Assembly (NCBI GenBank): GCA_964594055.1
Contig: CAZQKT010000001.1
Coordinates: forward strand, 11,577-75,576
Reading direction: 5' to 3'
Length of the DNA stretch: 64,000 bases
Source: an uncultured Spirochaetales bacterium
Lineage (GTDB): Bacteria; Spirochaetota; Spirochaetia; SPDA01; CAZJBZ01
Part shown: positions 1-64,000 of the stretch, piece by piece
Layout of the letters: every line of letters begins with the position of its first letter
How positions within the stretch are numbered: the first letter of the stretch is position 1
Program-made: the position numbers and the translations under genes
Notes under the pieces: model-generated
Databases searched by the model: none
What the model saw: the letters and a program-made list of their open reading frames with translations, nothing else
What the model was told of the DNA's origin: nothing

Positions 1-543
1 ATAAACGGAGAGAATATCGTCCGCAGTCAGATAATAAGCCTTATCGTAACCCTGGTCACGATTTTAATTGTACTTTCTATTATGTTCCGTTCTCCCCTTG
101 TCGGCGGACTTGTCGCGACCCCGGTGATAATTGCCGTGCTGTTTAATTTCGCCGTTATGTGGCTTACCGACATCAGTCTCAACCCTGCTACGGCAATCAT
201 TGCCTCCGTCGGATTGGGCGTCGGGGTTGATTACGCCATACACTACTTTCACCGGTTTCGGTCTCATTATCTGCGTTCGGGAAAATATCAGCAGTCGATC
301 GTGAGTGCGGTCGTAGAAAGTGCTAAGGGTATTCTTTCCAATGCGGTTGCCGTTGGTATCGGTTTTTTAGTGCTTCTTTTTTCCGCCTATCGGATTATCA
401 TGGACATGGGGTGGATCATCGCCCTCTCCATGATCACGACCGCCTTACTCTCTCTTACCGTGCTGCCCGTGCTGATAGGTTTCGGCGGTGTAAAAGTGCC
501 TCAGAAAATACTATTTTTTAAATCAGAGGGAGAAAAACGATAA
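1..543 (+). CDS. C-terminal fragment of an MMPL/RND-superfamily membrane transporter (5' end outside window)
   Basis: Frame 1 is open from nt 1 with no stop until 543. Translation is strongly hydrophobic multi-TM (LVATPVIIAVLFNFAVMWLTD...GVGVDYAIHYF), typical of the last TM bundle of MMPL/RND exporters. Confidence 0.45.
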   Translation: MNGENIVRSQIISLIVTLVTILIVLSIMFRSPLVGGLVATPVIIAVLFNFAVMWLTDISLNPATAIIASVGLGVGVDYAIHYFHRFRSHYLRSGKYQQSIVSAVVESAKGILSNAVAVGIGFLVLLFSAYRIIMDMGWIIALSMITTALLSLTVLPVLIGFGGVKVPQKILFFKSEGEKR

Positions 544-574
544 TTATGGTCGCCTCCACGCGGGGGCGATCACC

Positions 575-1546
575 CTACCCCTGATACCAAAACCCTTTCC
601 TCCAGAGGTGGCCGTGCAGCTTCTCGATAAGCCCTTCATCGAGTGGAGGAAGATCAGATACGGCGGTATTAGCCGTTGCCTGTTCGATGTTTCTCATGCC
701 CGCAATGACTGTAGAGACTGCCGGATGGGAGAGGGCAAACTTTAGAGCAATCTGATACATCTCTAATCCGCTGTCCTTTACCTCTTCTTTTAATTTCTCT
801 ACCCGTTTTACCGTCCGCGAAAGCCTGTCGCCCGAAAAATAGCGGGTCCTGAAGTCGGAGTCGGGAAATGTCGTATCTTTTGAGAATTTCCCGGTAAGAG
901 ACCCTTCATCGAGAGCGACCCGGACGATGATACCCACATTGTGCTTTAGGGCTGCGGGGAGCAGTTCTGCAGCCGGTTCCTGTTCGAAGATGTTGTAGAT
1001 CACCTGGACCGTATCAACATAGCCGCCCCTGATCAGACCAATAACCCCGTTTTGGTCGTGTTCAGGAGTAGAGACGCCCACATATTTGATTTTACCTTCA
1101 TTTTGCAGTTTTTTAAGAATATCAAATACTTTTGGTTTGTTGTTCCAGGCCCGCGTCCATGTGTGCAGCTGCAGTAAATCGATGCAGTCAATATCGAGAT
1201 TGCGCAGACTTGTTTCTACCTGTTCCCGAACCCACTTCTCATTGTACCGTTCGTCGATATCACAGTACGGTGTCGGCGGCCAGGGCAGGGGAGTGGGCGG
1301 GGTTTTCGTTGCGACATAGACCCGTTTATCGGTTTCCTTTAAAAACTTCCCAATAACTTGCTCGCTTCTCCCGCCCCCGTAGCGGACTGCTGTGTCGATA
1401 AAATTGACCCCGCGCTCGACCGCTTTATGGAGTGCTTCGAGGGAATCGCTGTCCCGCTGGTCTCCCCACTGTCCGCCAAGGGCCCAAGCGCCGAAACTGA
1501 TTTCGCCGAGATCCCATCCGGTTTTTCCAAGTTTTCTGTATTGCAT
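575..1546 (-). CDS. Aldo/keto reductase family oxidoreductase
   Basis: 323 aa. The N-terminus MQYRKLGKTGWDLGEISFGAWALGG..GVNFIDTAVRYGGGRSEQVIGK is the classic AKR start; C-terminal AKR motifs are present. Confidence 0.8.
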   Translation of the reverse strand: MQYRKLGKTGWDLGEISFGAWALGGQWGDQRDSDSLEALHKAVERGVNFIDTAVRYGGGRSEQVIGKFLKETDKRVYVATKTPPTPLPWPPTPYCDIDERYNEKWVREQVETSLRNLDIDCIDLLQLHTWTRAWNNKPKVFDILKKLQNEGKIKYVGVSTPEHDQNGVIGLIRGGYVDTVQVIYNIFEQEPAAELLPAALKHNVGIIVRVALDEGSLTGKFSKDTTFPDSDFRTRYFSGDRLSRTVKRVEKLKEEVKDSGLEMYQIALKFALSHPAVSTVIAGMRNIEQATANTAVSDLPPLDEGLIEKLHGHLWRKGFWYQG

Positions 1547-1592
1547 AGTACGCTCCTTTAAAAAGTCAACCGTAAGTTTACCGAAGCTCCGG

Positions 1593-2348
1593 CTACTCCT
1601 TCGGTTGTGTTCCGAATATATAATCCCAAAAGGGAGAACTCACCCCGAACCGCATGTTCGGGGTCTTTGCGTGATGCTGCATGTGGTGCTTCCGCACTAA
1701 AAGAAGATACCCGTTTTTTAACTGAAAGTGATGCATCGAATAGTGCAGCATATCGTACACTATATAGCCGGCTGTAAAACCGGCGAAGGTAGGCGCTACC
1801 CACCTGTAGCCGGCGAACAGTACTCCAATAACAAAGAGAAACAGCAGATAAAAGATTATTGCCAACGGAATACTTACTGCCGGGGGCATGACCAGCCGGG
1901 TCTTCGACATGGGTTGGGTATGATGTACACCGTGGAAGAGAAACGATATTCTCTCCTGTGCCGGATTGCGGGGGGTAAAATGAAATACAAACCGATGAAG
2001 CAGATACTCTGTCAACGTCCAGATAACGAAACCGAGGACAAACCCCGCCGGTATCTGATACACTGTTCCTCCGTTAAAAACGAAGGAGCGTGCCAGAAAA
2101 AAACTGAGTACCGGAACATAGATAATCAGGACAACAATCGGATTGATGTGCGAAAAAAACTCGAGAAAATCGGATTTAAAAAGCCGGATCGGCTCCTTGC
2201 CGTTGTTGATTTCCATAAACCTTATCTCCTTACTAAGGTAGGATGACATAAACGCCCATGATGTGCAAGAGTAGTTTCGGTTCTTCCACCGTTGTTTCTT
2301 GACTACGATTGGTAAGAACAGGCAGTATAGGGGGATGCCTGATAACAA
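1593..2348 (-). CDS. Fatty acid hydroxylase / sterol desaturase superfamily membrane protein
   Basis: 251 aa, multi-TM, with four histidine boxes (HRFVFH, HGVHH, HYSMHHF, HHMQHH) characteristic of di-iron membrane hydroxylases/desaturases. Confidence 0.7.
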   Translation of the reverse strand: MLSGIPLYCLFLPIVVKKQRWKNRNYSCTSWAFMSSYLSKEIRFMEINNGKEPIRLFKSDFLEFFSHINPIVVLIIYVPVLSFFLARSFVFNGGTVYQIPAGFVLGFVIWTLTEYLLHRFVFHFTPRNPAQERISFLFHGVHHTQPMSKTRLVMPPAVSIPLAIIFYLLFLFVIGVLFAGYRWVAPTFAGFTAGYIVYDMLHYSMHHFQLKNGYLLLVRKHHMQHHAKTPNMRFGVSSPFWDYIFGTQPKE

Positions 2349-2352
2349 GATA

Positions 2353-3294
2353 CTACCGGCCCTCGAAGCGTATCTCGGTTTTTTTCCCGGCCACGTTCCA
2401 GAAAGCTGAAACTAACGGTGAAGACAGTCTCCTTCTCTGGGTAACCAAACCGACCGAATACGGCGTTAGCGCAGGCTCTACCGAGAGGACCCTGATATCC
2501 GTTTTGATCGGACTTTTCTCGAGCACGAGACCGGGGACAATACCCACTCCGCAACCGACTCTGACCATAGCGAGGATCGCCTCATTGCCCGAGACCTGGG
2601 CGTAGATAAGCGGTTTTATTCCCTGCTCTCTAAACCACGTTTCTACCCGTCTGCGGGCGAGCCCCCGTTCCGCGAGAATCATGGGGACCTGTTCCCACGG
2701 TATACGGGGCGCCTCGGTGAGTTTCCCGACTTCACATGGAATAGCAGGAGAGATAAAGAGCAGCGGAGTATCGGTGAGAGGGAGAAAATCGAGATGCCTC
2801 GGAAGGCGGTCAGGTTTTGCCGCTATAACGATGTCGATCTCATTGTTGATTATTCTGGGTACCGCACTTGCGGCATCGCCGGTTTGCAGCTTGATATGTA
2901 TTCCGGGGTGTGCTTTTCTGAACTCCTGCATGAGGGCAGGCAAAATACTGTAACAGGCGGTTACCGAACAGTACAGACTCAGCTCTCCGGTAAGGGTCTC
3001 CCCCTCGATCCTTAAGTTCTCTTTTAGCTCGTCCCATCCGTCTAGTACTTCAATTGCGTAGTCACGAAACAACGTCCCCGCCTTGGTAAGCACCACCGAT
3101 CGGTTATCACGGAAAAACAGCGGTTCTCCTACTTCCTCTTCGAGACGTTGAATGGCACGGCTCAAGGCGGAGGGGCTGATATTGCACTTCCGGCTGGTAC
3201 GTCCGAAATGAAGCGAGTCGGCGAGTTCTAGAAAAAGATGAAGGTGGTGCTGGTCCATTGCGATTTTTGCAATATTGTATCGCAAATAAAACAC
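2353..3294 (-). CDS. ilvY: LysR-family transcriptional regulator, IlvY-like (divergent from ilvC)
   Basis: 313 aa. N-terminal wHTH (LHLFLELADSLHFGRTSRKCNISPSALSRAIQRLEEEVG) plus a LysR substrate-binding domain. It is divergently transcribed from ketol-acid reductoisomerase as in the enterobacterial ilvY-ilvC arrangement; the symbol is assigned by synteny only. Confidence 0.7.
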   Translation of the reverse strand: MFYLRYNIAKIAMDQHHLHLFLELADSLHFGRTSRKCNISPSALSRAIQRLEEEVGEPLFFRDNRSVVLTKAGTLFRDYAIEVLDGWDELKENLRIEGETLTGELSLYCSVTACYSILPALMQEFRKAHPGIHIKLQTGDAASAVPRIINNEIDIVIAAKPDRLPRHLDFLPLTDTPLLFISPAIPCEVGKLTEAPRIPWEQVPMILAERGLARRRVETWFREQGIKPLIYAQVSGNEAILAMVRVGCGVGIVPGLVLEKSPIKTDIRVLSVEPALTPYSVGLVTQRRRLSSPLVSAFWNVAGKKTEIRFEGR

Positions 3295-3341
3295 TTTATA
3301 AACTACCTGCTTTCTGGTATATATAGAGAAAGGAGTTTGTT

Positions 3342-4397
3342 ATGGCAAAAATAGATTTTGGCGGCGTAGTAGAAGAAGTTATCACACGGGACGAGTTTAC
3401 CTTAGAAAAGGCCCGGGAAGTGTTGAAGGATGAAGTGATCGTTGTAATCGGCTACGGGGTCCAGGGGCCGGCCCAGGCGCTCAATATGAAAGATAACGGG
3501 TTCAATGTAGTCATCGGACAATCGAAAGAGTTTAAACGTGATTATGAACGGGCCTTGAACGACGGCTGGGTCCCCGGAGAGACCCTGTTTCCCATCGAAG
3601 AGGCTGTGGAACGAGGGACTATCATTCAGTACCTCATCTCCGATGCGGGACAGCGTACGGTATGGCCCAAGCTGAAGCCGCACCTCAAAGAAGGTGACGC
3701 GCTCTATTTCTCGCACGGATTTTCGATCGTGTATAAAGACCGGACCGGGGTAATCCCTCCGGAAAACGTCGATGTCATTCTTGTCGCACCGAAAGGCTCC
3801 GGTGCGAGTGTAAGGAAGAATTTCTTGAGCGGAAGCGGCATCAATTCCAGCTATGCCGTGCACCAGGATTATACCGGCAACGCAAAGGAGAGGACCTTGG
3901 CCGTGGGTATCGCGATCGGTTCCGGGTACCTTTTTCCGACTACCTTCGAAAAGGAGGTGTATAGCGACCTGACCGGAGAACGGGGTGTTTTGATGGGCGC
4001 ATTAGCAGGCGTGATGGAATCGCAGTACAACGTACTGAGAAAAAAAGGCCATTCTCCGAGTGAAGCTTTCAACGAAACTGTTGAAGAGCTGACACAGAGC
4101 CTTATACGGCTCGTAGGAGAGAACGGAATGGATTGGATGTACTCCAACTGCAGTGCAACTGCACAGCGCGGCGCCCTCGATTGGCGGCATAAGTTCCGTG
4201 AAGCTGTCGATCCGGTATTTGAAAAACTGTATCAGAGTGTAAAAGAAGGCACTGAGACCCAGCGGGTCATCGACAGTTTGAGCTCTGCGGATTATCAAGA
4301 CATATTAGGAGCGGAACTCAAGGAGATGCGCGAGTCTGAAATGTGGCAGGCAGGTGCAGCAGTTCGTTCCCTGCGGCCCGAAAATTGGAAGAAATAG
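3342..4397 (+). CDS. ilvC: Ketol-acid reductoisomerase
   Basis: 351 aa. N-terminal Rossmann segment (VIGYGVQGPAQALNMKDNGFNVVIG) and a C-terminal KARI knotted domain (ENGMDWMYSNCSATAQRGALDW). RBS aaggag precedes the ATG. Confidence 0.85.
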   Translation: MAKIDFGGVVEEVITRDEFTLEKAREVLKDEVIVVIGYGVQGPAQALNMKDNGFNVVIGQSKEFKRDYERALNDGWVPGETLFPIEEAVERGTIIQYLISDAGQRTVWPKLKPHLKEGDALYFSHGFSIVYKDRTGVIPPENVDVILVAPKGSGASVRKNFLSGSGINSSYAVHQDYTGNAKERTLAVGIAIGSGYLFPTTFEKEVYSDLTGERGVLMGALAGVMESQYNVLRKKGHSPSEAFNETVEELTQSLIRLVGENGMDWMYSNCSATAQRGALDWRHKFREAVDPVFEKLYQSVKEGTETQRVIDSLSSADYQDILGAELKEMRESEMWQAGAAVRSLRPENWKK

Positions 4398-4406
4398 ACT
4401 CAGTCA

Positions 4407-5033
4407 TTAGTCTTCAAAAAACAGGGTGAACTCGGTATATGCTGAGTTCACCTTTATTTCTTTTGTATTGCACACCAGGTGATATCTGATATCGTCAAAA
4501 ACAAGATCAAACCTGATCCTGTTGTCTGTATACCGGTGGAGACGATCAATTGTAATTTTCTTAGAAGCGAGCGGCTCCATCAGGACGGAGGCGATAACAT
4601 CGATATAATCATTCTTGTCCATGGTATCGATGGGCAAAGTAAAAAGTTCATTCATTAATACTTCTTCGATTTTGTTCACTGTCTCCTTCGGTACATCCCC
4701 GAAGAGCAGTCTCCTGTGTATATCATCTCCATAGAGAAAACAGACCCGGTTATTTTTATCCCCTGTATCAACCTGCAGCTTAAACCGCCAGGAAAAAGGC
4801 CCCCAGTTGCTAATTTGATAGTTGGAATAGGTAATTTTACCGTCTATACTGCTGTTTATTCCGTCAATCAGCTTCTGCCGGTACGGTTCCTTTTGACTAT
4901 TAAGCGGTATTCGGGTGGGTATAATAAGATATGACCATGGATTGGTCCGCACTTCACTTAAGAGTGCGAGATATTCCCCGATTGTTGCTCCTACTTCAAA
5001 CCACAGTTCGTCTTGATGGATGTTATACTCCAC
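4407..5033 (-). CDS. Hypothetical cytoplasmic protein (orphan, AT-rich gene)
   Basis: 208 aa ORF with no recognisable motifs, no signal peptide and no TM. Local GC looks markedly lower (~35-38% in sampled 60-nt lines) than flanking genes. Confidence 0.35.
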   Translation of the reverse strand: MEYNIHQDELWFEVGATIGEYLALLSEVRTNPWSYLIIPTRIPLNSQKEPYRQKLIDGINSSIDGKITYSNYQISNWGPFSWRFKLQVDTGDKNNRVCFLYGDDIHRRLLFGDVPKETVNKIEEVLMNELFTLPIDTMDKNDYIDVIASVLMEPLASKKITIDRLHRYTDNRIRFDLVFDDIRYHLVCNTKEIKVNSAYTEFTLFFED

Positions 5034-5142
5034 AATGCTCCTCCTTGTGCCGGCTCCCGTTTAGTTTTATAACTCCGTAACAGTCTACTCCCAAAAGCTT
5101 CTCTGATGCAACCGAATTGCGCTTGTGCTATACTGACGGTCC

Positions 5143-6486
5143 ATGGACCGATCAACTCCATCGTTTCTCACCTCGATGCCGGTCAACCGGCTGCTCTTTC
5201 GCCTCGCCTTTCCGTCCGTACTCACTACCCTGACGACGGTTGTCTACAGTCTTACCGACACCTTTTTTATCGGAAAACTCGGGACAGTAGCGTTGGGTGC
5301 CCTTACCGTCTCTTTTCCAATATTTGCTCTTATCGGCAGTGTTGGTCTGGTGTTCGGAATCGGAGGAGCTTCCGTCATTTCGAGATTTTTAGGAGCAGGA
5401 GAAAACGATAAGGCCGATACTGCCGGATTTCTCGTCGTATCAGGAGTAGTTGTTTTAGGCATTATAGTAACCGGCTTCTCCTTTGCATTTCTTCGAAAGC
5501 TCCTTTTCGTTTTCGGCTCGACCGAGACAATTCTGCCCTACGCATACAGGTATGCACGAGTCTTGGTATTCGGTTCTTTTCTCACCATTATCAATATGTC
5601 CTTAAGTTATACCATACGGGCTGAAGGGAATGTCACCTTCACAATGGTTGCCATGGTAACGGGGACGATTGCCAATATCCTCCTCGACCCTCTCTTTATC
5701 TTTGTGTTCGGTTTGGGCATCGAAGGTGCTGGAATCGCCACAGTTGCCGCGCAGTTTATTACCGGTTGTTTCTATCTTTTCTACTACAGAAGCCGGCGGG
5801 CTGCAGTACGAATACGGTTTCACCGGGGAGCCGGAGTAACAAGGATCGCAGCAGAGATTGTAAAAATCGGCATTCCCAGCCTCATCAATCAGGGACTTCT
5901 AAGCATTGTCATTGCAGTTCTCAATACAATAGCCGGACAATACGGAGATGCAGCACTCGGTGCTGTCGGAATCGTTATGCGGGTGTTCTTTTTCGCGGTG
6001 TATCTTATCTTCGGGTTTTGCAGGGGGCTCCAGCCGATCGTTGGATTCAACTACGGGGCCGGGGACCTAAAACGGGTAACCGATGCCGTAAAAGCTGCAG
6101 CAGTCCGGTTGACTATTTTTTCACTGCTGTTCGGGACCGTTCTCATTCTGCTGCCCGCCCGTATAGTGATGCTTTTCAGCAGCAGTGCTGAAGTTGTCAC
6201 TCTCGGGACAAAATTACTTCGGGCGGTAGGGATCCTGTTTCCTTTCTTCGGGTTCGAAGCGGTGATGATCACTCTGCATCAAGCCGTCGGGGCGGCTATT
6301 CCCGCGGCGCTGCTTGCGCTGGCCCGGCAGGGTGTTTTACTCGTGCCGGTCGTATTGGTTCTCTATCCTTTTTTCGGATTCGACGGGCTTATCTACAGTT
6401 TCCCCGTGAATGATCTTTTGGTGCTGCTTATAACCGGGTTCTTTGCTCTCCGATTACAAAAACTACTGAAGGGAAGCAGAGAATGA
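5143..6486 (+). CDS. MATE family multidrug/oligosaccharide efflux transporter
   Basis: 447 aa with about 12 TM segments. The N-terminal LLFRLAFPSVLTTL..LTDTFFIGKLG matches the MATE motif (LxxLAxPxxL). The start may lie at the internal Met (~5176). Confidence 0.7.
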   Translation: MDRSTPSFLTSMPVNRLLFRLAFPSVLTTLTTVVYSLTDTFFIGKLGTVALGALTVSFPIFALIGSVGLVFGIGGASVISRFLGAGENDKADTAGFLVVSGVVVLGIIVTGFSFAFLRKLLFVFGSTETILPYAYRYARVLVFGSFLTIINMSLSYTIRAEGNVTFTMVAMVTGTIANILLDPLFIFVFGLGIEGAGIATVAAQFITGCFYLFYYRSRRAAVRIRFHRGAGVTRIAAEIVKIGIPSLINQGLLSIVIAVLNTIAGQYGDAALGAVGIVMRVFFFAVYLIFGFCRGLQPIVGFNYGAGDLKRVTDAVKAAAVRLTIFSLLFGTVLILLPARIVMLFSSSAEVVTLGTKLLRAVGILFPFFGFEAVMITLHQAVGAAIPAALLALARQGVLLVPVVLVLYPFFGFDGLIYSFPVNDLLVLLITGFFALRLQKLLKGSRE

Positions 6487-6494
6487 GCGTTTTT

Positions 6495-7130
6495 TTAAAA
6501 CAAGTGTCCCATTCTGTTTTTTTTCGTAAACAGATAGAATTTATTATGATCGTTTGGTTCTATGTGTAAAGCGATACGCTCTGCAACCTTAACACCGTTT
6601 TCTCTCAGTCCGGACACCTTGAGCGGATTATTGGTAAGGAGGGAAACGGAACGGATACCGAAAAGGTTGATGATCTGTGCAGCTGCGCTGTAGTCGCGGG
6701 TATCATCGGGGAGACCGAGGGTGCGGTTTGCATCCACGGTATCATACCCTCTGTCTTGGAGATGATATGCCCGAATTTTGTTGAGAAGTCCGATACCGCG
6801 CCCTTCCTGCTTCAGGTATATGAGCAGTCCGAACGGATGTTTCTGGATGTATTTGAGAGACGCTATCAACTGATCTCTGCAGTCGCACCGCAGGGAGCCG
6901 AGCACATCTCCGGTAAAACACTGAGAATGGACCCGAACCGGACAGTGTTCTTTGCCTTCGAGTTCGCCGTGGATGAGGGTAATATATTCTTCCTCGGTTT
7001 CTTCGTGAGCAAAAGCCCGCAGTTTGAAAAAACCGAATGCGGTTGGGAGGTCGGCTGTTGATACTTCTCTAATCAGTACCGTTGTTGCGGCTGATTCCTT
7101 TTTTTGTTCCGGAATATAGTACTTTTCCAT
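6495..7130 (-). CDS. ribA: GTP cyclohydrolase II
   Basis: 211 aa. Zinc-binding CxC motif (VHSQCFTGDVLGSLRCDCRDQL) and catalytic segment (EGRGIGLLNKIRAYHLQDRGYDTVDANRTLG). Monofunctional, with no RibB domain. Confidence 0.8.
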   Translation of the reverse strand: MEKYYIPEQKKESAATTVLIREVSTADLPTAFGFFKLRAFAHEETEEEYITLIHGELEGKEHCPVRVHSQCFTGDVLGSLRCDCRDQLIASLKYIQKHPFGLLIYLKQEGRGIGLLNKIRAYHLQDRGYDTVDANRTLGLPDDTRDYSAAAQIINLFGIRSVSLLTNNPLKVSGLRENGVKVAERIALHIEPNDHNKFYLFTKKNRMGHLF

Positions 7131-7152
7131 TTTTTATTATAAAATTTACTAT

Positions 7153-7207
7153 ATTAGTCAACTTGAATTATAATAATTTGTTAGCAGTTAGTCAATTTAA
7201 TTAGAAT
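7153..7207. repeat. Two imperfect direct repeats TTAGTCAA(C/T)TT(G/-)AATTA in the ribA/methyltransferase divergent intergenic region
   Basis: tattagtcaacttgaattat ... gttagtcaatttaattag in an AT-rich 80-nt divergent promoter region. Confidence 0.4.
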
Positions 7208-7210
7208 TAT

Positions 7211-8176
7211 ATGAGAACTTATACAGGAGAACCGGCGGACAGCCCCGAAAAAAGGGATAAAGAAAAGACCGTTATTCGCTATTACGATCGGAATACGAAA
7301 CGTTTTCTCTCCCTCGGGCAGGGCGGTTCGGTCTCTGCCATTCACCGGGCGGTATGGGCGCCCGAAGTCACAAATAGAGAAGAGGGGATGCACTATGTGC
7401 ATGATCTCATAGTAAAAAACGCTCTACAGCTTCAGCCCGAGCTGGTCGTAGATTTAGGCTGTGGTATTGGAGGAAGCATGCTCTATCTCGCTTCCCGCTG
7501 CAAAGCCCGGTTTTACGGGGTAACTATCAGCAGGATACAGGCGGCCGCAGGTGCGCTTCTCATCCGGGAAAAGGAGATGGACAGGCGCGTTGTTATTGAA
7601 CAGAGAAGCTATCTCGATTCATCATTGTACAGTTTGCTGGAAAAAAAGCGGGGTAGCGGAGCTTGTCTTTTCTACGGGATCGAGTCGTTTCTCCATACTC
7701 CCTCTAGTGAGGAGTTGCTTGATCATCTCGGTGGGTTCTGTAGAGCAGGTGATGTATTGATTGTCTGCGATGATTTTTTATCGGTAGAATGGGGAGAAGG
7801 TCCGAGAGGGAAACCGAAAACCGGAGGGGAGAGGACTGTTTCTAGAAAAGCGGTCCGGATGGTCTCCCGGTTTAGAAGAAACTGGAAGGCCCACGGCTTG
7901 ATTTCCGCGAAACAATTGATTTTACTTGCCGGCAGGTACGGTTTTCAGCTCAAGGAAAACCGAAATCTTACCGGATTCCTGGAATTGGGTAGGGTCCGCG
8001 ACAAAATTATCCGTTTTGCGGTCTTTTTTTTGGTGGTCCTCCCGTTTCGTCCGTCCTGGTTGGAAAATATGATTGGAGGAGATGCGCTGCAGTATCTGCT
8101 CAAACGAGGGACTGTCGAATACCGCTATCTTGTGTTTAATAAAGCTCCTTCTCAAACCCATAGACACTCCTGCTGA
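7211..8176 (+). CDS. Class I SAM-dependent methyltransferase
   Basis: 321 aa with glycine-rich motif I (VVDLGCGIGGSMLYLA) and a downstream acidic loop (FYGVTIS) typical of the Rossmann-fold MTase. Confidence 0.6.
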   Translation: MRTYTGEPADSPEKRDKEKTVIRYYDRNTKRFLSLGQGGSVSAIHRAVWAPEVTNREEGMHYVHDLIVKNALQLQPELVVDLGCGIGGSMLYLASRCKARFYGVTISRIQAAAGALLIREKEMDRRVVIEQRSYLDSSLYSLLEKKRGSGACLFYGIESFLHTPSSEELLDHLGGFCRAGDVLIVCDDFLSVEWGEGPRGKPKTGGERTVSRKAVRMVSRFRRNWKAHGLISAKQLILLAGRYGFQLKENRNLTGFLELGRVRDKIIRFAVFFLVVLPFRPSWLENMIGGDALQYLLKRGTVEYRYLVFNKAPSQTHRHSC

Positions 8177-9788
8177 TGTCAAGAAGCATGGGAGCAAACC
8201 GGTCTAGTTTCGGATGGGGAGGTAGTTGATCGGGTTTGAGCCCCGGTGTAAACCCGTAATCGTGGAAGGGTGCTATTAGCGTTTGGTCTCTCGAGAGTAT
8301 GTGGGCAATTACCGATTTTGTAGATTCTTTCTCCCGTACCGGAAACCGGGGCTGGTGGTCGCCGATTACAATGATAAGCGATGTATCCTCGATATAGTTT
8401 GTGAAAAATGCAGTAAGGGTTTTCAATACATAGCCGACCGATGCTGTATAGCCTTCCGGATATTCCCCCCCGCTGATCCAGTTGTTGTGGAAACGGAGAT
8501 TGTCCAACGCGTAGTATTCGCTGCCGTCGGTAATACTGTCCCAATTCGGTATATATGCCGGTACAAAATTGAAAGGGGTATGGCTGCTTACAAGCATCGC
8601 CATAAGAAACAGCGGCACGGAATCGATATCTTTCTCGGCAGGGCGGTTAAGAGGTCCTAACCGCAATTTGTTGAGTTGGTACTGGTCGGGCATCTCTCCG
8701 AAACAAAACGGAGGACCCTGATAGTTGAAATCTTCGGCAAAGTAGTACTCGTCAAACGGGTAGAACCGTTTCCAATCATTTGAAGCTGCTGTCGTCCCCG
8801 GGGCGGACATGATGGTCCGATATCCTGCATCGTTGAATACGTGAATGATATTGGTAATATCTGTGGTGATTACTTTGTCATACGTCGGCTGAGAATCTAC
8901 CCAAACTCCTGTTAAAAGTGTCGCATCTGCAAGCCACGACCTTCCCCCGGTTATTGGAGAGGAGAGAAAATGGGATGCCATGGTGTACCCTTCTCGGGTT
9001 AATGACCGCTGTGCTTCATCGAAAGCCGGTTCGATAAGTTCAAAATGTTCTTTTCTCGAAAAGAGTGTGTGTCCGTACGATTCGACGATAAAAAGGTATA
9101 CATCTCTGTCCTTCAGACGCGGGAAATGGTGCGCACGTTCTTGTTCTTCTGATAACCGGTCCGGGTTAGCCGCTTGTTTCACGAGTTCTCCTTCATCAGG
9201 AATTACTACAGGAGTAGGCGGTTCGAGTTGGGCTATCATGAGTGAAGTTAGGTTCTGCGGCGCACCAAATAAAAATAAAGCAGGAATGAGGTAGACTCCG
9301 AGCAGAAGTGAATAGGGATATGATTTTTGTAGTTGTCGGGCGAATACGTTCAAGAAAAAATAAAAAAGAGCGGTAAGCAGCAAAAATATCAGAAGCGCAG
9401 CTGCAATAAGAACAAAACGGTTCCCGCCGGTATTTACTCTGAAAACCATATCGACTAAGGGAGAAATGAAAGCGATGTCCGTCCACGGGACAAAATGGCG
9501 TTCGAATGCATATTGATTGAGTGCTTCACCAAATCCGAAAACGACATATATGACGGTCAACCCGGATAAAAGCGCAAGGATGCCGGTTTGTATGCGGTGA
9601 CCAAAGAGAAGGGAGAGGCCGAGAATAATCATAATCCCGACCGATTCAACAGAAGGAGCAAGAAGAAGGTGAAAATCATACCCGGGGAACCATCGGAACA
9701 GTGTGATAACCCCGTTTAAAATAAAATAGAGGACTGTAAAAATACAAAGGGAGCGGATGATAGAAAGAGTAAACTTTTGTTCAATCAT
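8136..9788 (-). CDS. LtaS/sulfatase-like (alkaline-phosphatase superfamily) polytopic membrane protein; putative phosphoglycerol/phosphoethanolamine transferase
   Basis: 550 aa. About 5 N-terminal TM helices followed by an extracytoplasmic domain with sulfatase-family segments (SSHTPFNF, VIGDHQP). Start overlaps the upstream gene (ATGA), and it is the last gene of a minus-strand operon. Confidence 0.5.
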   Translation of the reverse strand: MIEQKFTLSIIRSLCIFTVLYFILNGVITLFRWFPGYDFHLLLAPSVESVGIMIILGLSLLFGHRIQTGILALLSGLTVIYVVFGFGEALNQYAFERHFVPWTDIAFISPLVDMVFRVNTGGNRFVLIAAALLIFLLLTALFYFFLNVFARQLQKSYPYSLLLGVYLIPALFLFGAPQNLTSLMIAQLEPPTPVVIPDEGELVKQAANPDRLSEEQERAHHFPRLKDRDVYLFIVESYGHTLFSRKEHFELIEPAFDEAQRSLTREGYTMASHFLSSPITGGRSWLADATLLTGVWVDSQPTYDKVITTDITNIIHVFNDAGYRTIMSAPGTTAASNDWKRFYPFDEYYFAEDFNYQGPPFCFGEMPDQYQLNKLRLGPLNRPAEKDIDSVPLFLMAMLVSSHTPFNFVPAYIPNWDSITDGSEYYALDNLRFHNNWISGGEYPEGYTASVGYVLKTLTAFFTNYIEDTSLIIVIGDHQPRFPVREKESTKSVIAHILSRDQTLIAPFHDYGFTPGLKPDQLPPHPKLDRFAPMLLDISRSVYGFEKELY

Positions 9789-11221
9789 GATAGCAGCCGC
9801 GCGTAAATATCTCCTGAAGGGCCGTCCGCTTCCAAGGTTTTCAAGTGGTCAGAGAGTATTTCCTTGTTCACCCAGGTTTTCCAGTACAGTTCCATTGTTT
9901 CGACCATGGAGATATTAAACTCATACTTTCCGATTCGATCAAGTTCTTCCAGTGCTCTGAAGGCCACATCAATAGATGCGGGCAGAAATTCAAAAGAAAT
10001 GGCCTGTATTGTACAGGTAAGCCCTTGTAACACTTCTGCTTCAAACCCTTCTACATCGATTTTTATAAAAGTAGGAGTGCCGTACTGCTCGATAAGGCTG
10101 TCCAGCGTGGTCACAGGAACCGGTATCGATCGGGTCCAATCGATATGTTTAAAGGCCGGGGTCTTCTTTACCGTATCGATCCATGGTTTGGAGACAGTGG
10201 AAAGGGTTGGACTCGAATCACAGAGATACAGTTCGGTAGTCCCTTCGGTTTTACCTACTGCGGTATTGAGAACGTGAACTTCTTGTTTTTTTCCGTAAAA
10301 TCTCTGCAGAAGGTCATAACAGCGGGGAGAGGGCTCTGCCGCTACAACGGCAGCACCGAGGGAAAGCCACGGCCGTATTCTGTTTCCCAGATGCGAGCCG
10401 ATGTCGAAACAGAGACTGCCTGGTGATATAAACCGGCTGTAAAACTGTTTCATCTTCTTATAACGACCCGGTACTCCGTAGTAGATAAAAAAAGATTTTA
10501 AGAGGCCTGCTGTCCCCCTGCCTCGAATTGCTGTTTCCCATAAGAATGATCCCGTAAGGGCTGCAAGTGCAGTTCCTGCTGCTGCAGAGGCAAACCGGGT
10601 AACAGAGAACGGAGCAAAGAAAGCGATGAGCGAGCCTGCTGTAAAAACGCAGACCGTTTTCGCATAGATTGTAAAAGCTCTGCTGAAATGAAGCCGGGTA
10701 TCATCACTTTGAAATAGAGGAAGGAGAAACAGCAGGCCGAAAATGTATCGGATCAGACCTACAGCAAGTATCCATATTCCGGCATGGAGATACCTATTTA
10801 CTGTAAAAGCCAGCAAAAGAATAAAAAAAGCATCAGATTCGGCATCGAGAACTGAACCTCTATCCGTCGCACCCCGCCTGCGGGCGATCATACCGTCGAG
10901 GAGGTCGGTAAACTCCAGTGCGATAAGGCCGAAAAAGAGGAGATAACTCGAAGGAACGTAGCCAAGGAGTGATACTGCAAGAAGCACCGCGATTCCTCCG
11001 GCGGGCCTAAGCAGGGTTATCACGTCCGCTATTCTCGAAGGGGGCCCTAAAAACCAAAACAGGGATAAAAAACCGATACCGGAGATAGTGAGAAAAATAA
11101 TGGATGCATTAGGTGCAGCTTCAGGAGAAGCGAACAAAGAAACCCCGGCAGCTGCACAGGTAAGAGGGGCGTGCAGGAGGAGCCGGAGTGTCTGTTGCTT
11201 TTGCATCGAAACGGCGTTCAT
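9785..11221 (-). CDS. Fusion protein: N-terminal CDP-alcohol phosphatidyltransferase domain + C-terminal FkbM-family methyltransferase domain
   Basis: 478 aa. N-terminal multi-TM region with the CDP-OH phosphotransferase signature DLLDGMIARRRGATDRGSVLDAESDAF (D-x2-D-G-x2-A-R...G-x3-D-x3-D). C-terminal soluble domain with FkbM-type MTase motifs (CFDIGSHLGN...VVAAEPSP...FEFLPASID). Confidence 0.55.
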   Translation of the reverse strand: MNAVSMQKQQTLRLLLHAPLTCAAAGVSLFASPEAAPNASIIFLTISGIGFLSLFWFLGPPSRIADVITLLRPAGGIAVLLAVSLLGYVPSSYLLFFGLIALEFTDLLDGMIARRRGATDRGSVLDAESDAFFILLLAFTVNRYLHAGIWILAVGLIRYIFGLLFLLPLFQSDDTRLHFSRAFTIYAKTVCVFTAGSLIAFFAPFSVTRFASAAAGTALAALTGSFLWETAIRGRGTAGLLKSFFIYYGVPGRYKKMKQFYSRFISPGSLCFDIGSHLGNRIRPWLSLGAAVVAAEPSPRCYDLLQRFYGKKQEVHVLNTAVGKTEGTTELYLCDSSPTLSTVSKPWIDTVKKTPAFKHIDWTRSIPVPVTTLDSLIEQYGTPTFIKIDVEGFEAEVLQGLTCTIQAISFEFLPASIDVAFRALEELDRIGKYEFNISMVETMELYWKTWVNKEILSDHLKTLEADGPSGDIYARLLS

Positions 11222-11258
11222 TAGTATTCCCCTCTTACCGATTCCTCTTTTACCGCAG

Positions 11259-12314
11259 CTAGCCGACGAGGTACTTTTTCAAACGAGCTGCAGCTTCGTC
11301 CCACGTAGGAAACTTGCTTTCAGAAACAGCAGCTTTAGCGGCTCCTTCGGTGTGGATATCTCCTCGAAGAAGCTTTGCCACAGTCTGCCTCCATCCTTGC
11401 CGGTCAAATGGAGAAAAAAGGTGCCCGTTTTCCCCGTCCCGGATAAACTCTTCGATCGCACCGACCGTGTTAGCGACGACCGGGACCCCTGCAGCTGCCG
11501 CTTCGAGAGGCGCCATCCCGTAGCTTTCTGCAGCGGAAGGGAAAAGGAATAAATCTGCTTCAGCGAGCTGTTCTAAAATCATGCTTCTATCTACCAAATC
11601 TAAAAGGGATATTCTGTCTCTCACCGGACTGGTCCTTACTGCCTGGAGAAATTGGGAGGCGTAACGTGAATCCTCCCGGCATCCGCCTGCTATTCTCCAT
11701 TCCCACGGGGCCCCGCTCACTGAGGGTCCGCCGGCCGGCGTATCGGAAAGGGATTCCAAGATGCGAAGCAACCAGAGGAGGTTTTTACTCCTGGTAACCG
11801 AAGAGACGGTCAGCAAGATTCGGGAGTGGTCGGGTTTTGCATACCTTTTTTTTCTCAACTCGGTAAACCGCGGGGCTACTCCGGGAGGGCATACGTTTAT
11901 CTTGACCTCCGGTATCCCGAGCCCGGACAATACCTGTTTCATAGAGTTACTGGTGGTAATGTATGCATCCATTCCGGCAAGAAATCGAAGCTCACGATAC
12001 TGCATGGATTTTTTCACTCCTGCGGTGAGAAAGGGATCGAGACTGGGGAGATAATGGATAAGGCCGAGAAACCGTACTCCGGATGTTTTATTGATTACCG
12101 GGAACAAAAGTTCAGGATGCTGAATAAAAAGAGAATCAAGAACAACCAAACGGGCTTGGTGTAAAAAAGAGAGATCACTCTGTGCATCAATTGTGTAATA
12201 CCTGAGAGTACCGTCCGCAGAAAGCCGCTCGGTCATCTCTTTGTTATAAATATAGCCGCCGGTGAGAAAGTTTTCAGATGCTGGAGCTACTAGTGTAATC
12301 AATGTGATCACCAT
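11259..12314 (-). CDS. Glycosyltransferase family 1 (GT4-type)
   Basis: 351 aa. C-terminal GT1 motif ESYGMAPLEAAAAGVPVVANTVGAIEEFIRDGENGHLF (E-x7-E). Confidence 0.75.
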   Translation of the reverse strand: MVITLITLVAPASENFLTGGYIYNKEMTERLSADGTLRYYTIDAQSDLSFLHQARLVVLDSLFIQHPELLFPVINKTSGVRFLGLIHYLPSLDPFLTAGVKKSMQYRELRFLAGMDAYITTSNSMKQVLSGLGIPEVKINVCPPGVAPRFTELRKKRYAKPDHSRILLTVSSVTRSKNLLWLLRILESLSDTPAGGPSVSGAPWEWRIAGGCREDSRYASQFLQAVRTSPVRDRISLLDLVDRSMILEQLAEADLFLFPSAAESYGMAPLEAAAAGVPVVANTVGAIEEFIRDGENGHLFSPFDRQGWRQTVAKLLRGDIHTEGAAKAAVSESKFPTWDEAAARLKKYLVG

Positions 12315-12390
12315 TATATATAATAATAACTATATGATGCAATATTATTTGTCATCTTCTGTACTTTTCACTATACTAAAATGATTGATT

Positions 12391-13107
12391 ATGGGACCCG
12401 GGCCGTATGTAACAGTCAGCTATGCTCAAAGTATTGACGGAAGAATAGCGACAAAGACGGGCGATTCACAATACATTTCCGGAAAGAGAACACTTCGGTT
12501 GGCCCACAAGCTTCGAAAAATAAATGATGCAATACTGGTCGGTATCGAAACGGTATTAACCGACGATCCGCTCCTTACTTGCAGGGTCGGCGGCCGGGAG
12601 AAAAAGAAGAGAAATCCGGTCCGGGTCATCCTCGATTCAAACCTTCGAATCCCCCTCGGTTCCCGTATCGTTGAAACAGCTGCAGCGGTTCCCACGATTG
12701 TCTTTACCTGTGAACACATATCAGAGAAAAAAAGAACAGCGCTGCAAACACACGGGATTCAGATCGAAACGGGAGCGTGGAATGCTCAATCGGAGAGGAT
12801 CGATCTTGCCCGCTGCCTCCGGCGCCTCGACGAATTACAAATTAAAACGCTGTTTGTAGAGGGGGGCGGGAGAGTCATAACTGCTTTTGTAAAAGAGAAC
12901 TTAGTCGATAAAATGATCGTCATTACCGCGCCCTTTTTGCTAGGTGCGGGTATTCCCTCGATTGGGGATTTAGAAATAACTGTTCTCGGAGAGGCGATTA
13001 GGCCCTATAAAACACGGTTTCGCCGGTACGGTCACGATTCCGCCTGGGAATTGTACTTTGGAGGCGGAAATGTACGTGGAAGAGACGGGAGGGCAAATGG
13101 AAGCTGA
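12391..13107 (+). CDS. RibD C-terminal-domain (DHFR-like) reductase
   Basis: ~238 aa. VSYAQSIDGRIATKTGDSQYISGKRTLRLAHKLRKINDAILVGIETVLTDDPLLTCR matches the RibD/RibG reductase domain. An ATG at 12391 follows a possible TTG at 12385. Confidence 0.6.
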   Translation: MGPGPYVTVSYAQSIDGRIATKTGDSQYISGKRTLRLAHKLRKINDAILVGIETVLTDDPLLTCRVGGREKKKRNPVRVILDSNLRIPLGSRIVETAAAVPTIVFTCEHISEKKRTALQTHGIQIETGAWNAQSERIDLARCLRRLDELQIKTLFVEGGGRVITAFVKENLVDKMIVITAPFLLGAGIPSIGDLEITVLGEAIRPYKTRFRRYGHDSAWELYFGGGNVRGRDGRANGS

Positions 13108-14095
13108 GAAAGCGCAAGCTGTCTATTTTACCGCCCCTGGAAAAGTAGAAACGAGGAGCGAGAAGATTTCTCCTGACTCGGAGGAGAAAGGCTTTCAGGA
13201 ACTCATCCGATCCGAGGTGATGGGGATAAGCCATGGTACCGAGCTCCTGTTCTATCGGGGGGAAATCGAAGAGGGAAGTCTCCTCGATGAAAATTTGCCC
13301 GCACTCATCGGTTCCTTTCATTACCCGTTAAAATACGGCTATATCAATGTCGGTATAACCGAGAGCGGGAAACGGGTGTTCTGTTTTTATCCCCACCAAA
13401 CCGCCTTTTATCTTTCTAAGAATAACTATATCGAAATCCCAAAAGAAATAGAAAGCAGGGACGCACTGTTTTGTGCAAGCATGGAGACGGCGGCAGGGAT
13501 CGTGCAGGATTGTGCCCCGGTATTAGGAGAAAATATACTGGTTGTCGGTCAGGGCTTAATCGGGCTGCTCGTCACATCGATACTGACCCGGTCTCATTAT
13601 GGGCAGGTTATTACTGTCGAATCGTATAAAAAAAGGCGGGAAGCTTCCCGGCGGTTAGGGGCAACCGTGATCGACCCTGGTGCAGGTGATGTGCGCGAAG
13701 CGGTTTTCTCCGCTACATCCGGGAGAGGGGCTGATAAGGCGATCAATGTCACCGGGACCACCTCCGGTTTCCAAACGGGGATACATGCCCTTGTACGAGA
13801 AGGGACCTTAATTGAAGCTTCTTGGTACGGCACAAAAACCGTCGAAGCTCAATTAGGGGGGGCTTTTCACCGGAGAAGGCTGCGGGTCATAAGCAGTCAG
13901 GTTTCCACGATCTCACCCTTGCTTTTTCCGCGGTGGGACAAAACGAGGAGGATGGAACTCGTCTGGGATTTGATACGGAACATAAAACCGTCACTACTTA
14001 TAACGCATACGTACCCGATTGATGAGGCGGGAAAGGCCTTCGAGTTGATCGACAAGAGACCGGAAGAGACGATTCAGGTGGTACTCACACCGTAA
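13097..14095 (+). CDS. Medium-chain dehydrogenase/reductase (zinc-type alcohol dehydrogenase family)
   Basis: GroES-like plus Rossmann (VVGQGLIGLLVTSIL) architecture. The ORF is open from 13058; I chose the Met at 13097 (MEAEKAQAVYFTAPGKVE), preceded by a GGGAGGG SD. The start is uncertain. Confidence 0.6.
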   Translation: MEAEKAQAVYFTAPGKVETRSEKISPDSEEKGFQELIRSEVMGISHGTELLFYRGEIEEGSLLDENLPALIGSFHYPLKYGYINVGITESGKRVFCFYPHQTAFYLSKNNYIEIPKEIESRDALFCASMETAAGIVQDCAPVLGENILVVGQGLIGLLVTSILTRSHYGQVITVESYKKRREASRRLGATVIDPGAGDVREAVFSATSGRGADKAINVTGTTSGFQTGIHALVREGTLIEASWYGTKTVEAQLGGAFHRRRLRVISSQVSTISPLLFPRWDKTRRMELVWDLIRNIKPSLLITHTYPIDEAGKAFELIDKRPEETIQVVLTP

Positions 14096-14111
14096 AAAAG
14101 CTTGCTGTCTA

Positions 14112-14519
14112 ATGCAATACGAGGGGGTATACAGGATGTTTCAGGCAGGAGTAAAAAAGAAGTTTCTAGCACGTCATTTTCTGCGGGGCGATTTTGACGA
14201 AGAGACCGTCGCCCACAGTCACGACTACCTCGTCTACTGGCGTGTGGCAACTGAGGACCTCGATGAGAATGGGTTCTCCGTAGATATAGCGCTCATGGAA
14301 GAGCTTCTCGAGGGCTTTCTCGCGGAGCATAAGGAGAAGCTCCTAAACGATTTACCGTTTTTTCACAACCGCCAAGCGTCGGTTGAGAATACCGCCCTCT
14401 ATCTGCACCGAAAACTCTCTGAGGGGCTGGAACAGCACGGAGTCGACCCCAAACCGTTTATCGAAATGGAGGTGACTATTTGGGAGTCGGAAGAAGCGTG
14501 GGCTTCGTATACAGAGTAA
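14112..14519 (+). CDS. 6-pyruvoyl-tetrahydropterin synthase / QueD-like family protein
   Basis: ~127-135 aa. The pattern KKFLARHFLRGDFDEETVAHSHDYLV resembles the PTPS fold (F-x-AAH...H-G-H-x-Y). The true start is possibly the Met at 14136. Confidence 0.4.
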   Translation: MQYEGVYRMFQAGVKKKFLARHFLRGDFDEETVAHSHDYLVYWRVATEDLDENGFSVDIALMEELLEGFLAEHKEKLLNDLPFFHNRQASVENTALYLHRKLSEGLEQHGVDPKPFIEMEVTIWESEEAWASYTE

Positions 14520-14539
14520 CAGGCCGATTAACGGATAGA

Positions 14540-14968
14540 TCAGCGGCCCACTGTAAAATCATCGCCCGATTGTTGGGTCAAATCCACCACGACTTGTTTC
14601 CCTTCGAAACCGTGTTTATTGCAGCGTGCCCGCACCGTTACCTGTTCGACTCCTTCGGGGATAGAGACGCCCCCTACACTTCGAATAAAGGGCTGTTCGT
14701 TTACATGGGGATGAAGCAGCTCACGCGAGCCTAACACCTCGCCGTTTTCGGTATCGACTACTTCCCACAGATTGGCGTAATGGTCCCATCCGGTGTCCGC
14801 ATGGCGCACCTTTACAGTGAATGACCAGTTGCCGCTGCTTTCTTTTTCCGCAGCAACATGGAGCACCTGGGCATAGTCGAGGTCGCTGTTATAGTGAGCG
14901 CTCTCTTCTGCAAACATGAATCCTCCGGTAACGAGAAATAATGGTAAAAGCAAAAAAATATACCGCAT
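14540..14968 (-). CDS. Hypothetical secreted protein
   Basis: 142 aa with an N-terminal signal peptide (MRYIFLLLPLFLVTGGFMFA). No known motif. Confidence 0.4.
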   Translation of the reverse strand: MRYIFLLLPLFLVTGGFMFAEESAHYNSDLDYAQVLHVAAEKESSGNWSFTVKVRHADTGWDHYANLWEVVDTENGEVLGSRELLHPHVNEQPFIRSVGGVSIPEGVEQVTVRARCNKHGFEGKQVVVDLTQQSGDDFTVGR

Positions 14969-15068
14969 AGTATTAATAAATATACGGCCATGTGGGTTTT
15001 TTGCAAAATAAATAAATTTTTGTTACTCTGAAAAGTATGATACCATCGTTTTATCGAGGAGGAAAAAC

Positions 15069-16007
15069 ATGCACGAAAGAAGATTAGGAAAGCAGGGCCC
15101 GGAGGTTCCGGTGATCGGATTCGGAGGATGGCCGATCGGCGGCGGGATGGGTGCTGTAGACGAGGATACTGCGGTCCGTACCGTGCGGGAGGCAATTGAA
15201 CAGGGTATTACACTTATCGACACGGCGGAGGCGTACCGTTCGAGTGAGCAGAGAATCGGAAAGGCCCTGAAAGGCATTGACCGGGAACGGTATTTTTTAG
15301 CTACTAAGGTAAGTTTCGATATGAGTGCCAAAGGGGTGGAAAAAGCACTCGAGAAGAGCCTCCGTGCTTTAGGTGTCGAGTATATCGATCTCTACCAGAT
15401 CCATTTTTGGGACGATACTGTTCCGGTAGAAGAGACGTTGGAAGCGATATACAAGTTCCGGGAAGCAGGAAAACTAAAACATATCGGAGTTTCCAATTTC
15501 AAGGTGGAACATATGAAGCGTGCCCTCGAGGCGGCACCGGTAGTTTCGAATCAAATCAATTACAATATGTTTCTTCGATCTGCTGAAAAAGCGCTTGTCC
15601 CGTTCTGCAGCAAACACGGAGTGGGGATTATGGTGCACAGTACTCTTGCCAAAGGCTTTTTGGCAGGCAAGTATAACAGAAGCCACCGTTTTGCCTCTGA
15701 TGATGAGCGTTCGGAGTTTGCCCAGTATAAAGGAGAAACGTTTAATCGATATCTCGATGCTGTTGATGAGTTGAAAGCAGTTGCTGTTGATAATGGATGG
15801 ACCCTCATCGAGCTTGCGATCGCGTGGGTGCTGAGAAACAGAGAAGTGACTACCGCATTGATAGGAATAAAAAACCCCGAGCAAATCGAGGCACCTCGAA
15901 AAGCCGGTGACCGCGCCCTTACTGCCGAGGACCTTGCCAGGATCGAAGACATACTCACCCGGCATAATCTTGAGAAACTGGCCCCGTTCGAAGCCCAAAT
16001 CGTGTAA
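15069..16007 (+). CDS. Aldo/keto reductase
   Basis: 312 aa. MHERRLGKQGPEVPVIGFGGWPIGG...GITLIDTAEAYRSSEQRIGKAL, with AKR C-terminal motifs. RBS ggagga precedes the start. Confidence 0.8.
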   Translation: MHERRLGKQGPEVPVIGFGGWPIGGGMGAVDEDTAVRTVREAIEQGITLIDTAEAYRSSEQRIGKALKGIDRERYFLATKVSFDMSAKGVEKALEKSLRALGVEYIDLYQIHFWDDTVPVEETLEAIYKFREAGKLKHIGVSNFKVEHMKRALEAAPVVSNQINYNMFLRSAEKALVPFCSKHGVGIMVHSTLAKGFLAGKYNRSHRFASDDERSEFAQYKGETFNRYLDAVDELKAVAVDNGWTLIELAIAWVLRNREVTTALIGIKNPEQIEAPRKAGDRALTAEDLARIEDILTRHNLEKLAPFEAQIV

Positions 16008-16247
16008 CCGGTGCTGCAAAGCGCACCGTCATCCCCTATCTCTGTTCGTCAAGAAGCCGTTTCCCGACCTCTCCTCCGGGATGGATTACTGCAAATTGTT
16101 CACGGGTAAACCCTGTCTCCTGCATGAGAGCTATACAGAGAGCATCGAAGACGGCGAGTACGGTCATGGTACTTGTGGTCGCAAGCATATTGAACCGGTC
16201 TGCTTCTTTTTCGATAGTTATAGTGAGAATGATGTCGAACCTTCATA

Positions 16248-17879
16248 CTAAACCTCTCCGTTCTGAAGTGAGCGCATATGGAGAGTAAGTTCTCGGAAGT
16301 TTTCGATGTTTTCAGCTCCGATACTGCTCAGTTTACTTGCTTCGTTTACAACTTTTTCCGCCAGTTCGGTTAACGTTGTAATCTGTTCCTGCACAGTCTC
16401 CACGGTTGCCCCGATGTAGGTCATACTCATAGATCCTGTCTTAATATCCTCTTCCATGCCGGACAGGGAGCCGGTTACCTCTCTGTTGACATCGGTAATC
16501 TGGCCGACTGCTTCTTCGATCTGGGCCTGCCCTTCCTTCAGTTCCTGCATGCCGCTTACGATCTCTAAGAGGGCATTCCGGACATCGGTAATCTTCATAA
16601 TGATATTTCCGTATACCGACCCCATTTTCTCACTGGATTGTACCGACCGGTTTATCAGTGTGCTGCTTTCTTCGAGTGTCGAACGGATCATTTGGGAGTT
16701 GTCGTTATTCTCTTCCGCGAGTTTACGGATTTCTTCCGCTACAACCGCAAAACCATGACCATATTCTCCGGCGTGAGCGGCCTCGATGGCCGCATTCATG
16801 GCGAGCATATTTGTCCTGTCCGCGATCTGTTCGATTACAGTTATAATTTCGATGATATTTTCGGAAGATTTGGACACCGAGCGCAGAGAGGTGACCATTT
16901 CATGAAGGGTGTCAGTTCCCCTCTCAGAGACTTCGACCAGCTCGTCGATAACCGACTGTTTTTGCTCCGCAGAATTTGTAATCGAAGCCACCTGAGCTGT
17001 AATTTCCTCGGCAGCAGCAGAGGAACTGCTGATCACTTCGGTCTGCTTTTCGGTGACGGCTTTCATCGACTCTTTGGAATTACCGATTTTCTCCTGTGCC
17101 GAGGCAGCGTTATCAACGCTTTTGAGAAGGTCGGAAATACTCGTAGACATCGAGGTGAGATGTTCGGAAATATCAGCCGCAATTGATTCATTATTTTTTG
17201 CCTGCTCCTGCAGTTTTTCTCCCATATTAAATGCCTCACCCATCGACTCAATCAACTCTTTTAACGTGCTGTACTGTTCGTTTGCTTTCTGCGCCTGCCG
17301 GTTTATGGAAGCAAGACTTTGCATCTGCATTCTGAAAATTTGGAAAATAAAAACACCGGCAAAAATCATAAGAAGCAGAGAAACGAGAAACTCCGTAAGG
17401 GCCTCTCCGGTATACTGTATCTGTTCAAGGGCCGGCCGTATTCGCAGAAAAAACTGGGCCGAGTGGACTGCAACTCCAAATCCGACAACACCAATAACCT
17501 GCCACCGGGCGTAGGCTAGAAGCGGTGCTGTGACGAAAACAGGAATCATGTAGGTGGCTTGGATATAGACATCGTGCGGACTGGTTATGTCACGGACAAA
17601 GAAAAGACCGGCCCCGGCAAGACAAAAAAGGAGAATGGTCCCTGAGCTTACAATCCGAAATGCCTTTCTTAGAATGCCGAAGATAAAGAGAACGAGAATA
17701 AGGGTCACACAGATCTCGAGTACACCCATAAGAATAGAGCCGGTGGCAAGCCGTATGCCGCCGAGGGCCAGAAAGCCGATGCCGAGGATGATCGCCAAAA
17801 TAAAAAGGGAGAGAGCTTTTTCCCGGATAGTCACATTTTCGTCTGAGTAGAGTGAGCGAATATAGTCTGTCGTTTTCAT
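16248..17879 (-). CDS. Methyl-accepting chemotaxis protein with polytopic membrane N-terminus
   Basis: 543 aa. About 6 TM helices, then the MCP signalling-domain core ([34 protein letters not shown]). Confidence 0.8.
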
Positions 17880-17880
17880 A

Positions 17881-18171
17881 TTATTTATTTTTGTTCCAAT
17901 AATTATAGTTATAATTTTTTTGAAGGTGTTTGCATAGACCGAGGATAATTGAGTTAACCGGACTTTTTCCGTCGAGTACGATCCATTTTCTCTTTTGCCT
18001 ATCCACTCCTGCAGAAATGCCGAAATTCTTGAGTTTTCTTACTGCTTCTATTTCGGAAATTTGCAGTTCTCCCTTTGCATCATGTTCTTCGAAGAATTTG
18101 TTATATGCATTTTTCTTAGCCTCAGCTCTCGTCATAGCCCGTCTCTTGTCCTCCGATAGTTGGATACTCAT
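17881..18171 (-). CDS. Small hypothetical basic protein immediately upstream of the MCP
   Basis: 96 aa, lysine-rich with an NYNYNYW C-terminus and a very AT-rich 3' end. Its stop lies 1 nt from the MCP start. No homolog was recognised. Confidence 0.3.
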
Positions 18172-18208
18172 ACCCTATCCCGCATGAGAAAAAAAATCAA
18201 GAAAATGG

Positions 18209-18230
18209 CAATCTAAGAGCAATCTAAGAG
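18209..18230. repeat. Perfect tandem duplication of 11-mer CAATCTAAGAG in the promoter region of the ABC transporter operon
   Basis: caatctaagag-caatctaagag read directly, ~65 nt upstream of the 18296 start. Confidence 0.6.
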
Positions 18231-18295
18231 TATTAGCTTGCTCCGGGACCCAAGGTGTGCTACTCTTTTTTTATTATCTCGAGTAAGGTCAACTG

Positions 18296-19255
18296 ATGAT
18301 TACGAATTCAAAACAAGCTGCTAAAAGCATGGTAGCAGTTGCAAATCTCCGGAAATATTACGGAAAAAAACAGGCCCTGCAAGGTGTGAGCTTCGAGGTT
18401 TACCCGGGAGAAGTGTTTACGATTGTCGGACCGAACGGCTCGGGAAAGACGACGATTATGGAAATTATGGAAGGTATACGGAAATATTCAAGCGGCCGGT
18501 TTTCAATTCTGGGAGGGAATCCCGGAGAACAGGCGATAAAAGAGAAAATAGGCGTGCAGCTTCAGGATTCCCAGCCAATGAATAATCTCTCCTGCAGAGA
18601 AGCAGTACAGCTGTTTCGTTCTTTCTATAAAAAGGGGGCTGTTCCGGACAAAGTGCTCGGTTTGGTCGGTCTCGCGGAGAAACAAGATTCTCTTGTGAGA
18701 AAGCTCTCCGGGGGGCAAAAAAAGCGGTTGGAAATTGCTCTTGCCATCATCAATGATCCGGAAGTCGTTTTTTTGGATGAACCGACAACAGGACTGGATC
18801 CAAACGCCCGCAGACAGATCTGGAAAATAATCAAAAACCTACGGGAGATGGGTAAATCAGTTCTCTTTACCACCCACTATATGGATGAAGCCGAGACCCT
18901 TTCAGACCGTGTTGCAATTTTATATGAAGGCAGGATCGTAGCACTCGATTCCCCGAAACGGCTTATCTTTGATTCCGGACTGAAGAAACGTGTTGTTTTT
19001 TCATGCAGCAGCTGTGCTAACGGATTGTTGACCGAACTCGAGGAGGCTTTTCCATATATCCGGAATCAACTCGGCACTATTTCGATCCCGAGTTTCCATG
19101 TAAAACAGGACTTAAGCACAATTTTCTCTATTGCTGAAGCCCACACCATAGAGGTCGAAGAGTTGTCGGTTGAACTGCCGACATTAGAAGATGTATTCCT
19201 TCAAAAAACAGGATCATACTATCCGGATTACCCGAAGGAAGGGATAACGGTGTAG
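18296..19255 (+). CDS. ABC transporter ATP-binding protein
   Basis: 319 aa. Walker A (GPNGSGKTT), ABC signature (LSGGQKKRLEIA) and Walker B (VVFLDEPTTGLD). Confidence 0.85.
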   Translation: MITNSKQAAKSMVAVANLRKYYGKKQALQGVSFEVYPGEVFTIVGPNGSGKTTIMEIMEGIRKYSSGRFSILGGNPGEQAIKEKIGVQLQDSQPMNNLSCREAVQLFRSFYKKGAVPDKVLGLVGLAEKQDSLVRKLSGGQKKRLEIALAIINDPEVVFLDEPTTGLDPNARRQIWKIIKNLREMGKSVLFTTHYMDEAETLSDRVAILYEGRIVALDSPKRLIFDSGLKKRVVFSCSSCANGLLTELEEAFPYIRNQLGTISIPSFHVKQDLSTIFSIAEAHTIEVEELSVELPTLEDVFLQKTGSYYPDYPKEGITV

Positions 19256-19258
19256 GCC

Positions 19259-20359
19259 ATGAAAAAGGGTCTGAGCATCATTTTCCATCTTTCCAAATCG
19301 TTTTTTCTTCAGGAGTTTCGCTCGCGAGATTCCATTTTCTGGATACTGCTTTTTCCGGTATTTATGTTCATTCTCTTCGGTGTTCTCCTCGGAGAAACCG
19401 ATGTGCGAGACGGTTCTATCACAATCGGTGTTGACGAAGTGTTGTCTCAACAGTCCGAATCTTTCAACCGGTTTGTCATGAAATCACTCGAGGAGAGTGA
19501 AACCGTCACTACGGTTACGGCAAACAAGCAAAGAGGATTGGATGCGCTAGCGGAGAACAAAATCTACGCGTTCATCACGAGCGGAGAAGATGAAGATTCC
19601 TATACCGTCTATGTCACTGAAAAAAACAAACCTTTTCAGTCCGTTCTTTCTTCGGTTCTGGGAAAATCAACACTTGATTCAATTAAGAGGATTATAAGGG
19701 GGCGGGTCCCCGTTACCTATCGGATCGAGCTCCTCGAAAACAGAGGCCGGCCTCTCAGATACATCTACTATCTTCTTTCAGGAATAATCGGAATTGCTAT
19801 GATGATGAACTGCTTTACGGCAATTCCGCAGACGATTATCAGTTACAGAAAACAGGGATTTTTAACACGGCTTGCCTTCTCTCCGCTGCGGAAAAGCCAA
19901 TTTACAATCAGCGTGATCATTCAGCGGATTATTTTCGGAGTGACCCAGCTTTTCCTTCTTTTAGCTGTGGCCTCGCTGTTGTTCGGTGCTCGTCTTAACC
20001 CGTCCGTTTTCGCTTTTGCGATTACCTTTCTGTTAGGCACGACGACCCTCGCCGTAATTGGGTTCTTTCTCTCCGGCCTTCTCCAATCGGTCGAATCGGC
20101 TATTGCCGTGGCACAGATCCTCACTATCCTGTTTCTGTTTACCTGCGGTATTTTCGTCCCTTTAGAAGTACTTCCTCCCTATCTGACCTGGATCACCAAA
20201 ATAAATCCGGCGTGGCATCTTTCAAATGCCGTCTATTTTACCCTTGTATTAGGGTACGGTATTGAAACTATTATGCGCCCCCTTTTTTGGCTCCTCGTCA
20301 TGGGCATGATCTTTTTTGTTCTCACTGTGATTACATTTCGCTATGAGAAACGTGTTTAA
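19259..20359 (+). CDS. ABC-2 family transporter permease
   Basis: 366 aa. One N-terminal TM, a large loop and a C-terminal 5-TM bundle. It sits immediately after the ATPase gene. Confidence 0.65.
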   Translation: MKKGLSIIFHLSKSFFLQEFRSRDSIFWILLFPVFMFILFGVLLGETDVRDGSITIGVDEVLSQQSESFNRFVMKSLEESETVTTVTANKQRGLDALAENKIYAFITSGEDEDSYTVYVTEKNKPFQSVLSSVLGKSTLDSIKRIIRGRVPVTYRIELLENRGRPLRYIYYLLSGIIGIAMMMNCFTAIPQTIISYRKQGFLTRLAFSPLRKSQFTISVIIQRIIFGVTQLFLLLAVASLLFGARLNPSVFAFAITFLLGTTTLAVIGFFLSGLLQSVESAIAVAQILTILFLFTCGIFVPLEVLPPYLTWITKINPAWHLSNAVYFTLVLGYGIETIMRPLFWLLVMGMIFFVLTVITFRYEKRV

Positions 20360-20378
20360 AAAGTGTTAGGAGAACTAT

Positions 20379-21857
20379 ATGGGAAAAAAAGTTGTTATTA
20401 TCGGAGGCGGTTTGTCAGGGCTCTCTTCTGCAGCATTGCTCGGCAGGGAGGGGTATGCCGTAACCGTCGTTGAGAAACACTCAGTTCCGGGCGGAGTTGC
20501 CCGGGTGGCAAGAGAGAATGGGTTTGTCTTTGATATGGGGCCGACATGGTATCTCATGCCGGAAGTATTCGAACATTTTTTTGAACTCTTTGATAAAAAT
20601 ATTTCCGACTATTATGAGCTTGTTGAGCTTGATCCGTCGTATCAGGTTTTCTTCGAAGGAAAGGGGAACGTCACGCTCTCTCGCGATCGTGAAGCAAACA
20701 AAAAAATTTTTGATTTATTCGAGCCCGACGGCGGTGAGAAACTCGACCGCTATCTTGCAAATTCCGCGGTAAAGTACTCTATTGCCGTAAACGAGTTTCT
20801 CTATCGTGAGTTTACCGGGTTCTTTCAGTTTTTGAATATGCGTGTACTCCGGGACGGGTTGAAATTAAATATATTTCGGCGCCTCGATGCTTTTATGAAT
20901 AAGTATTTTACTAGTAGTGAGGCCCGAAAAGTTCTCGGGTTTAACACCGTTTTTTTAGGCTCCAGTCCCTACAAGACTCCGGCGCTCTATTCCCTGATGA
21001 GTCATGCCGATCTGACGCAGGGGGTGTTTTATCCCATGGGCGGAATAGGGAGTATGGTGGAAGCACTGCACAAACTCGGAGAAGAGCAGGGGGTAACATA
21101 CAGGTTCAGTGAGAACGCAACAAAGATCGAAGTCACTGATGGGAAAACCACCGGGGTTACTACCGATAAAGGATTTATTTCGGCGGATATTGTGCTCTCC
21201 TCGGTAGATTACCACTATACGGATACGACCCTCCTCGACAAACCGTATGCAAATTATTCTCATACGTATTGGAAGAAACGGGTAATGGCCCCCTCCACGT
21301 TTCTCATTTTTCTCGGGTTGACAAAAAAAGTCGAAAATCTTATGCACCACAATTTCTTTTTTGTTGAAGATTGGGAAGGTAATTTCCGGATGATCTTTGA
21401 CGAGAAATCGTGGCCTGAACATCCGTCGTACTATGTGGGGGTGCCTTCCAAAACGGACACTACTCTTTGTCCAGAAGGAGGAGAGACCCTTTTTATACTT
21501 GTTCCGGTAGCCCCCGGGCTCGATGATCCTGATGAGTTCCGCGAACGGTACGCGGAGAACGTATTGGTCCACCTCGAAGGGTTGACCGGACAGGAGATTC
21601 GTTCTCATATTGCATACAAAAGAATTATAAGCCATCGGGACTTTATCGATGGTAATAATATCTATAAAGGCTCCTCGCTCGGGCTTGCTCATACCTTGTT
21701 CCAGACAGCACTGTTGAGGCCGTCACATCGAAGTAAAAAAGTCCCCAATCTCTACTATACCGGCCATTATACCCAGCCGGGCATCGGCATGCCCATGCAG
21801 CTTATAGGCTCCGAGTTAGTGGCGAAGAGAATAAAAGACGAGATGGGCACGGAATAG
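20379..21857 (+). CDS. crtI: Phytoene desaturase family enzyme (CrtI/CrtN-type carotenoid desaturase)
   Basis: 492 aa. N-terminal FAD dinucleotide fold (KVVIIGGGLSGLSSAALLGREGYAVTVVEKHSVPGG) and the C-terminal CrtI family signature (TGHYTQPGIGMPMQLIGSELVA). RBS aggag precedes the start. Confidence 0.8.
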   Translation: MGKKVVIIGGGLSGLSSAALLGREGYAVTVVEKHSVPGGVARVARENGFVFDMGPTWYLMPEVFEHFFELFDKNISDYYELVELDPSYQVFFEGKGNVTLSRDREANKKIFDLFEPDGGEKLDRYLANSAVKYSIAVNEFLYREFTGFFQFLNMRVLRDGLKLNIFRRLDAFMNKYFTSSEARKVLGFNTVFLGSSPYKTPALYSLMSHADLTQGVFYPMGGIGSMVEALHKLGEEQGVTYRFSENATKIEVTDGKTTGVTTDKGFISADIVLSSVDYHYTDTTLLDKPYANYSHTYWKKRVMAPSTFLIFLGLTKKVENLMHHNFFFVEDWEGNFRMIFDEKSWPEHPSYYVGVPSKTDTTLCPEGGETLFILVPVAPGLDDPDEFRERYAENVLVHLEGLTGQEIRSHIAYKRIISHRDFIDGNNIYKGSSLGLAHTLFQTALLRPSHRSKKVPNLYYTGHYTQPGIGMPMQLIGSELVAKRIKDEMGTE

Positions 21858-21858
21858 T

Positions 21859-22944
21859 ATGTCCACGCTTGGGATGCTTTCGTTCTGGTCTGCCGTCGGT
21901 TATTGGATCGCCGGATGGTTTTTATTTGTCGGAGTAAAACGTCTTTCCGAGCACCCCCCGCGGAGCACTCAGTCCCCGGTCTCGGTTATCATTCCGGCGC
22001 GCAATGAAGAACAGGTGCTTCCCCGGCTGCTCGATTCCCTCAATAAGCAGACCGACCCTCCGGATGAGATCATCGTGATCAATGACAATTCTTCGGACAG
22101 GACCGCTGAGATTGCAGAGAAATACGGCTGCAGGGTGATACATGTACCGTCAAAACCGGAAGACTGGACCGGGAAAGCGTGGGCCTGCTGGACCGGTGCC
22201 GATGCGGCAATGCATGATCTGCTGCTCTTCATTGATGCAGATGTATGGTGCGGAAAAGATGCCGTTTCCGCGCTCAGGTCGGTATGGCTGGAGCACGGCG
22301 GACTGGTGTCGGTCCAGCCGAAGCATATTACGGAAAAGTTCTATGAACAGTGTTCCGCTTTTTTCAACATCGTATCAGTGGCGGCAGCAGGCAGAAAAGG
22401 GAGTTTTGGTCCGTGTATGGTATGCTCTAAGAAAGATTATAGTGAATCCGGGGGCCATAAGGCTGTCCGTGATCAAGTAGTCGATGATGTAGCGCTCGCG
22501 AAACAGTTTTTAAAAAAAGGAAACCAGGTGACCCCGTTTATGGGGATGAGCGAGATGAAGTTCCGTATGTATCCGGGAGGTGTACGGCAGCTCTTTGAGG
22601 GATGGACGAAAAACATGGCTGCAGGTGCCACTTTGACCGGGTTTTTATCGGTAATTCTTCTTTTTTTCTGGTTTACCGGAATCATAAACTCTATTACTGC
22701 GGTACTGTTTACCGCTCTTACTCCCGACTATTGGTTATTGGCTGCAGCACTTATCACCTGCGGCGCATATGTAGTCCAAATTCATCTGCTTTTAAGGCGG
22801 GTGGGGCGTTTTTTCTTTACTACAGCACTATTCTATCCATTTTATTTCCTCTTTTTTTTGCTCCTGTTCTTCATTTCTATTATATTAACTGCGGTTATAG
22901 GAAAGGTGCGATGGAAGGGCAGAATTATTTATCTGAGGCGGTAG
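21859..22944 (+). CDS. Family 2 glycosyltransferase, carotenoid glycosyltransferase-like (CrtQ/CruC-like)
   Basis: 361 aa. N-terminal TM, a GT-A fold (VSVIIPARNEEQVLPRLLDSLNKQT...IIVINDNSSDRT, DxD in FIDADV) and C-terminal TM helices. Sits between carotenoid genes. Confidence 0.6.
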   Translation: MSTLGMLSFWSAVGYWIAGWFLFVGVKRLSEHPPRSTQSPVSVIIPARNEEQVLPRLLDSLNKQTDPPDEIIVINDNSSDRTAEIAEKYGCRVIHVPSKPEDWTGKAWACWTGADAAMHDLLLFIDADVWCGKDAVSALRSVWLEHGGLVSVQPKHITEKFYEQCSAFFNIVSVAAAGRKGSFGPCMVCSKKDYSESGGHKAVRDQVVDDVALAKQFLKKGNQVTPFMGMSEMKFRMYPGGVRQLFEGWTKNMAAGATLTGFLSVILLFFWFTGIINSITAVLFTALTPDYWLLAAALITCGAYVVQIHLLLRRVGRFFFTTALFYPFYFLFFLLLFFISIILTAVIGKVRWKGRIIYLRR

Positions 22945-22954
22945 CGGACCGATT

Positions 22955-23452
22955 ATGGTAATCGATATAAAGAGTGCAGCGGCTTTGATTTTCGCCAATT
23001 CTCTCGGCTGGTTTTTAGTTATTTTCTCTGCCGGGTTTTTCATCCATCGAATTCCGCTGTATCTTTTTGATTACCATTCTGCTTTTTTCCGCCCTTTTGG
23101 TTTCGAGCGGGAGGGGAAGATCTACGAGAACGTTTTTAGGATTAAAGTGTGGAAAGACTATCTGCCCGAAGGAGGAGGAGTGTTTAGGGGCGGATTTGTA
23201 AAGAGAAAGGCGGACACACGAACTGTCGGCTATCTAGAGACGTTTGCAAAAGAGACTTGTAGAGCCGAGTTCGTCCACTGGGTTATCATTCTCTTCTTGC
23301 CGCTCTTTTTTTTGTGGAACCCTCCTCTCGGAGTGATAATTATGCTTCCCCTCGTAGTGGTATTGAATCTTCCCTTTATTATGATTCAACGGTACAACAG
23401 GCCTCGATTGGTGAAAATTCTTACTAAGAAGGTGATAGACAGTGGCAGTTGA
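22955..23452 (+). CDS. Small membrane acyltransferase, CrtO/CruD-like (glycosyl-carotenoid acyltransferase family)
   Basis: 165 aa. Two TM regions flank a conserved loop; size and topology match staphylococcal CrtO-type carotenoid glycoside acyltransferases. Assignment is from context plus pattern only. Confidence 0.45.
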   Translation: MVIDIKSAAALIFANSLGWFLVIFSAGFFIHRIPLYLFDYHSAFFRPFGFEREGKIYENVFRIKVWKDYLPEGGGVFRGGFVKRKADTRTVGYLETFAKETCRAEFVHWVIILFLPLFFLWNPPLGVIIMLPLVVVLNLPFIMIQRYNRPRLVKILTKKVIDSGS

Positions 23453-24272
23453 AAAAATTCAAAAGGAAAAATTCAAAAGAGGGAGCAAGACGTACTTCAA
23501 CAGCAGTCTCTTTTTCCCTAAATCGGTTCGCAATGATGTCTTTATTCTCTATGCATTTGTCCGCACGGCTGATGATTTCGTCGACGATATTCCGCAAGAC
23601 CCTCGCGGGTTTTATGATTTTCGAAACCGGTATAAAGCGGCGCTCGAAGGAACACCCAGCGGTGATGTTATAATCGATTCGTTCGTGGCCCTCGCAGCAA
23701 GAAAACGATTTGATCCGGCATGGACGGACGGGTTTCTCGATTCTATGGAAATGGACCTGACGAAAACAGAATACACCACGCTTAAAGAAACACTCCGTTA
23801 TATGTACGGTTCCGCGGAGGTAATCGGGCTGTATATGGCACGCATTATGGACCTGCCCTACGAGGCCCATTATGCAGCGAAAATGTTGGGAAGGGCAATG
23901 CAGTATATCAATTTTATCAGAGACATCGATGAGGACATATCATTAGGCAGGACGTATCTTCCCCTCTCCGGCTCAGGACTGACATCCCTGCGGAAAAGAG
24001 ATGTAATCTCAACGGATTCCCAAACAAAACGTTTCACCTCGTTTGTTCGCAAAAATATTGATCTGTATTATATATGGCAAAGGGAGGCTGAACAGGGGTA
24101 CCGGTATATTCCCCGCCGTTATCTCATCCCTATCAAGACCGCAGCGGATATGTACGGCTGGACAGCGTCCGTCATCAGGGAAAATCCGCTCGTTGTTTAT
24201 GAAAAAAAAGTTAAACCTTCGAAACTCCGTATTCTGGTTACTGTTTTTAAAAACAGCAGAGGAGGCTATTGA
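23442..24272 (+). CDS. crtB: Phytoene/squalene (dehydrosqualene) synthase family
   Basis: 276 aa. First aspartate-rich motif YAFVRTADDFVDD and second motif (YINFIRDIDEDISLGRTYLP) of trans-isoprenyl diphosphate synthase head-to-head enzymes. GTG start overlaps the previous gene. Confidence 0.8.
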   Translation: MAVEKIQKEKFKRGSKTYFNSSLFFPKSVRNDVFILYAFVRTADDFVDDIPQDPRGFYDFRNRYKAALEGTPSGDVIIDSFVALAARKRFDPAWTDGFLDSMEMDLTKTEYTTLKETLRYMYGSAEVIGLYMARIMDLPYEAHYAAKMLGRAMQYINFIRDIDEDISLGRTYLPLSGSGLTSLRKRDVISTDSQTKRFTSFVRKNIDLYYIWQREAEQGYRYIPRRYLIPIKTAADMYGWTASVIRENPLVVYEKKVKPSKLRILVTVFKNSRGGY

Positions 24273-24274
24273 TC

Positions 24275-24958
24275 ATGGAGAAGGGCAAGGGTAAAAACAG
24301 ATTCGTCAATCTGCTCAAAGAGGTGTATTCCCATAAAAAAATTATTATCTTTATTCTCGCCTCTTTTTATGCGATGGGTATCCTCTGGCATGCTCTCCCT
24401 CTAACCTATCCGTTGATGCTGATCGTGACCCCTTCTGTGCTTCTTGTTTTTGGATTGTTTATTTTCGGTGCAGGGCTTCTGGAAGGGGGGAAGCTGTTTC
24501 TCGGCTGGTCGGTCGTCACTTTTTTGGCAACATTTGCCGTCGAGGCTGCGGGAGTGGCAACCGGAAGTATTTTCGGTGAATACTATTATGGCGATGTTTT
24601 GGGGGCCAAGATACTCGGTGTCCCTCTGGTAATCGGATTTAATTGGACCATCGTTGTATTCGGTATTGCCTCTTTCGTAGGTAGATTTATTTCGAACCGG
24701 GTATTGGCCGCCTTCCTGACTGCGTGCGGCGGCGTTGTTTTTGATTGGCTCATGGAACCGATAGCGATGGCCCTCGGTTATTGGGAGTGGATTGGTAATT
24801 CGGTCCCGTTCCAAAACTACCTTGCGTGGTTTATTATCGGGTTTGGAGCAGGTCTCGGTTTTTTTGCTTTTAATCTTCGCATAAAGAGTAATTATCCGCC
24901 GATATACGTACTTATACAGGCGTTATTTTTCATTGGTCTGCGGTTTGTTGTCGTGTAA
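24275..24958 (+). CDS. Polytopic membrane protein, putative carotenoid-modifying enzyme (CruF-type 1,2-hydratase-like)
   Basis: ~227 aa with 6-7 TM helices. It is the last gene of the crt operon. Assignment to the 'carotenoid biosynthesis protein' membrane family is tentative, based on context and hydropathy only. Confidence 0.3.
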   Translation: MEKGKGKNRFVNLLKEVYSHKKIIIFILASFYAMGILWHALPLTYPLMLIVTPSVLLVFGLFIFGAGLLEGGKLFLGWSVVTFLATFAVEAAGVATGSIFGEYYYGDVLGAKILGVPLVIGFNWTIVVFGIASFVGRFISNRVLAAFLTACGGVVFDWLMEPIAMALGYWEWIGNSVPFQNYLAWFIIGFGAGLGFFAFNLRIKSNYPPIYVLIQALFFIGLRFVVV

Positions 24959-24966
24959 CGGACACG

Positions 24967-26028
24967 TTATCGAGTCCGTTCGAGACTGTATGTAAGAAGG
25001 TCCATCAATAAACCTCGAGCTTCTTCATTCCGGCATGCAAGCATTTTTATCCGCTCACGCACTTCTTCGGCAATGGTTTTCACTGTAGTTTCCACTTTCT
25101 CTTTTATTCCGAGCCGGTCGATTCGTTTTTGAATAAACTCGATATCCTCCGTGGTGATATCCTTGTTGCCGAACAGGGAGAGAAGATGCTGTTTTTCCTC
25201 CCCTTCACCACTGTTTATAAGATAATGATAGTAGAGTGTTTTTTTCCCTTCGCGGATATCCGAGCCTATTGGTTTTCCTACCGTTTCCTTCCCGCCGAAC
25301 ATCCCCAGTTCATCATCCTTGATTTGAAACAATATTCCCAGCTGTGTTCCAATACTCTCGAGGGATGAAATCGTTTCATCGTTTTCTCCTGCAGACATCG
25401 CCCCGGCCATAAGAGGAAGAGAAAACGTATAGCGGGCCGTTTTATACGTATACAGGTGGATAATCTCGTCGACAGACCGAACTTTGCTGTCCGACCCCCA
25501 CAGAACATCTACCATTTGGGCCACCCCTACAAGAGTCAACTCTCTGCTGCAGAGTGTAAGCAGGCGGATTATACTCTGGTTTGGAAGGTTGTTTTTTGAT
25601 AGAATTTCAAAGGCCAAGAAGTAGGCGATATCGCCGGCGCAAATCCCTAACGCTTCTCCCGTGTGGACAGGGTCGGAAAGTTTTTCTTGATCGGCAAATG
25701 AGATATACTCGGCATATATCGATGGAGAACCTCTTCTGTGCTTGTCACGGTCCATGATGTCGTCATGGATGAGAAGTGCGGATTGAAATAATTCTTGCAC
25801 CGCACCGAGCGGGGTCGTGATATCTTCATTCGGAGAAGAGTATAGTTCGTACCCGAGGCAGACGAGAGCTCCTCTGATCATTTTACCCTTCAATGTAAAC
25901 GAGAGGAGTTTACTGCTTAAGCTCTCTCCTATCGGATGGATTGACTGCAGAGTAGGACCGTAACTGCTGATAAAATCATTGAGGTATCTGCTTATGCGTT
26001 CTTTTTTTTCCGCGATATACGATTTCAT
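24967..26028 (-). CDS. Polyprenyl diphosphate synthase (GGPP/FPP synthase family)
   Basis: 353 aa. FARM (LIHDDIMDRDKHRRG) and SARM (FQIKDDELGMFG) aspartate-rich motifs. Confidence 0.8.
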   Translation of the reverse strand: MKSYIAEKKERISRYLNDFISSYGPTLQSIHPIGESLSSKLLSFTLKGKMIRGALVCLGYELYSSPNEDITTPLGAVQELFQSALLIHDDIMDRDKHRRGSPSIYAEYISFADQEKLSDPVHTGEALGICAGDIAYFLAFEILSKNNLPNQSIIRLLTLCSRELTLVGVAQMVDVLWGSDSKVRSVDEIIHLYTYKTARYTFSLPLMAGAMSAGENDETISSLESIGTQLGILFQIKDDELGMFGGKETVGKPIGSDIREGKKTLYYHYLINSGEGEEKQHLLSLFGNKDITTEDIEFIQKRIDRLGIKEKVETTVKTIAEEVRERIKMLACRNEEARGLLMDLLTYSLERTR

Positions 26029-26044
26029 ATAGCGGTGATTGCCG

Positions 26045-26587
26045 TTATAAGGTCACGGAGAAACTGATGCGTTTTGGATGTTTGGTTTTGAAATTGTCAC
26101 TTCGGTCCGGACCATAGGCGACGAGAATAACATGTTCCCGCCCTTTCTCGAGTTTTGTATCGTAAGAATCCCCGGAATCAAGCGGAATTGTAAATGTTAT
26201 CTCCGTACCGGAACTGTCTTCTTTTCCGGTATATTCGATAATATCGTTTGTCCCGCCTAACTCCGTATCAGGTCTATGCGAGAAAGCACCATCACCGAAA
26301 TGATCTTCGATAAAAAGTTCTCCCCCTTCAACATATCCGATAATGAAATTGGCATCTTTCATGGCATTAGAGGGATCGAAACCGACCCCAATCCATCCTT
26401 GTGTCGGTGCGTGTACAATAAACTCGGCATTGCCGCCCGATATCTTCCATTTGAACATGACACCTGCAGTCTCAACCGTTGTATACCCTTCACTGTCAAC
26501 AACGGGCTCTGCTTCTACTGAACCACCGGCAAAACTGAGACCGGCTACAATTGCGGCTAACATGAGAACACATAAAGCTTTCTTCAT
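26045..26587 (-). CDS. Secreted hypothetical protein (DOMON/CBM9-like beta-sandwich?)
   Basis: 180 aa with a signal peptide (MKKALCVLMLAAIVAGLSFAGG). G/D-rich beta-strand pattern; fold assignment is speculative. Confidence 0.3.
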   Translation of the reverse strand: MKKALCVLMLAAIVAGLSFAGGSVEAEPVVDSEGYTTVETAGVMFKWKISGGNAEFIVHAPTQGWIGVGFDPSNAMKDANFIIGYVEGGELFIEDHFGDGAFSHRPDTELGGTNDIIEYTGKEDSSGTEITFTIPLDSGDSYDTKLEKGREHVILVAYGPDRSDNFKTKHPKRISFSVTL

Positions 26588-26660
26588 ACCATCTCTCCTC
26601 TACTGAAACGTATTCTAAATAATAAAGAATGTAAAGAATACCGTATAAATACTAGTTCCG

Positions 26661-27650
26661 TCATGATTTCGGCAGAAGCATTCTGTAGAGTTTTTTCCTT
26701 TCAAACTCGCCGGCGTACAAAAAGTAGTCTGCAATTCCTGGAGGTACATGCGGCAGCACCGTTTCTGTGAGGTAAAAGTTGCCGGGTTTGGCAAACCGCT
26801 TTCCTAAATGATAGAGAGAGTTTACGGTATCGGAAATGACTGTTCCAGTATCACCCCGCTTTCTATATACCGTGTTCCCGATATCGAGAACGATGCGGTA
26901 GGACAGCAGGATATCATGTGGAAACTCCTCTGTGCTTATAATGGTCCTGTTGAGGATTATTTTAAAACATTCCAGAATTGGATCGCACGTGTGTCCATCG
27001 AACGGGAAAAGTACCAGGCCGCCGAATTGGTCCCAAATCCAGATGTTTCCATTCATCGGCGAAACCCGTCGTTCGATGAAATTGTGAAAATCTGTACCAA
27101 CTTTATCGAGGTGATATTTACCGGATTTCTTTTCCCAATCAGCGTGCAGATCCAGTTCGGTAAACATAAAGCAGAACGTATATTCTTTGCCCGGTTTTAT
27201 AGTTTTCCAATCTTTTCCCGAATAGATAGTAGGAGTATCTTTTTCCGCAACCTCTGTACCAACAATTTTGTGTGTATCTGCATATTTGAGAATCTGTTTT
27301 ATCCGTTTTGAAGGGATTCCTTTTTTGAGAATCGTTTGGCCGATATAATCTATTGCTCCTGCATGAAAAAGTGCGGCCGGGTCATTGATGATTCCGTTTT
27401 TATCAATAATCCCAATGCGTGAACTGTCTTGCTTCGCTAGAAAACGGACGAGCTTTGTTTGGTCGCGCCATCCGGGAGCTGAAATGTCGAGATAGTAAAT
27501 GGTGTCACTATTTTGTTTTTTTACGGCATCTTTCAGTTCGGAAACCGGTTTTACGGAAAAATCAAAATTGCGGGCCCTGCCGAGCGAATCAAACTTTTTT
27601 ATGACCGTATCGTTATCGGAATAAAGAATTATTGTCATACCGGCTCCCAT
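26661..27650 (-). CDS. Class III nucleotidyl-cyclase homologue, C2-like (degenerate metal site, conserved DTVN transition-state motif)
   Basis: 329 aa. C-terminal half: FCFMFTELDLHAD...GNIWIWDQFGGLVLFPF...YRIVLDIGNTVY...SDTVNSLYHLGKRF. The first-half Asp motif is degenerate but the 'GDTVN' motif is intact. The N-terminal ~150 aa is an unknown (REC-like?) domain. Overlaps the upstream gene by 16 nt. Confidence 0.45.
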   Translation of the reverse strand: MGAGMTIILYSDNDTVIKKFDSLGRARNFDFSVKPVSELKDAVKKQNSDTIYYLDISAPGWRDQTKLVRFLAKQDSSRIGIIDKNGIINDPAALFHAGAIDYIGQTILKKGIPSKRIKQILKYADTHKIVGTEVAEKDTPTIYSGKDWKTIKPGKEYTFCFMFTELDLHADWEKKSGKYHLDKVGTDFHNFIERRVSPMNGNIWIWDQFGGLVLFPFDGHTCDPILECFKIILNRTIISTEEFPHDILLSYRIVLDIGNTVYRKRGDTGTVISDTVNSLYHLGKRFAKPGNFYLTETVLPHVPPGIADYFLYAGEFERKKLYRMLLPKS

Positions 27651-28561
27651 TCCAATTCATACGCGTAAAGTTTTCTGTCCCCTTTACTGTTGATCGGCAA
27701 AAACTTGTTCGATACGATTTCATCGAGCATAACTTTTATTACCGGGCTGATGGTAATCGAATTCATTTTTGTCTGGGTAGATTCTATTTCCAATATACGT
27801 TTGATTGTATCACTTTTTGACAGTTCCTCTTCCTTTTCCGTGTATTCGAAGGAGCCGGAATGGACCGCAATACGGACTTTGAGAGGAGACTTGAGTTTAT
27901 TGTCAATACAATTGTATAAAAAGATGGAATGGATAATCTCCATTGCCGCCAATGTGGCGAGCAGATGCCTGTTGGAGAAGAAAAAAGCTGCCAAGCCCCC
28001 ATCACCTTCCCACGACCATATTCTTCCGTTACGCTTCACTGTAGAATTCTGAACGATGGTGCGCAAATCATCATACGCTTTTTTGACTTCTGTGGGAGAG
28101 TGCTGCCGGACCAAAGAGGTATTGCCTGCAATATCAACACGCAGAAACGCTATTGTGTACTCATCCCCCTTCTGAAGAGCGCCCCAATTTCTGGTCTGCC
28201 GATACCGTGAGTTTTCGACAAACATCTCATTCTCTTTGTCGTAAACAAATCCGAGTTCATAGACGCCGCGGATAATGTTGTTCAGATACGATATCGGATA
28301 TTTCCTCCCCATATGTCCGCTTTCCTGAATTTCGATCAGATAACTTACCAAATTGGGAAAAAGTCCACTTACTGATGCATCGGTGACGATCTGGTTTGCG
28401 ACCTCGAGGTTCGGAATTGCAATACTTGTCGGATAACCGGTCCTCTCGTATATATCATAATCGGGGATCAGCTTTTTTGCGATCATGCACATGGTGTGTG
28501 GGTCCATCGATTCCGCTAATGCTTTTGCACATTGGTTTAGTAAACTATTGGCAATCCGCAT
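27635..28561 (-). CDS. Class III nucleotidyl-cyclase homologue, C1-like (conserved metal-binding Asp motifs)
   Basis: 308 aa. AFLRVDIAGNTSLVRQHSPTEVKKAYDDL...KRNGRIWSWEGDGGLAAFFF...LKVRIAVHSGSF fits the F-x-D-I-x-G-F-T...K-x-x-GD-x-x-A-x-F...R-I-G-I-H-x-G pattern of adenylyl/guanylyl cyclase catalytic domains. The downstream 'DTVN..R' is degenerate (SDTIKRILEIE). Start ATG overlaps the stop of the upstream gene (TAATG). Confidence 0.5.
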   Translation of the reverse strand: MRIANSLLNQCAKALAESMDPHTMCMIAKKLIPDYDIYERTGYPTSIAIPNLEVANQIVTDASVSGLFPNLVSYLIEIQESGHMGRKYPISYLNNIIRGVYELGFVYDKENEMFVENSRYRQTRNWGALQKGDEYTIAFLRVDIAGNTSLVRQHSPTEVKKAYDDLRTIVQNSTVKRNGRIWSWEGDGGLAAFFFSNRHLLATLAAMEIIHSIFLYNCIDNKLKSPLKVRIAVHSGSFEYTEKEEELSKSDTIKRILEIESTQTKMNSITISPVIKVMLDEIVSNKFLPINSKGDRKLYAYELEWEPV

Positions 28562-30459
28562 TAAAAATCCTTTAAAAGCCCGTATTTCATTCTCAAAAGT
28601 TCGAAGAGGGAGGATTGTGTGAATATACCTGCTTCATTTTCTGTAGTAGTACAAGTACGCAGAATATCCGGTAGTAATGCTGCAGTCTTTTCTCTGTCGT
28701 GCAGGAGCACCACCCCACCTGTCGACTTCTCTATCGATTTTTCAATTTTATTGAGGATTGTCAACTCGTCAAGTCTTTTCGCACTCTGCATGCGGTAATC
28801 AAAACTGTCTATTTGGAAAATTATCATTTCCATTCCCAGCTCTCGGACTGCTTGATCTACCTTTTCATTGCGGCCCGCTTCCGCATAGGGAGGACGGAAA
28901 TAGCGCATCGGATAATGATACCCGAGCAATGCATCCAACGCCGTTTGGGTACGGATTATTTCTTCTTTTATCTCTTCTATATCATGTTCCCCGTCGTTAT
29001 AGTCCCCTCCGGAAAGATTATGGTGACTGTAGGAATGGTTGGCTATACTGTGGTCCTCTCTAATCATCCTGTCCATTACTCTCTCGGCAAGAAGTAAAGG
29101 ACGACCATGCTCATCCAGTAGGTTTTTCCCATTTATAAAAAAAGTTGCCGTAATATGCAGCGGTTTGAGAATATCGAGTATTCTTTCGGTAACTGTTATG
29201 TTCTCTTCTTCATCGATGACCGCGAGGTTCGGCCCGTCATCAAAAGTAAGATGAATTTTATTGCCGAAGTTCACAGTACTGTCTTCGAAATAGTAGATGC
29301 CCATCCCCTCTAGTACGGCGCTCTTTCCCTGATAAGAAGCTACTAAGTTCAGGCCGTTCTCGACCGAGACTGGTCCACCGTGCGTTGAAGCAATCGGTTG
29401 AGCACGTGCTTTCTCGAGTTCGACAGTTGCATCAAAAGAAAGGGCTGATCGGTTTTTCGTTTTGTCCTCTTTAGGATAAAAGACCGGTGATGTTTCCCCG
29501 ACGATTACCAGGAGGAGGACAGGTATGAGCACGAGTTGGAATGCTGTTTTCCATCCGACGGATGACACAATAGTGGCGAGACTGGTAATCTTTTCTGTAA
29601 AGCGGCTTAGAATGTCTGCAAGTGTTCGAATGGACCTGCTCACGGCAGCGGCAGTGCGGCGGGTGGTCTGCAGGAAGGTTTTATACCACTTGTACACATC
29701 TACTGCCGGCAACGAGAACACGCGATAAGAGAGACGGAAGTCCAGTGCCTGGAACTGCCCGTACCACATGCCTTGTTGCTCTTCGCCCCGCGCTAAAAGT
29801 TTTGTGGTTACGGCCTTCAGTAGTTTATTTGTTGTAAATAGAGTCGAGCCGGAAACTTTCGTGCCGTTTTTCCTGTTCGACTGCACTCTTTTATAGAGGA
29901 GGGTCTCTCTTAAAACGCGCAGATCACCCGCCCCGGACTCGAGAAGCTCCGCTGCTCTCTCACCTATGAGCAGCTGCCAAACCGTACAATCAATACAGTC
30001 GAACAAGTATCTCTTTACCGAGTTCTCGAGTTCTCTGCTGTCTTCTTCTCCGCGGAGTGATATATACAGTTTGTTGAATACCACGTCCGCTACGATCCGC
30101 GGAGGAAAAAAAATTTCGTTTCTCAAGGAGGCAGGTAATACAATTTCTATCGGATCGGTCTCTCTGTTTTGATGCCTGCCGGAAGAAGGAAAGGGGAGGT
30201 GTGAAGTAGAGGCGGCCTGCAGTGCTGCCTCGAGTGCCGAAAAAAACGGTGAAAAATCATCGTTTTTCCCTGCAATACTTTTTTGTGTATTGTAGGCGAG
30301 CGTTTGCAAAAGGGTCTCGATGCTCAGTTTACAGGCTTTGAGAGTTTTAAAACGGCTATGTTTTTCACGCGTAAAAAAATAGAGAATATTCCTCTCGTAG
30401 TGACCCACAGTATAATTATGCGAAAATTGCACGTTCCATGCAACACTGTTTTTATACAT
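28561..30459 (-). CDS. Membrane protein: unknown ~290-aa cytoplasmic domain + 1 TM + extracytoplasmic polysaccharide deacetylase (NodB/CE4) domain
   Basis: 632 aa. TM at FQLVLIPVLLLVIVG; NodB motifs LTFDDGPN (motif 1) and ANHSYSHHNL (motif 2), plus a downstream RPPYAEAG. First gene of a three-gene minus-strand operon. Confidence 0.55.
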   Translation of the reverse strand: MYKNSVAWNVQFSHNYTVGHYERNILYFFTREKHSRFKTLKACKLSIETLLQTLAYNTQKSIAGKNDDFSPFFSALEAALQAASTSHLPFPSSGRHQNRETDPIEIVLPASLRNEIFFPPRIVADVVFNKLYISLRGEEDSRELENSVKRYLFDCIDCTVWQLLIGERAAELLESGAGDLRVLRETLLYKRVQSNRKNGTKVSGSTLFTTNKLLKAVTTKLLARGEEQQGMWYGQFQALDFRLSYRVFSLPAVDVYKWYKTFLQTTRRTAAAVSRSIRTLADILSRFTEKITSLATIVSSVGWKTAFQLVLIPVLLLVIVGETSPVFYPKEDKTKNRSALSFDATVELEKARAQPIASTHGGPVSVENGLNLVASYQGKSAVLEGMGIYYFEDSTVNFGNKIHLTFDDGPNLAVIDEEENITVTERILDILKPLHITATFFINGKNLLDEHGRPLLLAERVMDRMIREDHSIANHSYSHHNLSGGDYNDGEHDIEEIKEEIIRTQTALDALLGYHYPMRYFRPPYAEAGRNEKVDQAVRELGMEMIIFQIDSFDYRMQSAKRLDELTILNKIEKSIEKSTGGVVLLHDREKTAALLPDILRTCTTTENEAGIFTQSSLFELLRMKYGLLKDF

Positions 30460-30513
30460 TTTTTATTCGAAACTATTTGATTTTTTGCACGTATATATAT
30501 TATCTTTTAAGTA

Positions 30514-32583
30514 ATGAATAAAGGTAATTTATTACAGTATGAAAAGAGTCCGTATCTGCTCCAGCATGCCGAAAATCCGGTCCACTGGAAACCGTGGGGT
30601 GATGCGGCATTTGAGCAGGCGAAACATGAGGATAAGCCGATATTTCTCTCTATCGGGTATTCTACATGCCACTGGTGTCATGTAATGGAGAAAGAATCTT
30701 TTGAGGATGAACACGCGGCGTCCCTGCTGAATGGGACATTTGTGTGTATAAAAGTCGATCGGGAAGAGAGGCCCGATATTGACAGTGTATATATGGATGT
30801 TGTTCAGGCCTTGACCGGGACAGGAGGTTGGCCTCTCACTGTCGTTATGACTCCTGAAAAAAAGCCGTTTTTTGCCGCTACATATATTCCGAGAGAAGAT
30901 ACGTATGGAAGAGTCGGGTTGCTCAATCTCATTCCCCGGATCAGCCAGGTGTGGAACAATGAAAGGGAAAGAGTAGATGAATCGGCCGAATCAATTGTGA
31001 ACCAGCTCGTTGCTAATGAGACCAGAGATTTCTCGGATAGGTTCCCGGGCAATGATGTGCCGGATAAGGCTTTTGTTGCTTTAAAGAGTAATTACGATGA
31101 AAAACATGGGGGATTCAATGAAGCTCCAAAGTTCCCTTCTCCCCACAACCTTCTGTTTCTGCTCCGTTACTGGAAGCGTACCGGAAATGAAGAGAGTCTG
31201 AACATGGTGCTTCACACTCTCACTGCAATGCGGCGGGGCGGTATGTTCGATCAGATAGGATTCGGATTTCACCGGTATTCAACCGATCGATTCTGGCTTG
31301 TTCCTCATTTCGAAAAAATGCTCTACGATCAAGCTCTTTTGGCAATGACCTACTTCGAAGCGTATGAAGCAACCGGAAACGGTCTGTTTGCACAAACCGG
31401 AAGGGAAATATGTGCCTATGTGGCTGAAAAACTTACCGACAAACAGGGAGGCTTCTATTCCGCCGAAGATGCGGATAGTGAGGGGGTAGAAGGGAAGTAC
31501 TACGTATGGAGCTGGAAAGAGTTGGAAAATGCACTCGAACCGGAAGAGATGGATTTTTTAAAGGAATATGTGACCGTTTCCCGGGAAGGAAATTTTCATG
31601 AGCCGGCAATCAAAGAAGAAGGGGCCAACGTTTTCTCACGTAAAAGACCGATTGATACAAATACAGAAAAAAACCAGTGGGAGAAGGTCCGGAAAAAATT
31701 GGAGCGCCTACGGTCAACCCGTTCTGCTCCTTTCAAGGACGATAAAATACTTACAGACTGGAACGGATTGATGATTATGGCATTTGCTGCAGGCTATAGA
31801 CTGCTTGGCGATCCGCGTTTCCGGGAGCGGGCCGAACAGGCGGCACAGTTCGTGCTCTCCAATATGAGAGAGGGCGAAGATGATCTTCTGCACATGTATC
31901 GGGACGGGACCGCTATGGTGGAGGCGAAACTGGACGATTACGCCTTTTTCGGTTTGGGTTGTGTTCGGTTGTTCGAAGCAACGTTTAATCCGTTCTACCT
32001 CGAGTGGGCGGTAACACTTGCCGAGAAAGCGCTCCGGCTTTTTTGGGACACTGCCCGGGGAGGATTCTATCTTACTGACCGCACAAATGATGAACTGTTT
32101 CTAAAAGAAAAACCGCACTTGGATATGGCTATTCCTTCCGGTAACTCGGTAATGTACGATCTGTTCACCCGGTTAGGACGTCTAACCGGTAATCAGGAGT
32201 ATGAGCAGACCGGAGAAGAGATCGGGAAAAGCTTATCAAAACAGATAACGAGTGTACCGTACGCGCATACTTATTTTCTCGCAGGAATAGAGGCGAACAG
32301 AGGCCGGCGGAGAGAAGTCGTTGTAGTAGGGAAGCCTCAGGACGAGCAGACGAAGAAAATACTCGACTTTCTCAACCACACCTATCTGCCGGGACAGATC
32401 GTGCTGGTAAAAAGTCCGGATGGAGCTTCGAACGGCGAACAGAACATTTCATCTCTTGTTCCACATATAGCGCAGTATGGGATGATCGATAATAAAACAA
32501 CGGTGTACGTCTGTGAGAACTTCGCCTGCAAGAAACCGGTAACTGAGCTTGAAAGTGTGAAAGAGCTCATAATTCGGCGGTAA
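30514..32583 (+). CDS. Thioredoxin-domain protein YyaL family (DUF255 + (alpha/alpha)6 barrel)
   Basis: 689 aa. N-terminal [52 protein letters not shown] (CxxC thioredoxin-like), then a glycoside-hydrolase-like six-hairpin domain. Confidence 0.8.
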
Positions 32584-32899
32584 GAATGAGAGGAAGGCTT
32601 GTCGCTTCGAGCGGGGATGCATCGAAACCGCCGAAATAGGTTATCGAAGGAAAACCGGCTTCTACCACATAACGGTGCATTTTCATTTTTGCCGCGGAAA
32701 TCATCTCGGCATCAGAATCAATGCCTGTAACCGCGTGTCCTTTTTCGGATAGGGCAAGGGCGAGATTGCCGGTTGCACATCCGATATCGAGAAGGTTCCG
32801 GGGTGGAGGAGGGAGCCGTTTTGTTATAAAATTTATTTGTTTTGCACTAAAAGGGAAGATCCGGTCGTAATAGTCAGATATGCTTGCATAAAAACCCAT
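32567..32899 (-). pseudogene. Truncated SAM-dependent methyltransferase (N-terminal ~110 aa only)
   Basis: Motif I (LLDIGCATGNLALALSEKGHAVTGIDSDAEM) and motif II region are present, then the ORF terminates. The remainder is absent in any frame, and its 3' end overlaps the convergent yyaL gene. Confidence 0.35.
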
Positions 32900-32902
32900 T
32901 GG

Positions 32903-33403
32903 TTACACCTGTGGACGGATAATTTCCGGGTAGCTCGAATAGAGTGCCTCTTTCAATTCAGCAGTAAGTTCGGCAAGAGTGTCCAGGTTGTGGGGGAAGG
33001 CGTACAAAACGAATTTTCTTAGAATTTTCTGGTGTTCATCCAGAATACTTTTTTTGTTCGGGAACCCCGAGATGCCCATTTTGTCCCGTATTACCGGAAG
33101 GAGAAACTGGCGGACACAGGAGATAAAGGTTTCGAGTTCCCGAATACCTTCCCGAATTGACAGTTCGTCACCACTATGAAAAAATCTCAGATAGATAAGA
33201 TTTCTAATCTCTCTTATTGTCCGCGAGTCGATAGGAAGGTCGTCGATGAGCACTGCAAACCAGGTCCTATCAAAATAATTTTCAAAAACATGGCGAATAT
33301 CTTCGATTATTTCAATCAGTCCGCGGATATTTGGCGGGGGGGTAACTGCTGTCGACGATTGCTGCACGGTGCTTACACGTTCCATAGTATTTTTTCGGAG
33401 CAA
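32903..33403 (-). CDS. Hypothetical protein
   Basis: 166 aa ORF co-directional with, and 36 nt downstream of, the REC-PAS gene. No recognised motif. Confidence 0.35.
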   Translation of the reverse strand: MLRKNTMERVSTVQQSSTAVTPPPNIRGLIEIIEDIRHVFENYFDRTWFAVLIDDLPIDSRTIREIRNLIYLRFFHSGDELSIREGIRELETFISCVRQFLLPVIRDKMGISGFPNKKSILDEHQKILRKFVLYAFPHNLDTLAELTAELKEALYSSYPEIIRPQV

Positions 33404-33441
33404 TAGGGCAGCATCTTTAATGGGTCTTTACTAGGCATTCG

Positions 33442-34584
33442 TTATTGTCGGCTTCTTAATACAAGAAGGGAAAAAAGAGCACCGTTTTTTTCGATACTAT
33501 ATTTTGCAGCATGGAATTTTTTCAGTTCGTCATCTTTGATTCTGAGCTTAACAGGGCGGTCGTCCACATCTTCCCCGTTGTTCAACAAAGCAAGAAACAG
33601 GTTCATATCTTCGATTTTTTTCCAATTGACGAACCGGATTGCGGATTGATCGATGAGTTCTTCCCGTGTAAATCCGCTCGCTTCGACAAACGCATCATTT
33701 ACTTCCACAATGTTCCAATCGTGAAACTGGATGAGTAAAGCACTATACACATTGTTTTCGATGTCTTGCCGGAGCGATTCGGGAATGACGTCGATGTGAT
33801 TGGAAGGTCCGGAGGGTTTTTCATGTAATTCGGTAACCGTGAAAATGCAGCCTTGAAAATCCCCATTGCTCCCCCGGTATAATTTAGGAGAAACCAATAC
33901 TCGCGCGGCGGTAAGCTCTTTTCTGCTGAGATCAAGTTCAAAAGAACGCTCTCCAACGATAGTTTGGTCCTGCCACAGTTTGGACACGGTTTCCACATTG
34001 GATTGGTCGAGAAGTACTCTTACATCTTGATTGTATATCTCCTCTTGTGTGTACCCGGTTATCTCCAAAAAGTGTTCATTTGCAAAACTGATCTTCCAGT
34101 TGTTATCAACAACGAGTAATCCATTTCTCATTTCCTGAACGATTTTTCTCAGCCGTTTTTCGCTCTCTTTGAGTTCTTTTTCCATTTGGTATTTATAGAA
34201 CGCTATTTCGATGTTGCTTCGCAGCTCTCGGTCGGTAAAAGGTTTTAATACATAGCCGTACGGTTCGGTCAATTTTGCCCTCTGTAACGTCGGCTCATCA
34301 GCGTAAGCAGTGAGGTAGACGATGGGCAGATCGTATTTGTCCCCTATTGAATGAGCGGTTTCTATGCCGTCTACATTTCCCTCCAGTTTTATATCCATAA
34401 GAATGAGGCCCGGATGCAAGCTTTCGATGCTCTCCAAAGCTTCTCCGCCGCTTGCGCAGACATCTGTTACCGTATACCCCATTTTTTCCAGTTTCCGCTG
34501 CAGACTTTCTGCAACAATTGCTTCGTCTTCTACGATAAGAATTGTATCTTTTAGGTTTTGTTTAACGCTATTGTGTACGAGCAT
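33442..34584 (-). CDS. Response regulator with REC domain followed by two PAS-like domains (no obvious output domain)
   Basis: 380 aa. REC: ILIVEDEAIVAESL...LILMDIKLEGNVDGIETA...KPF; PAS-like segments follow (ITGYTQEEIYNQD..., ASGFTREELIDQS...). Confidence 0.7.
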   Translation of the reverse strand: MLVHNSVKQNLKDTILIVEDEAIVAESLQRKLEKMGYTVTDVCASGGEALESIESLHPGLILMDIKLEGNVDGIETAHSIGDKYDLPIVYLTAYADEPTLQRAKLTEPYGYVLKPFTDRELRSNIEIAFYKYQMEKELKESEKRLRKIVQEMRNGLLVVDNNWKISFANEHFLEITGYTQEEIYNQDVRVLLDQSNVETVSKLWQDQTIVGERSFELDLSRKELTAARVLVSPKLYRGSNGDFQGCIFTVTELHEKPSGPSNHIDVIPESLRQDIENNVYSALLIQFHDWNIVEVNDAFVEASGFTREELIDQSAIRFVNWKKIEDMNLFLALLNNGEDVDDRPVKLRIKDDELKKFHAAKYSIEKNGALFSLLVLRSRQ

Positions 34585-34586
34585 TG

Positions 34587-36017
34587 TTATACTCTCCCTC
34601 TGAAGGTCTTCACCAATTCAACCCTGTTTCTTACATTCAATTTTCTGTAGATGCTGCTTAAGTGTTTTTTAACGGTGATTTCCGCTACATTGATTTTGTC
34701 GGCAATTTCTTTGTTCTGCAGTCCTTCCATCAAGTGCTGAATAATCTCAAACTCTCGATTTGTGATCACACCTTCATCATTACCCTTGTTTTTCGGTAAG
34801 TTCTTATGGGGTTTTTCGAGTATTTGGAAAAAGCCGGACCTCTGCAGCTGTTGCTGAGATAAGTTCACCCCGCTGAGCACTTTCGGGGTAGTGAGACCGC
34901 CCGCCGTATCTTCTCCTTTTTTGGAAGAAGTAGGGTTTCCCCTATCCGGTTTACTTTCAGTTTTACTTTGTCTGACAGATATGCAGGAGCGTGAAAGGTC
35001 CCGCGAAGCTGCTATGTAGCCTGCAACCGAACCTTCTATAACGACGGGAGTAAAAAGCGTATCCACCTCTTTTGAGTAGGCAGTACTGACAGGTACAAGG
35101 TGATTGATGCGAAACGGCATACCCACCGGCCCGTTTGTTTCAGCAAGAGAAGAAAACACATTTGCCGTATCCGCGTCAAAAACCGCATGGATTGTTTTAT
35201 CGATCACAGCCGAGGGGGCAAACCCTAGATTCTGTTCTGCCGTCGGACTTACATATTTAATTACATTTTTATTGTTGAGAATCCAGATAACATCGTTGTT
35301 TACCTCGAGAAACCGGGGAGCAGGGGACAGTGATGGATACCATGTGGTGTATTCGCTGTAGGTGGCTATTCGTTCTTGATGCGCTTTTTTATTTCGTCTG
35401 TAGAAGTGTGAGAACAGGACTGTTTTAAGCACTTCATCCAATTCGCGCGCTTTAAAAGTACCGTGATTTTGACCGTTATCGTTCTGTTCGAACACGAGTG
35501 AGTCCGAAATAATGGTTTTTGTATGGAGTTCACTGATCTCCTGTACCCAGTCCGGAGAAAAGGTTTCATAAAAATAAACACATATGCCTGAGGCGGGCAT
35601 GCCGGCATATATGTGGTCTAATGTTTTTTCAAATTGAAGCAACTGCTCTTTTTCCAGGACATGCCCGGCTAAAACAGTCATATCTATGATAACATTCAAT
35701 TGTTTAAACCCGGTTTCTTCCGTTTTTTTAATTTCCCGTTCAATTAATCGAAACAGATCGTCCATATCCGGTGATTTTTCCCAAAGGTATTCCTCTATCG
35801 GGACATTGGTAAGATAATCGGGGAGTACTGCAGGATCGAGGTAGTCTAGTAGATAGTCGAGCATAGTAGAGGAGCGGCTGTCGATAAAGGTCAACAGCCG
35901 ATTTTTATTCTCTAAACTCCTCGTAATGTAATCCGAAAGGATCAGGGCCCGCTCGAATCGGGAAGCATAGATAAGAAGAATATGCTCCCTTTGTTCGTGC
36001 GTTTCAGAAACGTGCAT
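34587..36017 (-). CDS. LuxR-family transcriptional regulator with N-terminal MEDS-like and PAS domains
   Basis: 476 aa. C-terminal LuxR HTH (REFEIIQHLMEGLQNKEIADKINVAEITVKKHLSSIYRKLNVRNRVELV). The N-terminal ~190 aa resembles the MEDS (DcmR-type) sensory domain; the middle region is PAS-like. Confidence 0.6.
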   Translation of the reverse strand: MHVSETHEQREHILLIYASRFERALILSDYITRSLENKNRLLTFIDSRSSTMLDYLLDYLDPAVLPDYLTNVPIEEYLWEKSPDMDDLFRLIEREIKKTEETGFKQLNVIIDMTVLAGHVLEKEQLLQFEKTLDHIYAGMPASGICVYFYETFSPDWVQEISELHTKTIISDSLVFEQNDNGQNHGTFKARELDEVLKTVLFSHFYRRNKKAHQERIATYSEYTTWYPSLSPAPRFLEVNNDVIWILNNKNVIKYVSPTAEQNLGFAPSAVIDKTIHAVFDADTANVFSSLAETNGPVGMPFRINHLVPVSTAYSKEVDTLFTPVVIEGSVAGYIAASRDLSRSCISVRQSKTESKPDRGNPTSSKKGEDTAGGLTTPKVLSGVNLSQQQLQRSGFFQILEKPHKNLPKNKGNDEGVITNREFEIIQHLMEGLQNKEIADKINVAEITVKKHLSSIYRKLNVRNRVELVKTFRGRV

Positions 36018-36101
36018 AACGATCTAATCCTCTACAAGTATACTACTCGATAACGATCATTCGCGCTATTATACGAAAGTATACTTTTTAAAAAAAGGTG
36101 T

Positions 36102-36129
36102 TTGCAAAATCGAAATAAATATTTATACT
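36102..36129 (+). promoter_or_regulatory. Sigma70-type promoter (TTGCAA-N16-TATACT) for the MCP-cheY-cheA operon
   Basis: The -35 TTGCAA lies at 36102-36107 and the -10 TATACT at 36124-36129, ~30 nt upstream of a GGAGG RBS and ATG 36160. Confidence 0.45.
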
Positions 36130-36159
36130 GTATTAGAAAGATTGGAGGCATTACAACCT

Positions 36160-37467
36160 ATGCTGGTATCGATTTTCTATAGTATTGCGCTGGTGTTATC
36201 TCTTTTATTGCTTTTTTTCCAAAATATTACTCTGTCGATCGCTATTACGGCTGTACTTGCGGTAGGTCTTGTCCTTTCCGTTGTTGTATTTAAACGGAGG
36301 AATCGTGAATTACAACGAGAATCGGAAACGGAACGTACGTTTTCGGACTTAAAAGAAGATTTAGAACAGCTGCAGCAGAAGTACGGAGAGCTCCAAAACC
36401 GGTATGAGCAGTTAGTGCAGGCCCATGAAACGAAAGAACAGGACTTAGCGCAATTATATAAAAGGCACAAACTGTTTTTACGGTCCCTGCCTCTGGTAGA
36501 GAAAATGACGAATATTGTTGTTGAGAAAAGTGAAACCTCGACGATGGAGGTAACAAATTCGATTTTCTCTCTTGCCGAGACCAGTCAAACCGTGGGTGAA
36601 AAAATCAGAGAACTTTTAACGGAACTGTTTACCGGTCAAAAAAGCCTCGACACCGTACTCGAGACGCTCAGCAGTGAAATCGAGGGGGTTAATACCCTGA
36701 TAAATGATTTTCACTCACTCAGTAAGAGCTACCATGAGGATATGCAGGTAATAGAAAAGACCGTCCGCGGGATAAACGAATTCACAGGGAATATCACCGA
36801 TTTAGCGGACCAAACCAACATTCTCGCAATCAACGCTTCTATCGAAGCGGCCCGGGTCGGTGAGCACGGTAAAGGGTTCTCGGTCATTGCCGAAGAGGTG
36901 CAGAACCTCTCGCGGAACTCAAAAAAAGTTGCCGAACAGATAAATGAGATGATTCATGAAACCTCGGTTGCAGTGGATGAATCGTTTGCTAAACAATCCC
37001 GGCATATAGAACATGCTGTCTCGTCCATGGAGCGGGCCCAAGAGACGCTCCGTTCTATTTCGGCGGTCCTGTTTCAGCAGCTCCGTACAGTCGAAACCTC
37101 GGTCGAAGAATCCGAGAAACTCTCAGGTTCTGTTACCGAAGGGCTCAACGATGTGATCCATTCTCAGCAATTCCAAGATATCACGAGACAGGTATTGGAA
37201 CATTTGGTTTCCTATCTCAATGATATCGAAAATGACTGGGGAGAATTGTTGAACAAGCAGGAGCTTGACGTTACAATTGATGAAGAAGAATTAGAAAATC
37301 ACATAAAAGAGAGTGCCTCAAAATATTTCACCGTTAGAGAAGAGTGGGAAGCAGCCGGCCTCGAAATAGACGAACAATTGTCCTCCTCGGATGTGGAAAG
37401 CAGTTCTCGTGAGGATGATTCAGACCAAAGACAAGGTGATTTTGAAGGGGACGTGACATTATTCTAA
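36160..37467 (+). CDS. Methyl-accepting chemotaxis protein (no periplasmic sensor domain; acidic C-terminal tail)
   Basis: ~436 aa. Two closely spaced N-terminal TMs, then the MCP core (NILAINASIEAARVGEHGKGFSVIAEEVQNLSRNSKK). The ORF opens at TTG 36142, but the ATG at 36160 has GGAGG about 10 nt upstream. Confidence 0.75.
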   Translation: MLVSIFYSIALVLSLLLLFFQNITLSIAITAVLAVGLVLSVVVFKRRNRELQRESETERTFSDLKEDLEQLQQKYGELQNRYEQLVQAHETKEQDLAQLYKRHKLFLRSLPLVEKMTNIVVEKSETSTMEVTNSIFSLAETSQTVGEKIRELLTELFTGQKSLDTVLETLSSEIEGVNTLINDFHSLSKSYHEDMQVIEKTVRGINEFTGNITDLADQTNILAINASIEAARVGEHGKGFSVIAEEVQNLSRNSKKVAEQINEMIHETSVAVDESFAKQSRHIEHAVSSMERAQETLRSISAVLFQQLRTVETSVEESEKLSGSVTEGLNDVIHSQQFQDITRQVLEHLVSYLNDIENDWGELLNKQELDVTIDEEELENHIKESASKYFTVREEWEAAGLEIDEQLSSSDVESSSREDDSDQRQGDFEGDVTLF

Positions 37468-37495
37468 TGTGACATTATTCTAAGGAGTTTATGGT

Positions 37496-37858
37496 ATGGC
37501 AAAAAAGGTAATGTGTGTCGATGATAGTTCCACCATCCGAATGCTGGTAAAAAAGGCATTGGACCCGGAAGGATACGAGATTGTTGAGGCGGAAAATGGT
37601 CAGGACGGTCTCGATAAACTCGGGGCAGATGTTTCCCTCTTTATTGTGGATGTCAATATGCCGGTCATGGATGGGTTCACATTTGTCAAAAGCATTAAAG
37701 ATATGGATGAACACAAAGCAAAACCGGTTGTTTTTCTAACGACGGAAAGTTCCGCTCAGAAAAAAGAACTAGGCAAGGAACTCGGGGTAAACGGATGGAT
37801 TGTCAAACCGTTTGATCCGCCCTCACTAGTTAAAGTAGTTAAAATGCTCTCAGGTTAA
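37496..37858 (+). CDS. cheY: CheY-like single-domain response regulator
   Basis: 120 aa. VMCVDDSSTIRMLV...LFIVDVNMPVMDGFTFVKSIK...KPVVFLTTE...GWIVKPF (D-D-D...K signature). Confidence 0.8.
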   Translation: MAKKVMCVDDSSTIRMLVKKALDPEGYEIVEAENGQDGLDKLGADVSLFIVDVNMPVMDGFTFVKSIKDMDEHKAKPVVFLTTESSAQKKELGKELGVNGWIVKPFDPPSLVKVVKMLSG

Positions 37859-37864
37859 GGATAT

Positions 37865-40342
37865 ATGGCAGATACGATTAAAACGCTTGTTGAACAGCTC
37901 TCTACATACTCGCCGGGCGATTTGGTTACCGGAATCGAAATAAAGGAAATGTGCGACCGGCTGGCGGAAGAAGCTTCATGTACCGACGATCAGAAAACAA
38001 TTTTAAAAGAGGTTTCGCAGTTTTTTGAAGCATCCCTTATGGCGGGAAGTGAAACGGACGCAGCGGAGAAAGTAGAAGCATTCCGAAAAAAAATCGAATC
38101 CAACTTCGAAATAAGCGAAATAAAAGATACAGAAGAGAAAAAGAAAAAGACCGCTGATGAAGGTGATTATGAGGTCCTCTTTTCTTTTATTCAGGAAGCA
38201 CAGGACCATTTAGAAAATATCGAAGAGGAGATTCTGAAATTAGAGGACAGTGATGAGCCTGATTTGGTCGATTCGATCTTCCGCTCTATGCACACGATTA
38301 AAGGAGTGTCCTCGTTTCTCGGACTCAATAAGATAAAAACGTTGAGTCACTCTCTCGAGTCGGTCCTCGATGAGCTGCGGAAGGAGACAATTACCATCAA
38401 TACGGATTTAGTCGATATTCTGCTCGAAGGTACGGACCTTGTAAAAGCCATGGTAGCAGAGCTTAGCAGCCGCTCTGAAGATTTGGCAAAGACTAAACAA
38501 CCTGTTACGGAACTCGATTCCGAGATGGAAATCGATCACATCGTCACCAGTCTCGGGAAAATAATTACGGACAAGCAGGCCCCGCAGGTAAGTGCCCAGG
38601 CTGACCAGGTCATCACCCCTGAAATGATAGAAAAATTTGTAGAAGAATCGGGGGACCTCTTAGACCGGTTTGAAGAGTACATCAAACAACTCCAGTCGGA
38701 CCCGGGAGGGGAAAAGGCGATAAACGATGCGTTTCGGACTATGCACACTATAAAGGGAAATGCGGGGTTTTTTGGTTACAGTAGAATTGAATCGATCAGT
38801 GTCGACATAGAAACCGTAATCGACAGCATCAGAAGAGGCAATCGAGAAGCGGAGAGCGGTATATTAGAAATAATTCTCGACAGTGTTGATGCGATCCGTA
38901 AGCAGCTTGTCCTTATCCGGCAAGGAGAGACGGACTTCGAAGAACCTGAAAAACCGGAAACAGAACAGGAATACCTGCCGTTGGGAGAAGCCCTTGTTGC
39001 TATGGGCGGGGTAACACAGCAGGCAGTTGAAGAAGCTCTGGAGTTGCAGCAGAGAAAGCTTGGAGAGATTTTAGTCGAGGAAGGGGCTGTTTCGCAGGAC
39101 GTTTTGGAAGAAGCACTGCAGAAACAGAATAAAGCCAAAAAAGAACCTCAAGATCAGGGTGCTTCCTATAAAACACAGCGAAGCGATATTCGAGTGGATA
39201 TGGAGAAGCTGGACAGTTTGTTTGATTTGATGGGAGAGCTGATCACCGCGGAGGCGATGGTAATCGATAATCCGGACCTGGAACAATACGAACTGGATGC
39301 ATTTGACACAGCCACGAGCTACCTCTCCAAAATAACACGCGAGATGCAGGAAATTACCATGACCATCCGCATGATCCCCTTAGAGGGATTGTTCAATAAG
39401 ATGCGCCGTCTGGTCAGAGACCTCTCCCGCAAATTCGAAAAAAAGATCAACCTTACTATCAGCGGACAAGATACCGAGATGGACCGGAATGTAATGGAGG
39501 AGATATCCGACCCTCTCGTCCATATCATTCGCAATGCGATCGACCACGGAATCGAAGCTAAAGCGGCCCGTGAACAGGCCGGTAAAGAAGAAACCGGTGC
39601 TGTCCATCTCAGTGCACGCTATGAAGGAAACGAGATATGGATCTCCGTCAAAGATGACGGCGGAGGCCTGCATAGAGACAAGATCATCGACAAAGCGAAT
39701 GAGAACAATCTGCTTCGCAGTGACCCTTCCTCAATGACGGACAAAGAAGTATGGAACCTCATCTTCGAGCCCGGCTTTTCAACCGCAGATAAAGTCTCCG
39801 AGATATCCGGACGAGGGGTCGGCATGGATGTGGTAAAACGAAATATCGAAAAACTGCGCGGTAAAATAGATATTTCGAGCACACCGGGAAAAGGGACGGA
39901 AATAATTCTTCGTATTCCTCTTACGTTGGCCATTATTGACGGAGTGTCCCTGCTCGTCGGCAGCCGGCTCTTTTCGCTGCCTATAAACGATGTTGTCTCA
40001 TTTCACAAGATAGAGGAGGGACAGCTTACGACAACGAAGCAGGGAGAGGAAGTGTTGAGACTCCGTGACGACATCATCCCTGTAATAAAACTGCACGACT
40101 TTTACAGCATCGACACCGAAAAAAAGGCTGCAACCGACGGTATCGTTTTGGTCATTTTAGCCGATGGAAAGTATGCAGCAGTTGTCGTGGATAAGGTTGT
40201 CGGATATAAGCAGATCGTCGTGAAAGCGCTTCCCGATTATATCGGCGATATGAAGGCGATATCAGGATGCAGCATTATGGGCAACGGGGATGTCAGCCTC
40301 ATTATCGATACCAATTCTCTCGTAAACGCCGTTATCGAATAA
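37865..40342 (+). CDS. cheA: Chemotaxis histidine kinase CheA with two HPt domains, an inserted MshEN-like motif pair, HATPase and C-terminal CheW-like domain
   Basis: 825 aa. Two HPt motifs (FRSMHTIKGVSSFLG and FRTMHTIKGNAGFFG), dimerisation segment (LMGELITAEAMV) and HATPase_c (HIIRNAIDHG...DDGGGL...GRGVGMDVVK...GKGTEI). CheW-like C-terminus (DGKYAAVVVDKVVGYKQIVVK...GCSIMGNGDVSLIID). Confidence 0.85.
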   Translation: MADTIKTLVEQLSTYSPGDLVTGIEIKEMCDRLAEEASCTDDQKTILKEVSQFFEASLMAGSETDAAEKVEAFRKKIESNFEISEIKDTEEKKKKTADEGDYEVLFSFIQEAQDHLENIEEEILKLEDSDEPDLVDSIFRSMHTIKGVSSFLGLNKIKTLSHSLESVLDELRKETITINTDLVDILLEGTDLVKAMVAELSSRSEDLAKTKQPVTELDSEMEIDHIVTSLGKIITDKQAPQVSAQADQVITPEMIEKFVEESGDLLDRFEEYIKQLQSDPGGEKAINDAFRTMHTIKGNAGFFGYSRIESISVDIETVIDSIRRGNREAESGILEIILDSVDAIRKQLVLIRQGETDFEEPEKPETEQEYLPLGEALVAMGGVTQQAVEEALELQQRKLGEILVEEGAVSQDVLEEALQKQNKAKKEPQDQGASYKTQRSDIRVDMEKLDSLFDLMGELITAEAMVIDNPDLEQYELDAFDTATSYLSKITREMQEITMTIRMIPLEGLFNKMRRLVRDLSRKFEKKINLTISGQDTEMDRNVMEEISDPLVHIIRNAIDHGIEAKAAREQAGKEETGAVHLSARYEGNEIWISVKDDGGGLHRDKIIDKANENNLLRSDPSSMTDKEVWNLIFEPGFSTADKVSEISGRGVGMDVVKRNIEKLRGKIDISSTPGKGTEIILRIPLTLAIIDGVSLLVGSRLFSLPINDVVSFHKIEEGQLTTTKQGEEVLRLRDDIIPVIKLHDFYSIDTEKKAATDGIVLVILADGKYAAVVVDKVVGYKQIVVKALPDYIGDMKAISGCSIMGNGDVSLIIDTNSLVNAVIE
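38978..39126 (+). other. Tandem 24-residue MshEN/T2SSE_N-type (c-di-GMP-binding-like) motifs within CheA
   Basis: PLGEALVAMGGVTQQAVEEALELQ-QR-KLGEILVEEGAVSQDVLEEALQKQ lies between HPt2 and the dimerisation domain. Both copies fit R/K-L-G-x2-L-V-x2-G-x-V-x4-L-x2-A-L-x2-Q. Confidence 0.5.
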
Positions 40343-41418
40343 TGGCTTTCCTGAGGAAATCGCGTGAACGTTTTATTGCCGACAATCTCAAGAGACTGTA
40401 CGAGGATGCTCCCTGCCTGGAAATAGGCCGGAACAAACGGTTTGTCATTTTCAGTGATCTTCATTTGGGTAACGGAGGCAAAAATGATGATTTTCGCGGT
40501 AACGCGGCGCTGTTTTCCTCTGTTTTAGAGCAGTACTATCTCGAAAACGACTATACCCTAATCTTAAACGGAGATATCGAAGAGCTGCAAAAATTCAGAT
40601 TACCTGCCGTCAAAAAGCAGTGGAGATCAATTTTTTCTCTTTTTGACGCATTTGTCAAAAAGGACCGGTTCTTAAAGATCGTCGGGAACCACGATGTGGG
40701 GCTTCTCCACCAAAGCGGTTCGTATACGTATCCTCTTTATCAATCGATTCGATTTCACTATGGGGAAAACACGTTATACGTATTACACGGTCATCAGGCC
40801 TCGGTGTTTTTTACCAAGCATAATGATATTTCCGGATTTCTTATCAAGTACCTGGCCCAACCGTTAGGGATCAAAAATATTACAGCAGCACACGACAGCA
40901 GCAGACGGTATGCTACCGAGCAGAGGATTTATGAGTTTTCTGCAGAAAACAAAATCGTCTCCATAATCGGACATACCCACAGGCCGCTGTTCGAATCCCT
41001 CTCTAAGATTGATTCGATAAAGTTCAGGATAGAGATGCTGTGCCGTGCTTACCCGGATATGGACGATGAAGAGAAGCGAAGAGCGGAAATTACGATAAAA
41101 CGGAGCAAGGAGGAACTGCAGCATATCTACGAAAAGGACGATGTAAACGGAAATCGCAGCAGCCTCTACAATACAAGGTTTCTCGTCCCCTGCCTGTTCA
41201 ATTCGGGATGTGTCATCGGAAAACGGGGCATCACGGCCCTGGAGATCGGAGGGGACGAGATTGCCCTCGTTCATTGGTTCGATAAAACGGTAAGCAGTAA
41301 ATACTTCAGTCCGAATGGTGACAGGCCGGTACAATTGGGAAACACGACCTTTTACCGCACGGTATTAAAGCAGGATGTGCTTTCCTACATTTTTACGCGA
41401 ATTCAGCTACTGACCTGA
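40342..41418 (+). CDS. Calcineurin-like metallophosphoesterase, translationally coupled to cheA
   Basis: ~358 aa. Metallophosphoesterase motifs FVIFSDLHLGNGG (D-x-H), GDIEE, GNHD and GHTH. Start ATG overlaps the cheA stop (TAATG). The ORF is open upstream from 40267, but that region is the CheA coding frame. Confidence 0.6.
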   Translation: MAFLRKSRERFIADNLKRLYEDAPCLEIGRNKRFVIFSDLHLGNGGKNDDFRGNAALFSSVLEQYYLENDYTLILNGDIEELQKFRLPAVKKQWRSIFSLFDAFVKKDRFLKIVGNHDVGLLHQSGSYTYPLYQSIRFHYGENTLYVLHGHQASVFFTKHNDISGFLIKYLAQPLGIKNITAAHDSSRRYATEQRIYEFSAENKIVSIIGHTHRPLFESLSKIDSIKFRIEMLCRAYPDMDDEEKRRAEITIKRSKEELQHIYEKDDVNGNRSSLYNTRFLVPCLFNSGCVIGKRGITALEIGGDEIALVHWFDKTVSSKYFSPNGDRPVQLGNTTFYRTVLKQDVLSYIFTRIQLLT

Positions 41419-42351
41419 AGGGCCCCTGCCTTTCTGTTTGTCGGTTACCTGCAGATACAGTTCTTCGAGCCGGTTGTCTTCCTGCAGAGAACGAAGGGTA
41501 ATGCCCGCCTCGAGAAGTTCTTTTTGGAACCGGGTAACCGTTGCATCTACTTCTTCCGGTCCTGCTTTTATAGTAAAATGGAGCCGATAGGTGTTCTCTC
41601 CGATTTGACTGAACGATTGGAGATGTTCCAATTGGGCGCATTTCCGCTCTTCGATTTCGTTGAGATTTCTATTGAGCGTGACCGTTATAGAATGGGACAT
41701 GCCGGTCACTTCTTCAACCGGGCCTACTGCAGCGACCGTTCCGTTCTCGAGTACCGCCACATGATCACACAGTTCCTGCATTTCTTTCATGTTATGAGAG
41801 CTTACCAGTATTGTTTTTTCTTTTTTAAGTGCCTTGATGGTGTCTCTGATTTTGACGGCCGAGCGCCAATCGAGCCCGGCCGTCGGTTCATCGAGGATGA
41901 TGATGGGAGGAGAACCGAGAAAAGCCTGAGCTAAGGCAAGCCGTTTATACATGCCGTGGGAGAGAGTGGCCGCTTCCCGGTAGAGGGCGGAATCGAGCTC
42001 GACCATACGCAAGACCCGCAGCACTTCCCGCTCAGCCTCCAAAGCGGCGTATCCTTCGAGTTTGAGGAAAAAGGTGAGCTGATCGACAATGGGGATGTTC
42101 GACTGAAACAGCGCATCCTGAGGCAGGATCCCGATTTTTCCCTTCATGTTCGCAACCGATTCTTCTCCCGGAATAGAAACAGAGCCGCTGTCCGGTATGA
42201 TAAAACCGGTAATAACGGAGAACAGCGTGGTCTTACCCGCACCATTTGGACCTAACACGCCGAAGATTTTATGCTGAGGGACGGAAAGTGAGACATCTTT
42301 TAATGCGGTCACCGCACCGAAGGTTTTGGTTATGTTTTTCACTTCTATCAT
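41407..42351 (-). CDS. ABC transporter ATP-binding protein
   Basis: 314 aa. Walker A (GPNGAGKTT), signature (LSHGMYKRLALAQA) and Walker B (IIILDEPTAGLD). Confidence 0.8.
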   Translation of the reverse strand: MIEVKNITKTFGAVTALKDVSLSVPQHKIFGVLGPNGAGKTTLFSVITGFIIPDSGSVSIPGEESVANMKGKIGILPQDALFQSNIPIVDQLTFFLKLEGYAALEAEREVLRVLRMVELDSALYREAATLSHGMYKRLALAQAFLGSPPIIILDEPTAGLDWRSAVKIRDTIKALKKEKTILVSSHNMKEMQELCDHVAVLENGTVAAVGPVEEVTGMSHSITVTLNRNLNEIEERKCAQLEHLQSFSQIGENTYRLHFTIKAGPEEVDATVTRFQKELLEAGITLRSLQEDNRLEELYLQVTDKQKGRGPSGQ

Positions 42352-43817
42352 TACAGGTCCCTCTTTTGGAAGTATAGATTACCGAGTGCGAGATATAGTG
42401 CCGTATACCCTGCCATAGCTAATCCTGCCAAAAGAGTTGCCCACCAGGTGGGATGGAACAGGTAAAAACTGAGTTTATAGGGCAAAATGTATTGGAACGC
42501 CAAGAGAGGGGCCCACATATTCTTGAGTGCCAGGAACAAGAACGGAACGAGAATCAAGGTCCCCAGTGTGGCCCCGAGAGAGCCGATCCCGGAATCGATC
42601 ATCCCGGAAAAAACAATAGCAATAGCGATAAAGGGAAGAGAAATAAGGACAAAAGAGAGAAATCCGCGCAATCCCCAAGAGATCAATAAACCGGGATTGT
42701 AGAGATTCAGCTTGAACTGAATATACAGCAGGATACAGATAAACAGAAGCAGCAGCAGGATTATCGTTGTCATCATACTCCCAAGGTATTTGCCTAGAAA
42801 AATATCCCGCCTTCGGGTGCGCATCAACAGATACCGCAGCCCTCGATTACGCGCGTCTTCCGATATTTGGTTGAACCCGCTGAATATAATGACGGAGGGG
42901 AGGACCAAGCAGAAGAGCAGATAAAGAAGGGAGAGGAACCCCGGCCGTTGCCGCATTAAAAAATAGGCCCACTGCCGGGGCGAATACCTGCCCTCTACAG
43001 TATCTTCCTGTAGATCAGGCGAGAAGGGCTGCAGCATACCGGAGCCGGTCCCCGGTGAGAACAGTCCGCCCCCTTCAGCGGGCCGGGGTTCGTTTGTTAC
43101 ATTACCGAGAATCCGTTCAATGAGGGGGACCGCCATGCTTTCGAGCCGGGTGATTACCTGTTCCTGGTCCGGATTATTCCCTGTTAGAAAGGGCTGGTTC
43201 TTAAATAATTCCAACGGAAGGAGCAGCAGCTGGGCGGTGAACAACCCTATGAACATGATAGCAAGGGCAAGTACGATGCCTGCTGAGCTTCGAAGTGTTT
43301 GTCGCACACTATTAAAACCGATAAGGACCGCGTGGGGAAGGGGACGTTTCTGCTCTCTGCTGAGCTTATGGGGCTGATCGGAGAACGGTTCCACCGGGGT
43401 CCGCTCTATCCACAGGTCCCGAAATACGATGTTGACAAAGAGAAAGAGGAGAAGGGGATAAAGCAACCCTATTATAGTAAACATGGTAAATGAACCGGCT
43501 TCAGGCGCTGCAAATCTGATAATTTGGCGGACAACGACAAGAAGAAAATAGATGTTTACCATCACTCTTCCTGCAAGCCGGTGGACTTTTATGCATCCTA
43601 CTCCGGCGATTATCAGGGTAGCTGCTGTACCCGCGTTGAGGAGCATGGTAAGAAGGTGGACCGTTATATTCGGATGCTGTTCGACCCCGGCTATTGTGAC
43701 CGTACACCCGAGAGAGGCAACTGAGAAGAGTACCCCTAAGGCCTGAATTCCGCCGAAGATAAAGTTGAGGACGGCCAAGACGGTAAGCCCGCTTGGTCTG
43801 ATTGTTTGCTGTTCCAT
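42351..43817 (-). CDS. ABC transporter permease (polytopic)
   Basis: 488 aa with ~10 TM helices. Its stop overlaps the start of the downstream ATPase gene (ATGA). Confidence 0.55.
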   Translation of the reverse strand: MEQQTIRPSGLTVLAVLNFIFGGIQALGVLFSVASLGCTVTIAGVEQHPNITVHLLTMLLNAGTAATLIIAGVGCIKVHRLAGRVMVNIYFLLVVVRQIIRFAAPEAGSFTMFTIIGLLYPLLLFLFVNIVFRDLWIERTPVEPFSDQPHKLSREQKRPLPHAVLIGFNSVRQTLRSSAGIVLALAIMFIGLFTAQLLLLPLELFKNQPFLTGNNPDQEQVITRLESMAVPLIERILGNVTNEPRPAEGGGLFSPGTGSGMLQPFSPDLQEDTVEGRYSPRQWAYFLMRQRPGFLSLLYLLFCLVLPSVIIFSGFNQISEDARNRGLRYLLMRTRRRDIFLGKYLGSMMTTIILLLLLFICILLYIQFKLNLYNPGLLISWGLRGFLSFVLISLPFIAIAIVFSGMIDSGIGSLGATLGTLILVPFLFLALKNMWAPLLAFQYILPYKLSFYLFHPTWWATLLAGLAMAGYTALYLALGNLYFQKRDL

Positions 43818-43829
43818 GTATTGTGTTGT

Positions 43830-44411
43830 TTACTCCTTCTTTCCTTGCGAAGCATAAAACTTTCTCACGCTCGGGAGATTAATGAGGGCAAGTACTACGA
43901 CGGGATAAATCGAACCGATTATGATGGAAAAAGCACCGCTGAACCCGGTAATAATGCGCTTTACGAATTGAATAGGTACATCTTCATTCTGCAGTTCGGC
44001 CATTATTGCCGGATTTTCAAATATGCGGTTTACGACTTCTTTCATAATGAAAAAATTGACAATGAGAAGAATAATCATACCGGCTGCATAAATATCACTT
44101 ACCACAATTGACCACCGCTTATTGCCGAGTAAACCGATACCTCCGGCAAGCCCTACTCCCCGCAGTACGAGCTGCACAATTGCTATGATAAGACCGAAAG
44201 TAAGTGCGGAATTGACGGCGCTCAAGATTACTTCCGCCTCTTTTACCATATCAACCGGAATGCTCCCGAAAAGAGAATTGGCCGCGATCATACCGATCAT
44301 TCCAATTATCCCGAACAGCAATCCGAGAGAACAGATAATGATACTCAAAATTCCAATGACAGTTCCAATACCGGGTCGCTTTACGTCGTTTTGTGTTGTG
44401 TTTTCTTCCAT
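43830..44411 (-). CDS. Hypothetical integral membrane protein
   Basis: 193 aa with ~5 glycine/isoleucine-rich TM helices. First gene of the ABC operon. Confidence 0.35.
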   Translation of the reverse strand: MEENTTQNDVKRPGIGTVIGILSIIICSLGLLFGIIGMIGMIAANSLFGSIPVDMVKEAEVILSAVNSALTFGLIIAIVQLVLRGVGLAGGIGLLGNKRWSIVVSDIYAAGMIILLIVNFFIMKEVVNRIFENPAIMAELQNEDVPIQFVKRIITGFSGAFSIIIGSIYPVVVLALINLPSVRKFYASQGKKE

Positions 44412-44460
44412 TCTTTTTACTCCTCCATTTCCTTATGGTAATAGTATAATGGTACTAGTA

Positions 44461-45342
44461 CTATTCCTTCGGGTCAAATGCATCTTTCTCCCGCGGCGGT
44501 TTTCCGTTGATCGGGAAAAATGGGGGCCCGGCGAGCCCTTTGCCGTAACGGTTTACATAGATACCGAATAGTACGACGGCCACCACAACCGCCCAGATGC
44601 CGAACCATTGTCCGGTCGAGAAAGGACCCCAGATCCCTTTGCTTTCGAGGTCCCCTCGCAGGTAATCGTGGAAAAAGCGGAAGGACCCGTAGAGGAGAAA
44701 GTAGAGAGGAGCGACCTGTCCCCGTGTTCTTGTACGTTTGAAAACGGTAAAGAGGACCAATCCGATTGCGAGTAAACCGATAGCGGCAATGAGAGGAGTT
44801 GCAATTCTCGGTCCATGAGGAATTGATTCGTGAGAAAAGGCGTCGATTATCCACTCATCGGGATACGTGATGGTAAATAGACACTCTTCGCACACCTTGC
44901 CGTAGCAGCAGCCGGCGGAGAGACAGCCGAACCGTCCCATCATGTGCCCGAACGGGAAAGAAAGGGCTGTAACATCCACAGTATGCCAGGTCATGATCCG
45001 GTGCGGGTCGATTCTTGAGTATATCCACATCACTAAAGCGCCGAGTACGATCCCTCCGGTTACGTTACTGCCGCTCGTCGATATAATCTGCCAGGTTGTC
45101 AGACCCTGTCCCTGTTTTACGTAGAGATCGATTAAAACCTGGGTTATTCTCGATCCGAGAAAGGACACCATCATAAGAATGCCTAAGAAAATGATGTGGG
45201 CGACCGGTTTTTTCCGACCCTCTTCGGTCAAGAACATGAAAAGAAAACCTGAAAGGAGGATGCCTAAAAGAGCAAAAAGTGAGTAGGTAGCAAGTGCTAT
45301 GCGCAGATTTCCGATTGTAAAGTCAAACAAGTAGGGATGCAT
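44461..45342 (-). CDS. lgt: Prolipoprotein diacylglyceryl transferase
   Basis: 293 aa. The N-terminal FDFTIGNLRIALATYSLFALLGILLSGFLF resembles the Lgt start (..iGp..ihWYGlmyl.G). A GRFGCLSAGCCYG segment aligns to the Lgt G-R-x-G-N-F-x-N-x-E-x-x-G signature. 7 TM topology. Confidence 0.55.
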   Translation of the reverse strand: MHPYLFDFTIGNLRIALATYSLFALLGILLSGFLFMFLTEEGRKKPVAHIIFLGILMMVSFLGSRITQVLIDLYVKQGQGLTTWQIISTSGSNVTGGIVLGALVMWIYSRIDPHRIMTWHTVDVTALSFPFGHMMGRFGCLSAGCCYGKVCEECLFTITYPDEWIIDAFSHESIPHGPRIATPLIAAIGLLAIGLVLFTVFKRTRTRGQVAPLYFLLYGSFRFFHDYLRGDLESKGIWGPFSTGQWFGIWAVVVAVVLFGIYVNRYGKGLAGPPFFPINGKPPREKDAFDPKE

Positions 45343-45399
45343 CTATCTCTCCTGTGCTTCTTGCAAAAATCGGTTATTTTTGCAAGAGCCTCTCCTGTA

Positions 45400-45436
45400 A
45401 AAAAAAAGAGAAAGGGTTCTCCCTTTCTCTTTTTTT
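45400..45436 (-). terminator. Rho-independent terminator (14-bp perfect stem AAAAAGAGAAAGGG/CCCTTTCTCTTTTT, 4-nt loop, U-run) downstream of the DUF4190 gene
   Basis: aaaaagagaaaggg-ttct-ccctttctcttttt read directly. On the minus strand the stem is followed by a T9 run. It lies 25-60 nt 3' of the 45461..45787 stop, and it is flanked by A and T runs so could act bidirectionally. Confidence 0.6.
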
Positions 45437-45460
45437 ACATTGTACAGCATTAGCCGACGT

Positions 45461-45787
45461 TTATTGTGTAGCCTCTTTTGCAGCCTCTTCTGCGGCTTTC
45501 AAAAGATCTTTACCCATAGCTCCGGCTGCCGCCCCGGCGGCCGCGCATGCTATAAGAGCAATAACTGCCCATGCCGTACCGACAATACCGAGAATAAGAC
45601 CGGCTACTGCCATACCCTTTTTATCCGGAAACTTTTTCATACCCAGTACACCGAGAATGATGGCGAGTACACCGAGTATAATGCAGATAATTTGACCCAC
45701 AATTGGAATACAACCGATAATCAAATTAAGTGCAACAGAAAGAATTCCCAGTACCAATGAAGCAACTACCATACAATTCCTCCTCAT
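45461..45787 (-). CDS. Small membrane protein, DUF4190-like (two TM hairpins, Gly/Ile-rich)
   Basis: 108 aa. Repeated LGILSV..IIG / ILGIVG TM hairpins with an Ala/Lys-rich tail. Confidence 0.4.
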   Translation of the reverse strand: MRRNCMVVASLVLGILSVALNLIIGCIPIVGQIICIILGVLAIILGVLGMKKFPDKKGMAVAGLILGIVGTAWAVIALIACAAAGAAAGAMGKDLLKAAEEAAKEATQ

Positions 45788-45822
45788 TCTATAGAAAGTG
45801 TTACTCTTTACATAATACCGAT

Positions 45823-47031
45823 TTATTCTTTCTTGTCAAATATATTTTTATTTTTTATCTGCTCCAGTACTCGTCCTTCCAGCGGAACAGCTTCGCTTAG
45901 GCCGCAGACATTTTTCAGAATATGGTCAATACCTCGAGGATAGTCCTCTTCGGCAAAAGCAGCGTCTGCCGGGAAAAGCCGGCCGTTTTCATCCGCGGCC
46001 CGAAAATCGAAGGCCGCGGTCACTGCCTCCGCTATCCTATCATAAGGCAGCCCGTGCTTCTCACAGAGAAGCATCGCCCCGACGAGACGGTCGTTTTTGT
46101 GCAGTTTCCGGTGCAGGTCCCGCCCGACCCTGAAAATCGTATCTCCGAGTGCTTTGTTTTGAAACCGGATGAGAAGATCGTCGATATGCTCCTGCAGTTC
46201 GTTCATAGGGAGGTCTTCCGGGTATTCCCGGTTTAATGCTACCGCGGCCTGCTCCATACAGGCCCGGGACTTCTCGTAGAGCCGATGCTCTTGAAGGGGT
46301 TCCCAGATATAGCGGTATGTATCGTCGTGAGCATACCCGAGATACGCCGTTGCGGCATGTCCTAAATTGTGTACAAACAGTTTACGGTCCACATAGGCTA
46401 CGATATTGTTTACCGGATGGATCCCTTTTACATCCGGTATTCCGGTCTTAAACCCGTGTTTATCGAGAATGAGCGAATTGTACTCCTCTGCAAACACCCA
46501 GAGCGGGTCTTCGCGCATGTCCTCTTCCCGCATAATCGGGACCATTTTCCCGATACTGGTTTCCACGAGCCCCAGCCGGTCGTCGAGCGGATAATCGGCC
46601 GGGAGTAGTTTCTGCAGTCCGTTTCGGATAAAAGCCGCACCGTCCCGGATATTTTCTGCAATTATCAAATCCAGTCTGTCGTCAGGTGTTTTTTCGCGGC
46701 GCAGTTTGAGCACTTCTGCAAAAAGCGGAAGGATATGGGGGAGAGCGGATTTACCCACCGAGGTCGAGACGAGGTCGGCCGAAGCAATTTCCTCGGCTAC
46801 CTGTTCTTTATCTTTTCCGTGGACGGCCCGTACCCGCTCTACGCGGAGTTCCTCATCCGGTACATCGTTGCGTTTAATGATGACCCTGTACCGTCTCTTT
46901 TGGTTGAGTGCTTCCACCAACGTGTCGTTGATGTCGATAAATACAACTTCCCAGCCGCTTCGTGAAAAAAGCTGTCCGATAAAAGACCGCCCGATGTTTC
47001 CCGCGCCGAAGTGCACCAGTTTTTTTGCCAT
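45823..47031 (-). CDS. Mannitol dehydrogenase family protein (mannitol-1-phosphate 5-dehydrogenase-like)
   Basis: 402 aa. The N-terminal KLVHFGAGNIGRSFIGQLF matches the MtlD start (ALHFGAGNIGRGFIG). Confidence 0.7.
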   Translation of the reverse strand: MAKKLVHFGAGNIGRSFIGQLFSRSGWEVVFIDINDTLVEALNQKRRYRVIIKRNDVPDEELRVERVRAVHGKDKEQVAEEIASADLVSTSVGKSALPHILPLFAEVLKLRREKTPDDRLDLIIAENIRDGAAFIRNGLQKLLPADYPLDDRLGLVETSIGKMVPIMREEDMREDPLWVFAEEYNSLILDKHGFKTGIPDVKGIHPVNNIVAYVDRKLFVHNLGHAATAYLGYAHDDTYRYIWEPLQEHRLYEKSRACMEQAAVALNREYPEDLPMNELQEHIDDLLIRFQNKALGDTIFRVGRDLHRKLHKNDRLVGAMLLCEKHGLPYDRIAEAVTAAFDFRAADENGRLFPADAAFAEEDYPRGIDHILKNVCGLSEAVPLEGRVLEQIKNKNIFDKKE

Positions 47032-47049
47032 AGTTTTCCCTGCGTTTTC

Positions 47050-47724
47050 TTATATGTACTGTTTATAATCGGAGACCAGGAGGTGAAGTGGGGACTCATC
47101 CTCTTCTATCCGTGGAAACCGACCCATCTCCTCGTAGAACCGGTTGTCCGCATTGTCGTCGTTGGTCATACTGACCTCTCCGACAAGAACCGTCCCTTTT
47201 CCCTTCTCGCCGTAGAACCGGTGATAGACCCGCTGTTCGAGACAGATGCTTTCTCCGGGGGTGAGTACGACCTTCTCCCCCGGCGCCACCTCTCTTTTTA
47301 TACCGTCAATCGATACAACTGTGGTCTTCCCGGAAAACTTGTCATGTTCATCGGCGCTGTAGAGTTCCAATACCAGATTGCCGCCGCCGCGGTTTATGAT
47401 ATCTTCCATCTTATACCAGTGAAAATGAAAGGGCGTCTCCTGTTCTTCTTCCGAGATCAGAACTTTTTCCGCATACGGTTTCTTGTCCTTTTTTATATTA
47501 CCGTTGCGAAGGGTAAACAGAAACAATCCCCGATGCAGATAATTTCCATGACCGAAATCGGTTATGTCCCAGCCTAACATGTTGTCGATTATTTCACTGC
47601 ACCGATCGTACTGTCCTTTCCATTTTTCAGAAGGCCAAAAAGCCCAGGGGGGGAGTTTGAAGTTCATCGTATCGAGGAACTGCTTGGCTTCAGTAATGAT
47701 TGCGTTGATCTCACTTCGTTTCAT
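47050..47724 (-). CDS. Cupin-fold D-lyxose/D-mannose ketol-isomerase-like protein
   Basis: 224 aa. The segment ETPFHFHWYKMEDIINRGGGNLVLELY matches the metal-binding core of D-lyxose isomerases (H-x-H...K-x-E-D-I-I-N-R-G-G-G). Confidence 0.5.
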   Translation of the reverse strand: MKRSEINAIITEAKQFLDTMNFKLPPWAFWPSEKWKGQYDRCSEIIDNMLGWDITDFGHGNYLHRGLFLFTLRNGNIKKDKKPYAEKVLISEEEQETPFHFHWYKMEDIINRGGGNLVLELYSADEHDKFSGKTTVVSIDGIKREVAPGEKVVLTPGESICLEQRVYHRFYGEKGKGTVLVGEVSMTNDDNADNRFYEEMGRFPRIEEDESPLHLLVSDYKQYI

Positions 47725-47784
47725 GTGCTAACCTCACGTTCCATCCTATACGATAAAACAACGGAAATGCAAGCTTCCATGGGG

Positions 47785-47809
47785 TGACGCACCCGTGGAT
47801 GACGCACCC
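47785..47809. promoter_or_regulatory. Direct repeat TGACGCACCC x2 (15-bp periodicity) between divergent lyxose-isomerase-like and PfkB-kinase genes
   Basis: ggTGACGCACCCgtggaTGACGCACCCcggg read directly. Candidate operator for the sugar operon regulators. Confidence 0.35.
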
Positions 47810-47873
47810 CGGGTTGACTGCTGTGTAAGAAAAAGAGAGTATTAAAACAGTTTTACAGGAGAAGGAGCGTTTT

Positions 47874-48800
47874 ATGGACCATACAATCGTTGCTTATGGA
47901 GAGGCCCTATGGGATATACTCCCTTCGGGGTCCGTACTGGGCGGCGCACCGCTTAATTTCGCCTATCGGGCCGATGCACTGGGAAACACTGTATTTATGG
48001 TCAGTAAATTGGGCGAAGATGAACTCGGGGAGAAGGCCCTCTCCCTGATTCAGGAACTCGGTATGGATACGACTTATATCCAGCGGGACAATGCCTACCC
48101 AACCGGTACGGTGAATGTCTTTTTCGATGAGAACAGGAATCCTGATTACACCATCAATGAAGGTGTCGCCTATGATCACATTACACGTACCGATGCCCTC
48201 ACTGAGCTGGCCGGGAAAGCGGATTGCCTCTGTTTCGGGTCACTGATTCAACGCGAAGAGGAGTCTCGTAGAACGCTCTATTCTCTGCTCGAAACGTTTG
48301 GGGGAACCTATAAACTCTTTGATATAAACGTACGGAAAAATTGCTATTCGAGGGAGACGATCGAAACCTCGCTCGAGTATGCCGATATCCTTAAATTAAA
48401 CGAAGAGGAGATAGCGTATCTCGACGAACTGTTCAATTTTGGAGAATCGACGATTGCAGGACGCAGCAGCCGAATCCTCACTGAGTTCGGACTCACATAC
48501 TGTCTGGTCACCATGGGTGATAAGGGCTCATTTGCAGTCTCGGATAAGGGTGAGAAGATCTATGGTCCCGGATATAAAGTAGAACTAATCGATCCGGTAG
48601 GTTCCGGTGATGCGTGTACTGCAGGATTTATTCATAAACTCCTCGTGGGAACGAGCTTAGAAGAAGCCGTAAGGTTCGGTAACGGGTATGGGGCCCTCGT
48701 TGCAGGACAAGAGGGAGCAACGAAACCGATTTCCAAACAGCAGATTGAAGAGTTTATCCGAACGAACCCCTACAGCGGATATTACGATGAGTTCAAATAG
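47874..48800 (+). CDS. PfkB-family carbohydrate kinase (fructokinase/ribokinase-like)
   Basis: 308 aa. N-terminal GEALWDILPSGSVLGGAPLNFAY and the C-terminal PfkB signature DPVGSGDACTAGFI. Confidence 0.8.
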   Translation: MDHTIVAYGEALWDILPSGSVLGGAPLNFAYRADALGNTVFMVSKLGEDELGEKALSLIQELGMDTTYIQRDNAYPTGTVNVFFDENRNPDYTINEGVAYDHITRTDALTELAGKADCLCFGSLIQREEESRRTLYSLLETFGGTYKLFDINVRKNCYSRETIETSLEYADILKLNEEEIAYLDELFNFGESTIAGRSSRILTEFGLTYCLVTMGDKGSFAVSDKGEKIYGPGYKVELIDPVGSGDACTAGFIHKLLVGTSLEEAVRFGNGYGALVAGQEGATKPISKQQIEEFIRTNPYSGYYDEFK

Positions 48801-48906
48801 ATTTTTCTCGAAATAGCGACTGAATCCGGCACATTCTACTTGTAAGAAAAAGAAATTAATAATAGATTAATAACAGTTTAGAAAGGAAAAAGTAAAAGAA
48901 AAGATA

Positions 48907-49662
48907 GTGTCAATCAGTCTTTCCGAAAGAGAAAAAGCATTGCTCGAGCTTCTCTCCGAAGACAGCAATCTCTCCGTATCGGAGGTAAGCAAGCTGCTGA
49001 AGGTCTCGGCGGTGACCGCGAGAAACGACCTCGACAGTCTCGCCGAGAAAGGGTTTATTATCAGGACCCGAGGTGGGGCTTTTCCGGCCTTTCATCCGAG
49101 TATCATGGAACGACAAAAAAACATGATCGAGGCGAAGAACAGGATTTCAAAACGGGCCGCCTCGATCATCGAAGACGGGGACAAAATAATGATCGAGGCA
49201 GGAACGACCACTGCGTTTGTGGCGAAATTTCTGCTCGGGAAGCGTGACATCGATATTGTGACCAATTCGGCGCTCATTCTCCCTTACGCCCGGTCAAATC
49301 CTTCGATTCATCTGACCATGGTGGGGGGAGAGTTCCGTGCTTCTACAGAATCGTTTGTCGGTTCAATTACCCTGCGGGAACTCGAACAGTTCCATGTCCG
49401 GTATGCGTTCGTCGGAACGGACGGGTTTTCGATCGAAACGGGGTTGACGACCCATCTTGCGGAAGGGGCGGAAATTGTTCGGAAGATGTCGATGCAGGCT
49501 GAAAAAACCGTCGTTGTTGCTGATTCCTCGAAATACGGTAAATCCGGATTCGCCAGGGTCTTGCCGCTTGGTGATGCGGATGTGTTTATCAGCGATTCGG
49601 GAATGCAGCCGGAGGTGCGAAGCAGGCTCGAAGAAGAGGGAATTCATTTGATTCTTGTATGA
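48907..49662 (+). CDS. DeoR-family transcriptional regulator
   Basis: 251 aa. N-terminal HTH (LSVSEVSKLLKVSAVTARNDLDSLAEKGFIIRTRGG) and a DeoR C-terminal sugar-phosphate-binding domain. GTG start. Confidence 0.8.
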   Translation: MSISLSEREKALLELLSEDSNLSVSEVSKLLKVSAVTARNDLDSLAEKGFIIRTRGGAFPAFHPSIMERQKNMIEAKNRISKRAASIIEDGDKIMIEAGTTTAFVAKFLLGKRDIDIVTNSALILPYARSNPSIHLTMVGGEFRASTESFVGSITLRELEQFHVRYAFVGTDGFSIETGLTTHLAEGAEIVRKMSMQAEKTVVVADSSKYGKSGFARVLPLGDADVFISDSGMQPEVRSRLEEEGIHLILV

Positions 49663-49701
49663 AAGAACTTCGATTGACGTAAATAGAGAGGAGATTACGA
49701 T

Positions 49702-51012
49702 ATGGCAAATCAAGTTTTAATGCCGAGACAGGGAAATACAGTAGAATCCTGTATTATTCTGGAATGGAAGAAAAACGAAGGAGATTCGATAAAAGAGGGA
49801 GAAGTCCTCTGCGAAGTGGAAACCGATAAAGCGACCTTTGAAGTCGAATCGGAAAACGGCGGAACGGTACTGAAGCGTTTCTTTGAAGAAGGTGACGATG
49901 TACCGGTACTCACACCTATTGCTGTAATCGGAGAGCCGGGGGAAGACATTTCCGGACTCGGTCCCGAGGGAGGCGAAGAGGAGAGCGAAAAAGAGACCGG
50001 AACTGCCGCAGGGAAACAGCCTGCGGCCGGTTCGGGTAAAGAGCCTGCAAGGACCCCGAGCGGAAAAATCGCTATATCTCCGCGGGCAAAACACCTTGCA
50101 GAGAGTAAAGGAATCGACTACAGGACCGTTGCCGGGACCGGCCCCGGAGGCCGGATTATCGAACGGGACATAAAATATGTATTAAGCGGTCAAGAGTCAC
50201 TTACTTCGGCTGCAGTCGAATCCATTATCGCCTCTGCTATGGAATCTGAAGGCAGAGAAAGTATACCGGCAGGCGGAGCGGAAACCGAAGCAGCAGTTTC
50301 GCGCGCACCGTTTCCCGGCAGATATGATGAGATTCCGGTCAAAGGTGTGCGGAAGGTAATTGCGGCAAAGATGGTGGAATCGCTTACTACTACTGCCCAG
50401 CTTACGCTCAACGGTTCAGCGGACGCTACCGGGCTTCTCGCCTACCGAAAAAAGTTGAAGAACAGCCCCAGGGAGTTCGGGGTGCAGGATGTTACGATCA
50501 ATGATATCGTTATGTTTGTGGTCTCGAGGATTCTTCCCCGGTTCCCGGACATGAATGCCCATTTCTTAGGGGACACAATACGGGAGTTCGACAATGTGCA
50601 CCTCGGATTTGCCGTAGATACGTTCAAAGGACTGATGGTCCCGGTTGTCCGCAACGCAAATCTGCTGAGCCTCAAAGAGATTGCAAAAGAAGCAAAACGG
50701 CTTTCGGCCCGGTGCTCGGAAAGCAAGATCGAAGCAGATGAGCTTACCGGCGGGACGTTTACCGTAACGAACTTAGGGGTGTTAGGGGTCGAGAGTTTTA
50801 CACCGGTCCTTAATCCCCCGGAAGTGGGGATATTAGGGGTCTGTTCCATTCAGTTGAAGCCGGTGATGCGGGATGAGGAAGTGCAGCATATTCCGCATAT
50901 CGGTCTCTCTCTTACCTTTAATCACCAGGGAACGGACGGAGCTCCGGCAGCAAGGTTTTTAAAACAGATCTGTTATGCACTAGAAAATATTGAACTTATT
51001 TTGGCGCAGTAG
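49702..51012 (+). CDS. 2-oxo acid dehydrogenase complex E2 (dihydrolipoamide acyltransferase)
   Basis: 436 aa. Lipoyl domain (EGEVLCEVETDKATFEVES), E3-binding-like segment (AISPRAKHLAESKGIDYRTV), and catalytic domain with the DHR-equivalent region (TFNHQGTDGAPAARFL). Confidence 0.8.
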   Translation: MANQVLMPRQGNTVESCIILEWKKNEGDSIKEGEVLCEVETDKATFEVESENGGTVLKRFFEEGDDVPVLTPIAVIGEPGEDISGLGPEGGEEESEKETGTAAGKQPAAGSGKEPARTPSGKIAISPRAKHLAESKGIDYRTVAGTGPGGRIIERDIKYVLSGQESLTSAAVESIIASAMESEGRESIPAGGAETEAAVSRAPFPGRYDEIPVKGVRKVIAAKMVESLTTTAQLTLNGSADATGLLAYRKKLKNSPREFGVQDVTINDIVMFVVSRILPRFPDMNAHFLGDTIREFDNVHLGFAVDTFKGLMVPVVRNANLLSLKEIAKEAKRLSARCSESKIEADELTGGTFTVTNLGVLGVESFTPVLNPPEVGILGVCSIQLKPVMRDEEVQHIPHIGLSLTFNHQGTDGAPAARFLKQICYALENIELILAQ

Positions 51013-51045
51013 CACGTTAGCACGTGCCGTAAAGAGGAGTAAATT

Positions 51046-53502
51046 ATGCCTAAATCATTAGTTGTGAATCCAAAAGATGTCAGAAAATCAACCAAGATAA
51101 AAATTAAAGATATCCCGGTCAATCAGTACAAACCTGATTTCGAGAAGGAGAAGAAAAAGTACGGAGCAGGGGGGCTGAAGACCATCTACTATCACATGCT
51201 TCTCATCCGGGAGTTCGAGACAATGCTCGATTCGATCAAGAAGCAGGGTAATTATCAGGGAATCGAATACAATCACCGCGGTCCGGCACATCTTTCTATG
51301 GGACAGGAATCAGCCGCTGTCGGCCAGTGTACCGTTTTAGACACGGATGATATGATTTTCGGTTCCCACAGAAGCCACGGAGAGATTCTCGCCAAGTGTT
51401 TCTCCGCGGTAGAGAAACTCGATGACGATACTCTGACCGAGATTATGAAAGAGTATATGGGCGGCGAAGCGCTCAAAATCGTAGAAAAAGAGCATAAAGG
51501 TGATGTAAAGGAGCTTGCCTATAATTTCGTCCTCTACGGGACCCTCGCTGAGATTTTTGCCCGGGCCCCCGGGTTTAACAGGGGATTAGGCGGTTCGATG
51601 CACGCTTTCTTTGCACCGTTCGGCAGCATGCCGAACAATGCCATTGTCGGCGGCTCCGGCGATATCTGTGTGGGAGCAGCACTTTTCAAACGGATCAATC
51701 GGAAACCCGGTATTGTTATCGGAAATATCGGTGATGCCTCCATGGGATGCGGCCCGGTATGGGAAGGGATGATGGTCGCGGCTATGGAACAGTATCGGAC
51801 CCTCTGGGACAAGGAGATCGGTGGTGCTCCGCCGATTATGTTCAACTTTTTCAACAATTTTTACGGCATGGGTGGGCAGACCGCAGGAGAAACCATGGGG
51901 TTCGGCGTACTTGCCCGGGTCGGGGCCGGGGTGAATCCGGACAACATGCATTCAGAGCGGGTAGACGGATACAATCCTTTGGCTGTTGCTGATGCAGTGG
52001 AGAGAAAGAAAAAAATCCTCCTTAAAGGAGAAGGACCCGTTCTCCTCGATACCGTCACCTACCGGCTCTCCGGACATTCACCTTCGGATGCTATGTCCTA
52101 CCGGACGAAAGACGAGCTTGCCCTGTGGGAACAGGGGGACGCTATCATCGAATATGGGAACTATCTGGAGAAAAACGGTGTGCTCTCGGGCAGTGAAAAG
52201 GACGAGTTGAAAGAGAAGGTAGTATCGAAGATTACCGAAACGATGAAACTTGCTATCGATCTCGATATATCTCCCCGAGTAGACGGCCCCTTTGTCGAAT
52301 CGGTCATGTTTTCCAACGAAAAGGTGGACAGGTTCGAGGACAGAGAACCGGAGGTCCTTCTCAAAAAAGAGGAAAACCCCCGGGTAAAATCACTCAAGAA
52401 CAAGGCCCGGTACGGACTCGATGAGAACGGTAAGCCTTTGGCGAAAAACAAAGTGTTTGCCCTCCGCGATGCATTGTTCGAAGCGATGCTCTACAGGTTT
52501 TACGAAGACCCGACCATGGTCGCCTACGGTGAAGAGAACCGGGACTGGGGAGGTGCATTTGCAGTCTACCGGGGGCTTACGGAATCGCTTCCCTATCACC
52601 GGCTTTTTAATTCATCCATCTCGGAAGGGGCCATTGCAGGCTCCGGGGCCGGATACGCAATGAGCGGTGGAAGGGCGGTAGTGGAGCTCATGTACTGCGA
52701 CTTTTTAGGACGTGCAGGGGATGAGATATTCAACCAGGTTTCCAAGTGGCAGAGTATGTCCGCCGGAGTGCTTACAATGCCTCTTACAGTCAGGGTAAGT
52801 GTGGGGAACAAATACGGGGCCCAACACTCTCAGGACTGGACAGCACTTGTCGCCCACATCCCCGGATTGAAGGCGATGTTTCCGGCCACCCCGTACGATG
52901 CTAAGGGAATGCTCAATCTGGCCCTGCGGGGAACAGACCCGGTGATCTTTTTCGAAAGCCAAAAAATCTACGATATGGGAGAACGGTTTGTACTCGACGG
53001 TGTGCCGGAAGGCTACTACGAAGTAGAGGAAGGGATGCCGGTGGTACGTCGCACCGGAGATCATATCACCATCGCCACCATCGGTGCTACACTCTATACC
53101 GCAGTAGAAGTAGTGGATGAATTAAAAGAGAAGTACGGACTGGATGCGGAACTGATCGACCTCCGGTTCATCAATCCGCTCAACTATGATGTGCTTGTCG
53201 AATCGGTCAAGAAGACCGGGAAATTGGTCCTCGCCTCCGATGCCTGCGAGAGAAACTCATTTCTTCACACCGTGGCTTCAAATGTGAACCAGATCGCTTT
53301 TGACTTTCTCGACGGACCGCCGGTTGTAGTAGGGTCCCGTAACTGGATAACCCCCGCAGCAGAGATGGAAACGCTTTTCTTTCCGCAGAAGGAATGGATC
53401 ATCGATACCATTCATGAGCGGGTCCTGCCGCTTCCGGGACATACTCCTACGACGGTGCAGACCGCGGATGAACTCTTGAGAAGAAACAGACTCGGGGTGT
53501 AA
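51046..53502 (+). CDS. Fused E1 alpha-beta subunit of a TPP-dependent 2-oxo acid (pyruvate/acetoin-type) dehydrogenase
   Basis: 818 aa. N-terminal alpha-like TPP-binding region ([10 protein letters not shown]...[11 protein letters not shown]...GDASMG), then a beta-like transketolase-Pyr / C-terminal domain ([27 protein letters not shown]...). Confidence 0.75.
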
Positions 53503-53506
53503 GAGC

Positions 53507-54835
53507 ATGGATGGTGATCAGAAGGCCCTGATAGGGCGGCTAAACGATCCTTCCAGGGAAAAACGGCTTGCCGCGGCGTACGAGGCCGGAAACGTTATCG
53601 CGGAAGGGGGTCTCACGGTAAAACAGACCGACGAGGTAAACAACCATGTGCACACCATCTATTCCTTCAGCCCCTACTCCCCGACCATGGCCGCTTTTAA
53701 GGCGTGGGAGGCCGGGCTGAAGGCGGTGGGGATTATGGACCACGATTCGGTTGCAGGCTGTGAAGAGTTGATCGAAGCCGGTAAACGTATAGGGATCGCC
53801 ACGACGGCTGGGTTCGAGCTTCGTGTCAATTTTTCCGGAACAAAACTGGAAGGAAGGCGCATTAACAGTCCCGATTCAAAAAATATTGCGTACATCGCCG
53901 TCCACGGTATACCGCACACCCGGTTTCGCGATGCAGAAGCGTTTCTCGAACCGCTCAATGAATACCGCAATGAGCGGAACCGGGTCCAGGTCCGAAAACT
54001 CAATGAAATTATTTCCTCATACGGAATGGAACCGATCGATTTTTACACCGAGGTGTATCCGCTCTCCCGGGCAAAAGAGGGGGGGAGTATTACCGAACGG
54101 CACATTCTTTTTGCCCTGGTAAAAAAGATCATTGCCCGCACCGGAAAAGGAAAAGCTGTAGTCAACTTCGTAGAGACGACTCTCAATGTTCCCATTCCGC
54201 AGACGATAAAAGGATATTTGAACGACAGTAAAAATCCCCACTATGAGTATGACCTGTTAGGAGTGCTTAAAAGCTCGTTTCTGCCTCTCATCTTCGTGCA
54301 GCCGGATTACGATGAATGTCCTTCGGTCTTATCGATCGTCGAATTTGTCAAACAGATCGGTGCCATCCCTGCTTACGCCTATCTAGGTGATGTCTGTGAA
54401 AGTCCTACCGGAGATAAAAAGGCCCAGAAGTTCGAAGATGACTTTCTCGACGAGCTTATCGATGAGATTACCCGAATCGGTTTTAAAGCGGTCACCTATA
54501 TGCCTCCCCGAAACAGTGCCCGACAGCTCGAACGGATCCAGCGGCTCTGCAAGGAACACGATCTTATGGAGATTAGCGGGGTGGACATCAACAGTTCGAG
54601 GCAGTCGTTTAACTGTCCTATCATCTTAGAACCCCGGTTTATCCATCTCGCCGATGCGACCTGGGCACTTATCGCCCATGAGAAAACTGCAACGGAATGG
54701 GGGGATAAATATGCCTTGTTCAGTGACGACAACCCCTTGAAAACTCTTCCGCTTAAGGAGAAAATTACGAAGTACAGCACTATCGGAAGAGAGCTTGATC
54801 CGAAAAATCCGGAAAAAATACCGGATTGGGAGTGA
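53507..54835 (+). CDS. PHP-domain metal-dependent phosphoesterase family protein
   Basis: 442 aa. The N-terminal NNHVHTIYSFSPYSP...GIMDHDSVAG matches PHP motif I/II (H-x-H...D-H). Confidence 0.5.
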   Translation: MDGDQKALIGRLNDPSREKRLAAAYEAGNVIAEGGLTVKQTDEVNNHVHTIYSFSPYSPTMAAFKAWEAGLKAVGIMDHDSVAGCEELIEAGKRIGIATTAGFELRVNFSGTKLEGRRINSPDSKNIAYIAVHGIPHTRFRDAEAFLEPLNEYRNERNRVQVRKLNEIISSYGMEPIDFYTEVYPLSRAKEGGSITERHILFALVKKIIARTGKGKAVVNFVETTLNVPIPQTIKGYLNDSKNPHYEYDLLGVLKSSFLPLIFVQPDYDECPSVLSIVEFVKQIGAIPAYAYLGDVCESPTGDKKAQKFEDDFLDELIDEITRIGFKAVTYMPPRNSARQLERIQRLCKEHDLMEISGVDINSSRQSFNCPIILEPRFIHLADATWALIAHEKTATEWGDKYALFSDDNPLKTLPLKEKITKYSTIGRELDPKNPEKIPDWE

Positions 54836-54837
54836 AC

Positions 54838-56118
54838 ATGTATCGGACACTAGCACCGCTTCTGCGGGGTCTCACGTATAACGGGCAATCCGGGAAAATC
54901 GTAACTTTCGAAGACGATGTCTCTAAGATAGGGTTTGTTAAAAAGCCGGAAAATAGTAATAAAGTGATAGCAGGGCTTTCTTTTTCCGGTAAGACTGAAA
55001 TCTGCGGCTGTACGCCGCTCTATATCGCGACCGGCGGCGGAGAAGAGAAAGGAGAGGGGAGCAGGGAACAGATCACTGCCGAGCTCATCGATAAAGTGGA
55101 ATCGTATAAGAAAGATTACCGGTGCGAACCGAAAATCGTTATTCTCGAAGACCGGGGTGTGTTTACACTGGGGGCAACCTACGATGATGCCCGGGCGGTC
55201 ATGGAGGGAATAACAAAACCGGTTTCTACATCTTTTCAGTCGGCTGACCCCGAGGGGCCGGCCACAGAGAAGGCGGAAAAGCGGAGCAGGGACGATGTGG
55301 TAAGAGGAAAGATATCTGTGGTGACCGGAGGCGCGCAAGGATTTGGTGAGGCCCTGGTGCGCAACCTTACTGCTGCGGGAAGTCTCGTGTTTATCGCTGA
55401 CATAAACCTCGAAGGGGCGGCATCTTTGGCCGACGAACTAAATGAAGCTGCGGGAGAAACTGTGGCCCTTCCTCTAGAAGTAAATGTTACCGACGAAGAA
55501 TCGGTACAAGCTATGATCGACGAGGTTGTCCGGAAAGCGGGGGGAATCGACCTCTACATAAGCAACGCCGGTGTTCTCAAGGCGGGCAGTGTAAAGGGGC
55601 TTTCCCTCAAAGATTTCCGGTTCGTAACCGATGTCAACTACATCGGCTATTTTTTAGGCGTAAAACATGCATCTCCGGTCATGGCACTTCAGAACAGGCC
55701 GAGCGGAGTTTACTTTACCGACATTATCCAGATCAATTCCAAGTCGGGACTCAAAGGGTCGAACAAAAACAGCGCCTACGCGGGGGCCAAGTTCGGAGGT
55801 ATCGGGCTTACCGAGAGTTTCGCCCTCGAGCTCATCGAAGACAACGTCAAAGTAAACTCGATCTGTCCGGGTAATTTTTTCGACGGTCCTCTCTGGTCGG
55901 ACCCGAAACGGGGTCTGTTCGTCCAGTATCTGAACACCGGGAAAGTCCCGGGTGCAAAATCGATCGAAGACGTAAAGAAATTTTACGAATCCCAAGTGCC
56001 CATGAGAAGGGGATGCAACGGAGACGACATTATCAAGACCGTCTACTACCTCGTCGAACAGAACTACGAGACAGGCCAGGCAGTTCCGGTAACCGGCGGA
56101 CAGATTATGATCAAATAG
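54838..56118 (+). CDS. Short-chain dehydrogenase/reductase (sorbitol-6-phosphate dehydrogenase-like) with ~150-aa N-terminal extension
   Basis: SDR core ISVVTGGAQGFGEALVRNL...NAGV...NSAYAGAKFGGIGLTESFALELIEDNVKVNSICPG resembles SrlD-type enzymes. The ORF opens at TTG 54826; the ATG at 54838 follows the PHP gene stop. Confidence 0.65.
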   Translation: MYRTLAPLLRGLTYNGQSGKIVTFEDDVSKIGFVKKPENSNKVIAGLSFSGKTEICGCTPLYIATGGGEEKGEGSREQITAELIDKVESYKKDYRCEPKIVILEDRGVFTLGATYDDARAVMEGITKPVSTSFQSADPEGPATEKAEKRSRDDVVRGKISVVTGGAQGFGEALVRNLTAAGSLVFIADINLEGAASLADELNEAAGETVALPLEVNVTDEESVQAMIDEVVRKAGGIDLYISNAGVLKAGSVKGLSLKDFRFVTDVNYIGYFLGVKHASPVMALQNRPSGVYFTDIIQINSKSGLKGSNKNSAYAGAKFGGIGLTESFALELIEDNVKVNSICPGNFFDGPLWSDPKRGLFVQYLNTGKVPGAKSIEDVKKFYESQVPMRRGCNGDDIIKTVYYLVEQNYETGQAVPVTGGQIMIK

Positions 56119-56127
56119 GAGCAGAGA

Positions 56128-57390
56128 ATGAAAACGAAAGCAGTACGAATATACGGAAAGGAAGACCTCCGGCTCGAAGAGTTCGATCTTCCCGAACTAA
56201 AGGACGATGAGATACTCGCCCACATCATCTCGGACAGCATCTGCATGTCCTCTTACAAGGCGGCCAAGCAGGGAGGAGACCACAAGCGGGTTCCCGATGA
56301 TGTCGACCAAAATCCCACGATCATCGGCCATGAGTTCTGCGGAGAGCTCGTCGAGGTCGGAAAAAAATGGAAGCACAAGTTCAAACCGGGCCGGCGGTTT
56401 TCCATCCAGCCGGCCCTCAACTATAAAGGCTCTCTCGAGGCCCCCGGTTATTCGTTTCGGTATATCGGGGGGGATGCCACCTATGTGATCATACCCTCCC
56501 CGGTCATGGAAATGGACTGCCTCTTAGAGTACAGAGGCGATGCGTTCTATGCAGGCTCGCTTGCCGAGCCGATGTCCTGCATTGTGGGCACGTTCCACGC
56601 CATGTACCACACCAAACCGGGCCGCTACGAGCACGAGATGGGAATTGTCGAGGGGGGAGATATGGCAATCCTTGCCGGAGTTGGGCCGATGGGCTTAGGG
56701 GCGATCGACTACGCCCTGCACAATCCCCGCAAACCGGGCAGACTGATCGTCACCGACATCGACCAAAACAGGCTCGACCGTGCCAAGCGGATCTACACTG
56801 AAAAAGAGGCTGCGGATGTGGGAATTGAGCTTACCTATGTCAACACGAAAGATCTCGACGACCCGGTAGGTCATCTCCGCGGATACACCGATGAAAAGGG
56901 ATTTGATGATGTCTTTGTCTTTGCTCCGGTAAAGCCGGTGGTAGAACAGGGAGATGCCATTTTAGGGAGGAACGGGTGTCTCAACTTTTTTGCAGGTCCT
57001 ACCGATCAGAGTTTTTCGGCACTGCTCAACTTCTACAACGTGCACTACCTCTCCACCCATATCGTAGGGACGAGCGGAGGCAATACTGAGGACATGCGGG
57101 AAGCACTCCAAATGATGGGGGACGGGCTTATCAATCCTGCTACGATGATAACCCATGTAGGAGGGATGGACGCGGTGGTCGAGACGACCCTGCATCTGCC
57201 CGATATTCCCGGGGGGAAAAAGCTCATCTACACCAATATCGATATGGCGCTGACCGCAATTGCCGACTTCGAAAAGAAGGGGAAAGACGATCCTCTTTTT
57301 GCTGAACTTGCAAAACTGGTAGAAAAGAGTAACGGATTGTGGAATGTCGAAGCGGAGAAATATCTGCTCGAACATGCAAAAGGGATCTAG
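56128..57390 (+). CDS. Zinc-dependent medium-chain dehydrogenase (polyol dehydrogenase-like)
   Basis: 420 aa. Catalytic zinc ligands in ISDSICMSSYK...IIGHEFCGELVEVG, and a Rossmann motif AILAGVGPMGLGAIDYAL. Confidence 0.7.
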   Translation: MKTKAVRIYGKEDLRLEEFDLPELKDDEILAHIISDSICMSSYKAAKQGGDHKRVPDDVDQNPTIIGHEFCGELVEVGKKWKHKFKPGRRFSIQPALNYKGSLEAPGYSFRYIGGDATYVIIPSPVMEMDCLLEYRGDAFYAGSLAEPMSCIVGTFHAMYHTKPGRYEHEMGIVEGGDMAILAGVGPMGLGAIDYALHNPRKPGRLIVTDIDQNRLDRAKRIYTEKEAADVGIELTYVNTKDLDDPVGHLRGYTDEKGFDDVFVFAPVKPVVEQGDAILGRNGCLNFFAGPTDQSFSALLNFYNVHYLSTHIVGTSGGNTEDMREALQMMGDGLINPATMITHVGGMDAVVETTLHLPDIPGGKKLIYTNIDMALTAIADFEKKGKDDPLFAELAKLVEKSNGLWNVEAEKYLLEHAKGI

Positions 57391-57423
57391 TTTCTATATA
57401 AAAAATGGAGAGAGGAGAAGAAC

Positions 57424-58515
57424 ATGGCACAACTTTATGGAAAAACATGGACGAAAAAAGAACTGCTTTCTTACTGCGGTGATGTATCTCAGGCTGGAGG
57501 ATTAACACCGTTTTCCTACACAGACGGAAGAGCAAAGGGTGTCGACGGTGTGCGCTTCGATACCGGCAGCGGTTTTGCGTTTACTGTTTTACCGGGCAGA
57601 GGTATGGACATCCCCGAGGCGACCTACTGCGGTATTCCCTTAACTGTAAAATCAGCTAACGGAGTTACTGCTCCGGAGTTTTTCGAGCCGGAAGGATTGG
57701 GGTGGCTCCGCAGTTTTTTCGTAGGTCTTTTAACCACCTGCGGCCTGCGCAATGCAGGGCCTCCCCATGAGGACGAAGGGGAAGCTCTCGGCATCCACGG
57801 AAGGATATCCAATACTCCCGCTGAAAACATCTCTGTTGACCAGAAGTGGGAGGGAGACGAGTATGTGATGCAGGTAAAAGGGAGTCTTAAAGAGACGAAG
57901 TTTTTCGGAGAAAATCTCCTGCTTACCCGTACGATCGAATCTCAATTAGGGTGGAAAAGATTTGCTCTCCACGATGTAATCGAGAACCGCGGGTTCGAGT
58001 CCGAACCGCTTATGCTTCTCTATCATTTCAATATCGGATATCCGCTGTTGAGTCCACAGTCCCGGATCGTCGCACCTATCGAAAAGACTGAGCCGAGGGA
58101 CGCGGATGCAGAAAAAGACGACGGTATTAAAAACTGTCTCCGGTTTGATACCCCCTACGAACAGTACAACGAGAAGGTGTTTTTCCACACCCTGCACAAC
58201 GGGAAGGAGGGAAAGAGCTTTGTTGCGATCGTAAATGATGATATCGGAGAAGGGCAGCCGTTAGGACTTGTCATCAGATTTAACCGGAACCAGCTGCCCG
58301 ATCTTGTGGAGTGGAAGATGATGAAACGGGGGACCTACGTACTCGGTCTCGAACCGTGCAATACTGTACCACTCGGACGGGCGACAAACCGTGAAAAGGG
58401 TATATTACCGGAGATAGCAGGACAGGATTCGGTTTCGGTGGATATAGAAGTGGAAGTCCTCGATACGAAGGCAGATTTTGATAGAATCGAAAAAGAAGCC
58501 GCTTCGTTACAATAG
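57424..58515 (+). CDS. Aldose-1-epimerase-like (DUF4432-type) protein
   Basis: 363 aa, beta-rich and cytoplasmic. The N-terminal pattern GVDGVRFDTGSGFAFTVLPGRGMDI is typical of galactose-mutarotase-like superfamily members in sugar operons. Tentative. Confidence 0.35.
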   Translation: MAQLYGKTWTKKELLSYCGDVSQAGGLTPFSYTDGRAKGVDGVRFDTGSGFAFTVLPGRGMDIPEATYCGIPLTVKSANGVTAPEFFEPEGLGWLRSFFVGLLTTCGLRNAGPPHEDEGEALGIHGRISNTPAENISVDQKWEGDEYVMQVKGSLKETKFFGENLLLTRTIESQLGWKRFALHDVIENRGFESEPLMLLYHFNIGYPLLSPQSRIVAPIEKTEPRDADAEKDDGIKNCLRFDTPYEQYNEKVFFHTLHNGKEGKSFVAIVNDDIGEGQPLGLVIRFNRNQLPDLVEWKMMKRGTYVLGLEPCNTVPLGRATNREKGILPEIAGQDSVSVDIEVEVLDTKADFDRIEKEAASLQ

Positions 58516-58521
58516 AGAATT

Positions 58522-59121
58522 ATGGAATATAGAGAAATCGGGAGTACCGGGCTTAAAGCATCCCGGATCGGATTAGGTGGATTTGCCTTTGCGATATGCA
58601 GGCAGAAGGAAGTAGAACGTTCGGTAGACCGGGCCTTCGAGCTGGGGATCAACTATTTTGATTCGGCCCGGCTCTACGGCACGGAGGGTAAAATTGGAAA
58701 AGCGCTTAAAACCGGACGGTTCGACCTCGCTTACGGCCGTTATAATCCCACGACACGGCAAAATGAGGATTCGGTCATCCCCCTTGCTGCAAAACTGAAG
58801 AAAGGGTTTATAACCATAAGTGCGCTTGCATGGGGGATCTACAGCGTCCCTGTCGAACATCACCCCTTTTTTGTCGGAGGCCGCCGTATGCCGGCTGCCG
58901 TAGCGTCGTTTCGGTATGTTCTCTCTAATCCGGATGTACATGTGGTCCTCGCCGGGGTAAGAAGCCCCGAAGAGCTCGACGAGCTCGTCGAGACGGAAGC
59001 ACTCCCTCCGCTCACTGAAGAGGAGAAGGCGCAAATCATCTACCACAGTGAACGGTTGGGAAGGGGTGCACCGAGTGCGGAATATGTGAAAAACGGTGTC
59101 CGTTCGATCTGCCCATCATAG
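58522..59121 (+). pseudogene. Aldo/keto-reductase-like ORF lacking the central catalytic barrel (internally deleted AKR)
   Basis: 199 aa. AKR N-terminus (MEYREIGSTGLKASRIGLGGFAF...GINYFDSARLYGTEGKIGKAL) joins directly to AKR C-terminal helices (AAVASFRYVLSNPDVHVVLAGVRSPEELDELV). About 110-130 residues, including the Lys/His of the catalytic tetrad, are missing relative to the two full-length AKRs in this window. Confidence 0.4.
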
Positions 59122-59188
59122 AGACCCTGAAAGAGGTCGATACAAAGGCGGAGGCGATACGGCATCCGACCTATCAGGACGAATACGA

Positions 59189-60913
59189 TTGAGCCGGATT
59201 GAGAAGCACACCGGAACATGGTGGAAGGCCACAACAGTATACCAAGTGTATCCCCGATCGTTTCAAGACAGCAACAGCGACGGAATCGGAGATATAAAAG
59301 GGATTATTTCCAGGCTCGATTACATCAAAGCTCTCGGGTTCGAGACCATCTGGTTCTCTCCGTTTTTCGCCGGTCCTCAGGGGGATTTCGGATACGATAT
59401 AAGTGATTACACCTCCATTGCTCCCGAATATGGAGATATAGAGAGTGCGCAGCGGCTCATCGATGAAATCCACTCCCGAGAGATGAAAATTATCCTCGAT
59501 ATGGTGATGAACCACACCAGTGAGAGGCACCCCTGGTTCCTCGAGTCGTGCGGTTCCCGGGAAAACCCCAAACGGGACTGGTACATCTGGCGGGACGGGA
59601 GGAAACCGGGCGGACAGGCCCCCCCGAACAACTGGAAGTCGGTTGTTGCCGGCAGGGGCTGGCACTATCACCGGGAAACGGACCAGTGGTACTGGGCGTC
59701 ATTCTTGCCGTTTCAGCCCGACCTCAACTATCGAAACCCCGCGGTCAAGCAGACGATGCTCGATATCGTACGGTTTTGGCTCCAAAAAGGGGCCGACGGG
59801 TTCCGTCTGGACATATTCGATGCTCTTTTCAAAGATGCTGAGTTTAGAAATAATCCTGTGGGATTGCCGATAAACAGGAATCCTGAAAACGAATCGCTTT
59901 TTTCCCAGAAACGGACCATGACTTGCCACCACCCCGACACTTTTGTCTTTGCCCGAGAGCTTAGGGAAGTCGTCGACGAATATAACGATCCTCCCCGGTT
60001 TCTAATAGGTGAGGTCTCCGGTACCTACGAGGTACTGCGGGAGTACTGCGGCGGGGAAGAACCGGAGGGGCTCCATGCTGTGTTCCTCTTTAAAGCACTT
60101 TCTGCTCAGATGAAAGCCGATGTATTTAGGACCCTGATAAAAGAGTTCGAAGAGCATTTTCCCGACCCTTTTGTGCCGACCTGGGTGTTTTCCAACCACG
60201 ATCGGGTAAGGCGGTTTTCCTTTTTAGGAGAGGACGCGGACGCGGCAAAACTCAATGCCGCTCTGCAGTTTACCGCCAGGGGTATCCCTTTTACCTATTA
60301 CGGAGAGGAGATCGGGATGGCTCAGTTGGAGATCCCCTTCGAAGAGGCCCTCGACCCGGTGGCCCGCCGTTTCTCCCGCCTGCCCCGGTTCCTCACCGCC
60401 CTGCTAAACAAGGTGACCCACGGAGCAGCCAACCGGGACGGGTGCAGGACCCCCATGCAGTGGAACGACAGTCCCCATGGAGGGTTCTGTACCGAAGCTG
60501 CCGACCCCTGGCTACCGGTCCATCCCAATTATCTATCCAAAAATGTCAACGCGGGGAAGTTAGGGCCCGATTCCCTCTACAACTGTTACCGCCGTTTTTT
60601 AAAGGCGCGGAAAGAAAACCCCGCACTGCAGACCGGAGAGCTCGAACTGATACCGGAAGAAAAGCTCCCTAAATCGGTACTCGGCTACAAGAGGTTTCTA
60701 CGAAATGATCCGGAACAGTTTTTTGTATTTCTCAATTTTTCCCGAGATTCACAAAACATTTCGTTTGCGCTTCAAAACCCGGAGCTAATTGTTTCAACTA
60801 GTGCGAACAAGAAAAGTTCGATTGTGAAAAAAGGGCAGGGTAGTGTCGCGTTTTCTCTCGGACCGTACGAAGGGGCTGTCATCCGGGAAGGCAACCGAGA
60901 AACGATATCCTAA
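59189..60913 (+). CDS. GH13 alpha-glucosidase (oligo-1,6-glucosidase / trehalose-6-P hydrolase-like)
   Basis: WWKATTVYQVYPRSFQDSNSDGIGDIKGI...GFETIWFSPFF...DMVMNHTS...GFRLD...YGEEIGM are canonical GH13 subfamily motifs. The ORF opens at GTG 59096; I chose TTG 59189 (AGGA 8 nt upstream) because homologues start just before WWK. Start uncertain. Confidence 0.75.
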   Translation: MSRIEKHTGTWWKATTVYQVYPRSFQDSNSDGIGDIKGIISRLDYIKALGFETIWFSPFFAGPQGDFGYDISDYTSIAPEYGDIESAQRLIDEIHSREMKIILDMVMNHTSERHPWFLESCGSRENPKRDWYIWRDGRKPGGQAPPNNWKSVVAGRGWHYHRETDQWYWASFLPFQPDLNYRNPAVKQTMLDIVRFWLQKGADGFRLDIFDALFKDAEFRNNPVGLPINRNPENESLFSQKRTMTCHHPDTFVFARELREVVDEYNDPPRFLIGEVSGTYEVLREYCGGEEPEGLHAVFLFKALSAQMKADVFRTLIKEFEEHFPDPFVPTWVFSNHDRVRRFSFLGEDADAAKLNAALQFTARGIPFTYYGEEIGMAQLEIPFEEALDPVARRFSRLPRFLTALLNKVTHGAANRDGCRTPMQWNDSPHGGFCTEAADPWLPVHPNYLSKNVNAGKLGPDSLYNCYRRFLKARKENPALQTGELELIPEEKLPKSVLGYKRFLRNDPEQFFVFLNFSRDSQNISFALQNPELIVSTSANKKSSIVKKGQGSVAFSLGPYEGAVIREGNRETIS

Positions 60914-60975
60914 CCGGTTCAATACCGATACGCATCGATAGTGTCGAACATGGCAAGAACATTCTCGAGATGTCA

Positions 60976-62022
60976 TTATCCTGCGCGCTCCTTATCACCG
61001 GTAAACCGCCTGCATGTCCCGCGCTCCACGAGCTGCTGCTTGATTTTGAGAACATGGATGTCCTCCGACTGCTGTTTGAGCCGGTTCATAAGCAGTTCAC
61101 CGGTTATCCGCCCCATAAGGGACGTGTTGATTTTAAGGGTCGTGATCTGCGGTGTGTGGCGCATATTGTAATCGAGCACATCCCCGGGGGCGATGACGGA
61201 GACATCTTCAGGAACTCTGATACCTAACTCTTTGAACACTTCGAGTACGTGTGCTGCCAACTCATCATCTAAGAAAAAGGCCGCGGTTGGACGGTCCTTT
61301 AGTGAAAAGAGGTGGCGTATATGTTTTAATGAGCTTCCTTCGTTGTCAAGGTCGATTTTAATAATATAATCGGACGGCAGAGGGAGTTTGTATTCGTCGA
61401 TTGCTTTTTTAAAGCCGATAAACCGGTCTGTTACTAAAGCGGGGAGGTCGGGCCGCTCGCAGTAGATATAGGCAATGTTCCTATGGCCTAAGTTGATAAG
61501 ATGGAGCGCTCCTTCATAGGAGCCTTGATAATCATCAACACACACACTGTAGTAGCGGTCTTGAAAGTTGTTGTTCATTACGAGTACGACAGGTATGCCG
61601 ATCGCTTCGAGGTTGTCGAACAGTTCGGGATTTCCGTAGTGAAGCGATATAATGGCCCCCGCTTTCGAATCGGAGATCTTTTTCAGGAACATCTCTGTTT
61701 CGAACTGTCTCGAGATAGGGACGAGAATTAGGTTGTACCCGTTTGCCTTGGAGATGATGTCAATTTCTTCGATAAACGGGCGGACAAATCCCCAGATAAA
61801 GGCCCATTCATAGTCGATATTCATCAAAATTGCGATGTTTATAAATTTGGTTTCCCGGCTCTTCGGCTGACGTATTTTCCTTTTATACCCGAGTTCTTCC
61901 ACCGCGCGGAACACGTTCTCTCTTGTACTCTCGGAGATTCTTCCTTTTCCGGAAAGTACTAAAGATGCTGTGGTAATAGACACACCTGCTGCTGCTGCTA
62001 CATCTTCAAGTTTTTTAGACAT
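60976..62022 (-). CDS. LacI-family transcriptional regulator
   Basis: 348 aa. N-terminal HTH (KLEDVAAAAGVSITTASLVLSGKGRISESTRENVFRAVEELGY) plus a periplasmic-binding-protein-like sugar domain. Confidence 0.85.
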   Translation of the reverse strand: MSKKLEDVAAAAGVSITTASLVLSGKGRISESTRENVFRAVEELGYKRKIRQPKSRETKFINIAILMNIDYEWAFIWGFVRPFIEEIDIISKANGYNLILVPISRQFETEMFLKKISDSKAGAIISLHYGNPELFDNLEAIGIPVVLVMNNNFQDRYYSVCVDDYQGSYEGALHLINLGHRNIAYIYCERPDLPALVTDRFIGFKKAIDEYKLPLPSDYIIKIDLDNEGSSLKHIRHLFSLKDRPTAAFFLDDELAAHVLEVFKELGIRVPEDVSVIAPGDVLDYNMRHTPQITTLKINTSLMGRITGELLMNRLKQQSEDIHVLKIKQQLVERGTCRRFTGDKERAG

Positions 62023-62053
62023 TTCACTTTTTACCTGATAAAATAATATAAAT

Positions 62054-62081
62054 ATTTTACCACGGACACACCAGGTGTCAA
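62054..62081 (-). promoter_or_regulatory. Sigma70-type promoter for lacI-family gene (TTGACA-N16-TAAAAT on minus strand)
   Basis: Minus-strand -35 is the complement of 62076-62081 and the -10 the complement of 62054-62059, ~30 nt upstream of the ATG at 62022. Confidence 0.4.
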
Positions 62082-62218
62082 GCTAATTATTGATAATACC
62101 TGGTAATTTTTTACTGTTTTTCCCGATGAATATCCCAATTTATCGTTATAATATACAATTGTAGGGTTTTAATTGCTAAAATAATGCAAAAATAGTAGGT
62201 AAAATTAAATAAAAAAAC

Positions 62219-62246
62219 TTGACACCGCATCAGACCATGGTACAAT
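62219..62246 (+). promoter_or_regulatory. Consensus sigma70 promoter TTGACA-N16-TACAAT driving rhaM/URO-D-like genes
   Basis: TTGACA at 62219-62224 and TACAAT at 62241-62246 read directly, ~38 nt upstream of the rhaM ATG, which has a GGGGGA RBS. Confidence 0.5.
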
Positions 62247-62284
62247 TGATTATTATTAATTTTTGGAATCAAGGGGGATGGAAC

Positions 62285-62608
62285 ATGGTTCGTCACGGAC
62301 AGCTTATTGGTCTGAAACCGGAGAAACTCGACGAGTACAAAAAATATCATGCAAACATTTGGCCGGAAGTGTCGGCACAGATCAAAGCGTGCAATATCCA
62401 AAACTATTCTATCTTTCACAAAGACGGACAACTTTTTGCTTATTTCGAATATGTAGGTGATGATTTCGAAGCGGATATGGCCAAGATGGCGGCACATCCG
62501 AAGACACAGGAGTGGTGGGATGTAATGATGCCCATGCAGGTCCCCGTAGAAAACAGAAACGAAGGCGAATGGTGGGCGGAACTCGAAGAAGTGTTCCACC
62601 TCGACTAA
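62285..62608 (+). CDS. rhaM: L-rhamnose mutarotase
   Basis: 107 aa from the ATG at 62285. KPEKLDEYKKYHANIWPEVSAQIKACNIQNYSIFHKDGQLFAYFEY...WWDVMMPMQ...EVFHLD parallels E. coli RhaM (..EEYQRRHNPIWPEL...HNYAIYLD...WWKYMTDVMP...EVFYLP). The ORF opens further upstream (62219), but that segment overlaps the promoter. Confidence 0.7.
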   Translation: MVRHGQLIGLKPEKLDEYKKYHANIWPEVSAQIKACNIQNYSIFHKDGQLFAYFEYVGDDFEADMAKMAAHPKTQEWWDVMMPMQVPVENRNEGEWWAELEEVFHLD

Positions 62609-62638
62609 GCGAACTCGGCCAAGTTACACGGAGAAGAT

Positions 62639-63808
62639 ATGGAAAGAACGGAAAATTGTCTGAAAAAACGGGATAGAATGAACAAGACACTCCGCCACGA
62701 AGAACCGGACAGGGTGCCTGTCAGTGATTTCTTTTGGGGTGGGTTTCTCAGCAGGTGGAAGGAAGAGTTAGGCCTGCCGGCAGATACCGATATTTATAGG
62801 TATTACGACCTCGACTATATCGTTACCGTTCCTAATATGGACCCGCATATCAAACAGTTTGAGATTGTAAGTGAAAATGAAGAGGAAGTGACGGTAAGAA
62901 CAGGCTACGAGGCAATTATCCGGAAAGTATATGCAGACCCCATGCCCCGATTTCTCGAGTTCGAAACCAACACGATCGAGAAAATGAAAAACTTCCGCTT
63001 CGATGATCCCTGGGATGACCGCAGGTTTTTTAAAGGCGGCGACAATCAGATCGGCGGGGTGGGAGACGGATTTGCTCGGGACCTGCCTGCCTGGATCGAT
63101 ACAATCAAGGCGCTTTATCCCGCCCTTCCTGTGTACGGAAGTATTTGCGAAGGGCACGAGCAGCTGTGGCGGATTATCGGTTCGGAGAATGTTATGCTGT
63201 GGATCGGCCTCTACCCCGAAGAGCTCGGAGAGTTTGTCCGCAGAGTGGGAGATTTCGTAATCGAGCTTACAAAGGCGCAGATAAAAGCGGCGGACGGCCT
63301 GCTCGACGGGATGTACATCTGGGGAGATGTTGCCTACGTAAATGGAATGCTGTTTTCCCCGGACTACTGGCGTACCTATTTTAAACCGATTGTCAAAGCC
63401 CAGACCGAAGTGTGCCGCGCTGCCGGAATTCCGGTCGTGTATCATGGGTGCGGAAATGCAACTGAGATTTTCGACGATTATATCGATATCGGAATAAACG
63501 CGTATAATCCGCTGGAGGCGAAATCCGGACTTGATGTCGTGGACCTGCGGCGGAAGTTCGGACACAGACTGGGATTGTGCGGGAATATGGACGCGTTGGC
63601 CTGGGCAAATGATCCGATGGAAGACTTAAAGAAACAAGTACTCACCAAACTGAATGCGGCAAAAGGGGGAGGGTATATCTTTCAGTCCGACCATTCCGTC
63701 CCGAGCAATATCTCAGCCGAACGGTATGAGTATGTCATTAATCTCGTCCGCGAGAATGGCACCTATCCGCTGCAGCTCGGGGAGTACGATATTCCGGAGA
63801 TTAGCTGA
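62639..63808 (+). CDS. Uroporphyrinogen-decarboxylase (URO-D) family protein (non-haem, MtaA/methyltransferase-like clade)
   Basis: 389 aa. The N-terminal LRHEEPDRVPVSDFFWGGF and TIM-barrel pattern are typical of URO-D-like proteins encoded in sugar/methyl-transfer operons. Confidence 0.65.
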   Translation: MERTENCLKKRDRMNKTLRHEEPDRVPVSDFFWGGFLSRWKEELGLPADTDIYRYYDLDYIVTVPNMDPHIKQFEIVSENEEEVTVRTGYEAIIRKVYADPMPRFLEFETNTIEKMKNFRFDDPWDDRRFFKGGDNQIGGVGDGFARDLPAWIDTIKALYPALPVYGSICEGHEQLWRIIGSENVMLWIGLYPEELGEFVRRVGDFVIELTKAQIKAADGLLDGMYIWGDVAYVNGMLFSPDYWRTYFKPIVKAQTEVCRAAGIPVVYHGCGNATEIFDDYIDIGINAYNPLEAKSGLDVVDLRRKFGHRLGLCGNMDALAWANDPMEDLKKQVLTKLNAAKGGGYIFQSDHSVPSNISAERYEYVINLVRENGTYPLQLGEYDIPEIS

Positions 63809-63831
63809 GCGTGGAATGAAAATGATTGACA

Positions 63832-64000
63832 ATGGAGGAGCGATTGACACCGCGTGAGAGGGTAATAGCGGCTATCGAGCATCGGGAACCGGACAAAGTC
63901 CCGGTCGATTTAGGTGCCACCCCGAGTTCGGGAATTTCTGCAATTGGATATAATAATCTTAAAAAGTATCTGGGCATCGAAAACGGAAATACCCGTATCT
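63832..64000 (+). CDS. Second URO-D family protein (3' end outside window)
   Basis: ATG at 63832: MEERLTPRERVIAAIEHREPDKVPVDLGATPSSGISAIGYNNLKKYLG... carries the same N-terminal EPDxVPV motif. Truncated by the window edge. Confidence 0.5.
   Translation, partial: MEERLTPRERVIAAIEHREPDKVPVDLGATPSSGISAIGYNNLKKYLGIENGNTRI

Follow-up and report, generated by a model that had tools for sequence, protein, structure and literature searches.

The E2 and fused E1 alpha-beta encoded in the window (the whole stretch of 64,000 nucleotides that was analyzed, from an uncultured anaerobic spirochaete) are not a housekeeping pyruvate dehydrogenase (PDH), but belong to a module linked to deoxyhexoses, which probably converts the methyl end of the sugar to acetyl-CoA by a route not yet described. 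Based on sequence comparison, the substrate of E1 may be an oxidized 6-deoxyketose phosphate, a reading to which we assign a probability of roughly 0.4, and which would place an acetoin-dehydrogenase-like complex in the 6-deoxyhexose catabolism of anaerobes. In the literature, we found no paper describing this operon or protein family.

Gene Organization of the Operon

Both ORFs of the complex were recovered at exactly the predicted positions (E2 at 49702-51012 and E1 at 51046-53502), with the Pfam domains and motifs of a lipoyl-bearing E2 and an 818-aa fused E1, as originally predicted. Given their length, strong domain matches, and thousands of homologs, they are not chance ORFs. They lie in a same-strand run with the order PfkB-DeoR-E2-E1-PHP-SDR-ZnADH-DUF4432-GH13, with gaps of -10 to 106 nt at the flanking PfkB, DeoR, PHP, SDR, and ZnADH genes. 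These five flanking genes are as described in the original prediction and have Pfam matches. Among the genes said to follow, GH13, LacI, and RhaM are indeed downstream, whereas the D-lyxose isomerase and the mannitol-DH-family gene are upstream on the minus strand. The features are, in window coordinates:

45823..47031, minus strand: mannitol-1-phosphate-5-dehydrogenase-like gene, 402 aa (Pfam Mannitol_dh 8e-36, Mannitol_dh_C 2e-22)
47050..47724, minus strand: D-lyxose/D-mannose isomerase, cupin, 224 aa (Pfam Lyx_isomer 4e-98; NCBIfam NF051472 279 bits, cut-off 350)
47874..48800, plus strand: PfkB-family sugar kinase, 308 aa (Pfam PfkB 1e-40), first gene of the run
48907..49662, plus strand: DeoR-family regulator, 251 aa (HTH_DeoR 4e-14, DeoRC 9e-47), heading the E2-E1 operon
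49702..51012, plus strand: E2 dihydrolipoyl acyltransferase, 436 aa, with lipoyl, E3/E1-binding, and catalytic domains
51046..53502, plus strand: fused E1 alpha-beta, thiamine-diphosphate component, 818 aa, single polypeptide
53507..54835, plus strand: PHP-domain protein, 442 aa (Pfam PHP 28 bits)
54838..56118 (alternative start 54826), plus strand: SDR (adh_short 1e-41, residues 162-350)
56128..57390, plus strand: ZnADH, medium-chain Zn dehydrogenase of polyol/sorbitol type, 420 aa (ADH_N, ADH_zinc_N)
57424..58515, plus strand: DUF4432 protein, 363 aa (PF14486 1e-96)
58522..59121, plus strand: aldo-keto-reductase remnant, 199-aa ORF (Pfam match at residues 15-64 only)
59096..60913, plus strand: GH13 alpha-glucosidase-type hydrolase (PF00128 6e-120), final gene of the run
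60976..62022, minus strand: LacI-family regulator (LacI and Peripla_BP_3 domains)
62219..62608, plus strand: L-rhamnose mutarotase RhaM (PF05336 1e-35, 122 bits; tblastn with the RhaM of locus L013), likely start near 62285
62639..63808, plus strand: URO-D-family protein (PF01208 2e-21), directly 3' of RhaM

Conservation and Linkage to Deoxyhexose Genes

Comparison with 80 related loci from Spirochaetota, Atribacterota, KSB3, Calditrichia, Melioribacteraceae, and Anaerolineae revealed a conserved core, DeoR-E2-(E3)-E1-PHP-SDR-ZnADH, in at least six phyla of anaerobes, with DeoR directly 5' of E2 in 46 of the 80 loci. Deoxyhexose genes (FucI, FucU, FucI-linked FGGY kinase, RhaM, RhaA, and RhaE-type aldolase) occur within 10 kb of this core in 20 of the 80 loci; counting only the 32 loci that have 5 kb or more of flanking sequence on each side, the figure is 11. 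FucI-FucU-DeoR-E2 is the gene order in L030, L037, and L054; in L015 and L016, E2 is immediately preceded by a split RhaE-type aldolase, a rhamnulokinase, and RhaM; and L013 contains RhaA together with a RhaE-type aldolase. RhaM is the window's own tie to 6-deoxyhexoses. The cross-genome signal is therefore 6-deoxyhexose (L-fucose/L-rhamnose), not polyols generally, the context in which the complex had first been placed. No FucA-like or other class II aldolase was found in any locus with FucI, FucU, or FucI-linked FGGY kinase, although this is weak evidence since FucK is likewise missing from many FucI loci.

Could the complex be a housekeeping PDH that stands in a sugar island by happenstance? 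Its architecture of E1, E2, and PSBD is that of a PDH-type complex, about a third of the well-flanked loci contain DeoR-E2-(E3)-E1 alone with no dehydrogenase nearby, and in some loci DeoR-E2-(E3)-E1 stands without other catabolic genes. Against this, the complex is fixed in a DeoR-headed sugar operon in at least six phyla, with conserved co-transcription of PHP, SDR, and ZnADH and recurrent fucose/rhamnose linkage; one MAG carries two copies (L044 and L045), and all PDH equivalog cut-offs are missed (see below). We consider this the least probable of the readings discussed here, in agreement with the original prediction.

The E1, E2, and E3 Components

The fused E1 contains the Pfam domains E1_dh (3.3e-38), Transket_pyr (1.2e-27), and Transketolase_C (3.1e-22). 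Its catalytic motifs are intact, i.e., the TPP motif GDAS(229)...NN(270-271), a ten-residue loop at 339, and, in the beta-domain, a ten-residue motif at 494 and GAQHSQ at 591. Orthologs of 818 aa across phyla share 67-96% identity, compared with about 27-31% to Aco-, Bkd-, and Pdh-type E1 pairs. In blastp, E1 scores 247-296 bits against Aco-type pairs, 208 against Bkd, and 199-212 against PdhA-type pairs, and its alpha half 74-126 bits against Aco-type, 53-65 against PDH, and 38-49 against BCKDH. In a neighbor-joining phylogeny, the fused E1 family forms its own clade on a long separate branch outside the Aco group. The family is slightly nearer to acetoin dehydrogenase E1 than to PDH or BCKDH; the preference for Aco-type over PDH-type E1 is modest. 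None of the NCBIfam PDH equivalog models was reached by the components of the complex (E1 alpha 157 bits, cut-off 394; E1 beta 216 bits, cut-off 321).

The E2, found in 67 of the 80 loci, is canonical, with the domains Biotin_lipoyl (3e-17), E3_binding (7e-13), and 2-oxoacid_dh (4.7e-67), the lipoylation motif ETDKAT at residue 40, and the catalytic-His motif NHQGTDG at residue 407. Its top NCBIfam match is the PDH-type E2 TIGR01349, at a score (284 bits, cut-off 445) below that of a PDH-type equivalog. Tblastn of the whole window with the E3 of an orthologous operon gave at best an E of 0.002, for 97 aa within the mannitol-DH-family gene, bearing out the earlier statement that the window contains no E3. 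As E3 is encoded between E2 and E1 in 40 of the 80 orthologous operons, its absence is specific to some lineages; the window E2 retains its E3-binding domain.

Fused E1 homologs (51-52% identical) are also present on Rhizobiaceae plasmids, where an AcoC-like lipoyl protein plus alpha/beta hydrolase is encoded alongside sugar kinases, sugar ABC transporters, and RbsD/FucU. These clusters contain an isomerase and a kinase, without an aldolase or a dehydrogenase, and a non-fused analog exists in Nitratireductor. Aerobic Rhizobiaceae presumably own a housekeeping PDH. Plasmids also carry E1/E2 clusters with an acyl carrier protein.

The Dehydrogenases and the PHP Protein

The SDR likely starts at ATG 54838, in agreement with the JGI call, and has an N-terminal extension of about 155 aa. 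Aligned with plasmid RhaEW proteins, it covers their C-terminal two thirds with residues 9-426, matching the middle region and the SDR part (RhaW, L-lactaldehyde dehydrogenase) but lacking the aldolase domain. The SDR core is nearest to sorbitol-6-phosphate dehydrogenase SrlD (37-39% identity; PDB 5o3z, 2.5e-45), with 240 bits against PRK12384 (cut-off 307), 143 bits against TIGR02632 (cut-off 568), and 111-126 bits against acetoin reductase models. Where the SDR is missing (L040 and L048), a distant MtlD-like gene, of the same regiochemistry as SrlD, is found inside the operon.

The top PDB match of ZnADH is sorbitol dehydrogenase (3qe3, 3e-12), and Cys39, His68, and Glu69 fall at the positions of the catalytic Zn ligands in the alignment. 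No NCBIfam cut-off was reached, and the matches listed include IolM, Tdh, and other alcohol dehydrogenases, but no butanediol dehydrogenase. In loci whose PHP and SDR genes are missing or located elsewhere, ZnADH is the dehydrogenase that most often adjoins E1, and it is directly 3' of E1 in L040, L048, L050, L062, L064, L067, and L071. Its identity is 62-80% in the spirochaete and Atribacterota loci and 45-54% in L040, L048, and L050.

The operon mirrors the E1+E2+E3+SDR+MDR make-up of bona fide aco operons found on plasmids of Acinetobacter and Enterococcus, and E1 is slightly nearer to Aco-type. One may ask whether this is a plain acetoin/2,3-butanediol operon, in which ZnADH would act as a butanediol dehydrogenase, the SDR would be an acetoin reductase, and the complex would correspond to AcoABC(L). 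This is very unlikely: the regulator is of DeoR type rather than AcoR/sigma-54, kinases, the PHP protein, and fucose/rhamnose genes are attached, the SDR fits SrlD and RhaW (240 and 143 bits) better than acetoin reductase, ZnADH lacks a butanediol dehydrogenase match, and the fused E1 clade stands apart from Aco.

Where present, the PHP gene almost always immediately precedes the SDR gene. Its product is modeled by AlphaFold (pLDDT 92) as a TrpH/YciV-like fold with a large helical insert, with 3o0f, 2yb1, and RNase AM as top Foldseek matches. The HxH, DHD, and GxE motifs are conserved, while the aspartate of the SDG motif is replaced by an invariant Phe54, and the triplet D360-I-N362 occupies the expected position of the D-x-H motif. 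Judging from these residues, the metal site is atypical, with one canonical metal-binding Asp gone.

Proposed Route and Alternatives

The kinases, the DeoR regulator, and the phosphoesterase-fold protein indicate phosphorylated intermediates. In the route we infer, substrates included, the sugar would first be isomerized and phosphorylated to a 6-deoxy-ketose 1-phosphate, by entry enzymes that vary by lineage (FucI, RhaA, or a lyxose-type isomerase; FGGY or PfkB kinases). The sorbitol/butanediol-dehydrogenase-like ZnADH would then oxidize C5 of the CH3-CHOH end, producing a methyl ketone with an acetoin-like CH3-CO-CHOH-R unit, and E1 alpha-beta would cleave C4-C5 via hydroxyethyl-ThDP and load the acetyl group on lipoyl-E2. 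E2 would release acetyl-CoA, and E3, borrowed in the window lineage, would yield NADH, such that the methyl-bearing end becomes acetyl-CoA instead of being lost as 1,2-propanediol. The RhaW/SrlD-like SDR would oxidize the rest of the molecule (C1-C4), a phosphorylated 2-hydroxy-aldehyde, to a 3-oxo acid phosphate, which may give DHAP and CO2 with the help of the atypical PHP protein or, where present, the RhaE-type class II aldolase-fold protein. The net reaction would be deoxyketose-1-P + CoA + 3 NAD+ -> acetyl-CoA + CO2 + DHAP + 3 NADH.

Besides the conserved core, the deoxyhexose linkage with RhaM in the window, and the aco-like make-up with higher E1 scores against Aco-type, this route is consistent with the retained Zn ligands of ZnADH and its adjacency to E1 even without PHP and SDR, with the SrlD-like SDR core and its MtlD-like substitute, with the lack of class II aldolase in the FucI, FucU, and FGGY-kinase loci, with a transaldolase directly 3' of ZnADH in L040, and with the aldolase-free sugar gene clusters of the Rhizobiaceae homologs and the Nitratireductor analog. 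The original proposal that the complex cleaves a keto-sugar or acetoin-like intermediate thus stays alive as the leading view. Several observations fit it less well, i.e., the third of well-flanked loci without a nearby dehydrogenase, the modest Aco preference of an E1 family outside the Aco group, and the limited weight of the FucA absence. Further, we know of no precedent for a PHP protein acting as a decarboxylase or aldolase.

The RhaW architecture of the SDR raises a more ordinary alternative, which we regard as possible but somewhat doubtful. Deoxyketose-1-P would be split into DHAP and L-lactaldehyde by RhaE, RhaD, or FucA, aldolases whose genes often lie elsewhere, the SDR would form L-lactate, a second dehydrogenase pyruvate, and E1 alpha-beta/E2/E3, as a pathway-specific PDH, acetyl-CoA; in a variant, ZnADH would make methylglyoxal first and the SDR then pyruvate. 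L-lactaldehyde dehydrogenase activity is proven for RhaW, and lactate dehydrogenases are included in some rha regulons (PMC3870299). The RhaE-type aldolases of L013, L015, and L016, with the rhamnulokinase and RhaM of the latter two, fit such an ordinary cleavage, and so does an E2 that scores best against PDH-type models. Likewise, lactaldehyde is a product common to fucose and rhamnose, and a highly conserved core with varied entry isomerases and kinases is easier to explain with a common small intermediate. On the other hand, the PDH equivalog cut-offs are missed by E1 alpha, E1 beta, and E2, the E1 alpha half is farther from PDH than from Aco-type, the PHP protein is left without a role, most loci lack an aldolase, and the 52%-identical Rhizobiaceae homologs with AcoC-like partners are unlikely pyruvate enzymes. 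Moreover, anaerobes of these groups normally use pyruvate:ferredoxin oxidoreductase, and we know of no sorbitol-dehydrogenase-type MDR that acts as a lactate dehydrogenase. The net stoichiometry of this branch equals that of the deoxyketose-phosphate route.

A C3 carbonyl derived from lactaldehyde might instead be the direct substrate, either methylglyoxal hydrate (via ZnADH), cleaved to acetyl-lipoamide and formate, or lactaldehyde itself, oxidized to lactyl-CoA. On chemical reasoning only, methylglyoxal hydrate can formally be counted among the acetoin-like alpha-hydroxy ketones; the ZnADH-E1 adjacency without SDR (L040, L048, and L050), the Aco-like affinities of E1, and the linkage to both fucose and rhamnose genes agree with this. 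It is nevertheless improbable, given the toxicity of free methylglyoxal, and it would leave the SDR and PHP protein unexplained; the loci showed no genes for formate handling, and we know of no precedent.

We rate slightly lower still a transketolase-like cleavage of an ordinary ketose phosphate, in which a two-carbon unit would become glycolyl-CoA and an aldose phosphate (e.g., erythrose-4-P) would be released. A glycolyl-unit route was reportedly proposed by Peng et al. in 2012 for E1/E2-like proteins in quinocarcin and naphthyridinomycin biosynthesis. The several kinds of kinases and isomerases joined to the core, the L040 transaldolase, the dehydrogenase-free Rhizobiaceae clusters, and the plasmid clusters with acyl carrier protein would suit this cleavage, but it leaves the 6-deoxyhexose link and two dehydrogenases unexplained, no glycolyl-CoA-using enzyme was seen, and E2 is of the normal CoA-transferring type with an E3-binding domain.

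Regulators and Accessory Genes

The ligand of the DeoR regulator is probably a sugar phosphate, and rha-gene regulators of DeoR type (RhaR) have been described (PMC3870299). LacI genes adjoin FucI in L014, L030, L031, and L037. The PfkB kinase reached no NCBIfam equivalog model; PfkB kinases are joined to the core also in L002, L003, L063, L055, and L034. The isomerase at 47050..47724 is a candidate sugar-entry isomerase of the window lineage. The mannitol-DH-family gene, divergent from the operon, is an accessory of the window lineage also found in L002 and L003, and scores 240 bits against the NCBIfam MtlD models (cut-off 356). By tblastn across the loci, the DUF4432 accessory is restricted to the window lineage and L003, which also contains the GH13 gene. 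Inspection of its translation showed that the aldo-keto-reductase remnant keeps N- and C-terminal pieces while the mid-barrel is missing. A URO-D-family gene, as found next to RhaM in the window, likewise stands ahead of FucU-FucI in the Atribacterota loci L063 and L051.

Gene organization of the E1/E2 operon

The E2 and fused E1 genes lie exactly at the coordinates given in the original prediction. They belong to a same-strand run of genes, with gaps of -26 to 106 nt, that encode PfkB, a DeoR regulator, E2, E1, a PHP protein, a RhaW-like dehydrogenase (SDR), a Zn-dependent medium-chain dehydrogenase (MDR, referred to here as ZnADH), a DUF4432 protein, an aldo-keto reductase (AKR) remnant, and a GH13 protein. 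The principal features of the window are as follows:

Divergent, upstream of the operon: D-lyxose/D-mannose isomerase
Divergent, upstream of the operon: MtlD-like dehydrogenase
49702-51012: E2, 436 aa, with lipoyl, peripheral-subunit (E3/E1) binding, and 2-oxoacid acyltransferase catalytic domains
51046-53502: E1 alpha-beta, 818 aa, with an E1 alpha-type ThDP domain and two E1 beta domains
53507-54835: PHP protein
Downstream of the operon: LacI
Downstream of the operon: L-rhamnose mutarotase RhaM (PF05336, 122 bits)
62639-63808 (+): URO-D-family gene (PF01208), directly 3' of RhaM

The sugar genes had been predicted to follow the operon, which is true of GH13, LacI, and RhaM but not of the D-lyxose isomerase and MtlD-like genes. 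The predicted absence of an E3 gene was confirmed by tblastn over the 64 kb. The same type of search within the window detected no FucI, FucK, RhaA, or aldolase, leaving RhaM as the sole fucose/rhamnose gene found. A promoter and terminator scan of the window was near background, and the limits of the operon are not indicated by signal. This stretch has an exact match in a JGI metagenome contig, and its nearest relatives are uncultured Spirochaetales metagenome-assembled genomes (MAGs).

The AKR remnant (58522-59121, +) is a 199-aa ORF that joins an N-terminal part (about 64 aa) and a C-terminal part of an aldo-keto reductase but lacks the central portion of the barrel; it is probably a decayed gene. 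Intact AKR genes are located at 575-1546 (-) and 15069-16007 (+).

Affiliation of the fused E1 and E2

The E1 polypeptide combines the Pfam domains E1_dh, Transket_pyr, and Transketolase_C. Its motifs are all present, namely GDAS229...NN270-271, the YRxxGHSxSD loop, the beta-domain Glu motif at 494, and GAQHSQ591, and both E496 and H594 are invariant in a 15-sequence alignment with Aco, Bkd, and Pdh references. The alignment also shows clade-specific Lys and Arg residues (K65, K215, R291, R556, and K589), which are candidates for a phosphate pocket in the active-site funnel. E2 contains Biotin_lipoyl, E3_binding, and 2-oxoacid_dh domains and a lipoylation motif (ETDKAT) at residue 40; its active-site His is kept within a variant motif, NHQGTDG, in place of the usual DHRxxDG.

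The two proteins miss all PDH equivalog cut-offs by a wide margin. E1 scores 157.5 bits against 393.85 for TIGR03182, 215.6 against 321 for PRK09212, and 212.2 against 454 for PRK11892, while E2 scores 283.6 against 445 for TIGR01349. Together with the sugar-regulated catabolic context of the operon, this bears out the earlier view that the complex is unlikely to be a housekeeping PDH; a housekeeping role is retained as a minor alternative. The beta half of E1 resembles its PDH and BCKDH counterparts to a similar degree (about 1e-50), and the alpha half is only distantly related to either enzyme (1e-17 to human PDH E1 alpha and 1e-12 to BCKDH).

Similarity of the window E1 to reference E1 groups (bits)
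Reference group; blastp, full E1; phmmer, alpha half
Aco-type; 247-296; 74-126
Bkd/BCKDH; 208; 38-49
PdhA-type (ACP-linked); 199-212; 72
PDH solved structures; –; 53-65

The reference E1 pairs form a small, entirely plasmid-borne set of three aco-type operons (two of which encode a butanediol dehydrogenase and one AcoC), one bkd operon, and two atypical, ACP-linked "pdhA" clusters. The comparison with Aco, Pdh, and Bkd proteins that was proposed along with the original prediction had a divided outcome: Aco-type pairs rank first in pairwise scores, but no sister group emerges from a neighbor-joining tree (few references, no bootstrap), in which this family and related Rhizobiaceae fusions form their own long branch outside the Aco group. 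The complex falls within the E1 alpha-beta/E2/E3 class, and curated thresholds or defining features do not place it or its neighbors in PDH, Aco, SrlD, or RhaEW. Based on the PDH-like E2 and the Aco-like E1, we infer that its acyl product is acetyl-CoA.

Conservation of the operon across anaerobic phyla

The fused E1 family is large and very uniform (812-835 aa, nearly all 818), and the 120 best database matches are all at least 72% identical. Members are annotated as "alpha-ketoacid dehydrogenase subunit alpha/beta," and the family is currently mis-annotated as 2-oxoisovalerate dehydrogenase. We compared 80 loci from species-representative genomes (designated by L numbers), in which E1 is 67-96% identical. 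They cover Spirochaetota, Atribacterota, KSB3 (Moduliflexus/Vecturithrix), Calditrichia, Melioribacteraceae, Anaerolineae, and Caldilineaceae. The loci share ancestry and horizontal transfer and are hence not independent, many come from MAGs, and their flanks extend at most 10 kb, so that "absent" here means absent from the neighborhood.

Based on tblastn and ORF clustering of these loci, the conserved core is DeoR-E2-(E3)-E1-PHP-SDR-ZnADH. The same analysis marks five genes as accessories restricted to the window lineage: PfkB, DUF4432, GH13, the lyxose isomerase, and the MtlD-like gene.

Core genes in the 32 well-flanked loci (5 kb or more on each side of E1)
E2; 31/32
DeoR; 26/32
PHP; 17/32
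SDR; 18/32
ZnADH; 17/32

Two pairings recur within the core. ZnADH immediately follows E1, including in loci that lack PHP and SDR or carry them on the opposite strand (L040, L048, L050, L062, L064, L067, and L071), and PHP and SDR always occur together in the loci compared, with PHP first.

In half of the loci (40/80), a gene of about 450 aa between E2 and E1 encodes a flavoprotein of the dihydrolipoyl dehydrogenase type (Pyr_redox_2, 1.7e-73; Pyr_redox_dim, 7e-26), and because of this E3-type gene the operon family is a normal three-component system. The in-operon E3 was lost or never present in the window lineage (with L002 and L003), in Atribacterota, and in some others. The E3-binding domain is retained in the window E2, and it is firmly supported that the complex needs an E3.

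Several variants of the layout were observed. In several Spirochaetaceae, PHP-SDR is on the opposite strand from E1 (L037, L038, L054, L062, L067, and L071; e.g., L038:5044-11224). On this PHP-SDR side is also a 326-aa DHH-motif protein without a Pfam match, which occurs in L068 as well, there without PHP-SDR. A glucokinase-family gene runs divergently from these genes, as does a distant UDP-glucose-pyrophosphorylase-like gene, joined by a NUDIX gene in L010; these neighbors may point to a nucleotide-sugar connection. The Calditrichia/Melioribacteraceae version (L040:13774-14886, L040:3547-4656, and L048:14720-16102) lacks PHP and SDR and has the core DeoR-MtlD-like-E2-E3-E1-ZnADH. This core is directly followed in L040 by a transaldolase gene, with an APH/MtnK-type kinase gene nearby, and L048 encodes a FucI-superfamily isomerase whose best NCBIfam match, at 88 bits and far below cut-off, is the sulfoquinovose isomerase SftI. 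One Treponemataceae MAG carries the whole operon twice, on different contigs (L044 and L045), with E1 70-71% identical to that of the window.

Linkage to L-fucose and L-rhamnose genes

The original prediction placed the complex in a context of polyol and sugar catabolism. Polyols in general were not borne out as that context; the cross-genome signal consists of fucose and rhamnose genes beside the core. L-fucose isomerase (FucI) is found there in 11 loci, FucU in 6, RhaM in 3, and RhaA in 2, and a divergent FGGY kinase lies between SDR and ZnADH or beside FucI in 7. Also beside the core are a rhamnulokinase that comes close to equivalog status for TIGR02627 (485 bits; cut-off, 528) and a class II aldolase of 268 aa, which matches best to the RhaE portion of RhaEW models. 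Counting FucI, FucU, the FucI-linked kinase, RhaM, RhaA, and the RhaE-type aldolase, at least one deoxyhexose gene occurs within 10 kb in 20 of the 80 loci and in 11 of the 32 well-flanked ones, which is far above expectation for single-copy genes in several-megabase genomes.

The linkage takes the form of recurrent gene orders: FucI-FucU-DeoR-E2-E3-E1 in L030, L037, and L054; FucU-FucI-E2-E1-PHP-SDR-ZnADH-PfkB in the Atribacterota loci L063 and L051; and RhaM-RhaE-RhaB-E2-E1-PHP-SDR-ZnADH in the Atribacterota loci L015 and L016. A jackhmmer search seeded with RhaE-type aldolases found no aldolase in most loci, within flanks of at most 10 kb, and no FucA was detected in the FucI loci by jackhmmer with RhaE-type aldolases or with an E. 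coli FucA query. The absence of FucA is weak evidence, since the flanks are short and FucK is often missing too. That the complex belongs to a sugar-phosphate-regulated catabolic operon tied to fucose/rhamnose use in anaerobes is firmly supported.

As in the window, where such a gene adjoins RhaM, a URO-D-family gene lies directly 5' of FucU-FucI in the two Atribacterota loci with that order (L063:4943-6049 and L051:1-723). One guess is that a URO-D/methyltransferase-like protein beside deoxy-sugar mutarotases demethylates O-methylated deoxy-sugars.

SDR, ZnADH, and PHP proteins

The SDR core is closest to sorbitol-6-phosphate dehydrogenase (structure 5o3z, 2.5e-45; 37-39% identity to plasmid SrlD), with a score of 240.4 bits for PRK12384 (SrlD), below the cut-off of 307. 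The whole protein (residues 9-426) aligns with the C-terminal two thirds of RhaEW at 25-27% identity, and a single alignment spans residues 11-425 (27% identity, E 4e-31). The RhaE part of these fusions has L-rhamnulose-1-P aldolase activity and the RhaW part NAD-dependent L-lactaldehyde dehydrogenase activity, each demonstrated in vitro (PMC3870299). The SDR starts within the RhaEW middle region, at the equivalent of residue 247 of the 682-aa Frondihabitans protein, and the aldolase domain is absent; its score for TIGR02632 (RhaEW) is 143 bits against a cut-off of 567.75. The motifs PLLRGL and PxIVxxxxxGxF (PKIVILExxGxF) are common to both proteins. The N-terminal extension of 100-165 aa is poorly conserved and alone reaches E 5e-4 to RhaEW; we considered it as a degenerate class II aldolase domain and rejected this, as it matches the RhaEW middle region. 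A mechanical ORF call starts the SDR at TTG 54826, overlapping the PHP stop, while ATG 54838, two bases after the PHP stop, is the start indicated by the JGI gene call and by conservation of the N-terminal sequence (MYRTLAPLLRGL); this spacing suggests translational coupling.

Cys39, His68, and Glu69 of ZnADH align with the Zn ligands of sheep and whitefly sorbitol dehydrogenases (3qe3 and 1e3j). No NCBIfam equivalog is reached, the best being IolM (76 bits against 450). A role as a RhaZ-type lactaldehyde reductase was rejected, as RhaZ is an iron-ADH. Plain acetoin catabolism, which an Aco-like E1 beside an MDR and an SDR might bring to mind, is a minor alternative: neither ZnADH nor SDR reaches the butanediol dehydrogenase or acetoin reductase cut-offs, and the regulator is of the DeoR type.

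The PHP protein represents an uncharacterised family of about 440 aa. Its confident structure model (pLDDT 92.4) is a (beta/alpha)7 TrpH/YciV-like barrel with a helical insert, and the Foldseek matches are 3o0f (3.5e-11), 2yb1 (3.7e-9), and RNase AM (2e-8), each with probability 1.00. It conserves HxH (47, 49), DHD (78-80), and E104, but not the full trinuclear metal ligand set of PHP phosphoesterases (HxH, SDG Asp, DH, E, H, H, DxH). The canonical SDG Asp is an invariant Phe54 in a profile alignment to 3e0f, and an invariant D360-I-N362, placed by motif reading rather than structural superposition, stands where D-x-H is expected. The third metal site of PHP phosphatases is thus probably missing from this sequence; the protein may coordinate two metals instead of three, and it may not be a phosphatase. 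It always lies directly upstream of the RhaW-like SDR, the position of the RhaE aldolase domain in RhaEW fusions.

A possible route from deoxyketose phosphate to acetyl-CoA

All functional assignments were made from homology and gene context. In the order of events that explains the data best, to which we assign a probability of about 0.4, ZnADH would oxidise C5 of a 6-deoxyketose-1-P to an acetoin-like methyl ketone, and E1 would cleave the C4-C5 bond of this ketone to yield acetyl-CoA via the lipoyl complex. SDR would then oxidise the remaining phosphorylated 2-hydroxy-aldehyde to a 3-oxo acid phosphate, whose decarboxylation to DHAP would fall to PHP or to a RhaE-type protein. Every conserved gene would have a role in this scheme, which fits the aco-like make-up with its ZnADH-E1 and PHP-SDR pairings, the SrlD-like character of SDR and its MtlD-like substitute in L040 and L048, the presence of kinases and a DeoR regulator, the transaldolase that follows ZnADH in L040, the lack of a class II aldolase in FucI loci, and the rhizobial relatives described below. 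For the last step, the class II aldolase-fold enzyme OtnC of four-carbon acid-sugar catabolism offers a precedent, by chemical analogy only; work by Zhang et al. in PNAS in 2016 is said to have shown it converting 3-oxo-tetronate 4-phosphate to DHAP and CO2.

Alternatively, an aldolase could release L-lactaldehyde, which the RhaW-like SDR and ZnADH would convert to pyruvate, with the complex serving as a pathway-specific PDH. This would have the same net reaction as cleavage of the keto-sugar phosphate (deoxyketose-1-P to DHAP, CO2, acetyl-CoA, and 3 NADH). For fucose, either route would derive acetyl from C5-C6, CO2 from C4, and DHAP from C1-C3, and either predicts extra acetate, CO2, and H2 but no 1,2-propanediol. 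The lactaldehyde route agrees with the RhaW architecture of SDR, with the split RhaE beside rhamnulokinase in L015 and L016, with the feeding of one conserved core by varied entry enzymes, and with the loci that hold only DeoR-E2-(E3)-E1. However, it leaves PHP without a role and needs both a sorbitol-dehydrogenase-type MDR that acts on lactate or lactaldehyde and a non-PDH-like E1 that uses pyruvate, and we consider it somewhat less likely, though still one of the two leading models. Direct use of methylglyoxal or lactaldehyde by the complex and glycolyl transfer from ordinary ketose phosphates are minor alternatives.

Extending the keto-sugar-phosphate cleavage across its carriers, we tentatively propose that anaerobic Spirochaetota, Atribacterota, KSB3, and other phyla may possess an aldolase-independent, propanediol-free L-fucose/L-rhamnose route, in which the butanediol-dehydrogenase-like ZnADH would form the methyl ketone, the fused-E1 complex would produce acetyl-CoA, and the truncated RhaW-type SDR together with PHP would yield DHAP and CO2. 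Both fucose and rhamnose rank among the major sugars in mucins, plant pectins, and algal polysaccharides, and in textbook anaerobic catabolism half of their carbon is lost as 1,2-propanediol or sent through microcompartments. If the methyl end becomes acetyl-CoA, the predicted fermentation products, ATP yields, and H2/NADH balances of abundant uncultured anaerobes in sediments, digesters, and guts would change, and both the large mis-annotated E1 family and the PHP family would gain a function. If E1 does cleave a keto-sugar phosphate, the known chemistry of lipoyl-dependent complexes would be extended; the aldolase-independent route, if true, would make this the first thiamine/lipoyl dehydrogenase complex with a demonstrated sugar-phosphate substrate in catabolism and would reveal a new, non-phosphatase role for a PHP-fold protein. 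The question is testable in cultured carriers (Gracilinema caldarium and Marispirochaeta) and, for the sister clade, in Rhizobium johnstonii 3841 and Agrobacterium tumefaciens. As the operon is widespread in anaerobic phyla and mis-annotated, we regard its significance as moderate to high.

Comparison with known and related systems

The superfamilies of the individual parts are known. Our literature search found no publication on the operon, a fused E1 of this clade or in sugar catabolism, a truncated RhaW-type SDR, or an atypical PHP, nor on a polyol-type MDR under a DeoR regulator or the attachment to fucose/rhamnose genes in several anaerobic phyla, whether singly or combined.

Among known systems, Aco likewise encodes a ThDP E1, a lipoyl E2, and an E3 with one MDR and one SDR, its E1 pairs score best among the references compared, and the chemistry proposed here would be of the same kind (a CH3-CO-CHOH-R ketol to acetyl-lipoamide and an aldehyde). 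In contrast to Aco, the E1 studied here is an alpha/beta fusion with about 150 extra residues on a separate long branch, the regulator is DeoR-type rather than an AcoR-type activator, PHP, sugar kinases/isomerases, and fucose/rhamnose genes are attached, SDR is RhaW/SrlD-like rather than an acetoin reductase, and the hosts are fermentative anaerobes (Spirochaetota, Atribacterota, and other phyla). PDH with a heterotetrameric E1 (PdhA/B/C/D) has the same E1 domain set, the same lipoyl/PSBD/catalytic set in E2, the YRxxGHSxSD loop, and, probably, the same acetyl-CoA product as predicted here, but differs in its unfused E1 and equivalog matches and in lacking the catabolic, sugar-regulated context and the absence of E3 seen in the window. 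RhaEW resembles our system in that SDR corresponds to its middle region plus the RhaW part, in the linkage to rha genes and DeoR-type regulators, and in the RhaE part encoded as a separate neighboring gene in L015 and L016; the differences are the missing aldolase domain, the low identity (25-27%), the SDR core nearer to sorbitol-6-P dehydrogenase, and PHP where RhaE would be.

The closest relatives outside the family are fused E1 proteins on Rhizobiaceae plasmids (51-52% identity over 97% of the E1 length), carried by A. tumefaciens pAt15955 (L082:15001-18484) and R. johnstonii 3841 pRL8 (L083:14001-18484; genes RL_RS25565-25550). There, E1 is followed by a split AcoC type, consisting of a free lipoyl protein plus an alpha/beta hydrolase, and by genes for a carbohydrate kinase and a SorC regulator; the surroundings include lipA and genes for sugar ABC transporters, RbsD/FucU, a sugar-phosphate isomerase, and a mannitol-DH-family protein. 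Unlike the operon studied here, with its canonical E2, these likewise uncharacterised clusters have the split AcoC type and SorC or RpiR regulators, lack PHP, the RhaW-like SDR, and ZnADH, and occur in aerobic hosts. The rhizobial cluster, in genetically tractable hosts, adjoins the pRL8 homoserine catabolism cluster, which we rejected as its context, the two being adjacent but separate; the locus is not mentioned in the pRL8 transcriptome paper.

Another sugar-linked acetoin-dehydrogenase-like system is present on a plasmid of Nitratireductor sp. OM-1 (pOM-1, L090:4944-10953), where non-fused Aco-like E1 alpha and E1 beta genes and an E2 of the alpha/beta-hydrolase type neighbor a ribose-type ABC transporter, a SorC regulator, an FGGY kinase, and an SDR that is a generic FabG-like enzyme. 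Further, clusters in Leisingera (L087:2307-7384) and Ralstonia (L091:3187-8380) encode an acetate-CoA ligase, an E1 "pdhA" (fused in Leisingera), an E2, and an acyl carrier protein; this layout is reminiscent less of a housekeeping PDH than of E1/E2 systems in which a carrier protein is loaded with a two-carbon unit.
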